From Centroscyllium fabricii (Eukaryota), in assembly GCA_051313645.2 (NCBI GenBank), contig JBNRSN020000029.1, forward strand, positions 19,840,001 to 19,904,000: a DNA stretch of 64,000 nt. The letters are read 5' to 3'. Shown here piece by piece: positions 1 to 64,000 of this stretch. Each line of letters begins with the position of its first letter. Position 1 is the stretch's first letter. The notes under the pieces were generated by a model, which saw only the letters and a list, made by a program, of their open reading frames with translations, was not told the DNA's origin and ran no database searches. A program made the translations under genes and the position numbers.

Positions 1-3000
1 TGGTGATTGTTCTGTTTGTCGGTGACTGGTCAGTCTGTATTGATGGGTCAGTTTGGCGTGATTGGCCAGTTTGGGAGTGTTTGTTCAGTTTCTGGTGATT
101 GGTCAGTTTGGAGTGTTTTTTCAGTTTGGGCGAGATGAATCGGTTAGGCCGTGTTTGTTCAGCTTTATGTTGAGTGGTCTGTTTTGGGGATGATGCATAA
201 GTTTGCTGTGATCAATTAGTTTATGTTGATGGGTCATTTTGCGCTCATTGTTCATTTTTTGTTGATGCATCAGTTTGGGTGTGATTGGTCGCTTTGTCTT
301 GATGGGTCAGTTTGTGGTATTTTGTCAGTTTGGGGTGATTAGTCAGTTTGGGAGTGATTGGTCAGTTTGGACGGATTGATCAGTTTGAGATGATTGGTTA
401 GTTTGTGTTAATGTATCAGTTTGTAGTGATTGGTCAGTTTGGGGGATTGGTCAGTTCAGTGTGAATGGTCAGATTGTGTAGATGGCTCAGGTTGGGGTGT
501 TCGTCAATTTGTGTTGATGGTTCAGTTTGGGATGATTTGTCAGTTTGGTGGAAATGGTTCCGTTTGTGTTGCTGGTTCTGCTTGGGGGTGATTGGTCAGT
601 TTATGTTGCTGTGTCAGTTTGGGGTTGATTGTGCAGTTTGTGTTGATGGGTTAGTTTGCGTTATTTGGTCAGTTTGGTGTGATTGGTTAGTTAGGCAGTT
701 ATTGCTCATTTTAGACTGGTCAGTTTGGTATGGTTGATCAGTTTGTGTTGATGAGTCAGTTTGTGTTGCTTGCTCAGTTTGGACTGATTGATCAGTTTGG
801 TGTAATTGGTCAGTTTGTGCAGATGGCTCACTTTGGGGTTATTGGTCAGTTTGTACTGGTGCGTCAGTTTGGAGTGGTTGTTCACTGTGTGTGTGATGGG
901 ATGAGTCAGTTGGGGGATGATTGGTCACTTCGGTTTGAATGGTAAATTTGTGGTGATTGGTAGGCTTGGGGGTAATCGGATACTTTGGCCTTGATTTTAT
1001 CATTTTGTTTTGATGGCTCAGTTTCCAATGATTGGGCATTTTGGCGTTAATTGTTCTGTTTGGTGTGATTGTTCACCTTGTGCGAATGGGTCAGTTTAGA
1101 GGTGACTGGCCAGTTTATGTTCATGAGTCAGTCTAGACGTGATGCGTCCGTTTGTGTTGACGGGTCAGTTTGTAGTGAATGTACCGTTTTGGGTTTTTGG
1201 TCAGTTTGCGGGTAATGGGTTATTTTGTGGTTGTTTGGTCATTTGGGTGCGACGGGTCCGCTTCTGGTAATGGGTCAGTTTGGGGGTGATTGGTCAGTTT
1301 GTGTTAATGGGACTGCTTGCGTTGATTGGACAGTTTGGCTGTGATTGGTCAATTTCGGGGTGACATGTCAATGTTTGTTGATGGGACAGTTTGGGGTGTT
1401 TGCCAAGTTTGGAGGTGATTGGTCAGTTTGCGATGATGGGTCAGTTTGGGGTCATTGGTGGATTTGGTGGTGGATTGGTTATTTTGTATTGATGGGACCG
1501 TTTGGGGTGATTAGCCAATTTGGAGATGACGTCTCCATTTGCGGTGATGGGTCGGTTTGTGGTCATTGGTCGGTTTGGGGTTGATTGTACTGTTTGCGGG
1601 ATTTTGGTGAGTTTGGGGTGATTGGTCAGTTTGGTTGATTTGTCAGTTTGCCTTGATGGGGCAGTTTGGCTGTTGTTCGTCAGGTTGGGCTGACGTATTC
1701 GTTTTTGTTGACGGGTCAATTTGGTCTGATTTGTCAGTTTGACGTGTTTGCGCAGCTTGAGGGTGATGGGATTGATGAGTCTGTTGAGTTGATTGGGCAG
1801 TTTGGAGGTGATGTGGCAATTTGTGTTGATTGGTCAGTTTGTGTTGGTTTGTCAGTTTGCGGTGATGGAATAGTTTGTGTTCATGGTTCAGTTGGTGCTG
1901 ATTGGTCAGCTTGTGTTGATTAGTCATTTCGGGGTTGATGGGTCACTTTGTGCTGATTCGTCAATTTGGGGGTGATGGGTCTCTTTGCTGTGTTCAGAGG
2001 GCAGTTTGCCAGTGATTGGTTCGTTTGCGTTGATGGGTGAGTTTGGGATAATTGGTCTGTTTGGCAGCGATTGGTCAGTTTGGTGGTGATTGGTAAATTT
2101 GTATTGATGGCTCAGTTTGTGGTGATTGGCCAGTTTGGAGGGGATTGGTTAGTTCACGGTGATGGGTCAGTTTCGGGTCATTGGTCGGTTTGGGGATGAT
2201 TGTTCAGTTTTTTTTAGCACTGCTGCTTCGCAACAAGGATTACCGGGGTTCAAGTCCTGCTCGGCCCGGGACCTCTTTGCCTGGAGTTTGCATGTTCTCC
2301 CCGTGTTCGTGTGGAGTTCCTCCGGGTACTCCCGTTTCCTCCCACCACCCAAAGACATGCAGGTTAGGTGAATTGGAGAGAATAAGATTTGCCATTGTGT
2401 AATTGTGTGACATATAGTTCTTAGAGATGGGGATGTCGGGGGATATGGGGAGAGGGCAGGAGGGAGGTGCTAAGTTTCAATGATCAGCCATGATCTCATT
2501 AAAATGGCGCAGCAGGCTCGAAGGGCCAAATGGCCTACTCCTGCCCCTATCATCTGTGTTTCTGTGTTTTAAATGGTAAATTAGTGATGATTGTCATGTT
2601 TCGGCGGAATGGGGCAGTTTGGCCTTGATTTTTTTTGATTTTTTGGGGGTCATTTTGCGATAATTCGTCAGTTTGGCGGTGATTGTTCTCTTTGGGCGTG
2701 ATTGTTCAGCTTGTGTTAATGGGACAGTTTCGGTGTGATTGGCCAGTTTATCTTCATGAGTCAGTCTGGGCGTGATATGTCAGTTTCTGTTGATGGGTCA
2801 GTTTGAATTGATTGTTCTGTTTCGGATTTTGGTCAGTTTGCGGGTAATGGGTTATTTTGGGGTTGTTGGGTCATTTGCGTACGAGGGGACGGCTTCTGGT
2901 AATGGGTCTGTTTGGGTTGATTGGATTGTTTGGTGGCGATTAATCAGTTTGGAGGTGATATGTCAATTTGTGATGATGGGACAGTTAGGTGTTGATGGGT

Positions 3001-6000
3001 TAGTTTGGCCGTGATTTTATCAATTTGTTTTGATGGGTCAGTTTGTGGCTATTGGTCAGTTACTGTTGATGAGCCACATTGGGTTGATTGGTCAGTTTGG
3101 CTTGACTGGTCAATTTGTCGTTATTGGACAGTCTGGGGTTGATGGGTTTGTTTCGCCCAGATTTTATGTATTTGTTTTGATGAGTCAGTTTGGGGTGATT
3201 GGTCAAATATTGTTGACGAGACACTGTGGGGGTGATAGGTCAGTTTGCGTTGAATGGTCAGTTTGTGCTGATTGGCTAGTTTGTGGTTGATTTGTCAGGT
3301 TGGGATTTTTTGTTTATGTGGGGTTGTTTGGTCAGTTTGTGGGTGATTGGACAGTTTGTATTGATTGTGCAAATTTTTTTGATCGGTCAATTTGTTTAGA
3401 TCAATTGCTTTGGGTGTGTTATGTCAGTGTTAGCTGATGGGTCACGTTGACGTGATGGGTCAGTTCGGGATGATCTGTCATTTTGTTTTGATTGGTCAGG
3501 ATTTTGTGGTTAGTCAATTTGAGCTGATTGGTCAATTTGCCTGTGGTGGGTCAGTATGGGGATGATTAGCCAGTTTGCGGTGATTGGTCTGTATGTGTTG
3601 ATGGATCAGTTTGCGGTGATTGGTCAGTTTGGGTGATTGGTCAATTTGGGAGTGATGGGTGAGATTGAGCTGATTAGTCAGTTTGTGTTGATGGGTCAGT
3701 TTTTGTTGATTATGCAGCTTGGGGGTATTGGTCAGTTTGTGCTGATGGGTCAAATTTTGGTGAATAGTCAATTTGTGTTGATTGGTCAGTTTGCCTATGG
3801 TGGATCAGTTTGGGGATGATAGGTCAGTTTGCGTGTAATTGTCAGTTCTTGCTGAACCGTCTGTTCATCTTGATGGGTCTGTTTGGGGTGACTGGTCTAC
3901 TTGTGTTGATGGGTCATGTAACAGTGATTGTTCAGTTGTGGTGATTGGTCAGTTTTCGGGTACTGGATTATTTTTGTGTTGTTGGGCCATTTGGGGCGAG
4001 GTTTCAGGTAGTGGTAATAGGTCAGTTGGGGGCTGATTGGTCAGTTTGGGTTGCTGGGTCAGTTTGGAGTGATTGGTCAGTTTTGCGGAGATTTTTCAGT
4101 TTGCTGGTGATTGATCAGTTTGTGTTGATGGGCCATTTTGTGGTGATTGGCCAGTTTGGGAATTATTGGTCAGTTTGCGGTGATAGTTCATTTTGGGGTG
4201 ATTGTTCAGCTTGGGGTTGATTGGTCAGTTTGTGTTGATGGCTCAGTTTGGGGTGATTGTCAGGTTCGGCGGTGGCTTGTCAGTTTGGGGGAGATTGGAC
4301 AGCTTGAGTTGCTTGGGCAGTTTGGGGTGATTGGCCAGTTTGTGAGTGTTTGGTATGTTTGCGGTAATGGGTAAGTTTGAGATGAAAGGACAGTTTATGC
4401 GTGACTGGCCATTTTGTGTTGATGCGTCAGTGTGTGATATTTGGTCAGTTTGTCGTTGATTTGTTAGATTGGGATATATGTGTCAGTTTGTTCATGATTG
4501 GTCAGTTTGAGTTGATTGCTCAGTAATGGGTGATGGGTTGTTTGGTGTTCATGGGTCAGTTTTGGTTGACTCGTCAGTTTGGGGTTGATGTGTTACTTAT
4601 CAAGTGATTGGTCAGTGTGTGCTGACTGGTCGGTTTGTCTTGATTGGGAATTTTGAGGTGATTAGTCACAGTGGGTTGATGGGTCAGTTTGGACGTGATT
4701 GGTTAATTTCTGTTGATGTGTCAGTGTGGGGTGATTGGCCTGATTGGGCTGATTGGTTAGCTTGGGATTGATTGATCAGTTTGGACTGATTAGTCATTTT
4801 AGGGTGATTGGTCAGTTTGTGTTGATGTTTGTGGGGTTGATAGCTCAGATTTGTTTCAGTGGAAGTTTGGGGTGATGAGGTAATTCTTTGTTGATGTGTT
4901 AGTGTGTGTTGATTGGTTTATTGCTGGTTATGGATCAGATTGTATTGATGTGTCAGTTTGTCTGGGAATTGCCAGTTTGTGTTGATGTGTCAGTTTTCGG
5001 TGACTGGTCAATTGAGGGCGATGTGTCATTTTCTGCGAGATTGGTCAGTTTTAACCATTGGGTCAGTTTGGGGTGATAGTTATGTTTGGAGGTTATTTGT
5101 CATTTTGTCGTGAAAGGGTCAGTTTGAGGTGTTTGGTCCTTTTATGGATGATTGATCAGCTTGTGTTGATGTGTCAGTGGTGGGTCATTGGTCAGTTTGT
5201 GGGTGATTATTCAGTTTGCCGGTGATTGGTCAGTTTAGTAGTGATGGGTCACTTTGAGCATGATCGATCAGTTTGTGTTTATTGGTCAGTTTGGGGGCGA
5301 TGCGTCAGTTTGTGTTTATGGGTCAGTTTTTTTTGATGGGTCATTGTATGGGTGATTGGTCAGCTTTGTTGTAATTGGTGGGTTTTGCGGTTATTGGTCA
5401 GTTTTAAGGTGATTCGTCAGTTTGTCTTGATATGTCAGTTTGGTTGTGATACTTAGTTTTTCTCATGAGTCAGTTTGGTTGTGAGAGGTCAGTTTTTCTT
5501 GAAGGATCAGTTTGGGCTGTTTGGGCAGATTTCGGGCGATTGGTCAGTTTGATATGTTTGTTAATTTTGCTGGATGAGTCAGTTTCTTGGTGATTATTCA
5601 GTTTAATTGTGATTCGTCACTTTGTGTTCATTGGCCAATTTGGCGTAATGGTTAAATTTGGGGTGATGGGTCAGTTTGTGTGTGATTGCTCAGCTTGGGT
5701 GTGATTGGTCAGTTTGGAGTGATTAGTCATTTGTGGCGTGATTGGTCAGTTTGGGATGTTTGGTCAATTGGGGATGATTGTTCAGTTTGTGTTGATGGGT
5801 CAATTTAGCGGTGATTGTTCTGGTTTTGTTGATGGGTCAGCTTGGACTGATGAATCAGATTTTGTTGATGGGCCTGTTTGGGCTAATTTGTCAGTTTGAC
5901 GTGTTTGGTCAGATTGAGATTAATGGCTCAGTTTGGGTTTCATTGGTCAGTTTGGGTTGATTGGCCAGTTTGGAGGTGATGAGACATTTTATTTTGATTG

Positions 6001-9000
6001 ATCAGTTTGGTCGTAATTGGGCATCTTGTGTTGGTGAGTTATTTTTGGGTTGATTGGTCTGTTTGTGTTGATTGTTCAATTTAGGTGTGATGTGTTTGTT
6101 TGCTCTGATTTATCAGTTTATGTTGATATATCATTGTGGGGTTATTGTTTAGTTTGCGTTCACGGGTATGTTTAGGGTGATTTGACATTTTGTGATGATG
6201 GGTGAGATTAGGGGTGATAGGTCAGTTTTTGTTGAAGTATCTGTTTGGGGGTGATTTACCAGTTTTTGTTGATGAATCAGTTCGGTGGGTTTTAGGTCAG
6301 TGTGTGCTGATGTGACAGTTCTGGGTTGTTGGTCAGTTTGGCGGTGATTGGTCAGGTTGGTGATGATTGGACAATTTGTGCTGATGGGTCAGTTTGGAGT
6401 GATTGGCCAGTTTGTAGATGATTGGTTAGTTTGCAGTGATGGGTCATTTTGGCGTGATTCGTCGGACTTGATTTGTAAGTTTGTCTGGAATAGTAAATTC
6501 GTCATGATTGATAAGTTGGGGTGACGGTTTGTTTGGCCATGATTTTAACATTTTGTGTTGATGAGTCAGTTTGGGATGATTGATCAGTTTGTCGGTGATT
6601 GTTCTGTTTGTGGGTGATTGTTCAGTTTGTGTTGAAGTGTATGTTTGGAATTGATTGGCCAGTTGATGTTAATGAATCAGTTTGGACGTTATAGGTCAAT
6701 TTCTGTTGACGGGTCTGTTTGCGGTGTTTGTTCAGTTTGGGGTGTTTGGTCAGTTTGCGGTTAACGGGTTATTTTGTCGTTGTTGTTTCATTAAGGTGCG
6801 AGATGTCTGCTTCTGTTATTGGGTCAGTTTGGGAGCGATTGACGGTTTGTGTTAATGGGTGAGTTTCTGTTGATTGGACAGTTTGGCGGTGATTGGACAG
6901 TTTGTGGTGATGGGTCAAATTTGGGTCATTGGTCGGTTTGGGGCTGATTGGTCAGTTTGTGTTGATGTGACAGTTTGTGTTCATTGTACTGTTTGCGGTT
7001 GATTGGTCAGTTTGAGCTGATGGAACAGCTTGGGATGATTAGTCGGTTTGGTGGTGATTGGTCAGTTTGTTCTGATTAGTCAGTTTATGTTAACGCATCA
7101 TTTCGGGGTTATTGGTCAGTTTCCGTTCATGGGTCAGTTTGAGCTCATTGGTCAGTTTGTGCTGATGGGTGAGTTTAGGCGTGATATGTCGCTTTTGTTG
7201 AAGTGTCACTTTGAGGGTGATTGGCCAGTTTTTGTTGATGAATCTGTTTGTGTTGCGATAAGTCATTTTTTGCTGATGTGACAGTTTGGTGTGGTTGGTC
7301 AGTTTGGCGGTGATTGATAAGTTTGGTGATGATTGGTCAATTTGTGTTGATGGGCCACTTTGGAGTGATTGTCCAGTTTGGAGGTAATTGGACTACTTGT
7401 CTGGAATGGTACATTTTTTGTGATTGTTATGTTTGTTGTGACGGGTTAGTTTGCCAATGATTTTATCATTTTGTGTTGATGAGTTAGTATGGGATGGTTG
7501 ATTATTTTGGCAGTGGTTGTTCTGTTTGGGGATGAATGTTCAGTTTGTGTTGAAGGGTATGTTTCGGAATGATTGGACAATTTATGCTGATTAGACAGTT
7601 TGGGCGTTATTGGTCAGTTTCTCTTGATGGGTCTGTTTGCGGTGTTTGTTCAGTTTGGGGTGTTTTGTTACTTTGCGGGTATGAGTTCTTTTGGGGTTGT
7701 TGGGTCATTTGGGTGCGAGATGTCTGCTTCTGTTAATGGGACAGTTTGGGGGTTTTGTCACTTTGTGTTGATGGGTGATTTTGCGTTGATTGGACAGTTT
7801 GGCAGTGATTGGTCAGTTTGCTGATGATTGGTCAGTTTGCGGTGATGGGTCAAATTCGTGTCATTGGTCGGTTTGTGGGTGATTGGTCGGTTTGCGTTGT
7901 TGCGTCAGTTTGGGTTGATTGTACTATTTGCGGGCGATTGTTCAGTTTGCACTGGTGGGTCAGTTTGGGATGATTAATCGGTTTGGGGTGATTGGTCAGT
8001 TTTTCTTCAATGGTAAATTTGTGTTGATTGGTCAGTTTGGAGTTGACGGGTTATTTTGACCGTGAATTTATCATTTTGTGTTGATGCGTAAGTTTGGCAC
8101 TAATTGTCAGTTTGGCGGTTAATGTTCTCTTTGTTGGTAATTTTTCAGTTTGTGTTGATTGGTTAATATTTGAGATTGGCCAGTTTGGTGGTAATGGGTC
8201 AGTTCGAGCTGATTGGTCTGTTCATCTTGTTGTGGCAGTTTGGGGTGATTGGTCTGTTTGTGTTGATGTGTCAGTCAGTTTGTGGTGATTTCTCAGTTTG
8301 GGTTGATGGGTCCGTTTGCGAGTGATGGATCAGTTTGGGCGTGATTGTTCAGTTTGAGTTGATGATTGGACACTTTGGGGTGATTATTCAGTTGCGGGTG
8401 ATTGGACAGTTTGTTTTCTTGGGTCAGAATTTGGTGATTGGTCAATTCGCGCTGAATGCGCACTTTGCCTGTGGTGGGTTGTGTGGAGATGATGGGTCTG
8501 TTTAAGAGTAATGGGTCCGTTCGAGCCGAATGATCTGTTCATCTTGATGGGTCATTTTGGGGTGATTTTTCTGTTTGTCTTGATGGGTCATTTTGCGGTG
8601 AAAGGTCACTTTGGGGTGTTTGGACCGGTTTTGGAGCGATGGGTCAGTTTGTCGTAATTGATCAATTTCAGCTGATTAGTCAGTTTGGGGTGATGAGTCA
8701 GCTTGCGTTGACGGGCCAGTTTGTGGTGATTATTCAGTTTGGGGTGATTAGTCAGTGTGTGTTGACGGGCCAGTTTGGTGGTGCTTGTTCTGTTTGTCTG
8801 TGATTGGTCAGTTTGTGTTGATGAGTCAGAATGTGGTGATTAGTCAATTTGTGTTAATGAGTCAATTTTAGTTTGTTAGATCAATGTGTCTTGATGTGTC
8901 AATTTGATGTGATGGGTCAGTTTGGGACGATTGGACAGTTTGTCTGTGATTGTTCCGTATGTGCGTGATTGGTCAGTTTGTTTTGATGGGTCAGAATTTC

Positions 9001-9260
9001 GTGACTGGTTCATTTGTGTTGCTGGGTCAATTTGCCTGTTGTGGATCACTTTGTAATGATGGGTCAGTTTGAGGGTTATGGGTCAGTTCGTTCTGATTCT
9101 TCTGTTCATCTTGATGGGACAATTTGGGGTGTTTGATCTGTTTGTATTGATGTGTTAGTTTTCGGTGATTGGTCAGTTTGGGGTGATTTTTATGTTTGAG
9201 TTGATGGGTTAGTTTTCAGTGATTGGTCAGGTTGGGGTGATTGGTCACGTTGTGGGTGTT
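1..9260. repeat. Degenerate GT-rich satellite/minisatellite, ~18-19 bp unit (consensus ~GGTGATTGGTCAGTTTGNN), running off the left edge
   Basis: Hundreds of variants of GATTGGTCAGTTTG / GATGGGTCAGTTTG with strong G/T strand skew. The ORFs here are repeat translations (IGQF / DWSV). Confidence 0.95.
2214..2569 (+). mobile_element. tRNA-derived V-SINE (HE1-like) with CR1-derived 3' tail, inserted in the satellite
   Basis: B-box-like GGTTCAAGTCC, V-domain GGAGTTTGCATGTTCTCCCCGTG...TTTCCTCCCAC, CR1 tail GATCAGCCATGATCTC...GGCCTACTCCTGC, then TCTGTGTT repeats. Confidence 0.9.
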
Positions 9261-9262
9261 TT

Positions 9263-9760
9263 AAAAGGTCCCTGAGTGCGAGTTTCTGGCGGGTCAGTTA
9301 CCAAAATTCCAATTCGGAGGGCGGGAAGTCACCACGCCGAATCCCCTCCAATTTGGGATTTTCGTTGGGCGGGTTTTGCCGCCCAGCAGGTTTCCCGCTC
9401 ACCGCCGGCGGGGATAAAGATTGAGGTCGTTGAGGGTCCTTAATGGGATGGCTTATCCTATTTTAAGGAACCGCAGCTATTTTAGCCCTCTTCCCACCCA
9501 GAAGCCGCCTGGTGAAAACCCCGCCATGAAAATGGTTTTGGAAACCCAGGCGGCTGGTTATCTACCACCTTCCAGGCATGGGCACAGCACCCACACAGCA
9601 GCTTACTAGTCTCCACAATGTTGGAGGTGCAGCTGCCACCCAAGTGTGAGAAACTTCACAGCCCAAAACCTTAAAATCAATCATCTTCACCAGGCCTCTG
9701 GATCGGGATTTCAAATGCGAGGAATGGAGAACCGTGGTGCGCCCGCAAAGTGAACTTTGG
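9263..9760. repeat. CpG-rich relic of a probable non-autonomous DNA element at the satellite boundary
   Basis: Repeated GGCGGG/CCCGCC motifs in both orientations and an abrupt composition change. No termini identified. Confidence 0.3.
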
Positions 9761-9789
9761 AGGCTGGCACTCGTGGCAGGCCTCTGTTC

Positions 9790-9985
9790 CTAATTTCAGG
9801 GCCATTGTCTCTCCATGTTGTTTCTACCAAAATGCATCGCTTCACTCATACACACGTTCAATTGCGTCTGCCGAAAGCCTGCCCATTTCACCAATCTGTC
9901 CACTTCCTCCTCAGGTGTTCTAATATTCTGTTCACTATTTACTACGTTACCACGTCTCTTTGTCGCCCGCAAATGCCTTTCCAAA
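9790..9985 (-). mobile_element. CR1 ORF2 fragment
   Basis: Translation DRLVKWA...QLNVCMSEAMHFGRNN is a decayed version of the CR1 RT C-terminal motif seen in other copies here. Confidence 0.7.
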
Positions 9986-10269
9986 TCTTTTCTTATTTCA
10001 TTCAGTCATAATCTCTTTTGTTGTCCAAATAATTCGTGCCTTTTGCTTTACTTTAATTGTTGCTCTTATGTTTTTAATCATGCAGGTTCTCTCATTAATT
10101 GCTGTTGTGTTATTGTTTTTAAGGAGCAAGCAAAACATAAATGCAAAAACAAATCCAAAATTTAATTTACATGGAATATAGAAAGAAATAATAAAAGATT
10201 CTACAGACACGTAAATAATTAAATAAAATCGGGATAGCTGTATGATCACTAAACGATGCCCAAGGTACA

Positions 10270-10605
10270 CATATCATAGAATCATAGAATCATATAGTCC
10301 AGATAGTGTACATTTCGGCCCATCGAGCCTGCACAGACAGATATCCCACCCTATCTCCGTAACCCTTACATAATCCCACCCTGTCCCCTTAATCCCACAT
10401 ATTTTAATCTAAGGGTCAATTTATACTGGCCAATTAACCTATCCCGCACATCTTTTGACTGTGGGACGAAACCGGAGCACACGGAGGAAACCCACGCAGA
10501 CACGGGGTGAATTTGCAAACTCCACGCAGATAGTGCCTGGGGCTTGATTTGAATACTGATCTCTCGTGCTGTAAGGCAACAGTGCTAACCACTATGCCAC
10601 CGTCC
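10270..10605 (-). mobile_element. HE1-like V-SINE
   Basis: Reverse-complement V-domain (GAAACCGGAGCAC..GGAGGAAACCCACGCAGACAC), (ATCATAGA)n tail, tRNA-like head at the right end. Confidence 0.9.
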
Positions 10606-10619
10606 AATAATATAGTTAA

Positions 10620-11435
10620 AGTGAGCGAGAATTCAGAAATATTGAACATTTATTTCACCTCAGCATTTACCAGAGAGACTTATAAAGCCGATATATCATT
10701 AAACATTAAAAGAGATAAAAAAATATATAAATCATTTCAGATAGATAGAGGTGATATAAATGATACAGTAATCAAACTTAGAGAGGATAAAACACATCGT
10801 CTGAAATGATTGCGTCCATGTGTATTACAAAAGTTAGGAAAGATACAGCAGAGTCATGTTACATAGAATTCATTAGAAATGGCAGTAGTGCCAGAGTACA
10901 TGCATAGAGCTAATGATATACCTATATTAAAAGAGAACAAAGATAAGTATCAATACACCAGATATATTAAAATCGGTGCTAGGAATCATACTTGGAATAT
11001 TTTTTGAGAGTAGCAATTGAAAACGTGTAGAAACCGAATACATAATATACAATTTTGAGCAGTGATGTCAAAAAAGTTATTCCAGCAGCTTTATTGTACT
11101 TTTTGAAGAAGTACCAGAATTCAAGAAGGAGTTGGATATATCTTTTAAGGCTAAAGCGATCTAGGGATATGGGAAAAATGCAGGGACAGGGTATTACATT
11201 TGGATGGTCAGCCATGCTGCCATTGAATGGCGGAGCAGGCTACAGGGGGCTAATTGCCTAGTCCTGCTCCTATCTTCTATGTTTATATATTTCAATGATT
11301 CGACAAGGATTGGATGTAATATATTTTGATTTAAAAACGGCCTTCGATAATGTACGGCATACCGGACTCACGAATATGATCCGAGTATATGGAGTCAAGG
11401 GAGAAGGAGCAGAATGAATAGCAAGCTGGTTGTAC
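10620..11435 (+). mobile_element. Old degraded CR1 ORF2 fragments, with a younger CR1 3' end at ~11140-11290
   Basis: EILNIYFTSAFTRE motif; GATGTAATATATTTTGATTT..GCCTTCGATAA (DVIY.DF..AFD); 3' tail GAATGGCGGAGCAGGCT...CCTGCTCCTATCTTCTATGTT. Confidence 0.75.
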
Positions 11436-12148
11436 TCAACAAAAAGAAAAATACCTGAACTACTGGACAGAAACGACAAAAACCCAAAACAAACTAGATT
11501 GCTACTTGGCCCTAAACAGACAGTACACCATGGCGGACTACCTGTCCATGGTGAAAGATAGCAAACTGAGAAAAACTCTGACAATGTACAGACTTTGCGA
11601 GCACAGCCTAGCCATCGAAAAAGGCAGACACAGAAAGACTTGGCTGCCCAGAGAGGAAAGGCTGTGCTCCCACTGCAGTCAGGGAGTGGTGGAGACAGAG
11701 CGGCACTTCCTCACAACTTGCGAAAATTATCAGGGAATAAGGGGAAATTTCTTCCCAAAATTTGCAACAGCATGCCCTGAATTCAAAAATTTGACCGACC
11801 ACCAGAAACTCCCATACCTACTAGGGGAACAGAGGGAATGTATAAAACTTGCAGCAAACTACGTCACAGCTTGCCATAAGCAGAGGGACAACCAGTGACC
11901 ATTGACATTGAAGCTAGGATGAGCATACAAGTTCTATATGCGGGTATAAATGTACATGTGTGCGTAACTAATGTACGGTTGTCAATAAGTCTACTAATGT
12001 ATTATTCTATGTAGTACATCTACTAATGTATTATTCTTATGTATGTTAAAATGCTCTACTAATGTAATATTCTTATGTATGTTGCACTGCTTTGGCAACA
12101 ACGGTTGATACCATTCATGCCAATAAAGCTTTTTGAATTGTGAATTGT
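11436..12148 (+). mobile_element. 5'-truncated non-LTR retrotransposon 3' end, RTEX-like, with an open C-terminal CCHC zinc-finger ORF (11506-11898)
   Basis: LTMYRL.EHSLAIEKGRHRKTWLPREERLCSHC...ETERHFLTTC zinc-binding region, AT-rich 3' UTR with short tandem duplications, AATAAA then (GAATTGT)n tail. Clade assignment is from memory. Confidence 0.7.
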
Positions 12149-13950
12149 CAATTGTGTCCAGGAAACACAGATTTAGGATTAAGGGTAGCTAGTTCGGCAG
12201 GAAAAAGGCGCGAAGTGGTATTGCACATGATTAGTTCTGGAACCACTGTTGTTCACAATTTACATATACGATTTGCGATTTGGGAATCAGAATTACAATT
12301 TAAAAATGTGCGGATGGCTATCATTAATACCCTGGACGTCTGCTACGAACTACAAGAGGATATCAATAATCCTGCAGAATGGGAGCATAACTGGCTGCCA
12401 TGCAGAGGAACTCCTCCTCGAGGAAAACCTGAATTGGCCGCCATCAGCCTGCGAGGAATGCCGGGAGGAGCACGGCGTGGACGGTAGGATCAGGGAAGAT
12501 GGCCAGGAGCGAGCAGGAGAGCAGGCATTCCGCAGGACTCAGGGAGGACGACCGCAGCAGTGGAGAGAGATGCGCGGGCCAAGGCTGTGGAGAGAGATGC
12601 GTGGGCACGGGTAACACGGGTAACCAGGGGAAGCATTGAAGGAGCTACAGGGAAAATACCGAGAGAGAAGCTGCAGAGACAACATCGAGAGAGGAGCTAA
12701 AGGAAAAACATCGATGGAGGAGCTGCAGGGAAAATATCGAGAGAGGAGCTAAGGGAATACATAAGGCGAGCCCGAGATGCAGGTCACAGTCCTCCGGGCA
12801 CTGATCCGGAGTACGAAGCTCGGCATACTCGGATGGAGCCGGCATGGCGTCGGACCAGGTTAGGCCCAGGGTCTTCATATGCGGCCCCCGGAACCCAGGT
12901 CTTCGAGAGGATTCATGGAGAGCGGAGTGAGTTAAACAACAGAAGAAGGTCGGCGAGTGAAACAACAGAAAGGACTTTAAGAAGAACTTTCAGAACTTGC
13001 GTGCAGGAGAGGCCGGAGAGGTGGCTGATCTCTCATGGGCTCCGGGCGAATTGGGCAGCATACTTTTCTTTGTTGTGCATTGCGTTCGAACCGTGAAAAA
13101 AAGCATGTCACTGTCTAGATTACTCTTGTCGTATTTAGTACATGTGACAAATACAATTGAAATTGAAATTGAATTGGAAAATGAAATTCAATCGAGATAA
13201 ATGTGAAGTGCTTTATTTAAGTAAGAGGAATAAGGACGCCATATACTGCTGGGGAAATAAGGGTCTAAATGGTGTAAAGCAGCAATGATACTGAGGGGTG
13301 CATACCCATAAATAATTGAAAGTATCGACGCAGGTTAGTAAGGACATAAAAATGCAAACAACGCACTGGGTTTCATTTTTAGTGCAATATAACGCAAAAA
13401 AGAGTGAAGTTAATTTAAAAATGCATCTAACCTTGGTTAGGACACAATTAGAGTGCTGCACGCAGCTGTGGCCTCCATATTATACAAATAATGAAGAGGC
13501 ACTGCAGACAGCGCAAACGTGACATTTACAATGATGCTATCAGAAGGAAGATGTTATAAATGTCAGGAAACTCTATCCATGCTGGGGTCATATATCCAGA
13601 AAAGTGAAGGCCACGTTGTGGTTATGAAGACCTTGCAAAGGTGAACGTAAAGAAGACTGTAAGCTGAACGTGACAGACCGATAACAGCGGGCATTAATAT
13701 AAGATAGGGAGCAGTGATTGCAATGGGGAATTCAGAGGAAACATCTTTACCCACAGAGTGTTATTATGTTGAAGTTGTTACCACAAATAAAAGATGCGGT
13801 GGAAAGCAAAAATGCCTTGAGGGAGCAAGGAGTCGAGGGATTTGATAAGTTGAATGTAGTTGGGAGGAGAGTCGTGTAGATTATAAACACCGACAGAGAC
13901 CATTTGGGCCAAATGGTCTGATTCTGGGCTGTGCATACGATGCAATTCAA
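12149..13950 (+). mobile_element. Old degraded CR1 ORF2 C-terminus and 3' end, interrupted by the 12395-13174 insert
   Basis: ELQEDIN..AEWEHNW | MKFNRDKCEV reads through the insert; LVRTQLECCTQLWPPYY; 3' GGGCCAAATGGTCTGATTCTG. Confidence 0.8.
12395..13174 (+). mobile_element. Non-coding retroposed element with internal purine-rich tandem repeats and (ATTGAA)n tail (Rex1/Babar- or L2-mobilised type)
   Basis: Cleanly splits a CR1 motif. Repeats of GAGCT(A/G)CAGGGAAAA.A.CGA and GGAGAGAGATGCG. Ends CATGTGACAAATACAATTGAAATTGAAATTGAA. Confidence 0.6.
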
Positions 13951-15570
13951 TTTATTCCTAATTTTATGCCCCTTCGTTCTGGAATCTTACACCAGAGGAA
14001 ATAGTTTGTCTCTCGCCACTCTAACGAATCCTTTAATATCTTAATATCTTAATTCGGCTTAATTATTCATCCAATGTTTGTCTGTTCAAGCAGTCATTTG
14101 CTAAATTGCTCTTAAACTTTAATCTTTAAATTTATGTTCACATTTGTTGTTTCAATCTTAAAACAACAAAAATATAACTGGTTTCGAATTTATTCTGTTT
14201 TGGCAATGGTGGTTAGTTTGTGTATTGAGGTATAGCAAGGCAGCGAATGGCAGCGCGGGTCAGGTCTGGAATGTCAGCCAGAAAGGATCCGAGAAAACAG
14301 TTGTGAACTGCATGGTGGGTCATTTGGGAGACGATGATGGACCAGCTCGGGAATGGCAGCCGGCCTCTGATAAAGACAAGCAGTTACAGCCAGATCAGTT
14401 ATATCAGCAGGATAATGGCGTATCTGGCAATGGGGACATGTCAGAAATTATAGCATTATATTGTTCTCTCCCTGCTGAATCCTACCTACTGATTGTATTT
14501 ACGCCCCAAACCCATCGTCAGTTGCAGGCGGTATACAGCTGGACTCATTGTGGACCGTTCTGCTCGAGGGAAGCACATTCAAATTTACTGGAGAGAGTTG
14601 TCTCACCCGGGAAATCCCGGCTAATCTACCAAGTGTAAAACCAGAATGGTGTCAAATCTGTTTTACAAGCTCCAATGGCGAACCCTGGCATCAATTGAAC
14701 CAACCGAACCATAATCCGAGCGCCAGGGATTAATGGCCGACTACACTCACTGTTCAGCAGCATCACAAGCACTTTGGAAGGCTGTGCATTAAAAAGTGTT
14801 TACTGTACGTTTCTAATTGCAGAGCGCAGAGAGCAGAGAATGGCGAGGCCGGGAATGGGCGAGCTGTTGGCTCGTATCACGTCATCAAAGGCTCCTGAGC
14901 AGCTTCCCTAATGTCAGTCTTTGGAGGGCGGTTCAGAAAAAAACGGAACTCGGCAGATTGCAAGTAGGCAGGCGCTGTGGAGCCGTGAAGAGCACTTGTT
15001 CTCCTCCTGGCTCCACAGGAAATTTAAAACTGCACTTTTTTGCCGAGTCCCTGTGCTCTGCAATTCCTTCTCTGAGCCTCTCCGCCTCTCCACCACTTTC
15101 TCTCTCTCGTTCCGGCTTAAAGATGCTCCTTTTTACCTATCTATTTGAGCATGCTTCTGTTCACCTGCCCTCATATTTCGTTATCTGGTTTGGCATCAGA
15201 TTTTGTCTGACAATAGGTCACGTGTCGCGCCTTGGGACGTTTTACTATTTTAAAATCGCTCTACCAATTCAAGTTGTGTTGCTGTTGACGGTATCTGCTT
15301 AGGCCGCAGAAGCCAATGAATGGTCATCGGCAGAGAAAGTCCAGTGTCTGCTCCTCTCATTGCGATAAGTATAGTGCTTGGGTTCAGAGACAGAGGCTAG
15401 CCCTGCATTTATCTATGTACGGGTCCTAATGACTGTTTTAGGCCGGCTCACCGGGAGCCTGGGCAGCGGACTATTCAAATTTGGCAGCGCCGCTTCCTCT
15501 TGTGCTGATCGGATGCAGGAATTGGCTCGCTGAAATTAGGATTCCTTGCGCTTGTGACAGCAAATAACAA

Positions 15571-15576
15571 TTTATT
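15571..15576 (-). terminator. Candidate polyadenylation signal for the GPCR gene
   Basis: AATAAA on the minus strand ~0.9 kb past the stop codon. Position is the only support. Confidence 0.25.
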
Positions 15577-16498
15577 GAATAAATCTTCATCTGAAAGAAA
15601 CAAATAACACGAATGCTGCGAAATGCATTTGTTTTTAAGGGTCTAGGCATAAGGACATTTCTAAAGCTGCATTTACATCGGACCTTTTGCGTCGATGCGA
15701 GTCCCTAATTTGAACCTGACAGCGTTTCTCCGACTCTGCGTTTCAACTGCAATTTTAACCCGACCCGCCCGTCGGGAAACTGATCGAATTTTGGTTTGCA
15801 CAGTTCATGATTTTTTTTAAAAAAGGACTCGCCATTACAGTCAACAGAGAATAATATCGAGCAGGTTATAAACCTCGTGTTCCCATGATGCCGTGGACTA
15901 CCCGCCAGGCGAGGCAGGTTGAAATTGAGCCGCCTCTGCAAAATTCTTCATCCCAACCCAATTCCATTTGATAACGAATGGAGTGACATCCCGTCCTGTG
16001 CCAACCGTGTACCTTAAGATCTTATGACGTTTTGAATTTGAGGTAGGAGATACTGTGCATAGATTGGCACCGCTGATACAGTTCTTTGGAGACGAATATT
16101 TTGCAAAGACAGACTTGGGGAAAGAGATTGGTCTCTGTCTGTAATCGAAAACGGGCGACAGTGAATAGCGGTGTTCAGGCGCCCCAATTTCAGTGAGAAA
16201 TATATTATCGCAAGGTATAAAAGAGGCTGAAGATCCTCTATTGCCCCTTTCGCGCTATTGGCGAAAAAGAATGTCCCGTCCCTTCCAAAAGGAGTAAAAC
16301 TCTGAAGCTACAACGTGACTCCCCGAGGGCGATATTAATTCCACCACGTCGGTGATGGGTGATGCAGTTGTTCACCCGCCCACTATTGAACCGGACTGAT
16401 TGAGAATCCTCCCGTTTTAGTGCAATTTGTTTAGTTTGGTGAAGGTAACATTGTGAACCAATGTGATTTCTAGTTAGCTGTGAAACAATCTTGTTGCA

Positions 16499-17403
16499 TC
16501 AATGTTTCATTAACTTAATAATTAGAGTGAAGGGACTTTTAACTGTGTTCATTAACTCCTCTCTGAAGTTAGTCTGAGCCACTGCATAAATAATGGTGTT
16601 GGTGCAGGAACTCAAGCGCTGAAGCAGATACCCTGTTTGTTCCATAATGGTGAAAGGGTCGGTGTAATCTGTCTGCAAAAACTGCGAGTCTGCAATTTGT
16701 ATCCACATGTAAACTATAAAAGTTAACATCCACAAAAGTATAAAATTACCAGATATGGCGAGCAGTAAGATGATCGACTTTCTTCGTTTCCTCACCTCGG
16801 GATCACTGTGATTCTCACCAATGCTGCTTTGCATTCTCCTGCGGATTAGATTTGCTGCTAAAATATATCTGATGGTCAAAGCATTTAGGAGGAAAATCAA
16901 AACAAATGGAGCAAATGGGGTTAAAATGCTGTCTAACCAGAGACAAGCCACCCAGACCGGAGAGGTGTAGAAGCTCGACTGAGCAGTGCAGAACCAGAAG
17001 GTATTGTCAATTACTTCCCGGGGTTCATGCATAAAGAAAATTGGAACATTTTCTACAAAACTCAGTCCACACACTATCATTACAACAGTAGCTGCGGTTC
17101 TTTCGGTACAATATTTAATTCTCAAATTCTGGCAACAAATGGCCACAAAGCGATCAAAGGTGAATGTCACTGTAAACCAGACTGAGCAATCCATGACACA
17201 GTAAATTAGACAGAGATTAATTCTGCAGATGGAGGTATAGTTCAGGAATGAATATGGGAAATAAATATTATTTATCGCATACAGTATCACATCAAATATC
17301 ATGACCAGCAGGTCCGCGATTGCCATGGTAATCAGATAACGAGTGATGCATTTGGAGAGTCCGCACTTTCCACGGGAGAGAATCACAATCGTCAATAGAT
17401 TAG
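16499..17403 (-). CDS. Class A GPCR, GPR139/GPR142-like, coding exon 2 (TM1 end to C-terminus)
   Basis: Open frame with hydrophobic TM segments, TM2 MAIADL, TM3 FDRFVAIC, TM7 SSCTNTIIY. Acceptor ttgtttctctcgcag|CT at 17404/17403 is phase 1 and in frame with exon 1. Confidence 0.93.
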
Positions 17404-18003
17404 CTGCGAGAGAAACAAGTAACCAAAACTTAGTCACTGTAGGGTTAAGAAAGTGATGAGCATCCCGTGGGCAATCACACCGATTTGTCTATTTCTGTTC
17501 CTGTCGCTTAATTGGTTTTCTCTACATCGTGTACACGTGCAAATCCTGGCAACACGATGACAGTATGGTCACACACTATGGAATTTATTCTGGTAATTTG
17601 TTCAATAAAAAATAACCTGATGTGACACGAAGAGATGGTCTCCAGTTTGCTATAGCTTATATGCACTTAGTTGCAAATATCATCATCACATATTCAGAAA
17701 GCACGCACTGGGGGATAATACGGTGATTGTGCGAAGCAGGCGAGAGCGGATATGTCCTCCGCTTTAACTCCACTCCCCCCCCATATTGCATTTCACTGAC
17801 TTCACTGGAATAGAAAATAGGCCAAGCTCTGTTTACATTATGTCAGCATCGTGGTCCAGCTACACAGACCAAATGCCTTTATTATAAATAATCTGATTGA
17901 TAAAGCTCTGCAATTTTAATGACGTGAATATTCACTGTGAAATAATCTGTCTGCTCAAATTAATAAACACATAATCCGTCTGCTCTAATTAATAAACACG
18001 TAT

Positions 18004-18672
18004 GACTCAGAAATACGGGTTGGCGGCTTCCTGCGAGGGCAAGCCTCCAACCGACACTTACGGAGCGCTCCTGCCGTTGTCCTCTTCCGGGACTTGAAAT
18101 CCCGATTCCAGGTACTGCTCCAGGTCCCACGAATGGAGTCAGCGAGGAAGCTCCACGCGGGTACACGTGTTCCGCGGTGAGCCAATCACTGGATAGAAAC
18201 TTCCAGTCATAATTTTGACAGAGATCTGTCAAAAGGTATGAAATGGAAGAGCCCCAAAAACACAGTAAACAGGAAAATATTTTTTTGAAACACCACATTT
18301 TTTAACATTTCTATGTCTAACAAACAATACATATTTTTTAAAAAAATAAACATTTTGAAATAAATATTTTCCATTTTTAACTGGCCTAAAAATATCTACC
18401 TGTCTTTCAAGTAAAAAAAAATCAAAAACCTGTGAACAAATACTTCAGTTCAATAAAATAAAGACTTACCTGCCAAAACGGGGTCATTGCGGCTGATATG
18501 GTATGCAGGCCAATGCGCTTTAGCTCCCGACCACCCTTTGCCTTCTTCGGAATTGCAGGTATCCCACACATGCACCGGAAATGGTGTTTACCTGAAATTC
18601 CAAGGGCTGCGCGCATGAGTATCCGCTCCGTACTCATGCGTTTGGCCCCGGGGCCATCGGGAAATCAGGCCG
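18004..18672 (+). mobile_element. Non-autonomous TIR (MITE-like) element, family A copy 1, in the GPCR intron
   Basis: Colinear with 22846-23596: terminal hairpin ..AAGCCTCCAA, TTTGACAG/CTGTCAAA hairpin, AT-rich centre, TGAGTA..ACTCATGC end hairpin. Confidence 0.7.
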
Positions 18673-19249
18673 AATTAATTTTTACATTGAGCCAACGTGT
18701 GAAATGGATGATGTCAAAATACCTTCCCTTTATAAACCACTTCCATATGTCCATCCATTAGAGTCACGGGAAGGGAAATCCGGCGATCACCTGGTCGTCA
18801 TTTTTTCGCTAATGTCCAAAAGTTGTAATAACCCTAACTGAAATCAGTATCAGGATGCTACCCAATTGCTGCTTTAAGTGGAAACGTGCGTAATAAATAT
18901 GGTCTTGCCGTCGTCACCCACATCCCAACAACAAAGTAAACAGAAGTGTACCTCATGAAATGATGAAAGTGTTCCTGACCAACATTTCTCAACATCCAGC
19001 ATTAAACTGGTCTAGTCTCATGGTTGAATGGTGATGGAGGAGTGAGGGATATGCCAGACCATGAGGTTAGATAATGTGGTGGTAAACAATTTCACTGCTA
19101 ATGTGACTTACAGTGCCTCATGGACACCCAGTGTAGGATTGTTACTGTTATACCGAGACTGTACCATACAGAGATAGGGCCAATGTCCACGATGGTGCAT
19201 CTTCTCATTTTGTAGATTGGACTTTGTGTAAATGTTAACATAATTTGCC

Positions 19250-19750
19250 TAGTGCAAAACTGACCCGAACAGTTTTACACCCCACGCGATTTTACTTCCC
19301 ATAGATTCACTAGAGTTGATTTTTCACTTAGTCCACCGGGCAGAAACCGACTTCTAACGATCAGCCGCCTGTTTTACAGTACCCTGGATTTTCATTTCCA
19401 CTGACTTCAACGTAGCCGAGAGTCGAGCGAGTTGTAACATCGGTGGCCAAATCATTATTGTCTGTGTTCCGTCCGTAACAAAGGACAAAATTCCCCCCAA
19501 TGGAAACTAAAATCAGACCAGGTGTAATCTGAACTTTGAGCAATGATGTAAAATGGGGGAGATCCTCAGCAGCTTCCATTGTACACCTCGTCCGATTCCC
19601 CTTCCTTTGACTTTAATGGAAAGGTTGCTGTAAGTATTGACGGCCACATCATATCGGAACATAAATTGGTATGGGGCAGATTGTGATTTACTGCGATAGT
19701 GTAAAACGGGCGACAGCCAATCGGCAGCCGGATTTTTATCTCTCGATTTT
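19250..19750. mobile_element. Relic MITE-like element, family B (a related relic lies at ~16140-16430)
   Basis: Inverted repeat CCGCCTGTTTTACAGTA (~19366) / TAGTGTAAAACGGGCGA (~19698). The 14-mer AAAACGGGCGACAG is shared by 16148 and 19703. Confidence 0.45.
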
Positions 19751-19876
19751 TAGTTCAATTGAATCGAATTTGAAATAAAAACCAGGAGAGATGTAAAGCA
19801 GACTGCTCATTCACTGCCAGCCGCTTTACACCATCGCACACAATTAAGAGCAGAGAAGGCTGAGGGGGATCTGAAG

Positions 19877-20489
19877 CGGGAGCGGGACCAAGATGGTGGC
19901 GCGTGTACACGCAGTGGCTTTGCGTCTCCCGGGATGATGCTGTCCGCTGGTAGTTCCGGGTTTCTTCGCTCGGCGGGGGCGGCGTGTTGGTGCACTGAGG
20001 CCAGTGCAACGGACTTGTTGGAGCAACGGGATGTCTGCATTGGGGATTCACCGAGGCGTGGTCTCTGAGGAGCGCCAGTGTTTGTGTGGTGTCCGAGGTC
20101 GGAGTGCCGGAGGTCGGCAAATTCGGAGCACCGGGGCCTGCAGAGAGTCGGAGTGCCGGTGCCTGCGTGGATCCCGAGGTGGTCATGGCGTCGGAGGTCA
20201 GCGAGTTCGGAGCGCCGGAGGTCGGCGAGTTCAGAGCACTGGGGCCTGCAGAGTCGGAGTGCCGGTGCCTGCGTGGTCACCGAGGTGGTCGTAGCGTCGG
20301 GGGTCGGCGAGTTCGAAGCGCCAGAGCCTGCGTGGTCGGAGCACCAGGGCCAACTTGGAGTTGAACAGTCTGGGACTTGAAGCTATGGACATTTTAACAT
20401 CTGCATCGTTTTTTGGGTAGTTTGCAAGTATGCATTTCGTTGTATTGTGTTTCACTATGCAATGACAATAAAATTGAATCTGAATCTGA
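19877..20489 (+). mobile_element. Non-autonomous retroposon with LINE-like 5' leader, GC-rich internal tandem repeats and (GAATCT)n tail (Rex1/Babar-like ends)
   Basis: 5' AAGATGGTGGCGCG motif, repeats of TCGGAG(T/C)GCCGG, 3' ATGACAATAAAATTGAATCTGAATCTGAA. Flanking direct repeat ATCTGAAG at 19869-19876 and 20490-20497. Confidence 0.7.
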
Positions 20490-20583
20490 ATCTGAAGATC
20501 TACTCCAATACTGCTTGAAGGCAAGCACAATAATAATGTTAACCATCAGTAAGAGCAAATAACAGCTGGTCACATTCACTTAC

Positions 20584-20653
20584 CAGGAACACCAATCGCT
20601 GCAAGAATCGGGTATAAAATTGCTTCTATATGCACAATGATTGGCCATCCCAT
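20584..20653 (-). CDS. GPCR coding exon 1 (MGWPIIVHIEAILYPILAAIGVP)
   Basis: ATG at 20653 in context gaaaATGG, donor CCTG|gtaagt, phase 1. 70+905=975 nt gives 324 aa plus stop and completes TM1 (YPILAAIGVPANLLTIVIL). Confidence 0.9.
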
Positions 20654-20724
20654 TTTCTAGGAGCGGTGAATTTCCCGGTTAGTCTGAGTGAGAAATAGAT
20701 TACATGGATTATCAACAACGATTG

Positions 20725-20772
20725 TTTTATACTTTCGTGAGAGCCCATGGGGGCCAATCCGGTTACCCAATT
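20725..20772 (-). promoter_or_regulatory. Putative GPCR core promoter (TATA box plus CCAAT boxes)
   Basis: TATAAAA on the minus strand at 20725-20731, ~70 bp upstream of the ATG; GGCCAATC at ~20752-20759 and a second CCAAT at ~20767. Confidence 0.5.
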
Positions 20773-21104
20773 ACTGACATTAGTCACAGTCAGAGAACAA
20801 ACAAGTGAGGCAGCTGCCCTTACTCTAATCACCAAAGCGCAGGGGAGTGTTTCACACTCACATGTTCCAGCAGCATAGCAAGAACATGTATGGCAATCAT
20901 TTCCCATTGAATTATCTAGAAAATAAAGTATTTTAGGGATTGTCATTTTACAGTATTGATGTAGATCCTTGCTGGACAAAACTAACAAGCAAAGCAAGTC
21001 ACACATTTCCACGGTGTATTGAAGAATGTGATGACGCTGGTGTGCCTATTGAAGCTAGATAAGCACTTATTTATTTTATTCTCGTTATTTGTTAGGCAGG
21101 GACT

Positions 21105-21220
21105 GTATACTGAATTTAAATGTTCAGCCTGATCTCATTGAATGGCGGAGCAGGCTGGAGCAGGCTCGAGGGGCCGAATGACCTACTTCTGCTCCTACTT
21201 TCTATGTTTCTATGTTTTGT
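21105..21220 (+). mobile_element. CR1/SINE 3' tail fragment
   Basis: GATCTCATTGAATGGCGGAGCAGGCT...CTGCTCCTACTTTCTATGTTTCTATGTT. Confidence 0.75.
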
Positions 21221-21327
21221 CTTTGCTTCTTCCCATATGCTACACAATTTTTGCAACACCTTGAGATATCATAGAAATACTTGCTGCAACATTACTCGGT
21301 CATAATTGGGCAGTAAGAGCTGTCTTT

Positions 21328-21725
21328 CATAGAAACATATAAACATAGAAACTAGGAGCAGGAGTAGGCCATTCAGCCCTTCTAGCCTGCTCCGCCATTC
21401 AATGAGATCACAGCTGATCATCCAAACCCAGCACCCCGCCCCTGCCCTCTCCCCACATCCCTATCGAGCCTCCATCGACACAAATCCCACCCTATCCCCG
21501 TAACCCCACATATTCAAACCCCCTAACACTAAGGGTCAATTTATCATGGCCAATCAACCTAACCCGCTCATCTTTGGACTATGGGAGGAAACCGGAGCAC
21601 CCGGAGGAAACCCACGCAGACACGGGGAGAATGTGCAAACTCCAAACAGATAGTACCCGAGGCTGGATTTGAACCCGGGTCTCCAGTGCTGTGAGACAGC
21701 AGTGCTAACCACTGTGTCACCGTGC
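21328..21725 (-). mobile_element. Full-length HE1-like V-SINE
   Basis: tRNA head with A/B boxes, V-domain, CR1 tail and (CATAGAAA)n on the plus strand. Closely similar to 54572-54968. Confidence 0.92.
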
Positions 21726-21744
21726 AGTCCTTCCCATATGCTTT

Positions 21745-21937
21745 CGGGATGCTTATTTCGTTCCTGGGATATGGGCGTCGCTGGCAAGGCAAACAATTAT
21801 TTCCTTCGCTCATTGCGCTTGAGCAGGTACGGGTGAGCCGTCTTCTTGAGCCGCTGCAGTCTATGTGTTGAAGGTGCTTCCAGAGTGCTGTTAGGGAGGG
21901 AGTTCCAGGATTTTGACCCAGCGACGATGAAGAAATG
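21745..21937 (-). mobile_element. 3' end of an L2/CR1-group LINE, sharing its tail with the SINE at 58110
   Basis: GSKSWNSLPNS..LQRLKKTAH..LLK terminus. The reverse complement matches CAAGAAGGCGGCTCA.CACCA.CTTCTCAAGG at ~58470-58505. Confidence 0.65.
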
Positions 21938-21940
21938 AAT

Positions 21941-22691
21941 GGCCCAGTAATTCGGGCCCCAACGCGTGAGTAAACGCTGGGTACCCACCTGCAGGCCCAA
22001 CAAAAGTGCCGTCTTCGTACATGTATGGTGCTTGCGCACAAAACGGTCAGTTCCGATCCCCTGGCAGAACGATTCATGGGTCAGAACGCATGCGCGGGAG
22101 TGGCAGCGTGTACGCACTACACTTCCGATTTTTTTGGAAGACTCTGCGACTGGGTAAGTATGAAAAAGTTACGGATGCTTTTCTAATGTGCAAAGACTCG
22201 TTTTAAGAAGGTAAGTGGAGAGTTAATTCAACTTGAAACGCTTTTCCGCAGCTTTAATATTTTAAAATAATATGAAGAAAGGTAACATTATCTTTAGACC
22301 CGTTCTAAAGTGTAATTATTTTTTCAAAAAAATTGTTTATTGTTTAAAATAGTGATTTAATATAAATGTCATTTTTTTAAAATGTGATTTTTAAAAAATT
22401 ATTTGAAGATTTCGTGATGTTATGTGGCTTGCAGTATTCATATTTTGAAAGACCCTCCTGTCAGACTTATGAACAGAGCATTCTTTGCTCCAATTGGCTA
22501 TCTGTGACTCACGTGAACCGACGCGATCCCTGGCACTGTCTTCACCACTGGGATATGTGAGTGCTACTTTTCGGCAGGTGAGCAAGGCCCCGCATCGGAA
22601 TGCGGGCCCACAGCTCCACCGCCGGCATGCCAGGTAAGTGCAGGTTGGAGGCTTGCACACACGGGTAGCCTCAAACACGAATATCGGGGCA
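21941..22691 (-). mobile_element. MITE-like family A copy 2 (reverse orientation)
   Basis: Ends GGCCCAGTAATTCG ... CGAATATCGGGGCA flanked by AAT/AAT; contains reverse complements of the family hairpins. Confidence 0.7.
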
Positions 22692-22845
22692 AATTAGAGT
22701 CGGAAATTTAAACACTGAATTTAGCTGCGATATCAGTGCTGTAATTCTGCTCTTCTCAATTTTATGTATCTCTATTTTCGGTGATGTATTTCCGATAATT
22801 ACACTGTGAATATACATATAATACTGGCTCTTTAATGCAGATATT

Positions 22846-23596
22846 GTGCCAGAAATTAGGTTTGGAGGCTGCACGCGTGTGCAAGCCTCCAAAGTGTACT
22901 TACAGAGCGCCCCTGCATTTTTGGATATCACTTACCTGAAATTCCGATCCTCTGGTGTGCTGAGAGGGCCCCGCACCGCGCTGGTGTACCTGAAGTCCAA
23001 AGATAGATCGAGGCTTCCCGTGGGATCAGGTGGTTCGCAGAAAGCCAAAGAATGCTCCATTCATAAGTTTGACAGAAAGACCTGTCAAACTTATGAAATA
23101 CTAGAGTCCCAAAACCACACTAAACCTTAGAATAAATGTTTAAAAAATCACATTTTTTAGCATTACTATCAACAACGTAAATTAGACATTTTAAACAAAA
23201 ATAAATATTTTGAAAAAATATTTAAAGATTTTAACGGGCCTAACAACCAACGTACCTGTCTTTAACGTTCTTAAACATGAAAAGCCTGAGAATAAAATTC
23301 TTAATTTGAATAAATTAAAGACTTATTTGATTAAATCAATTCCTTGCGCTTGAAAATAACAGCCAGAAACATTTGCAATACTTATTCTGATACAATCGTG
23401 TGAAAAATTCGTAAGTGCACTGTGCACCTACTGCTGCGCAGGCCAACGTGCTGTGGCTCCTGATTCCTTCAAGCCCTTGACCGAAATTGCCAATTTCACG
23501 TGCATGCACAGTGTCTGCCAGAAACCGACAATTCCGAGGGGCCCACGCCTGAGTACACTGTCCGCACTCATGCATTGGGCCACTAATTTCTGGGTC
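22846..23596 (+). mobile_element. MITE-like family A copy 3
   Basis: TIR GTGCCAGAAATTAG ... CTAATTTCTGGGTC, flanked by ATT/ATT (3-bp TSD); hairpins at 22861-22893 and 23060-23097. Confidence 0.8.
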
Positions 23597-23994
23597 ATTG
23601 ACATGCTGATCATACTGCTGATTTCGTTGCAATATTTCTGAAATCACACAGGGAACACAACTGCAATATCAGTGTTGTAATCGGGATATTTACACAATTA
23701 CTGTACATGATATATCGTTGCTGTCATTGTGATATTTACTCAGTTACTGTACCTGTGATAACAGTGTTGTATTTGTGTTATTCACTCAGAGAGTGTACCT
23801 CTGATAAAATGTAATTAACTCTCAAATTTATGCACAATCTGTAACGGTGATATCAGTTCTGTAATTCTGACATTTACTCAGTGACTGTGCCAGTGTGAGC
23901 AATACTGCAATTCTGATATTTACACATATACTGTACCTGTGATATCAGAGCAGTAATTTTGATATTTATATGCTGAATGTGCCTGGGATACTGT

Positions 23995-25600
23995 GAGATA
24001 ATTAAAAAAGTAGGACCACGAAGGCAGTAATCTCTAGATTGCTACCAGTGCCACGAGCTTATCAGAGTAGAGGGAGCAGGATAGCTAGATTAAACACGTG
24101 GCTTGAACAGTTGTGCAAGAGGGAGGGATTCAAATTCCTGAGCTATTGGAACCAGTTCTGTGGGAAGTGGGACCTGTAAAAATCGGACGGACTTTACTTG
24201 GGCAGGACTGGAACCGATGTCCTTGGGGTAACATTTGCTAACACAGTTCGGGAGGTTTTAAAATATTATGACAAGTGGATGGGAACCTATGCAGTGAAAC
24301 AGGTGGCAGTAATATGCAGCCTGATCAATGTGGTAGCAGGGTGAGAAGCAATAGGGGAAGCCGAGTAAACAAGGGCAGAAACACAGAGGGCCACACCAAA
24401 ACATACATCTAAAAGGACAACGGTTGTTAAGAAAGCAAGCCTGAAGGCTCTGTATCTTAATGCATGGTGTATCCGTAATAAGGTGGATGAAGTAACTGCG
24501 CAAGTAGATGTTAACAGATATGATGTGATTGGGATTACAGAGACGTCGCTCCAGAATGATCAGGGCTGGGAACTGAACATCAAGGGACATTCCACATTCA
24601 GGAAATATAGAAAAAAGGAAAAGGAGGTTGGGTAGTATTGCTGGTTAAAAAGGAGATTCATGCAATAGCTAGGAAGGACATTTTCTTGGAGGGTGTGGAA
24701 TCCATAGGGTGGAGCTGCAGAAGACCAAAGGACAGAAAACGTTTGTGGGAGTTGTGTACAGACCCCCAAACAGTAGTAGGGAGGTGGGGGAGGTTATCCA
24801 CTTTGGTGGTAAAAATAGTAAGACAGAATATTATCGGAATGGTGACAGATTAGGGAATGGGGAGGTGCAACGAAACCTGGGCATCATGGTACATCAGTCA
24901 CTGAAGGCAGAAATGCGGTTACAGCAGGCAGTTAAGAAAGCAAATGGCATGTCGGCCTTCATAGGGAGGGAATTTGAGTACAGGACTAAGGAGGTGTTTC
25001 TACAGTTGTACAGGGCCTTGGTAAGGCCACACTTGGAGTATTGTGTGCAGTTTTGGTCTCCTAACTTGAGGAAGGACATTCTTGCTATTGATGGAGTGCA
25101 GCAAAGTTTTATTAGATTGATTCCCGGGATGGACGGACTGACATATCAAGAAAGACTGGATCAACTTAACTTGTACGTTCTGGAGTTCAGAAAAATGAGG
25201 GGGATCACATAGAAACCATTTAAATACTGACGGGTTTAGACAGGTTAGATGCGGGCAGAATGTTCCCATTGTTGGGGAAGTCCAGAACCAGAGGGCACAG
25301 ACTAAGGCTAAATGGAAAGCCATTTAGGACCGAGATGAGGATACACTTCTTCACACAGAAAGTGGTGAACCTGTTGAATTCTCTACCACAGAAAGTTGTT
25401 GAGGCCAGTTCGATAAATATATTCCAAAGGGAGTTAGATGCAATATGTACAACTAGGGAGATCAAGAGATATGGCGAAAAACTAGGAATGGGGTACTGAT
25501 GTAGCATGTTCACCCATGAAAGTGTTGAATGGCGGTGCAGTCTCGAAGGGCCGAGTGGTGTACTACTGCACCAGTTTTCTATGTTTCTATGTTTCTATGT
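23995..25600 (+). mobile_element. CR1 LINE with a large internal deletion (ORF1 esterase part, APE start, RT C-terminus, 3' tail)
   Basis: Translation jumps from GVVYRPPNSSREVG (APE) to EVIHFGGKN (after RT) at ~24790; LVRPHLEYCVQFWSP; (TTTCTATG)n tail. Confidence 0.92.
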
Positions 25601-28600
25601 TGTATCAATACTGAAATTCTAATACTTGCACAGTGACTGTACCGGTGATGCCAGTGATGCAAATCTGATATTTACACATTGACTGTAAATGTGACATCAG
25701 AACTGATTTTCTGATATATACACACTAAATGTACCTGTAATATCAGTTCAGTTATTTTAACACTTTCACCCTGACTGTATCTGTGCAATCATTGCTTTGA
25801 GTGGGATATTTAAACAATTACTGTTCCTCTGATATCGCTGCTGTAATTCTGATATTTCCACACTGCCTATAACTGTGATGTCTGTGCTGTCATTCTGATA
25901 ATTACACAAAAGCAGTACCTGTGATAGCATATCTGTAATGCTGATATTTCCACACTGCCTGTACCTGTGATAGAACATCTGTAATGCTGATATTTCCACA
26001 CTGCCTGTACCTGTGATAGAACATCTGTAATGCTGATATTTCCACACTGCCTGTACCTGTGATGTCAGTGCTATAAATCTGAATTTAAATACTGACTGTA
26101 GCTGTGATCTCAATGCTGCAATTCAGATATTCACACACTGACTGTATGTATGGTTTCGGTGCTGCTATTCTAATAATTACACCCTGACTGTGTCTGTGAA
26201 ATCATTGATTTTAATGTGATAATTGCACAGTTACTGCACCTGTGATATCCGTGCTGCAATTATGATGTTTGCACAGTGATTGTACTTGTGAAATCAGCGC
26301 TGAACATCTGTTCTTGAGACACTGAATCTACATTTGATGTCAATGATAATAATCTGATATTCACAGTTATTTTTTGCTGATATATTTGCTGTAATTCTGA
26401 TATGTCCACAATTTCTGTAACTGTGATATCAGTGGTGCAATTCCGATTAATACACAGCGACTTTACCAGTGATATCCGTTCTGTAATTCTGTTAATTACA
26501 GGAAGGCCATACATGGGATATAAATGCTGAAATGCTGGTATTGACAGAATAAATATACCAGTGGTATCACTGCTGCAATTCGGAAATGTACACATTCACA
26601 TTAGCTATGATATCAGTGCTATAATCTGATATCCACACACTGATTATACCTGTGATATCAGAGCTGTAATTGCGAAATTGAAACAGTGACTGTACTGTGA
26701 AAACAGTGCTGTAATTCTGAAATACTCAAACTGTCTGTATCTGTGATATCAGACCTGTACTTTTGATATTCACACACTGACAGTACATGTGATATCAGTG
26801 ATGTAATTTTGATATTTGCAATGGCTCTACCGGAAAAATCAGGACTTTAATTCTGATAGCTATATAGTCATTATAACTATGATATCCGTACTATATGTTT
26901 GGTATTTACACGGAAAATAAAGCTGTGATATCGGTGCTGTAATTCTGCTAATTGCATTGACTGTAACTCAGTGCTTTAATTATGATATTCACATATTGAT
27001 TTTACCTCTCGTATCAGTACTGTAATCCTGATCTACACACATTAGTGCATCTGTAATATCGGTGCTGTAATTCTGATATTGATACACTGAATTTACCTGT
27101 GATATGAGTGCTGAAATTGTGATATTCAAACATTGACTGTTCCTGTGGTATCCTTGCTGTAGCTGTGATATTCTCAGAGTGACGGTAACTGCAATATCTG
27201 TGCAGTAATGTTGGTACTCGTACACTAACTGTACCATTGATATTGTTGATAAAATTATGTTACTCACACGCTCAATGCACCCGCGGTACAATTGCTGCAA
27301 ATCTGATAATCACTATTTCACTGTACATGTGAAGTCAGCTCTGCAATTCTGATATTAAGACGCTGAGGGTATCTGTCACATCAATGCTTTTAATCTGACA
27401 TTTATAAAGTGAATACATCTGATATATCGCTGCTGTAATTCTTATATTTCCATGCTGACTGTAACTATGACAGCCAGATGCTAATTCCGAAATATATACA
27501 CAGAATTTCGCTGTGATATCAGTGCTGTAAATCAGGTAATCACAGTGATGGTCCCTGCGTTATCGCTGCTGTCATTCTGATATCCAAAAATGAATGTATC
27601 TGTGATATCAGAGCTTTAATTAGGATGTCCACACAGTAAATGTATTATTAGTGTTGTAATGCTGATATTAGCACACCAGCGATATCAGTATATTAATTCT
27701 GATATTGACATATTGTCTGTACCTGTGAAGTCAGTGCTTTAATTCTGAAATTTGCATAGTGGTTGTACCCGTGATATCAGTGCTGTAGTTTTGATATTTC
27801 CAAATTGAATCTCACTGTGATATGAGATCTGCAATTCTGATATTTAAACAGCGGCTGTTCCTGTGATGTCTGTGCAGTAATTCTGATATTTAAAAACTGA
27901 CTTTAACTGTGATATCGATGCTGTAATTGAAATAATTACACACTGACTGTGTCGATGAAATAATTGGTTTCAGCGTGATATTTGCATAATTATTGTGCCA
28001 TTGATATCGGTGCTGCAATTCTGATATATACACAGAGATTGTACTTGTGAAATCAGCGCTGTAGATATGATACTCCGACACTGATTGTAACTCTGATATC
28101 AGCGCCGACATCCTGATATTTCCACGGTTATTTACTTCTGATATCCTTGATATAATTCGGATATATCGACACTGATTGGAACTGTGATATCGGTGTTGCA
28201 GTTCTAATATCTGCACAGTGGCTGTACCTGTGATAACTGTGATTTAATTCTGATTCTCACAGAATAAATGTACCTGTGATATCAGAGATGCAATGCTGAT
28301 GTTTACTGCGGTAATGTACCCCTGATATCACTGCTGTAATTCGGAAATTTACAGATTTAGTTTAGCTGTGATATCTGTGGTGTAATTCTGATATTCAGGC
28401 ACTGAGTTTAATGTGATATCAGAGCTGAAATTTCGAAATTAGCAAAGTTCATGTACGTGTAATAGCTATGACGTATTGCTGATATTTACACAACAACTCT
28501 TAATATAATACCAGTATAATAATTCTGATATTCATACGTTGACTGTATCTGTAAAGTCATTGTGCTAATTATAATATACTCACACTGATTTTATCCGGAA

Positions 28601-31600
28601 TATCAGAGATTACATTCTGATAGTCACTCAGAGATTGTACCTCTGATAAAACTTATTTGATTCGGATATATGTACACTGCATATAACGCTGATATCAGTG
28701 ATGTAATACTGATATTAACACACTGCCTAACTGTGATATCGGTGCTGTAATTTTTTAATACACCCTGACTGTGTCTGTGGAATCATTGTTTTAAATATAA
28801 TATTTGCACAGTGACTGCACCCATGTTATAAGTGCTGTAATTCTGATATTTACACACTGACTGTATCTGTGATATTGGTGCAGTAATTATTTTACTAACT
28901 CCCTAATTGTGTCTGTGGAATCAATGCTTTAAATGTGATATTAGCGCAGTGATTGTGCCTGTGCTATCAGGGCTGTAATTTTGATAATTTCACACTGAAT
29001 GTACCTGCGGAATCAGTGCAGCAAGTACGAGATACTCACACTGACTGTATCAGGGATATCCGAGATGTACTTCGGATATTTGTACACTGAATGGACATTT
29101 GATATCATTGATGTAATTCAAATATTTACAATGACGGAAGCGGTGATATCGTTGCTGCAATTCCGTTACTTACATTGGCTTTACCTCAGTGCTATATTTC
29201 TCATAGTCACACAGTGATTTTACCAGTCATTTAAATGCTGTAATGCTGATTTTCGCACATTGTTGCAAGTGCGATATCCGTGCTATAATTCCAATATTAA
29301 GACACATAATTTACCTGTGATATCAGTGCTGTAATGCTGATATTTACACACTCACTGCACCTGTGATATTAGTGCTATAATTCTCATAATCACATACTAA
29401 CTGTGCAAGTGATATAACTGCTGTAATTCTGATATTCACTTATTAACTGTACATGTGAAATCAGCTCTGTTATTCTGACATCGAGACAAAGAGTGAACCT
29501 ATGAAAGCACTGTTGTTAATCTCTTAATACACTTGACATTTCCTGAGATATCGCTGCTGTAAATTTGAAATTTCAACGCAGACTGTAACTGTTATAAACC
29601 TGCTCTAATTCAAAACTTGCACACTGACTGGAGCTGAGATATGAATGGTGTCATTCTGATATTTATATTCTTACTTTACCTTTGATATCGTTGCTTTAAT
29701 CTGATATTTACAGTGACTGTACCTGTGATGTCATGCTGTAATTATGGTATGTATACAGTGAATGTGCTTGTGATATTGATGTTCGCATTCTGATATTTCC
29801 ACATTGAATGCAGCTGTGGTAGTAGTGCTGTAAATCCGATATTCACACGGTTACTATACCTGCGATGTCAGTGCATTGATTCTGATATTTACTCAACGAC
29901 TGGATCTATGATATCGGTGCTGTAATTAAAATACTCACCCGCTGACTTTGCATGTGTTATCATTGCTTCAAATGTTATATCTGCACAGTGTCTTTACCTG
30001 TGATATCGGTAGCTGCAATTCTGATATTTACGCAGTGACTGTACGTGTGCAATCAGCGCTGTAGATCTGATGTTATGAACTGCGTGTACCTGTGATATGA
30101 GTGCTGTAATTCTGAGATAACCACATTGAATATAACTGTGATATCACCGCTGTAATTCTGATAAAGGCAAGTTGACTGTACTAGTGATTTCTGTACATTA
30201 ATTCCGATAATAACAGAATAACTGCACCTGTGACATCAGTGCTGTAAAACTGATATTTACACACTGAGTGTACCTGTGATATCAGAGCTGTAATTACGAA
30301 ATTAACACAGTGACAGTAATTATAAGAGTGCTATAATGCTGATATAGTTACACCAACTATTCCTGTGATTTCATTTGCTTATGTTAGATATACACACGTT
30401 AACTGCACCTGTGAAGTCAGTACTGTAATTCTGAGATACTCATATAGTTAGTATCTGCGATATCAGAGCTGTTATTCTGCTTTCACACACTGGCTCCTCA
30501 TATGATATCAGTGATGTAATTCTGATATTTACAATGACTGTACCGGTGATATCTGTGCAGCTATTCTGATACCTGCACAGTCATTATAACTCTGATATCG
30601 ATGATATATGCCGGATAGTTACACATGAACTGTGCCTGTCATATCTGTGCTGTAATTCTGTTATTTATGTGTCCTGTACTTCAGTGATATTACTCTGATA
30701 TTCACACAGCGAATTTAACTGTGATATCAGTGCTGTAATCCTGATTTTCGCATATCGTTGTATCAGTGATATCGGTGCAGCAATTCCGAAATTCAACACG
30801 GAATATACATTTGATATCAGTGCTGTAATTCTGATATTCAAACATTGCCTGTACATGCGATATCAGTGCCGTAATCATTATACTAACACAGTGACTGTAC
30901 TTGTGATCTCAGTTCTGTAATTCTGATCTTTACAGTGTGACTGTAACCTGTGATATCTGTGCTGTAACACTGACATATCGGCAGTGACTATACCTGTGAT
31001 AACTGTGCAGTAATGCTGGTATTTAGACAATAAGTATACTTGTGATGTCGTATATTTAATTCAGATATTGACACACAGTGACTTCAGCAGTGATGCCTGA
31101 GCCGTAATTCTGATATTCACGTAGCGAATATAAATGTGATAACAGTGCTTTAATTCTGATAAACATAGAGTTGCAGTGCCTCTGAAATCATTGCTTTGTC
31201 TCTGGTATTCACACACTGAACATACCATTGCTATGAGTGCTGTAATTCTTATGTTTGTGCCCTGAACGTACCGCTGATATCGGTGCTGTAATTATGAAAT
31301 AACAAGCGACTCAACAGTGACATCAGTGCTGTTATTCTGATAGTTACAATGACGGTTATAGTGATATGATTGCTGCCATACTGACATTTATAGGACTGTT
31401 AATTTGATATATTTTCTGTGATTCTTATATTTACACATTGACCGTATCTGTGATATTTGTTCCATAATTCTGACATTGACACATCGACTGCACCTGTGAT
31501 TTCAGTGCTTTAATTCTGATCTTTACTCACTGAATGTACCTGTGAAGGCAGTGCTGTAAACTATTATTCACACACTCTCTCTTCCTGTGATATGAGTGCT

Positions 31601-31800
31601 GTAAATCTGATATTTACAAAGTGAACTTGTCTGTGACATCTGTGCTGCAATTCTGATTATAACACATTGACTGTTCCTGTGATATCAGTCTTATAAATCT
31701 GATGTTTATTCAGTGACAGTACCTGTGGTATCAGTGCTGTAATCTGATATTCGCACAATCTCTGAACTTTTGAAATCATTGCTGGATTTCTGATATTTTC

Positions 31801-33385
31801 AAAATAACAACAGAAAACGCTGTAGAATCTCAGCAGGCCAGGCAAGATCGGTGGAGAGAGAAACAGAGTTGACGTTTCAAGTCGATGATCTTTCTTCAGA
31901 ACTGCAGAAGCTAGGACTGGGTAGATTTTAAAGCTTACGGGGACTGGGGAAAGGGGGAGGGATGTTGAAAGAACAAAGGGGAAGTCAGCAACAGGCTAGA
32001 CGGCGGGGAAGGTAAGAGATATTAGGTGAAATTGAAGGAAAACAGAATGGCTCTGAACAGGTGTGAACAGCTGTAGCCGATTAAAGAAAAAAGTAAATAG
32101 AAGAATAAAGCCTAGACGAAAGTGTGGGTTGAAACATGATAGAAAATATATATATGTAAAAAAGTGTGGTAGAGGCCGAGGTTATGATCCAAAATTGTTG
32201 AACTCTATTTTTACTCCAGCGGGCTGTACAGTGCCTAAAAGAAAGACAAGGTGCTGTTCCTCGAGTTTACGCTGGGCTTCCGTGGAACAATGCGAAATGC
32301 CACAGACAGTGAGCTCTGAATGGCAGTGTAGTGGAGAATTAAAGTGACAGGCCACCGGCAGCTCACAGTCCCCATTAAAGACTGAGCAGAGGTGGTCCGA
32401 AAAGCCGACACCAAATCTGAGTTTGGTCTCTCCAATATTGAGGAGACCACATCATGAGCAGCGAATAGAGTATAATAATTTGGAGGAAGTACAAGTAAAT
32501 CGCTGTTTCGCCTGGAAGGTGTATTTGGGGCCCTGGACTGTGGGAACCGGGGAAGTAAATGCGCATGTGCTACATTTCCTGCGCTTGCATGGGAAGGTGC
32601 CGGGAAAGTGAAAGCGCTGCTCGAGGTGGTAGAGGAGTAGACCATGGTTTTGCGGAGGGTGCAGTCCCTATGGAATGCAGAAAGGGAAGGTGATGGGAAG
32701 ATGCATTTGGTGGTGGGATCACACTGGAGGTGGCGTAAATAGCGGAGCATGATCCATTAAATGTGGAGGCTGGTGCGGTGATAGGTGAGGACAAGGGGAA
32801 CTCTCGCGTGGTTCCGGGAGGGAGGGGCAAACGTGAGGGCTGAAGGGCACGATACAGAACTACATGGTCGAAGGTTGTGTCTGCCACAGTGGAGGGGAAT
32901 CTTCAGTTGAGGATAAAGGAAGACAAGTCGGAAGCACTTGTATGGAATGTGGCATCGTCAGTGCAGGTCTGGCGTAGATGGAGAATCTTGTATAATGGAA
33001 TAGACTCATTACAGGAGGCGGAGTATAAGGATGTGTATTCAAGGTACCTTTAGGGGTGAGTGGGCTTGAAGGGAATGTTGGTCAATAACCTATCCCCAGA
33101 GATGGAGGCGGAGGAGTCGAGGAAGGGAAGGGAATAATCGCAGATGGACCATGTGAAGGTGAGGGAAGGATGGAAGTTGGAAGCAAAGTGAATTAAATCT
33201 TCTAGTACAGGGCGAAAGCAGGAAGCGGAACCGATACAGTAATCAATGTACCGGGAAAAGAGCTGAGGGAATGGACCCGAGTAGAACCGGAGCAAAATCT
33301 GTGCCACATATCACATGAAAACGCAGGAATAGCTAGGAACTATACGGGTACCCATAACAACACCTTTGTTTTGGAGAAAATGCAG
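31801..33385 (-). mobile_element. Penelope-like element, truncated and frameshifted (RT C-terminal part plus GIY-YIG endonuclease)
   Basis: GVVMGTRI.P and FSRYIDYCIG RT motifs; FTCTSSKLLYSIRCS..GLLNIGETK GIY-YIG-like motif; terminal region with a hammerhead core. Confidence 0.88.
31867..31903 (-). ncRNA. Minimal type I hammerhead ribozyme motif in the Penelope-like terminal repeat
   Basis: Minus strand reads AGTT-CTGAAGA-AAG atcatcga CTT-GAAA-CG-TC-AACT: intact CUGANGA and GAAA cores, stem I AGTT/AACT, stem II AAG/CTT, palindromic ACGT stem III, GUC cleavage site. Confidence 0.75.
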
Positions 33386-36300
33386 GTAATATAACACTGA
33401 CTGCAGTTTTGGTAACAATGCTTAATACTGATAGTGTGCAGTTACCCTAAATGTGATATTAATTCTGTCATTCTGATATTCACACAGTGACGGCACCTGT
33501 GATTTTAGTGCTGTAGTTGGGGAAAATTATGTAATGGCGTAGCTGTGATATCGGCCCTGTAATTATGATATGTGCTGCGATGAATCTGTGATATCAGTGC
33601 AGCAATTCTTATATGTACATGGTGACTGTATCTCCGATACCATTGATTTAATTCTGATATTTACATGAATATTAACTGTGAGATCAGTGCTGTATTGCTG
33701 ATGTTTACATACTTTCTTTACCTGTTGTATAAGTCCTGTTATTTTGATATTTGCACACTGACTGTACCTGTGATATTAAAACTGTTTTTCTCATATTTAT
33801 TCAGTCACGTTTCCTGTCATATCAGTGCTAATTCTGATATTCACACAATTACGGTACCTGTAATATCAATTATGTAATTCTAATATTAATGTAGTTACTT
33901 TATCTGATATATCAGTGGTATAATGTTGATATTTACACAGTATCTTCAAGGTGATAGCAGGCCTGTTTCACACATATTTGCATGTTCGATATTTGTGATA
34001 TCGCTGCTGTAATTATGCCATTTAAACTGACGGTATCTGTGTTATTATATGTGATGAAATCCGAGATTTACACAGTTACTTTACCTGTGATATCAGTGTT
34101 GTAATTCAGATATATACAATGATGGTACCTGTGATATCAATGCTCTAATTCTGATATTTATGCACTGACTGTACCTCCGATATCGGTGCTGCAATTATGA
34201 AATGCAATTTGACATTTCTGTGACATCAGTGCATATAATCTGTTAATTACAATTAATATTACTGTGATATCGGTTGTGTAATACTGACAATTATGCAGGC
34301 TGTTAATCTGATATCGGCGCTGTAATATTTATATTTACACAGTGACCGTTTCTGCGATATCGGCGTTTTATTTTTATACTGAGAATTTGACTGCTCCTTT
34401 GATCTTAGTGCTGCAATCAGTTATTTACACGGTGACCGGATCTGTGATATCTGTGCTGTATTTCTGATATGGACACATAGATTGTAACTGTGACTTCAAT
34501 GCTGTAATTCTGATATTTACTTTGCGACTGTATCGAAGACATCAGTGCTGTAATTCTGCCATTTACCGTGAGACAGTACCTGTGATATCAGTGCTATAAT
34601 TCTGTTATTTACTCAGTGACTGTACCTGTGATCTCAGTGCTGTAATTCTGCTATTTACTCCGTGACTGTACCAGTGATATCAGTGATGTAGCTCCGAGAT
34701 TCAAATAGTGACAGTATCATTGATACCATTGAAGTTACTCTGATATTTACACCATGACTGTTCTGTGATTTTGGTGCTGTAATTGTGATATTTACAGTGA
34801 CTGTACCAATTATATCTGTGCTGATATTACTGACAATTAGACTATTCTCCTACTTGTGATATCGGAGATTTTATTTTGATATTTAAGCAGTGGCTTGAGC
34901 TGTGATATTCGGCCTGCATTTCTGAATTTCACGCAGGGAATATACTTGTGAGACAAGAGATTTAATTCTGACATTCATACAGTGAATGTGCCAGTGATAG
35001 CAGTGCATTACTTTCGATGTTCTCACGGAATTTTAAATGTGATATCAGTGCTATCATTCTGAAGTTTTTGCATTGAGCGTAGCTGTGATATCAGTGCTGT
35101 AACTATGATTTATACAGTGTCGTTTCACTGATATCAATGCTATTAATCTATTATGTACTGTGACTCTTACTGTGACTTCGGTGCTGTAATGCTGACATTT
35201 ACATGGACGGTTAATTCGATATCGTTGTTTTAATCATTATATTGACAAATTGTCTGCACCTATCCTCTCAGTTCCGTTATCTGATATTCACACCCTCTCT
35301 GTACCTGTGATATCAGTGCTGTAATTCTAATATTGACACATTTACTTTTTCTGTGATCGCAGAGCTGTAATGCTGATATTTACACACGCTGCGTCCCTGT
35401 AATATCGGTGCTGTAATGCTGTTATTTACTCAGTGACTCTACCTGTGATATCAGTGTTGTTACAATTCTGACATTTACCCTGTGACTGTACCTGTAATAA
35501 CAGTGCTGTAATGTGATATTTATTCTGTGAATGTAATTGTGATATCTGCACTGTTACTCCGATAATTACGCAATGATTGTACCTCTGCTTTCAGTGGTGT
35601 AATTATGATACTTACACAGTGAACGTACCTGTGATATCAGTGCTTTAATGTGATTATCACGTACTAACTGCACCTGTGTGATCATTGCTGTAATTATGAT
35701 ATTTACATACTGACTGCACCATTGATATCAAAGCTGTAATTATGAAAATGTACAGTGACCGTGCCTGTGATATCAAAGCTGTAATTCTGATATTCAAGCA
35801 GATACGTTATCTTTGACATAATTGCTGGAACTCTGATTTTTACACAATGACTGTAGCTGTGATATTGTTGCTGTAATTCTGATATTTACACAGTGACTGT
35901 ACCAATGATACCTGTGCTGCAATACTGATATTTAGACGTTGAGTATATCTGTGATAGCGCAGCTTTAATTCTGATATTTCACAGAGGGTTTAGCTGTGCT
36001 ATTAATGCTGTATTTCTGATAATCACGCAGGGAATATATCTGTGATTTCACAGCTTTATTTTTGAAATAAATATAATGAATGTGGCTGTGATAGAAGTGA
36101 TTTTATTGACATGTTCATACACTGATTGTACATGTGAAATCTGAGCTATAATTCTGAAATGTTTGCACAGAGCGTAGCTGTGACATCCGTGCTGCAGAGT
36201 GATGTTTCTGAGATATCAGTGCTGTTAATCTGTCATTTACAGAGACTTTTACTACTGTAATACTGATACTTATCCGAACTGTTACTTGGATATCGCTGCA

Positions 36301-37609
36301 GTAATTGTGATATTTGCACAGTGACAGGATCTGCGATATTGAAAAATTCACGGTACCTGTGATCTCAGTGCCTGTGATATCATTGCTGTAATATGATATT
36401 CACATACTTTCGGTACCTGTGATATTAGTGCAGTAATTCTGAAATTGATGCACTGAGCATACCTGTGATATCGGTTCTGTATTTATGATATGTACAGTGA
36501 CGTATATGTCATATCAGTGCTGCAACTCGTATACTTACATAGTGACTGTACCTCTGATATCATTGTTGGATTTATGATATATATCCGTCATTTTACCTGT
36601 GATATCAGGGCTATGATTCTGATATTGACACACTGACGTTACCGGAAATGCCAATGCTGTAATTCTGATGTTCCAATCCTGACTGTACCTTTGATAGTGT
36701 GGCTGTAATTAAGATATGTGCAGTAACGATTCTGAGACAGCGGTGCTGATATTATGTTATTTACACATACTGTTACTTTAATATCGTTGCTGTATACTGA
36801 TATTCACACACTGATTTTCGTGTGATATCAGTGATGTAATTTTGATATTTACGCACCGACTGCAGCTTTCATATCGATGCTGTAATTCAGATAAATTTCA
36901 GTGACCGTACTTTGTGATATCAGTGCTCGAATTCTGATATCCACACAGAGACGGTATCTTAGATATCTGTGCTATAATACTGATATTGCGACATTGGCTC
37001 TACCAGTGATATCGAAGCTTTAATGTTTTTTTTTGCAGAGTACCTCTCATATTCACGCATGGAATATAACAATGATTTCAGCTATTTATTTCTGATATTC
37101 ATACAGTGCCTGTGATAGCTTTGATTCAATTATGATGTTCAAAAACTGATTGTACCTGTCATATCTGTCCTTTAATTCTTTAATGAATGCACTGAGCGAC
37201 CGTTCGATATCAGTGCTGTATTTCTGATATTTACTCAGTATCTGTAGCTGTGATATCCATGCTGTAATGTTGGTACTTGACAATGATTGTACCTGTGATA
37301 TCGGAGCTTATTCTGAAATTGTCACAGAGTGACTTTAGCAGTCTATTCAGTGCGTTAATTTTGATATTCAAGCAGCGAATATTCCTGTGATATCAGGGCT
37401 TTAATTCGGATAATCAGACAGTTACTCTGCCTGTGAAATCATTTCTTTGTTTCTGATATTCACACACTGACTGTCCCATTTATATGAGTGCTGCAATTCT
37501 GATATTTATTCCCTGACTGTACCTCTGATATCGATGCTTTAATTTTGATATTTCTGTGACATTAGTGCTGCACTGTTATTTATACGGAATGTTACTTATA
37601 TATCGATTA

Positions 37610-40600
37610 TAGAACATAGAAAATAGAAAATAGAACATACAACACTGTACAGGCCCTTGGGCCCTCAATGTAGTGCCACGCTTAATCCGTCTCTGATTTT
37701 CCTGTCCCCCCTACTCTTCCTACCCCTCCATGTACCTATCCATCATCCTTTTAAAAGCTCCCAGACTGTCCGCATCCACTATTTCAGATGGTAGCCTATT
37801 CCACTCCCCGACCACTCTCTGTGTAAAGAACTTGCCCCTGACATCCCTTCTGAATCTTCCTCCTTGAATCTTGTGTTCGTGCCCTCTTGTTGTCGTTCTT
37901 CCCAGCCGGGGAAACAGTCTCTGCACGTTTACTCTATCGATGTCCTTCATCATCTTAAACATCTCTATTAAGTCCCCCCTCCTCCTTCTCCGCTCCAGGG
38001 AGAAGAGTCCCAGCTTCCTCAACCTCTCCTCGTACGACTTTCCCCCCATTCCCGGCAGCATCCTGGTGAATCTACTCTGTTCCCTCTCCAACGCCTCCAC
38101 ATCCCTCCTGTAGTACAGTGACCAGAACTGCACACAGTACTCCAAGTGTGGTCTCACCAGTGACCTGTACAGCTGCAGCATGACCTCCCGGTTCTTAAAC
38201 TCTATTCCCCTGTTGATGAAGGCCAATAAACCATAGACCTTTTTTACTGCCTTATCCACCTGGGTGGCAGCCTTCAATGATCTGTGTACATATACTCCCA
38301 GATCCCTTTGCTCCTCTGCTTCTCTCAGGACCCTGCCGTTTACCCTATATTCCCTATTCCTATTTGCCCTACCGAAGTGTATCACCTCGCATTTCCCCGT
38401 GTTGGACTCCATCTGCAATTCTTCAGCCCAGCTCTGTATGCTATCTATATCCCTCTGAAGACTTCTACTTCCTTCCTCCTCATCCACTACACCCCCAAAC
38501 TTTGTGTCATCTGCAAATTTGCTGACACTCCCCGTAGTCCCCTCCTCCAAGTCATTGATAAAGATTACAAATAGTAGTGGCCCCAACACCGACCCCTGTG
38601 GCACCCCACTGGAGACCGGTCTCCATCCCGAGTATTGGCCCTCTACCACTCCCCTCTACTTTCTCTGAGCCAGCCAGTTCTCAATCCATCCCACTACTTC
38701 TTTGTTTACCCCGCAACTCCTTACTTTCTTCATGAGTCGACCATGCGGGACCTTGTCGAACGCCTTGCTGAAGTGCATATATATGACATCAACCGCCTTT
38801 CCCTCGTCCACACACTTGGTCACCTCTTCAAAGAATTCTATCAGGTTGGTCAGGCACGATTTGCCCTTAACGAATCCGTGCTGACTGTTCCTGATTAATT
38901 TGCCCCTTTCTAGATGGTCGTAGATCCTGTCCCTCAGGACCCTTTCCATCAACTTTCCGACCAGCGAGGTAAGGCTGACTGGTCTGTAGTTCCCTGGCAC
39001 GTCTCTGCTCCCCTTTTTAAATATGGGAATCACATTCGCCTCTCTCCAGTCCTCAGGGACTATCCCCAGGATAGCGAGGAACTAAAGATAGAGGTCAGTG
39101 GCTCTGCGATTTCGTTCCTCGCTTCCCAGAGAATCTTTGGATATATCCCGTCCGGCACAGGAGATTTGTCTACCTTGAGTTTCTCCAAAATATCTAATAC
39201 CTCCTCCCTCTGAATATTGACTTCCCCCATCCTTTCCCCTTGTATCTTGCACTCCTCCTCTACTTTTAGTTCCCTCTCCCTTGTGAACACGGATGCAAAA
39301 TATTCATTTAGTGCTTCCCCAATTTCCTCTGACTCCGTGCACATTTCTTCCTTGCCGTCTTTGATCGGCCCTACTCTTATCCTAGTCATCCTTTTATTTC
39401 TTACGTAAGCATAGAAAGCCTTAGGGTTCTCCTTTATCCTTCCCGCTAATGCCTTCTCATGCCCTCCCTTTGCCTTCCTTAGCCCATTCTTCAGTTCTTT
39501 CCTTGCTTCTTTGTACTCCTTTCTGGACCATGCTGTACACTGCTTTCTCATTCTATCATATGCCTCCTTCTCCTTCTTTACTAAATGTTCTACCTCTTTC
39601 GTGATCCACGGTTCTCTCATCTTTCCCTTGTTTGCCATCCTACTCGGGACATGCTCACCCAGGGCTTTCATAATTTGCTCCCTGAACACTCTCCATTTTT
39701 CTTCCGTTCCACTCCCAGCAAGTTCCCGTTCCCAATAGAGGTTAGCTAAATCCTGCCTAACCCTGTCGTAATTTCCCCTCCCCCAGCTGTATACCTTACC
39801 CTGCCTCATGCTCCTATCCTTCTCCATTACTATTGTGAACGTCACCGAGTTGTGGTCACTGTCCCCAAAGTCCTCCCTTACCCCCAGTTCTACCACTTGG
39901 CCTGGTTCATTTCCCAGAACCAGGTCCAACGTTGCCCCACCACTTGTTGGTTCCTCCACGTATTGTGTCAGGAAACCTTCCTGAACGCATTGTATGAAAT
40001 TCACTCCATCTGCACGATTTGATCTACCAAGATTCCAGTCTATATTAGGGAAATTGAAATCTCCCATGATAACTACCCTATGTCCCCCACATCTATCCAT
40101 TATTTGTTGTTCAATTTCCTCCTCCACCTCCCTGTTACTATTTGGTGGTCTATAAAAGACTCCCACTAACGTTACCGCCCCTTTCCTATTTCTAAGCTCC
40201 GCCCATACTACCTCAGTACGTGTGTCCCCCTCAAAGTGTTTTTCTGTAGCTGTCACGCTGTCCTTGACCAGCAGTGCTACTCCCCCCCGAGTTTTCCTCC
40301 CTCCCTGCTCCTACAGAACTTTCTGTAGCCCTGAACCCCAAGCATCCAATCCTGTCCCTGCTCCAACCATGTCTCTGTAATGGCCATCACATCGAAGTCC
40401 CATGTCGCCATCCATGCCCCTAGCTCTCCTACCTTGTTTTGTATACTTCTTGCATTGAAGTAGGCGCATTTCAGTCCCCTGTCACTTCCCTGCGTCCTTA
40501 GTTCTCTCCCCTGTTCCTCGTTGTTCCCTGGTCTCGCCTCTGTTTCCCTGCCCGTTTCCCCATCCCCCTGGCCAATTTGTTTAAATCCCCCTTTATGGCC

Positions 40601-41060
40601 GAAGCGAGTTTCCCACCCAGAATGTTGGTGCCCCTTCGGTTCAGTGCAAGCTGTCCCAGTCATACAGATCCCGATTCCCCAGAAAGAGCCCCAGTTGTCC
40701 ACGGAATGTATGCCCGCCCTTCTGCACCAACCCTGTAGCCACGCCTTTATTTGCATTCTCTTTTTGTTTTTCCACTCCCTATCTCGTGGCACTGGTAGGA
40801 TCCCAGAAATTGTGGCATTATTAGTTTTGTCTCTCAGTTTCCTTCCTAGTTCCCTAAATTCCTGTTTGATGTCTTCTTCCTTTTTCCTCCCTATGTCGTT
40901 CGTACCTATGTGTACCACGACTTGCATTTGTTTAATCTCCCCTTTTAGAGTGCTGTAAACACAGTCCGAGATGTATTGGACCGTGGCACCTGGGAAGCAA
41001 CAGGACATTCTCGAGTCCCTTCTGCTCCCGCAAAACCTCCTATCCATCCATAAGGTTATA
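37610..41060 (-). mobile_element. Near-complete CR1 LINE (ORF1 esterase part plus ORF2 APE-RT broken by frameshifts)
   Basis: VVVHIGTNDIG (ORF1); YFNARSI, GDFNFP, GDSDHN (APE); [24 protein letters not shown] (RT); (TAGAA)n tail. Confidence 0.96.
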
Positions 41061-42564
41061 TTTTTCTTATGTTTACTCTGTGTTTGTAACAGTGATATCT
41101 GCACTGTACTTACACTATTTACACAGTGACTCTACCTGTGGTCGCAGTGCTGTACTTATGAAAATTACCGTGAATTTACCTGACATATCAGTGCTGTAGT
41201 ATGCTATTGACACACTCTCTATGCATGTGATATCAGTGCTGTATTTGTGATATTTACACAATCACTGCAGCTTAGATATCATTGCTGTAATTGTGATAAT
41301 ATACAATAACCGTACCTGTGATGTAAGTGCGGTAATTCTGCTATGCACACAGTAACGTTAACTTTGCTATCATTGCTGCAATTATGATATGCACACAATG
41401 ACTGCAGCTGTGATATTGGTGCTGTAATTCTGATATTTTGACAGTGACTGTGCTAATCATATGTGTGCTTTAATACTGTTATGTAGAATTTGACTAAAGC
41501 TGTGATAAAGCAGCTCAATTCTGATATGTACACAGTAGCTTTAGCTGTGTTATTAGTGCTTTATTTCTAATATTCACGCAGGGAATATACCTGTCACTTC
41601 AGGGCATTAATTTTGATATTCATACAGGTAATGTGCCTGTAACAGCAGTCGTTTAATTCCAATGATAACACACGGATTGTACTTGTGATATCAGTGCTGT
41701 AATTCCAATTTTAGCACACTGATTGTATCTGTGACATCTGTGCATTATTTCTGAAATTGACACATTGACCTGACATGTGAGCTCAGTTATATAATTCTGA
41801 TATTTACACAGTGACTACACCTGTGATATTAGTGCTGTAATTCTGATGTTTATGCAATTAATCTACTTATGATCTATCTACCGTCTTACTGATATTGAGA
41901 TGTTGACACTTCCTGAGCTATCGGCGCTTCATGCTGATATTTGCACAGTGGCTCCAGCTGTGCTATTAGTGCTGCATTTCTGATATTCACGCAGGGAATA
42001 GACCTGCGATTTCAGAGCTTTTATTCTGATCTCCATACAGTGACTTTGCCTGTGATGGAAAAGCATTAATTCCGACATTTACACACTGATTGTATATGAG
42101 ATATCAGTGTTCTTATTCTGAACTGTTTGCACTGAGCATAACTGTGATTTCGGTGCTGTAATTATATTTACAGTGACGTTTCTGTTGCAGCAGTGCTGCT
42201 AATCTATTACTTACAGCGACTGTTACGTTGATATAATTGATGTAATTCTTATTTTTACACAGTGACCGTATTTTTGATATCTGTGCTGTAATTCCGATAT
42301 TAACACATTGACAGTACCCGTGATATCTGTGCTGTTATCTGATACTCACACACTATCTGTGCCTGTGATATCAGGGCTGTAATTGTTATATGTACACATT
42401 GACTGCAGCCTCGATATCCTTGCTGCAATTCTGATAATTTTCATTCACTGTATCTGCAATATCAGTGCACCAATTCTGATCTTCATATAGTGACGATATC
42501 ATTGATATCATTGATGTAACTTTGCTATTAACACATTGACTGTAGCTGTGATATTAGAGTCATT

Positions 42565-44070
42565 GAGCCGTAGAATTATGCAGCACTGAAAGAGGCTCTT
42601 CGTCCCATCGCACCCTATCTATTCTAATCCAATTTTCCTGCATTTGGTCTGAAGCCTTTTATGCTATTGCATGGTAAGTGTCTTCTAACTGCTTCTTGAA
42701 TGTGTGCGGGTTCCTGCCTCTACCACCCTTTCCGGAAGTGAGTCCAAGATTCCAAACACACTTTGGGTGAAATACATCTTCCTCAGATCCCCGTAAACCT
42801 CCTGCCGCTTTCCTTGAATCTATGACCCCTTGTTAAGTACCCCTCTACTAAGTGAATATGTTCCTTTCTATCCAGTCTAACTATGCCCCATATAATTTTG
42901 TACACCTCAATCAGATCCCCCCTCAACCTTCACTGCTCCAAGTAAAACAACCCCAGCCGGTCCAGTCTTTATTAATAGCTGAAACGCTCCAGCCCAGGTA
43001 ACATCCTGGTGAATCTATGCATGCAACCTCACCAAATAAATCATATCCTTCTTATAATGTGGCGACCAGAACTGCACACAGTACTCCAGCTGTGGTCTTA
43101 CCAGCGTTTCGAACAGCTGCATCATATCCTCCCGGCACTTATATTCTATGTATCGGCTAATTAAGGCAACTAACCCATATGCCTGTATAACCAACTTATC
43201 CACCTGCCCTGCTGCCTTCACGGATTTATGTACATGCACACCAAGGTTCCTCTGATCCTCCGTCTTTCCTAGGGTCATACCATTCATTGTGCATTCAGTT
43301 GCCTTGTTAGTTCTTCCAAAATGCATCGCTTCACACTTTTCATGTTTAAATTACATTTGCCATTTTTGCACCCATCTAACCAACCCATCTATATCATTCT
43401 GCAGAAAGAGGCTTCCCTCCTCACTATTTACAGCCCCACAAACATTCGTGTCATCTGCGAACTTACTGAACATACCTTTTACATTCATATCCAAATCATT
43501 AATATAGACAACAAACAGCAAGGGACGCAGCACCGATCCCTGAGCTACCCCGCTGGGCAAAGGCTTCCAGTCACAAAAATAACTTTCGACAACCACACTC
43601 TGTCTTCAGCCACAAAGCCAGTTTTGGATCCAACATGCCAAAGTGCCCTGGATCTCATGGGCTCTTACCTTTTTGACCAGTCTCCTATGTGGGACTTTAT
43701 CAAAAGCCTTATTGAAATGCATGTATACCACATCCACACACCTATTCACCCCCTCGAAAAAATCAATCAACTTAGTCAGACATTATATTCCCTTGACAAT
43801 GCCATGCTGAATATCCTTGATTAATCCTTACCTCTCCATATGGAGACTAATTATGTCCATCAGAACTTTTAACAATAATTTACGTACCGCTGATGTTAGG
43901 CTTACTGGCCTGTAATTCCCTGGTTTTTCCCTATTACTCTCTTTGGTTAATGGTACTATGTTAGCTGTTATCCACTCATCATGGACACCGCTTTGGCCAG
44001 AGAGATAATGAAACTTTGTGTCATGCACCCTGAAATCATCTCCTTTGCCTCACACAGCTGCCTGGGATGC
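42565..44070 (-). mobile_element. Degraded CR1, RT half and 3' end
   Basis: PGNYRPVSLTS, SGVAQGSVL, SKFADDT, LVRPQLEYCVQFWSP motifs. Confidence 0.92.
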
Positions 44071-46597
44071 ATAATGTGGGACCCATTGGGCGTAGTATGA
44101 AAAGTATCCCAGGCAGCTTTTCAGGGACCAGTTACTGTGGTGGAGGGCGAGCTCCAGGAGGGGTCTCATGCGTCGGGGTCAGGGCGAATGACGCCATTTT
44201 CCATGTCACAACCCAGGATAACGAGGCCGGTGGTGCAGAACGCGCATTTCTCCTTGTTATAGGTGATGTTAAGGAGCTGGGCGACCTGGAGGAAGGTTGC
44301 CAGGTTGGCGGCGTGGTCCTGGATGTCATAGCTGCATATTGTGACGTTGTCGATGTAGGGGAAATTAGCCAGAAGCCCGTTTTGGTCGACCATCCGATCC
44401 ATCTCCCGTTGGAAGGCCGACACACCGTTGCTTTCGCCAAACGGGACCCTGAGGAAGTGGTAAAGACGGCCGTTCGCCTCAAAGGTGTGAACTGGCGGTC
44501 CTCGGGGCAGATGGGGAGCTGGTGATACGCCAACTTCAGGTCAATCGTAGAGAATACCCTGTAGTGCGCCATCTGTTTAACCGAGTCTGAGATGCGCGGT
44601 AGGGGGTATGCATCCAGTTGAGTAAAGCGGTTCATCATTTGGCTGTAGTCGATGACCAGGTGGGGCTTTGCGCCGGTCTTGACAACGACAACCTGAGCTC
44701 TCCTGTTGCTGGCCTAAATATCCCCCTCCTTCAGGAGGCGCTGAACCTCTGACTTGATGAAATGTCGATCCCCCATATTGTAGCGCCTGCTCTTGGTAGC
44801 TATGGGCTTTCAGTCGGGGGTGACGATAGCAAACAATCGAGGTGGGGCAACCCTGAGGGACGAGAGGCTACAACCCGTTTGTGTCAGCTGATTGAAAAAC
44901 TGCTGGCTGCAGACCGTGAGGTGGGGGGGGGGGGGCACCGTACTTTATGGTGACGCTATCGTGCTGGCTCTGGAAATCTAGCCCGAGCAGAACAGCAGTG
45001 CAGAAGGGGTGAGGATGAAAAGCTTAAATTCGTTATACATAGTACCATGCTCCATTAACGTCACAACACAAGACCCGCCGACCTCAGCCGTTTGTGCGTT
45101 AGAGGCCAGGGAGATCCGTTGGCGCGCCGGGAGTACCGTGAGGGAGAGTCGGCGCAACGTGTCCAGGTGGATAAAACATTCGGTACTCCCCGAGTCAAAC
45201 AGGCAGTTAACAGTGCGGCCATTTACCTCGATGTGCATGGTCGGTCTAACGAGCTGGTTGGGCCGAGCCTTGTCGAGGGTCATGGAGGGCAGCTGGGGCA
45301 GATGTAGATCCTCATCGAAATTCCCCTGTGAAAGAGCGGGGAGGACTGGCAGCGTTTATGCAGGCGCTGCCTGGATCAAAGATGGTGGCGACCGTTTTAA
45401 AGATTGCGGCGCCCAGAGTCCACATGCAGCCTGTTCAAGATGGCCGCATGATCCACGATGGCTGCTGCCAGGATCGGCATGTGGTGGGGTAAGATGGCGG
45501 CTCCAGGGTGCACATACGGTGCTGTTAGGGTTGGGGAGAATATTGCCTTAACAGACGTTCGCGTAGTGGCCTTCCTTCTGCAACTCGAGCACGTGGCGTT
45601 TCTCGCGCGGCAGCGCTGTCTGGGGTGTTTGGGGAGGCCGCAGAAGTTGCTTTTCTGCGCCCGGGACGCCGCTGCGGACGTTAGCAGGGCAGGCGCGGCG
45701 GTGGTCGATGATACCCATGATGGCTGTTCCCACGATGTCCACGAAGTCGTCAGCTGCTCGAACACATCCAGGTTCCGATGCGCTGCGTGCAGCGATTGCG
45801 CAGGGGCTGTGGCTCTTTTTAAATCGAGCCCGTCTTGCTCCAGGAGCCGCTGGCGTTTGTAAGTGGAGTGTATGCCCGCCACTATAGCATCGCGGATCAG
45901 GTCGTCCATGTTGGTCTGGGCCGTTACTTGCCGGTAGTGGCAGGCCGGCCCGAGTACCCGCAGCGCTGCAATAAAGTCTAAAATGGACTTGCCGGGCTGC
46001 TGCTTTCGGCTCAGCAGGAGGTGCCTAGCGTAGACCTCGTTGGTCGGGGCTGCGAATTGGTCCTTAAGTACTTGCAGGGCACTCACATAGGAGTTTTCAC
46101 CCTCAATCAGCGTACAGATGGCCGGGCTTACCCGAGACTGCAGGACTGTCAGCTTCCGGGCGTCCTTGGTGACGGTTTTGCTTGACTCTGCGAAAAACGA
46201 TTCGAAGCACTTGAGCCAGTGCGTGAAAGTCCGTGCTGTGTCTGGCGAGTATGATTCTAACTCCAAACGGTCGGGCCTTAATACTATGTCCATTGTTGAA
46301 AAATCTTGTTAATAAAATTGATGCACAATCAATTAATGTGAGACGAGGATAAAAGTAACTGAGGGTTTTATTAACAAGAACAGGAGTACAGATCTAGATG
46401 ATAGCTAGTCCTGGGAATGCCATGGAGTCGACATGTGGGTGGAGCCAGGAGCAGAGGCCGGCTGAGTCCTCCCAGGTCGACAAGTAGACAAGTGGTGACC
46501 CTGTCCAATAAAATACAGTGAATTATATACAAAAGGCAAGAGTGAACTATGTACGATACAGATTGGTGGTAAACAGTAATAACGGTTTACCACAACA
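44068..46597 (-). mobile_element. Ty3/Gypsy LTR retrotransposon, 3'-truncated: 5' LTR 46319-46597, gag 45397-46293, protease 44978-45283, RT ~44070-44760 (frameshifted)
   Basis: TG...CA LTR with AATAAA; gag with Cys/His knuckle remnants; CLFDSGS protease; LDAYPLPRI, FSTIDLKLAYHQ and YIDN RT motifs. Confidence 0.93.
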
Positions 46598-48997
46598 TGG
46601 AACAGCTATTGGGCCGATTACCCCTACAGCGAATAGGCTAGGGAGTTCTCATGCTGCGATTGTATATGTTCCATTTAGAAGGAACACAAATCCGTTATCA
46701 TCCCATTAGCATTTGACGACCCTATAGCTTTTGGTTGTTAACTGGAGATAGTAATAATTAAAGTGGTCACTTGATCTTTCCCCCGCTAACTTAAATGTAT
46801 CGAACGGAAAGCTCCAATCACCTGAGGACACATGGGTCCCATTGCACTGTCCACAAATTAATTGTCTTCCTGGTGTGATGTTGAGGCATCTTTGTTTGTC
46901 ACATTCACAAGCCAGGCATCCCTTGTGCACTCGACAGCGTTCATTAACACACAGTTTTTGGACATAAGTCTCGTTCTGGGGAACCAGGGCCTATACACAC
47001 ACCCATCCCCTACCCGTGAAACAGAGGGGATAGTTTCGTTTTGTTGTGCACTTGGGGCCTATAATCCCTCTGCAACAGGGGTCGGATGAGTTGCTTAGTA
47101 GGATGCATCACCGTGGAGTTCCCTGGCTATAGTAACCCGTGTGCCCCATGCAGGGAAGATTGTTTGTGTCGGCAGTATATAATGGGTGGGGGAGCCAGCT
47201 TAGGGTGGCCGCAAATAAGGCTTCTACTGACTTGGCCAGGGAAAAAAATCACTTGCGTTACCATAATGCTTATAGTGGGTTTGGTAAAAAAGGTTATCCT
47301 TTAGCCCTTGTACACACAATACCGTGACAATATATATAATCGCACTTTAATAACAGGTGGCTTTTTCAAGCGTCATTTTGTGGAAAATACAAGCAGAAAT
47401 ATAAACAGAGGCAGACATTAGACATCCGTTAAATTCACCAGGTTTGGGCCCTAGTATGCTAGGTTCTATAAGCCGGTTTCAACATGGCTGGTGTTCCATC
47501 CACGGGTCTTTTGACCTGTATTGATGGCTGGGTTTTTCTAATCCATCCCTTCTTTTCATGGTATAACATAACATTACTCATCAACACTATTTATTTAAAT
47601 CATTTCAATATCCGCGCATCTCATTAACCGCGGTGATCGGTCCCATATACGTTTAAACATATAGATTATTACGTATATTACCCAGATACAACATACAGAG
47701 ATTGCATAGCTAAAAGAGATCTGATCTACCGCTTGCGGTAAAAACTCACTTTCTTGGTAAGCTATTATTTTGGGATTACTCATGAGGCTTGTGTTATTGT
47801 TTTAACTGTGTCCAATGTTTGCAGACTCCCTTTCCTCTTATGTCCAGACAGGCACAGGTATCCCCGCTAATTATGATTTCATAAGGCCCCTTTCATTTTG
47901 GTGCAAAGCCTGATTTTTCCGGCAATGTTATTAACATCACACTGCTTCCTGCAAGGGGAAGCTGAGGTCATGTCAAGGAGTTCTCATCTTGCAGTTCCTG
48001 ATTGCCCATATACGTTTACTCATTCCTTCAGCTGCGAATTTAATTCCGTAATAAATCAATTCAATTTCTCTTTTAAGGTGCCGACTTCGGCTCCATCGGT
48101 TATGATGACTTCTGGTAATTGCATCGCTCGTCCTGTCATTAGTTCATAAGGTGTTAATCCGGTAGTTCTATATGCGGAAGCGCGCAATTTCATCAGGATA
48201 ATGGGCAGAACCTCTGTCCAAGTTTCCCCTGATGCTTCCATAGCCTTTGCCAAACTATTTTAAGCGTTCTATTAATCGTTTCTACCATTCCCAAACTTTG
48301 GGGATGGTATGGGATATGGAACTTCTGCTTGATTCCCATTAATTGGCATATAATTTTCATTATGGTTCCAGTAAATGGGTACCTTGCTCCGAGACTATAT
48401 GTACTAGTATCCCCCATCGTGGGATTACATCTTCAGCCAATATTCCGGCTACCGTCAGGGCAGTGCAGTTTCTTGTGGGGAATGCTTCCACCCATCGGGT
48501 AAATCAGTCAATTATAACGAAGCAGTACGTTTTTCCGTGAGAATTTGGAAGGGGTCCTGTGAAGTCAATCTGCAATTGCTCCCACAGTCCCTTTGGTCTT
48601 GGTTGGAGTCCCATCTTAATTTTGATGGGCCTCCCGGTGTTATATTGGACACAAGTGAGGCATTTTTGGCAATACCTCGCGATGTCTCGTCCCATGCCCT
48701 TCCACCACCATTCTGCATCAATTAACTTTGTCATGGTTTCTTTTCCAGAGTGGGCGAGCCAACGATTAATTTCCAATAAGATTCGTTGAACACATTCTGG
48801 TGCTATTACTTTACCATCCTTTCGCAATACGTTGGCCTCTCCTCTTGCAGCACCCTGTACTTCCCACGTACCTCTTTCCCTTTCAGTGGAGTCCCCATGT
48901 AGTTCGGCCAGACTGATTTCCTCTGTGGGCCTGTCTATACTTGCTGCTGGTTCTTCACCAATATCTATTGTCAGTGATTCCTGTGCTGCCTTGTCTG

Positions 48998-51417
48998 AGG
49001 AGGAGGAATTCCTAGAATGTATACGGGATGGTATCTGGACCAATATGTCGAGGAACCAACTCGGGATCAGGCCATCTTAGACTGGGTATTGTGCAACGAG
49101 AAGGGACTAATTAGCAATCTAGTTGTACGAGGCCCCTTGGGTCGGAGCGATCATAATATGATCGAATTCTCAGTTGAGATGGAAAGTGACAAGATCAACT
49201 CAGAGACTAAGGTCCTGAATTTAAATAAAGGGAATTATGAAGGTATGAGAAGGGAATTAAGCAAGATAGATTGGGCAGTGTTCCTGGGGGGATTGAATGT
49301 GGATAGACAATGGCAAGCATTCAAGTATAGGATGGAAGAAATACAGAACTCGTTCATACCGGTTTAGCATAAGAATAAACCTAGAAAGGTGACTCAACCG
49401 TGGATAACAAGGGAAATAAGGGACAACGTTAAATCCAAAAAATGGGCATATCAATTGGCCAAAAAAAGTACTAGGCCGGAAGATTGGGAGCAGTTCAGGA
49501 TACAGCAAAGGAAGACAAAGAGATTAATCAGGAGGGGGAAGATAGATTACGAATGTAAGCTGGCGGCAAAAATAAAAACTGACTGCAAAAACTGTTATAG
49601 GTACATCAAGAGGAAAAGATTGGTAAAATCCCAAGTCGGTCCCTTGCAGTCCGATTCAGGGGAATATATAATGGGGAATAAAGAAATGGCAGACCAACTA
49701 AATTCATATTTTGGTACTGTCTTCACAAAGGAGGACACAAGCAACCTCCCAGGGATAGCAGCGAACATAGGGTCTAATGCAAGGGAGGAGCTGACAGATA
49801 TCAGTATTTCTAGGGAGATGGTTTTGGGGAAGTTGAAGGGATTGAAGGCCGACAAATCCCCAGTGCCTGATAATCTACATCCTATGGTACTTAAAGAGGT
49901 AGCCCTGGAAATAGAGGGTGCTTTATGGATCATTTTCCAGAACTCGATAGACTCTGGATCAGTACCCACGGATTGGAGGGTGGCTAATGTTACCCCACTA
50001 TTTAAAAAGGGGGGCAGAGAGAAAGCAGGGAATTATAGACTAGTAAGCCTTACATCAGTAGTGGGCAAAATGCTCGAGTCCATTATCAAGGATGTAATCT
50101 CGGAGCATTTGACAATTAGGGATGAGATCGGACAGAGTCAACATGGATTTACAAAAGGTAAATCATGTTTAACTAATCTAATGGAATTCTTTGAGGAAGT
50201 AACTTGGAAAATAGATGGGGGAGAGCGAGTAGATGTGGTGTACCTTGACTTCCAGAAAGCCTTCGATAAGGTTCCACATAAAAGATTAACATGTAAAATT
50301 AAGGCTCATGGGATTGGGGGCAACGTTTTGATGTGGATAGAGAACTGGTTGGCAGACAGAAAACAGAGAGTTGGAATTAACGGCTCGTTTTCTGAGTGGC
50401 AGCCGGTGACTAGTGGAGTACCTCAGGGGTCTCTCCTGGGACCTCAGCTGTTTACAATATATATTAATGATCTGGATCAGGGAATTGAATGTAATATCTC
50501 CAAATTCGCGGATGACACCAAACTAGATGGGGGGGGCAGGCTCTGAAGAGGGTGTCAGGAAGTTACAGGGCGATTTGGATAAGTTGGGGGACTGGGCAGA
50601 TAGATGGAAGATGCACTATAATGTGGATAAATGTGAGGTTATCCACTTTGGGGGCAAAAACAGGAGGGTAGATTACTACTTAAATGGCAATAGATTGGGA
50701 GATGGGGAGGTGCAGAGAGACCTGGGTGTTCTTGTGCACCAGTCGCTGAAGGTGAGCACGCACGTGCAGCAGGCGGTTGGGAAGGCAAATGGTATGTTGG
50801 CCTTCATATCAAGTGGGTTCGAGTATAGGAATAAGGATACCTTACTGCAGCTGTACAAGGCATTGGTGAGACCACACCTCGAGTATTGTGTACAGTTCTG
50901 GTCGCCTCGCCTGAGGAAGGATGTTCTTGCCATGGAAGGAGTGCAGCGGCGTTTCACCAGGCTGATTCCTGGAATGGCAGGAATGACCTACGAAGAGAGA
51001 TTGTGTAGTCTGGGCTTGTACTCGTTGGAGTTTAGAAGATTGAGAGGCGATCTCATTGAGACGTATAAAATTCTGAAAGGTCTGGACAGGTTAGATTCAG
51101 AGATAATGTTTCCAATGGCGGGGGAGTCCAGAACCAGGGGCCACAGTCTAAGGATAAGGGGTAAACCTTTAAGGACAGACATGAGGAAGAATTTCTTCAC
51201 TCAGAGAGTGGTGGGCCTTTGGAATTCCCCAGTTCATTAAATATATTCAAGAGGGAATTGGATATATTTCTTCAAGCTAAAGGGATTAAAGGTTATGGAG
51301 AAAAGGCGGGGACGGGGTACTAGCTTGCTAAAGATCAGCCATGATCTCATTGAATGGCGGAGCAGGCTCGAAGGGCTGAATGGCCTACTCCTGCTCCTAT
51401 CTTCTATGATTCTATGA
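48998..51417 (+). mobile_element. 5'-truncated, relatively young CR1 inserted antisense into ERV pol
   Basis: ORF2 in three long frames (49017-49367, 49389-50546, 50527-51240); TSD TTGTCTG at 48991-48997 and 51418-51424; (TTCTATGA)n tail. Confidence 0.96.
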
Positions 51418-54136
51418 TTGTCTGCTGCTTGATTACCTTGCTGGTGTGACCACTCTGGGCTCCTCCGGTCGGTTTCTTATGGTGTGCTTTACTTTTAACT
51501 ATTGCTACTTGTTTTGGTGCTTTGCTTGCCTCTAGGAGTCTTTCGATTCTCTCCTGATGTTAAATAGTGTTTCCCACCGTGGTTATAAACCCTCATCTAT
51601 GCCACGTAGTCATGTAATCATGTACTACTCCAAAGGCATATCTACTATCAGCGTAGCTGTTTACTATCTTATATTCAGATTTCTCTAACGCCCTTATAAG
51701 GGCCTCCAGTTCGGCCACCTGGGCTGATAGCCCCCCTCGTCTATCCTTCCGGATTCTATGGTCTCTAACTGCTGATTAACTACAGCCCAGCCTTATGAGA
51801 TGCATTGCATACTTTCTTTATCAATTTATTAATGGTTTGGGCATGTGTTTCTAGCACTGTAGCTATATTTTACAAATGTTCAGTCAACGTTTGATCCTCA
51901 GATAATTTTTTTTTCCGTTTTTTCATTTGTCTTTGTAATACATTTTTTAATGCGAGACCAGAAGTCTTTAACCTTCTAATCCAGTGCCGGCAAATCTATA
52001 GTATTACCAACTGATGTACCCATATTGAAGGCATTTGCTGCGTCATTTATCACAGACCTTTTCCATATTTGTTTATTTCTTTACTGCGCCCACCCACGTT
52101 CCATTTTGCACCTTGTTTTAACATCTTGTTTAAGAGGTGTTGATATAATTGTTGCGTTTTCTTAAAAGTTCATTAAAGGCAGGGACACGAATGTTTCCAA
52201 AAGAAAGCTATCCATTTACTATTCTTAACTACACTTTACTAGCTTTCACGAGAAGATTTGAAAATTCCCATTCTGCAGTGTAACTCTCCTTTCTCTTTAA
52301 ACCCTCAATCACTTTCCTTTAATTACCATTCATTTCTCATTCAGGAATCCTGGAGAAACTTTACTGTCCAGTACAATATTTAAGATTGAAAACATAGATC
52401 AAACATTCTCACTTGTTCCAAGTTACTAACACTGTTTTATCAATAATTTAGAGGATCTTTCATTTTCTCAAAAGTCATCAAATATATAGTGCCCGAGTCC
52501 ATTTAGTTATTGGAAAATTATCCAAGAATCCAAACAGCAGTAGAGTTGAACTGACAGGTTTTGTCAATGTTCAGTTTCATTTCCATCAATTTATCAAACA
52601 TTTTCAATTTCAGAAACAAGTGATTCTCAGGCTAGGTAACTTGCACAGTCTTTTCACATATTATCTTAAAATTAAGAAACTTAAATTGAATGATGTCCAA
52701 TATCTTTTAAATGTCAGACTAAAGTTGTTGCTCGTTGAACTTAGACAGCTGTCTGTGGAAAGGGTTATCTTCTCTGCAGATTCTTAAGAAGATGGAGCTA
52801 AACATTCATGACACACTCAAGCGCATATCATCATGTGCACAAAAAAACCATTCCCAAACGAAAAAGGCAGTTATATTTTCACACTGTAACTAAACACAAA
52901 CAGAACAAATTATAATAATTCTTGCACCATACATTATGTCATATTTCTTACTGTCTTTTCTTCAGATGTCTTTCCAAAATACTGTAAAAACATAGAATAT
53001 GACTGGGACAAATTCGTTTTCACATTTAAGCAAATCAAATCGAACTGCTTTGAACGATTTCACCATTGCAACCGTGTCTTCCGTGTAGCTTAATCTTTTG
53101 TAAAACAAACTTTTGTTGTTCTTCTCAGTTTTAAAACACCAGTTTAGCTTAAACTAGTTCAAAGTGTTTTTTTTCTCTCTCTGGGCACGATCATACTTGC
53201 ACATTGTTAACACTTCCAAAATCGAAGACAAGACAAAAGAGTTAAATGCTTTTAACTCAAAGTGGGAGGAGCTAAAACAAACATAACATAATCATTCCTT
53301 TAAAGACAGACTGTTCAGACAAAACAAGACTAACTTCTTCAACATTCACATTTTAACACACATTTTCATACAAACTGACATTTCAGCATTTATTATTTTT
53401 TGAAGGCTCTTATCACTCAGCAAATCTTGTGCTTTATTTTAGCGGCACTGACATTCATAACTTGCATGTCGGTAAAACTTTATATTTATCTTTCGTTTCT
53501 CTTTTAGATCTGTAAGTCAGCAGATTTTTCCTGGCATTCCAAATCTCTGTTTTCAGATTGGATGACCTGCCAATTAAATATGTTTCCTTCTCTCTCTCTC
53601 TTTCCTGCATTTTATGCTTAACCACCTAGCTGTGTTTCTCTCTTAATCCGTTGTTTTAAGATCATAATGGTTCCCAACCATCTTTCAGCATGCTTTTCAT
53701 TAAATCTTTCCTCTCTGTCGTAAAAGCGTGTACCAGTGTCCCCGGAGGGCCTCTCTTAACTTCCTTATCTTCCATGGACTCTCCGCAAAATGTGTCTTCA
53801 CGAGACTCAGTCCTTCCCCGGTCCCTGACACGATAGGAGGATTTACAATATGCTCACGGCCACCTACTTCCAGTCTGAACCCCACACGAGTCACGTGTTT
53901 TCACCACCGGAGGTCGGCCTCTTGGTAGACTGGATCAGAGTCCTACCTCAACCGCTGCCAACGAGTCCCATATCTAGTAAGGGAAAGGATTACACCCCCT
54001 TCATGTACAGAGTAAGTAAAGTTTAATCACAGTGTTCGAGTCGTTCTCTAGTCCCAGTCCGGTTCCCTACAGATTTTGGGATACATTACTGATCGTTCAG
54101 AGCACCCCGTCGCGTGTTTCTTAGGATTTTCATGTA

Positions 54137-54154
54137 TCCTGCCCGACAAAGCCA
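54137..54154 (-). promoter_or_regulatory. ERV primer-binding site, tRNA-Ser-like
   Basis: TGGCTTTGTCGGGCAGGA lies 3 nt after the LTR end and resembles the complement of the tRNA-Ser 3' end (TGGCGTAGTCGGCAGGA), with mismatches. Confidence 0.65.
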
Positions 54155-54571
54155 AATTGTTACAGTTTTAATCGGAGCCTGGAAGGACCAAGCGTGAAGC
54201 AAGTTCGACGTATACCCGACTTAATTCATATAGTATAATAACTTCCACTCAGACACCGGATAGCAGAGAAGAACTGTTGTTTATTAATTAACAGAGCGCT
54301 GCGAGAAGAGGCTGAACACCTTACAGATGCTTTCACCAGGATTCTCAAAAACAGTTGCTGCAACCAGTTATTTTATACACAAATTATCCAATTACATTGT
54401 TACTATTAGTCACATGGCAATTAAGGAATATTACATAATTATCTATAACTTCCCACAATTAAGTCGATTAGTTCTGTCTTGCAAACATAGTTAAATCACA
54501 GGCTGTCAATTAGCTGGCCTTTGTACCAGTCTTGGATTTCCCCAACATGTCTGTCTAACGGTGGTGGCTTA

Positions 54572-54968
54572 CAGAAACATAGAAGATAGGAGCAGTAGTC
54601 AGCCATTCGGCTCTTCGAGCCTTCTCCGACATTCAATGAGATCCTGGCTGATCAACCAAATCCAGCACCCTGTCCCTGCCCTCTCCCCTTATCCCTCCAT
54701 CCCTATCAAGCCTGAACCGACAGACATCCAACCCTATCACTGCAACCCCACATATTCAATCCCCCGAACACTAAAGGTCAATTTATCATGGCCAATGAAC
54801 GTAACTCGCACATCTTTGGACTGTGGGAGGAAACCAGAGCACCCGGAGGAAACCCAGACAGACACGGGGAGAATGTGCAAACTCCACACAGATAGTACGC
54901 AAGGCTGGATTTGAACCCGGGTCTCCAGTGCTGTGAGGAAACAGTGCTAACCACAATGCCACCGTGCC
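54572..54968 (-). mobile_element. Full-length HE1-like V-SINE inside the ERV LTR
   Basis: Same head, V-domain and tail as 21328-21725. Confidence 0.92.
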
Positions 54969-55174
54969 GCCCCTATCTATCTGTAAGAACATTTATTTTC
55001 TCACAGAGCAGGCATTTAATGGGGTTGTTGACCTATAAGACAGAACATATGTTTTCTCTCACAGCAGGAGACAGTCACTTTAAAGTTCACTTTAAACGTA
55101 GAAAACAGTCTGCAGATCATGTGATGTTGGACTCCATTTTGTCTCCTTAGAATGTCCACTTTTGTACTCCTTCA

Positions 55175-56200
55175 AACCCCCTGTTGGTGCTTGGACATAT
55201 ACAAAGTCCCAAGCGTGTTAAGAGGGCTATAGCCTACACCCACGAGTGACCTTTTCCCTTTATTATTCCTTAACTCATCACAAACTGTTTCACTATCTTG
55301 ATCCTTTGATCCAAAATCATGTATCACTATTGCAGTGATTCCATCTTATATTAACATAGCTACACCACCTCCTTTCCTACCTGACTGTCCTTACGAAATG
55401 TCAAATACCCCTGGGTGTTTAGCTCCCAGTCATGGTCACCTTGCTGCCATGTTTCTGTAATGGCCACCAGAACATACACATGTGTAGTTATTTGTACCAT
55501 CAACTCATGTAGTATGTTACGAATGCTGCGTGCATTCAGATAAATAACTTTCAAATATGTATTGTGACAATTTATTACTGCTTTTACTCCTTTAATACTT
55601 TGCCTTTATCCTTATATATTTTGCCTCTTCCTGACACGCTCAAGTTTTTAATTCCTCCACTGCTACTTTGCTCAATTTCCTTCTTACCTGACATTTTTAT
55701 TGTTCGCTCACATGAAAGCCTCTCCACCACTAATTAGTTTAAAGCCCTCTTTAAAGCCGTAGTTATTTGGTTCGCCAATATTTTAGTCCCAGCACTGGTA
55801 AAGTGTAGTCCATTTCGACGGATCAGCTCTCTTTCACCCCAGCGCTGGTGCCAGTGTCCCAAGAAGTAAACCCCATTTCTCCCACACCAGTCCTTGAGCT
55901 TCGCATTTAACTCTCTGATTTTACTTATTCTAGACAGAGTTGCTTGTGTCTCTGGTAGTAATCCAGAGATTATTACTGTTGTGTTTCTGTGTTTTTTTTA
56001 TTTCGCCCCTAGCTGCTCATACTCTCTCAGCAAAATCTATTTCCTCATCCTATCTATGGCTTTGGAACCAACATGGACCACGACAACTGGATCCTCTCCT
56101 TTCCACTCCAAATTTCTCTCTAGCCCAGAGGACATGTCCTTAATCCTGGCACCGGGCAGGTAACACAGCCTTCGGAACTCTCGTTCTCGGCTGCAAAGTG
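55175..56200 (-). mobile_element. Degraded CR1, ORF1 esterase part and APE N-terminus
   Basis: KVIYLNARSIRN, VAITETW, ELRNNKGKRSLVGV motifs; ORF1 CLPGARIKD and PVVVVHVG on the minus strand. Confidence 0.85.
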
Positions 56201-56429
56201 CCCTATTTATCCGCTAATGATACCATCCGCTACCATAACAACATTTATTTTTACTCACTCCATTTGAATGTCCCCTCGTTTCTTGGTGCTGTGACCAGGT
56301 TGCTCATCCTCCCTGCAGTCCCTGTTCCTGTCAAGGTAATTCTCCCCTTCCCTGATGTGTTGCCATGTTTAAAGCTCAGACTCCAGCTCATCCAGAGGGA
56401 GCTGGAGTTCCTCGATCAAACAACTCACT

Positions 56430-56860
56430 CAGAGGGTGGTTATTCTATGGAATTCGCTGCCTCAGGGAGCTGTGGAAGCGGGAACATTCAATAAATTTAA
56501 AACGGAAATAGACTGGGTTTTTTAGCAGACAAGGGAATTAGGGGTTACGGGGAGCGGGCAGGGAAGTGGAACTGAGCTATTGATAGTATAGTAAGACCTG
56601 AGTGATCTCCTGGACAAGTTTCGATCGCCTAGATTGGGGTCGGAGAGGAATTTCCCGGATTTTTTTCCCAAATTGGACCTGTATTTTTATCCGGTTTTTC
56701 GTCTCTCCCAGGAGATCACATGATTTTTTGGGTGGGATGAAGGGTGATAGTGGGAAGAAGGTTAGGGTAGGATCAGCCATGATCTTATTGAATGGCGGAG
56801 CGGGCTCGAGGGGCCGGTTGGCCTACTCCTGCTCCTATTTCTTAAGTTATTATGTTCTTA
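56430..56860 (+). mobile_element. CR1 3' end whose 3' UTR carries an extra ~190-bp structured segment
   Basis: RVVILWNSLPQGAVEAG terminus and the standard GATCAGCCATGATC...CCTACTCCTGCTCC tail, separated by a segment not seen in the other CR1 tails in this window. Confidence 0.8.
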
Positions 56861-57259
56861 ACACTGCCTGCAAATGTGATCGCTGTGAACATCAATGTCA
56901 TCCACCAGCTGCCACATATTTCGGCAGAAACACATCGCCTGCTCTGTCATTCATTGTAATTTATTACATTTATTATAATTATTTTTAAATATCCTTTGTC
57001 ATGTTGCAGCCTCGAACTCCGAGCTGGGAACAAAGATTTCCGAATTGACCCGACCGACTGTAGCCAACGCACCAAAAGACTGCAACCAACTTAATTAAAC
57101 CACGCCCGCAGACATTTTCAAATCTAAGCGACGCCCACAAAAATAACCGTCAAATAGCAACAAAAAAAATATGCCCATAGAAACTTTCAAAACTAAAGCA
57201 CGCCCACAAAATCTCTCTGTATGTGTCCTTCTCTCGATTTGACTCTCTCCCTCTCCCTC

Positions 57260-57500
57260 GGTGTTGTGTCTCTCCCACTTTGGATCCCCTTCTGCCCTGA
57301 TTTAAACACCTCTCTCGCTCTGGGTCCGCTCTTGCTTTGATGTAAACACCTCTCCCGCTTTGGGCCCGCTCCTTTTTTGATTTGAATTCCCCTCTCGCTC
57401 TGACTGCGCTCCTGTTTGGATTTAAACTGCTTTCTCACTCTGGGTCCGCTCCTGCTCTGATGTAAACTCCTCTCCTGCTCTGGGTCCGCTCTTCCTCTAG
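57260..57500. repeat. 40-bp tandem repeat, ~6 copies (TGATTTAAACACCTCTCTCGCTCTGGGTCCGCTCTTGCTT); possibly the 5' UTR repeats of the minus-strand CR1
   Basis: Recurring GGGTCCGCTC at 40-bp spacing. Confidence 0.8.
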
Positions 57501-58660
57501 CAATAGTGCAATTCTGATATACACCTGGACTGTACCTGCGATAGCAGTGCAGTAATTCTGAAAATTACAGTGACTATACCTATGATATCAATATTGCAAT
57601 TCAGATTTTTTCGTAGTGACTGTAACTGTAAATCAGTTCTACAATTCGGAAGTTGATATACTGACAGCACCCATGATATCAGTGCTGTAACTCTGATGTT
57701 TAGACAATGCCGGTGCCTGTGATTTCATTGCTGCAATTCTGAAATTTACACTTTGAGTATACCTGTGATCGCATTGTTGCATTCAACTGTTTAAAATGAG
57801 TCTACCTGTAACAGCAGTGCCATACCTCTGATAATGGCATGGTGAATATACCTAACATATCTTTGCTCTAATTCCGATATTTATAAACTCAGACTGTACT
57901 TCTGATCAGTGATGTAATTCAGATATTTACACACTGCCTTTAGCTGCGATATCGGAGCTTTAATTCAGATATTCATATAGTGACCGTACCTGTGATATTT
58001 ATGCTGTAATTCCGATAATTAAACACTGATTGTATCTTTGATATCAGTGCTGCAGTTATAATATTTACTCATTGACTGTACCTGTGATACAAGTGCTGTT
58101 ATGCTGATGACGTGGCGGCATAGTGGGTATGTCATTAGACGAGTAAGCCAAGGATGAGTAAAATGCTCTGAGGATATGGGTTCAAATCCGACAATGGCAG
58201 CTGATAGAATTTAAATTCAATTCAATTTAATTATGGAATTAAAAGCTAGTCTTAGTAATGGCGACCATGATACCATTGACGATTGTTGCAAAAACCCATC
58301 TGGTTCACTAATGTCCTTTAGGGAAGGAAATCTGACGTCCTTACCTGGTCTGGCGTACATGTGACTCCAGACCCACAGAAATGTGGTTGATTCTTAATGC
58401 CGTCTGAAATGGCCTAGCAATCCACGCAGTTGTAAAAAACAGCTTCGAAAAACTCTGAGACAGCAACGATTCAAGAAGGCGGCTCATCACCATCTTCTCA
58501 AGGACAATTGGGGATGGGCAATGTATGCAGGCCTAGCCAAGCAGTAACGCACGCATCCCATCAATGAATAATATATATATACACAGAGGGAAGGTTCCAC
58601 TGATATCACTAATGTAATTCGGAAATCTTAACACTGACTTTATCTGTGAAATCAGCAAAA
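57501..58660. repeat. 46-bp satellite resumed, interrupted by a SINE
   Basis: Same GATATCAGTGCTGTAA..CTGAT unit in the same orientation as the main array. Confidence 0.9.
58110..58575 (+). mobile_element. tRNA-derived SINE of a second family, with an L2-like tail
   Basis: A-box-like GTGGCGGCATAGTGG, B box GGTTCAAATCC, tail shared with the LINE end at 21745-21937. Confidence 0.8.
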
Positions 58661-61086
58661 TAGTGGAGTGGGATTGGAGGATACAGGTTTGTGGGAAATA
58701 CAAAGTCAATGAGAAAGCAATAGCGCAGGCTAGAGACGGCCAAAACAATAACCGGAATTTGACAGGGCGGGACAGAAACTATAAATATAAGATTGTAACA
58801 GAAAAACAGGTAAAAAAAGGAAATATGTTGAAACGTTTAAGTTAAAATATCTAGATCTAAATGCACGCAGAATTCATTAAAAAGTTAAATGAGTTGATGG
58901 CACAAATAGATACAAATGGATATGATCCAATCGCCATTACAGAATCGTGGTTGCATGGCAAAAAGAGCAGGGAATGGAATATTCCAGGATATATGATAAT
59001 TCGGAAAGATAGAAAGAAAGGGAAGGGAAGTGGTGTGGCTTTGTTGGTAAACGATGGAATCAGTGCAGTGTTGAGAAGTGATATTGGTTGATAAGATCAA
59101 CATGTAGAATTGGCTTCGCTAGAGAAACAAAATAATGGTCTTTATTTTACACCGTGGGCCGAGGCCTGCGATCTGCAAAAGTCTGCGCCAGTCCCTGAGG
59201 TCTCCTGGGAAGTGCTCATTCCAATGCTGGGCCTCAGGAAACTCCAGTTGTGCATGGCCCTCGTATCTCAGGGTCGCATGCAGTTTGCAGTTTCCCTGGA
59301 TTCACGTGGCCCATGGGGAGCCAATCACAGTAGGGAATCTCCCTTCCAATATTTGAGAGGAAAACCTATCAAATATATCATAGAATCATAGAATCCCTTC
59401 AGTGCAGATAGAGGCCATTTCGGCCCATCGAGCTTGCACCGACATATATCCCACTCTATCCCCGTATATCAATGGAGTTCAATGAAATAACAATTAAAAC
59501 AATAAACATTTGGTTAATCACATTTTTAAAATGATTTTAAATTACAATGAATTAGGCATTTTAAAAAAACGTTACATTTTTTGATTAATTAAAGTAATTT
59601 ACGTGGTTAAAAACAAATTTTAAGTTTTGATCGGAATATCCGGCCCAAAGTATTTTTAAATGATAAATCAGAGCAATATAAATGGAACTTTTTTCTATGC
59701 TTACGCCTGCTTTTATCAGACATAATAATTGTAGGGATTTTCTGCGGCTGGAGGGTCTCCAAAAAGCGGCAATTTCCGCCAGCAGAGACCCCTCTCTCGA
59801 GCAGCCACAGGTTCTGTCAAGAGCATTCTTAACAGAGCGATCGAAAATGCTGGTTTTCAGCGCAGGCGCTGTGCATGCCTGAAACTGGTATTTCCAATCT
59901 CCCTATGGGTGTTTGCACAGCGTGTACCCACCCGCAGTGATCGGAATATCCGGCCCAAAGTAAGTGGAAAAAAACCTCTAATGGGTGTAGCCTACGAGCC
60001 TCCGAACAGTAGCAGTTATGTAGGAGAGAGTATAAAATAAAAAATTAAGGGGACTGTAAAACGTTACAGTAATAATCATGGGTCATTTGATCTCCATATT
60101 GATTGGACAAATCAAATTGACCACGTAAACCTGGAGGATGAATTCATAGCGTACATCTGGGATATATTCCCAGAAGAGTATGCAACGGAAGGAACCAGTG
60201 AGCAGGTTATCTTGACCCTGAAACTAACTGATGAGGTAGAATTAATAAATTATCTCACAGTAAAGGATCCTCTAGGAAAGAGAGATCATACCGTGGTTGA
60301 TTTTCATATTCAGTTGGAGGTTGAGAAAATTGTATCCCAGACCAGTGTGCTGATCTTAAACAAAGGCAATCTTAATGTCATGATGGCGGAACTGGCTAAA
60401 GTGGAGTTGAACGACTAATTAAATGGGATGAAAGTTGAAATGCTGTAGCGGACATTTGAGGAGAAATTTCATAACTCCCAACAAAAATATATTCCAGTGA
60501 GAAAGAAAGATTTTAAGAGAAGGAATTTTAACCATTTGTGGTTAACGAAGGAAGTAAACGAAAATATCAAATGAAAAAAAGAGCAAACGATGACAACAAA
60601 TGAATAGGGAGAAGAAAAATTATGAGAGTACGGAGCAAGAAATATTAAGACAGACAGTAAGAAATTCTACGTGTATATAAAACGTATGAGGTGATTTAAG
60701 TAAACATTGTTTCCTCACATTAGAAGACTGAGGAATTAATCATGTGGAACGATGAAATGGCAGATACACTGAACAAAGATTTTGCTTCTGTTTTGACATT
60801 AGCTGACAATAACAACATCCCATTAATGGATAATCAATAAACCATAATGATAGCGGAACGGAAGACAACCCGTATCACTAAGGAAATAGTACTCAGTAAA
60901 ATAATGGGACTAAAATAAGCCACGCCTGCTGGAGCAGGTGGCCTACATCCGATGGTCCTAATTGTAGTGGCTGCAGGGATAGTGGATGCATTGTCTGCAA
61001 TATCCCAACTACCCTGGACACTGGGGAGGTCCCAGCGGATTGGAAAACCACTAAAGTAACATATCTGTTTAAGAAACGTGGGAGAC
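58660..61086 (+). mobile_element. Old degraded CR1 (APE and linker), interrupted by a MITE-like element and by the Gypsy LTR
   Basis: IAITESWL, RKDRKKGKGSGVALLV, VKDPLGKRDH; breaks at ..FKKRGR just before the LTR. Confidence 0.85.
59136..59956 (+). mobile_element. Diverged relative of MITE-like family A, with a SINE-tail fragment at ~59387-59467
   Basis: Splits a CR1 motif. Shares CACGTG..AGCCAATCAC, an ATATTTGA.AGG/CCT.TCAAATAT hairpin, an AT-rich centre and the end GGAATATCCGGCCC. Confidence 0.6.
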
Positions 61087-64000
61087 TGTCATAGGTTGGA
61101 TTCCCCTTTAACTCATAGGTGGGCTCTTCTCCTTTAAACTGGTCAGCACCTCGTTAACTACTGCATGCACCTGATTGGGCAGCCCAGATTAACCAGTAGT
61201 TTCTAGAGCTGTATATAAACTCCCACTTTTCACCATGAGGTTGCCAGATCGCTATTTCTTCTTGACTGTGATACATGTGTTTAGTTCCTAGCTCTCTGAT
61301 CCTGTCTGTTCGTGATACTGACATGCTTACTGGAAATTTGGATTCTCTTCTGCTTGAACTCTGTCTTGGATTTGTCGCTCCCGTGGACGGACTACCGGGT
61401 ATATTACTGTTTCTGAATTTGGATTCTATCCTGCCTGAACTCTGTTTTGGACTTGTTGCCTCCGTGAACTTTCTGCCGTTATTCACCTACTGTTTCCCAT
61501 GTCTTTGACTGCTCGGAAATAAAGGAGTTTACTTCTACGTATGTTTTCGGTGTATTGCATTTGGGCCCAACCTACAACCGTTACAGAATGATCTGGCCAG
61601 AAATGGACACAGCAGACACACCGAATCGGCTTGCGCAGATCGAGGGCCTCCTACAACAACTGGGGCAGGCCTTGGAGGGGCTAACAGCCCGAGTTGAGCA
61701 GCTAACCGCCCCCCGGATCCAACAGGCAGCTTCGAATCCGGCAGGGACCGTACTACCACCAGTTCTTGCTCCAGCATCGGGGTCGGCAACCATGCCTCAT
61801 CTACAAGGCCTCACTCCCGAACCCCGGGTCGGGGTCACGGAGCGTTATGCCGGTGAACCTGAGCAATGCAATCCCTTCCTCACAAACTGTTCCATTCTTT
61901 TTTCATTGCAACCCCACACCTTTGCCAATGAGGCGGCAAGGGTAGCCTTTGCTATTAACCACCTTACAGGAAGAGCTCAACTCTGGGGAACCGCGGAGTG
62001 GTAGAGAGAGACTCTGGCTTGCTCTTACTTCCAGAGGTTCGCCATCGAATTAAGAAAGGTGTTTGGCATGGTGACCTACGGCTCTGAAGCAGCTCGGGGA
62101 CTCATGAATCTGAGCCAGGGTAATCAGACAGTGGCCGACTATTCCATAGACTTCCGAATCAGAGCTCGACAGAGTGATTGGAACTCTGCTGCATTATGTG
62201 ACGTTTTTCTTCATGGGCTTGCAGAGTACATCAAGGATGAACTGGTCTCCTATGATCTCCCTTCCACCCTGGATGAACTAATTAGTCTTGCCACCAGGAT
62301 CGATCTCCGTATCCAGGCGCGTCGACGTGAGAGACGACTGGGAAATACTGGTCGACCTCCTCCGAAACGGTCACAAGGGATATTCGTGGCGCAAATGTCT
62401 ACTGCGACAGCAGGGTCACAGCCAGTGGGTCCCGAACCAATGCAGTTGGGTCGCACCAGTCTCTCATTGGTGGAGCATGAAAAACGCCACCAGGGGAATC
62501 TCTGTTTGTACTGCGGCCAGTCCGGCCATTTTGTTTCCCAATGCCCAGCAAAAGGCCGGACTCACCAGTAGATGGAGTCGTACTGGTGAGTCGAACTCCT
62601 ACAAGACTCTCTCCCAATCCACGGCCCTTGTGCCAGGCCAGACTTCTTCTTCCCAGGGGATCCCAGACTCTCGTCACCTTTATTGAATCTGGAGCCGACG
62701 TCAACATTATTGATGAGGATCTTGTCTCACAGCTGGAGATTGACCGGGTTCCACTGCCACAGCCGGTTCCAGCCAACACCCTAGACGGTCACCTCCTGGG
62801 AACAGTGACACATCAGACCTCACCAGTTCACATGCTTATTTCTGGTAATCATCATGAAAGCATTCAATTTCATATCCTGAAATCACCTCGGCTTCCTTTG
62901 ATTCTGGGACACACTTGGCTTCGCCGCCACAATCCCCACATTGACTGGAACACGGGAGCTATTTTGGGGTGGAGTTCCTCCTGTCACCAGGTCTGTCTGA
63001 AACAGGCTACCGTCTTCCGACAGCCATTAACACCTCTTCCCGCTTCAGATCTTTCTGTGGTTCACACTGAATACCACGATTTTAGGGAGGTATTCAGCAA
63101 AGCTAGAGCCACGTCTCTGCCTCCACATTGCCCCTATGACTGAGTCATTGATCTGCTGCCAGGTTCTTCCCCACCCAAGGGACGGCTGTATTCCTTGTCT
63201 GCACCTGAGAGGGAGGCCATGGAAACGTACATCAGCGACTCTATGGCGGCGGGGATCATCCGTTACTCTTCATCACTTGCTGGGGCTGGATACTTTTTTG
63301 TGGGTAAGAAGGGCGGGTCGCTGCGACCATGCATCGACTACAGGGGTCTTAATGACATCACAGTAAAGAACCGGTATCCTCTTCCTCTCATCTCTTCTGC
63401 TTTTGAGTTGCTACAGGGGGCGACCATCTTTACTAAGCTGGACCTTCGTAACGCCTATCATCTGGTCCGGATCCGAGAGGGCGATTAATGGAAGACTGCT
63501 TCCAACACTCCCTCTGGACATTATGAATACCTCGTAATGCCATTCGGGTTAACCAACGCCCCGGCGGTATTCCAAGCCGTGGTTAATGACGTTTTAAGAG
63601 ACATGCTGAACCGGTTTGTGTTCGTGTACATGGACGACATTTTAATCTTTTCTAAGTCTCATGAGGAGCATGTTCACCATGTCCAGGCTGTCCTGCAATG
63701 GCTTCTCGAGAACTCATTATTTGTGAAGGCGGAGAAGTGTGAGATTCACGTCACTTCCGTTTCTTTCTTGGGGTACATCATTGCGCAGGGGAGCGTGCAG
63801 ATGGATCCAGAGTAGGTGTCAGCTGTCACGTCATGGCCTATTCCAAAGACACGTAAACAGATACAGCGGTTTCTGGGATTCGCTAATTTCTATCGATGGT
63901 TCATTTGCAGCTACAGCACGGTAGCGGCCCCTTTATCGGCTCTTACCTCCTCTAAGGTGCCGTTCCTGTAGTCTTCTGCAGCGGAGGAGGCTTTTAGAGG
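61087..64000 (+). mobile_element. Sushi/Tf1-type Ty3/Gypsy retrotransposon, inactive: 5' LTR 61087-61585, gag 61603-62571 (premature TAG at 62002), pol in the -1 frame running off the window
   Basis: TG...CA LTR with TATATAAA (61212) and AATAAA (~61518); CLYCGQSGHFVSQC knuckle; protease FIESGAD (catalytic D>E); [24 protein letters not shown]; several in-frame stops. Confidence 0.96.

What the first reader, a model, noticed from the sequence alone, without database searches (positions are those of the whole stretch)
16499..20772. Intact two-exon orphan GPR139/142-like receptor isolated between two satellites, with a hidden first exon
Seen: a 70-bp exon at 20584-20653 splices in phase to 16499-17403, giving a clean 324-aa 7TM protein with a very short N-terminus and TM7 NTIIY in place of NPxxY; TATA and CCAAT motifs lie upstream. 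It is the only undamaged ORF in 64 kb of decayed repeats. Established: mammalian GPR139/GPR142 are class A receptors activated by aromatic amino acids, and cartilaginous fishes have very few OR-type odorant receptors. Inference: this is a diverged paralog from a lineage-expanded, uncharacterised family, not the GPR139 ortholog, and is a candidate amino-acid or other chemosensory/immune receptor repertoire kept in satellite-rich chromatin.
Basis: partly seen in the sequence, partly recalled or inferred. Interest (0 to 1): 0.7.

Follow-up and report, generated by a model that had tools for sequence, protein, structure and literature searches.

The report
Member of giant shark receptor family
This intact two-exon receptor gene is one of at least about 600 related gene copies in this shark-type genome; it is a distant cousin of GPR139, not GPR139 itself, and the family's variable predicted binding pockets and shared upstream motif suggest a likely overlooked set of chemical sensors, although its tissue and ligands are untested.

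Summary
The gene is real: a 70-bp exon splices GT-AG to a 905-bp exon, giving a 324-aa class A GPCR. It is not isolated: 29 family genes lie within 4.4 Mb, median gap 91 kb, and one TM3 pattern finds 597 loci genome-wide against 0 controls. It is not GPR139: that gene is elsewhere, grouping with it is rejected (AU p=3.5e-5), and 3 of 5 Trp/Phe-site residues change class. The family is sister to a conserved amphibian/sturgeon gene. dN/dS is 0.16-0.38. Predicted pocket positions are hypervariable among shark paralogs (entropy 2.0 vs 0.92 for other TM sites) but nearly invariant among 18 amphibian orthologs (0.08 vs 0.51). Paralogs share a promoter-like module: forkhead-like core, TATA, and in about a quarter a homeodomain+O/E-like pair. 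Best reading: a birth-and-death chemosensory repertoire (about 0.5). No RNA data were available. Ten literature searches found no description of the family. This scan has already found the family and its promoter on other DNA.

The parts
20584..20653 (-). Coding exon 1 (ATG, very short N-terminus, first half of TM1); phase-1 donor
   Evidence: matches N-termini of shark RefSeq/UniRef models; same exon found in 47 of 61 own-genome loci
17404..20583 (-). Intron, 3180 bp, GT-AG, holding high-copy repeats; same position just before N1.50 in all family loci, in two single-copy relatives and in the GPR139 ortholog
16499..17403 (-). Coding exon 2 (rest of TM1 to helix 8 and stop): D2.50, C3.25-ECL2 Cys pair, DRF, P5.50, W6.48 without P6.50, NTIIY
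20726..20731 (-). TATA box, 78 nt before the ATG
   Evidence: 37 of 46 family promoters vs 7% background; position
20744..20759 (-). Homeodomain-like half (degenerate here) + 2 nt + O/E(EBF)-like palindrome at a fixed distance from TATA
   Evidence: spacing equals that of the Sfaktiria composite probe; binding untested
20768..20773 (-). Second homeodomain-like site (TAATTG)
   Evidence: TAATTR in 25 of 46 promoters vs 17% background and 27% in shuffles
20779..20803 (-). Family promoter core: forkhead-like TGTTTGTT element (2 mismatches to the 11-nt family core here) followed by a second conserved element, about 72 nt before TATA
   Evidence: the forkhead label is recalled, not tested
2..9257 (.). 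18-bp satellite downstream of the gene (context only; not a shared feature of paralog flanks)
23666..58099 (.). 46-bp satellite blocks interrupted by retroelement pieces, upstream of the gene (context only)

Best explanation
This is an intact, purifying-selected member of a shark-and-ray class A GPCR family with at least about 600 loci in this genome, which likely works as a chemosensory repertoire in which each copy would detect different water-borne or luminal chemicals with its own predicted pocket. Shown: gene structure, family size, tandem clusters with broken copies, descent from a lineage separate from GPR139 whose bony-vertebrate sister is a conserved gene, a conserved intracellular face with a diversified predicted pocket, and a conserved upstream module. 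Inferred: that the module is a promoter driving all members in one cell type; that this cell is a chemosensory cell, most likely an olfactory microvillous neuron given the homeodomain+O/E-like pair; and that ligands are cationic (amines or basic peptides), since acidic residues are common at 2.57, 3.37, 5.42 and 7.35 while the basic 6.51 residue of GPR139 and its single-copy relatives is lost.
For: Size: 597 and 445 exact matches to two TM3 patterns, controls 0; 131 of 131 scored candidates matched, out of 1,579 first-look candidates. By pattern sensitivity on 61 known loci my estimate is about 630-910 loci. The catshark has 65 known chemosensory genes (PMC6368271, passages). Birth and death: 14 of 20 loci picked across contigs have an intact exon 2, 6 of 20 are broken. 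Selection: dN/dS 0.16-0.38 against 59 paralogs. Pocket: 33 generic class A pocket positions have entropy 2.0 vs 0.92 and pN/pS 0.67 vs 0.33 against other TM sites; 0 of 10,000 random TM sets reached this. The same positions are nearly invariant in 18 amphibian orthologs (0.08 vs 0.51), which validates them as a ligand-constrained set. Promoter: among 18 divergent paralogs only the -200..-90 segment stays alignable (64% of pairs vs 2-12% for four flanking segments); the core is within 1 mismatch in 35 of 46 vs 1% background; all 11 of 11 exact genome-wide copies of a 25-mer lie upstream of family genes on the same strand (one search compared). The two single-copy relatives lack the core within 420 nt of their donor. 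TAATTR + 2 nt + O/E-like occurs in 10 of 46 promoters (0-3 at other spacings, 0.2% in shuffles), the spacing of one mouse Lhx2/Ebf composite probe (PMC5608512 supplement 7).
Against: No expression data of any kind for this genome. The composite is present in only about a quarter of promoters, a strict EBF site in 1 of 46; the motif was partly defined after seeing my alignment, the promoters share ancestry, and the spacing comparison rests on one probe. In mouse the composite marks enhancers rather than OR promoters (PMC5608512, passages). Shark olfactory neurons are reported to be microvillous, Go/TRPC2-positive and mainly V2R-using, without the ciliated neurons that express ORs (PMC10116579 passages; PMC11979771 section 23). 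The most conserved element is the forkhead-like core, which is not an OR-promoter hallmark in the passages I read. Pocket statistics use non-independent pairs (181) and no formal site model was run. Near-identical copies on small contigs could inflate the count if they are haplotigs.
Confidence: 0.5

Rival explanations
1. An immune or barrier-sensing repertoire, like formyl-peptide or Mas-related receptors: members would be expressed in lymphocytes, granulocytes or epithelial sentinel cells and detect microbial or parasite peptides.
For: Pocket diversity and turnover fit this equally. A forkhead-like core plus an EBF-like site, with an overlapping E-box in 11 of 42 promoters, is also the E2A/FOXO1/EBF1 grammar of B cells (recalled, not checked in a paper). 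Most catshark OR genes are reported as most highly expressed outside the nose, including spleen (PMC11979771).
Against: Overall dN/dS is about 0.3 with no region clearly above 1 (ECL3 0.94). The homeodomain half with fixed 2-nt spacing points to the neuronal Lhx2/Ebf pair in 10 of 46 promoters. The E-box is absent in 31 of 42.
Confidence: 0.25
2. GPR139-like sensors of endogenous aromatic amino acids or neuropeptides, multiplied for dosage or fine tuning.
For: The family profile's best solved-structure match is GPR139 (69.8 vs 50.2 bits for the next). The intron position is shared. 3.33 stays aromatic and W6.48 is kept. The ancestral bilaterian receptor of this group is proposed to bind peptides with aromatic C-termini (PMC8557429, passages).
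Against: H187, R244 and N271 of the GPR139 site (PMC5430874, passages) read D, T and Y here, and 6.51 takes at least six residues among 60 paralogs. Identity to this genome's GPR139 is 22%. Hundreds of different pockets are not expected for one endogenous ligand.
Confidence: 0.12
3. Passive amplification: a few functional genes are copied by segmental duplication in a large, repeat-rich genome, and most copies are redundant or drifting.
For: The genome is 7.2 Gb. Very recent pairs (dS below 0.15, 23 pairs) have pooled dN/dS 0.65-0.74. Broken 5' fragments recur on several contigs.
Against: dN/dS is 0.25-0.38 even against the four closest paralogs. Subfamilies are shared between sharks and rays. 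2,406 clusters at 90% identity were found; the 117 named ones among the 120 listed are all sharks and rays. The promoter module is conserved where synonymous sites are saturated.
Confidence: 0.13

Closest known systems
GPR139 (human PDB 7VUG/9M42; this genome's ortholog G000:C446, L124) and GPR142
   Same: Best solved-structure match of the family profile; same phase-1 intron before N1.50; no proline at 7.50; aromatic 3.33 and W6.48.
   Different: 22% identity; a joint clade is rejected (p-AU 3.5e-5); the family keeps the C3.25-ECL2 cysteine pair that GPR139 lacks, mostly loses P6.50, and replaces H187, R244 and N271; at least 597 loci versus one. No GPR142 sequence was available for the tree.
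Conserved 'probable GPR139' gene of amphibians and sturgeon (e.g. XP_069092602.1 Pleurodeles; Xenopus tropicalis P0300; Acipenser P0316)
   Same: Sister group of the shark family with 100/99 support.
   Different: One 90% cluster per listed species, pocket nearly invariant with K6.51, N7.39 and P6.50 kept; 28% identity to the window protein.
Fish/coelacanth GPR139-like subtypes named GPR210A/B (PMC6504862, passages)
   Same: L091 and L092 of this genome group with coelacanth/teleost and bichir/anchovy genes next to the family and share the exon layout.
   Different: Single loci without the promoter core near exon 1. That paper has no mention of sharks; equating L091/L092 with GPR210A/B is my inference, not matched by accession.
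Vertebrate chemoreceptor repertoires (OR, TAAR, V1R/ORA, V2R, T2R)
   Same: Tandem clusters, birth and death, short N-terminus, conserved intracellular half with variable pocket, shared TATA promoter with homeodomain/O/E-like sites in part of the family.
   Different: Only Pfam 7tm_1 hits, no chemoreceptor family; descends from the GPR139/neuropeptide-receptor group; keeps a coding intron; expression unproven.
Elasmobranch RefSeq/UniRef models auto-named 'probable G-protein coupled receptor 139', 'sex peptide receptor-like', 'FMRFamide receptor-like'
   Same: The same family: 81% to a Heptranchias model, 50-66% to models from many sharks and rays.
   Different: These are automatic names; I found no paper treating them as a family.

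Membership tests
Class A (rhodopsin-like) GPCR | Seven-helix bundle with N1.50, D2.50, DRx, P5.50, NxxxY and a Pfam 7tm_1 hit above cut-off | tested here: met
   74.1 bits vs cut-off 30.5; model and Foldseek TM-scores about 0.7 to peptide GPCRs; motifs
GPR139 ortholog | Groups with GPR139 in a tree | tested here: not met
   Careful tree; AU test p=3.5e-5; a separate GPR139 locus exists on C446
GPR139 ortholog | Trp/Phe site F109, H187, W241, R244, N271 | tested here: not met
   Y, D, W, T, Y here
GPR139 ortholog | No C3.25-ECL2 disulfide | tested here: not met
   Both cysteines in 59 of 60 paralogs; absent in GPR139
GPR142 ortholog | Groups with GPR142 | not tested
   No GPR142 sequence was retrieved; a copy number of at least 597 and a sister gene annotated in amphibians argue against it indirectly
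GPR139/142-related group (broad) | Nearest characterised relative is GPR139, with shared intron position | tested here: met
Canonical vertebrate chemoreceptor families (OR, TAAR, V1R, V2R, T2R) | Sequence membership (family HMM) | tested here: not met
   Only PF00001 hits; ESM Atlas neighbours are GPR139-like and FMRFamide-receptor-like clusters
Chemoreceptor repertoire (functional kind) | Large clustered family with pseudogenes | tested here: met
Chemoreceptor repertoire (functional kind) | Hypervariable pocket on a conserved scaffold | tested here: met
Chemoreceptor repertoire (functional kind) | OR-type homeodomain + O/E promoter grammar | tested here: inconclusive
   10 of 46 with fixed spacing, strict EBF site in 1 of 46; 13 vs 2 control genome-wide
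Chemoreceptor repertoire (functional kind) | Sparse expression in sensory cells | not testable with these tools
   No RNA holder listed
Chemoreceptor repertoire (functional kind) | Activation by environmental ligands | not testable with these tools
   Needs heterologous assays

The most novel reading that the evidence does not exclude
Sharks and rays have a fifth, unrecognised olfactory receptor family, about ten times larger than their whole known chemoreceptor set. It arose by expansion of a GPR139-related gene that stays conserved in amphibians and sturgeon, after it gained a compact promoter with an Lhx2/Ebf-type composite, and it is expressed sparsely in olfactory neurons.
Probability: 0.35. 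Interest if true: 0.9.

Novelty: new variant of a known kind. Interest (0 to 1): 0.66.

Why it matters
Sharks are described as having only about 65 chemosensory receptor genes and a nose run almost wholly on V2Rs (PMC6368271, PMC10116579, PMC11979771), which sits oddly with their large olfactory organs. A family of 600 or more pocket-diversified GPCRs hidden under the automatic label 'probable GPR139' would change that count tenfold if it is sensory, or reveal a large innate sensing system if it is immune. The question is directly testable in existing catshark and skate tissue RNA-seq. The conserved Xenopus ortholog offers a tractable route to the ancestral ligand and cell type. This particular gene is an ordinary intact member; the interest lies in the family.

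Tried and rejected
Expression: no RNA holder listed for exon 2. The three coded runs laid are contigs of unrecorded type that behave like genomic DNA; no joint across the intron was among those shown (14 joints were not shown). This is no evidence either way. The three Logan-only homologues begin with what look like unspliced intron read-throughs, so they do not show transcripts. The catshark atlas supplement could not be read; it may hold tissue expression for these genes. That paper's top-50 brain/olfactory list has no GPCR at all, V2Rs included, so it is uninformative. My first idea of a family-wide strict O/E site failed: 1 of 46 strict, 6 of 46 for the bare core, mostly this gene's own subclade. 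CCAAT box rejected as not clearly enriched. Satellite association rejected (3 of 60 flanks). A single-sequence PDB search and Foldseek ranked V2R, galanin, opioid and neurotensin receptors above GPR139; only the family profile resolved GPR139. An amphioxus query failed to find the GPR139 locus (stricter first look); a short motif did. The 72-row careful tree did not finish and only the quick tree was read; a 28-row careful tree replaced it. For 14 of 61 loci, and for most of the 20 spread-out loci, exon 1 was not found within 9 kb, so the promoter counts use 46 loci weighted to this gene's cluster; two distant loci with exon 1 (L104, L116) lack the core. The 'second element' count printed used a wider region than its label says and is not used. 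PMC3247239 was not read. No formal positive-selection model, synteny test or complex prediction was run.
Full report
Observation. The minus strand carries a 70-bp exon (20584-20653) with a GTAAGT donor and a 905-bp exon (16499-17403) with an AG acceptor. Joined, they give 324 aa with no internal stop. Exon 2 hits Pfam 7tm_1 only (74 bits) and folds as a class A bundle (pLDDT 76; TM-scores about 0.7 to peptide receptors). Exon 1 is not a guess: 324-aa gene models of Heptranchias, Heterodontus and Pristiophorus start with the homologous N-terminus. In 61 own-genome loci the acceptor sits at the same position in 61, and a matching exon 1 lies within 9 kb in 47. The two satellites are real, and no other receptor piece is in the window or within 10 kb of it.

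It is not isolated. A protein search of the own genome had 1,579 first-look candidates; all 131 that were scored are near full-length paralogs at 52-87% identity apart from the gene itself, and 5 of the 131 have a stop. Thirty-six lie on this contig between 17.3 and 28.2 Mb; the 29 within 17.3-21.8 Mb have a median gap of 91 kb, so one gene per 64-kb window is the normal density. Two independent TM3 patterns match 445 and 597 places with 0 control matches. They catch 43 and 40 of my 61 loci (15 and 24 of the 28 outside this cluster), which gives a rough 630-910 loci; haplotigs could inflate this and divergent subfamilies deflate it. Of 20 loci picked by hand across contigs from the first 100 listed, 14 have an intact exon 2 and 6 are broken. 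The satellites appear in only 3 of 60 paralog flanks. The public collection holds 2,406 clusters at E<=1e-10; of the 120 listed, 117 are named shark and ray models, mostly auto-named 'probable GPR139', and 3 are unnamed Logan proteins.

Ancestry. A profile of 25 members has GPR139 as its best solved-structure match (69.8 vs 50.2 bits), although the single sequence ranks GPR139 56th of the 60 rows shown. The GPR139 ortholog is a separate single match on contig C446, 22% identical. In a 28-row careful tree the shark family (97/97) is sister (100/99) to a gene of salamander, frog, caecilian and sturgeon. Two further single genes of this genome (L091, L092) group with coelacanth/teleost and bichir/anchovy genes, and amphioxus sequences come next (midpoint root). 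Forcing the family together with GPR139 is rejected (p-AU 3.5e-5). The amphibian gene appears as one cluster per listed species. All of these share the phase-1 intron before N1.50. PMC6504862 (passages) names fish and coelacanth GPR139-like subtypes GPR210A/B but does not mention sharks. GPR142 was not in my tree.

Selection and pocket. dN/dS of this gene against 59 paralogs is 0.16-0.38, and 0.25-0.38 against the four closest; the 23 most recent pairs in the set give 0.65-0.74. Thirty-three generic pocket positions have mean entropy 2.0 against 0.92 for other TM positions and pN/pS 0.67 against 0.33; the intracellular TM half is the most conserved (0.26) and ECL3 the least (0.94). The pairs are not independent and this is not a formal test of positive selection. 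The control is informative: in 18 amphibian orthologs the same positions are nearly invariant (0.08 vs 0.51). So a lineage with one conserved pocket in bony vertebrates has hundreds of different pockets in sharks. The GPR139 Trp/Phe site (F109, H187, W241, R244, N271; PMC5430874 passages) reads Y, D, W, T, Y here. The basic residue at 6.51, kept in every single-copy relative checked, is lost across the family, while acidic residues are common at 2.57, 3.37, 5.42 and 7.35. Amino-acid sensing by homology is therefore not supported; cationic ligands are an inference.

Upstream module. In 46 loci with exon 1 and an ATG, TATAAA is present in 37 (7% background). An 11-nt core containing TGTTTGTT is within one mismatch in 35 (1% background; this gene has two mismatches), mostly 72-73 nt before TATA. 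Among 18 divergent paralogs only the -200..-90 segment stays alignable (64% of pairs vs 2-12% for flanking segments), although synonymous divergence between clusters exceeds 1. All 11 exact copies of a 25-mer in 7.2 Gb lie upstream of family genes (one search compared), so it is not a dispersed repeat; core plus TATA gives 63 matches vs 4 controls. The single-copy relatives lack the core near exon 1, as do two distant family loci. Just before TATA sits an O/E-like palindrome, preceded in 10 of 46 by TAATTR at exactly 2 nt (0-3 at other spacings). This is the spacing in the Sfaktiria Lhx2/Ebf composite probe (PMC5608512 supplement 7; passages; PMC7804114 passages). A strict EBF site occurs in only 1 of 46. 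Calling the core 'forkhead-like' is recalled knowledge.

Mechanism and rivals. The best fit is a chemosensory repertoire co-regulated in one cell type, each member tuned to different ligands (0.5). An immune or barrier-sensing repertoire (0.25) fits the protein data equally, and the forkhead/EBF/E-box grammar is also that of B cells (recalled). GPR139-like endogenous sensing (0.12) and passive amplification (0.13) fit worse. Nothing here shows expression: no RNA run was listed. Published shark olfactory work finds microvillous, V2R-dominated neurons and examined only the known families (PMC6368271 passages; PMC10116579 passages; PMC11979771 passages and section 23).

Novelty. Ten full-text searches, mostly seen as listings, found no paper describing this shark family. 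The library lacks most subscription papers, and the catshark atlas supplement could not be read. PMC10620051 (passages) has no GPCR mention; PMC8557429 (passages) places GPR139/142 as sister to protostome MIP/FMRFamide receptors; PMC11589774 (three passages) reports a parallel expansion of FMRFamide-like receptors in a snail. The gene models themselves are public under automatic names. This scan has found the family in at least 16 genomes and the promoter module several times; those notes are unchecked and not counted as support. Verdict: a real, ordinary member of a large and apparently undescribed receptor repertoire; new variant of a known kind; interest 0.66.

Noticed in passing
L091 (G000:C712:37816637-37817614) and L092 (G000:C1:325147826-325148689): Two single-locus GPR139-related genes of the same broader group, intact and with the same exon layout; L091 is 62% identical to a coelacanth protein. 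Probably the shark counterparts of the fish subtypes called GPR210A/B.
   Followed up: partly
L124 (G000:C446, near 54.727 Mb): The true GPR139 ortholog (exon 2), with F3.33, H5.42, W6.48, R6.51 and N7.39 kept.
   Followed up: partly
L109, L110, L117, L120 (contigs C335, C689, C734): Broken 5' fragments of exon 2 (about 60-95 codons) recur on several large contigs, suggesting a dead copy spread by segmental duplication; they inflate pattern counts.
   Followed up: no
L065, L067, L071, L072 upstream regions: The promoter core is itself tandemly repeated in one subfamily on C800/C922.
   Followed up: no
window 37720-41131 (-), 48999-51240 (+): LINE-like retroelement remnants with endonuclease and reverse-transcriptase-like frames interrupted by stops or frameshifts (Pfam Exo_endo_phos, and a GDSL/OSK-like first frame).
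   Followed up: no
window 44100-46308 and 61468-63143: Two LTR-retrotransposon-like remnants (gag-, protease- and RT-like pieces by eye; weak DUF4939 hit), interrupted.
   Followed up: no
window 20094-20326 (intron): A 106-bp two-copy tandem inside a very high-copy interspersed repeat.
   Followed up: no
G000:C989 and C1222 vs C811: Near-identical family copies on small contigs and on C811; possible haplotigs or very recent duplications.
   Followed up: no
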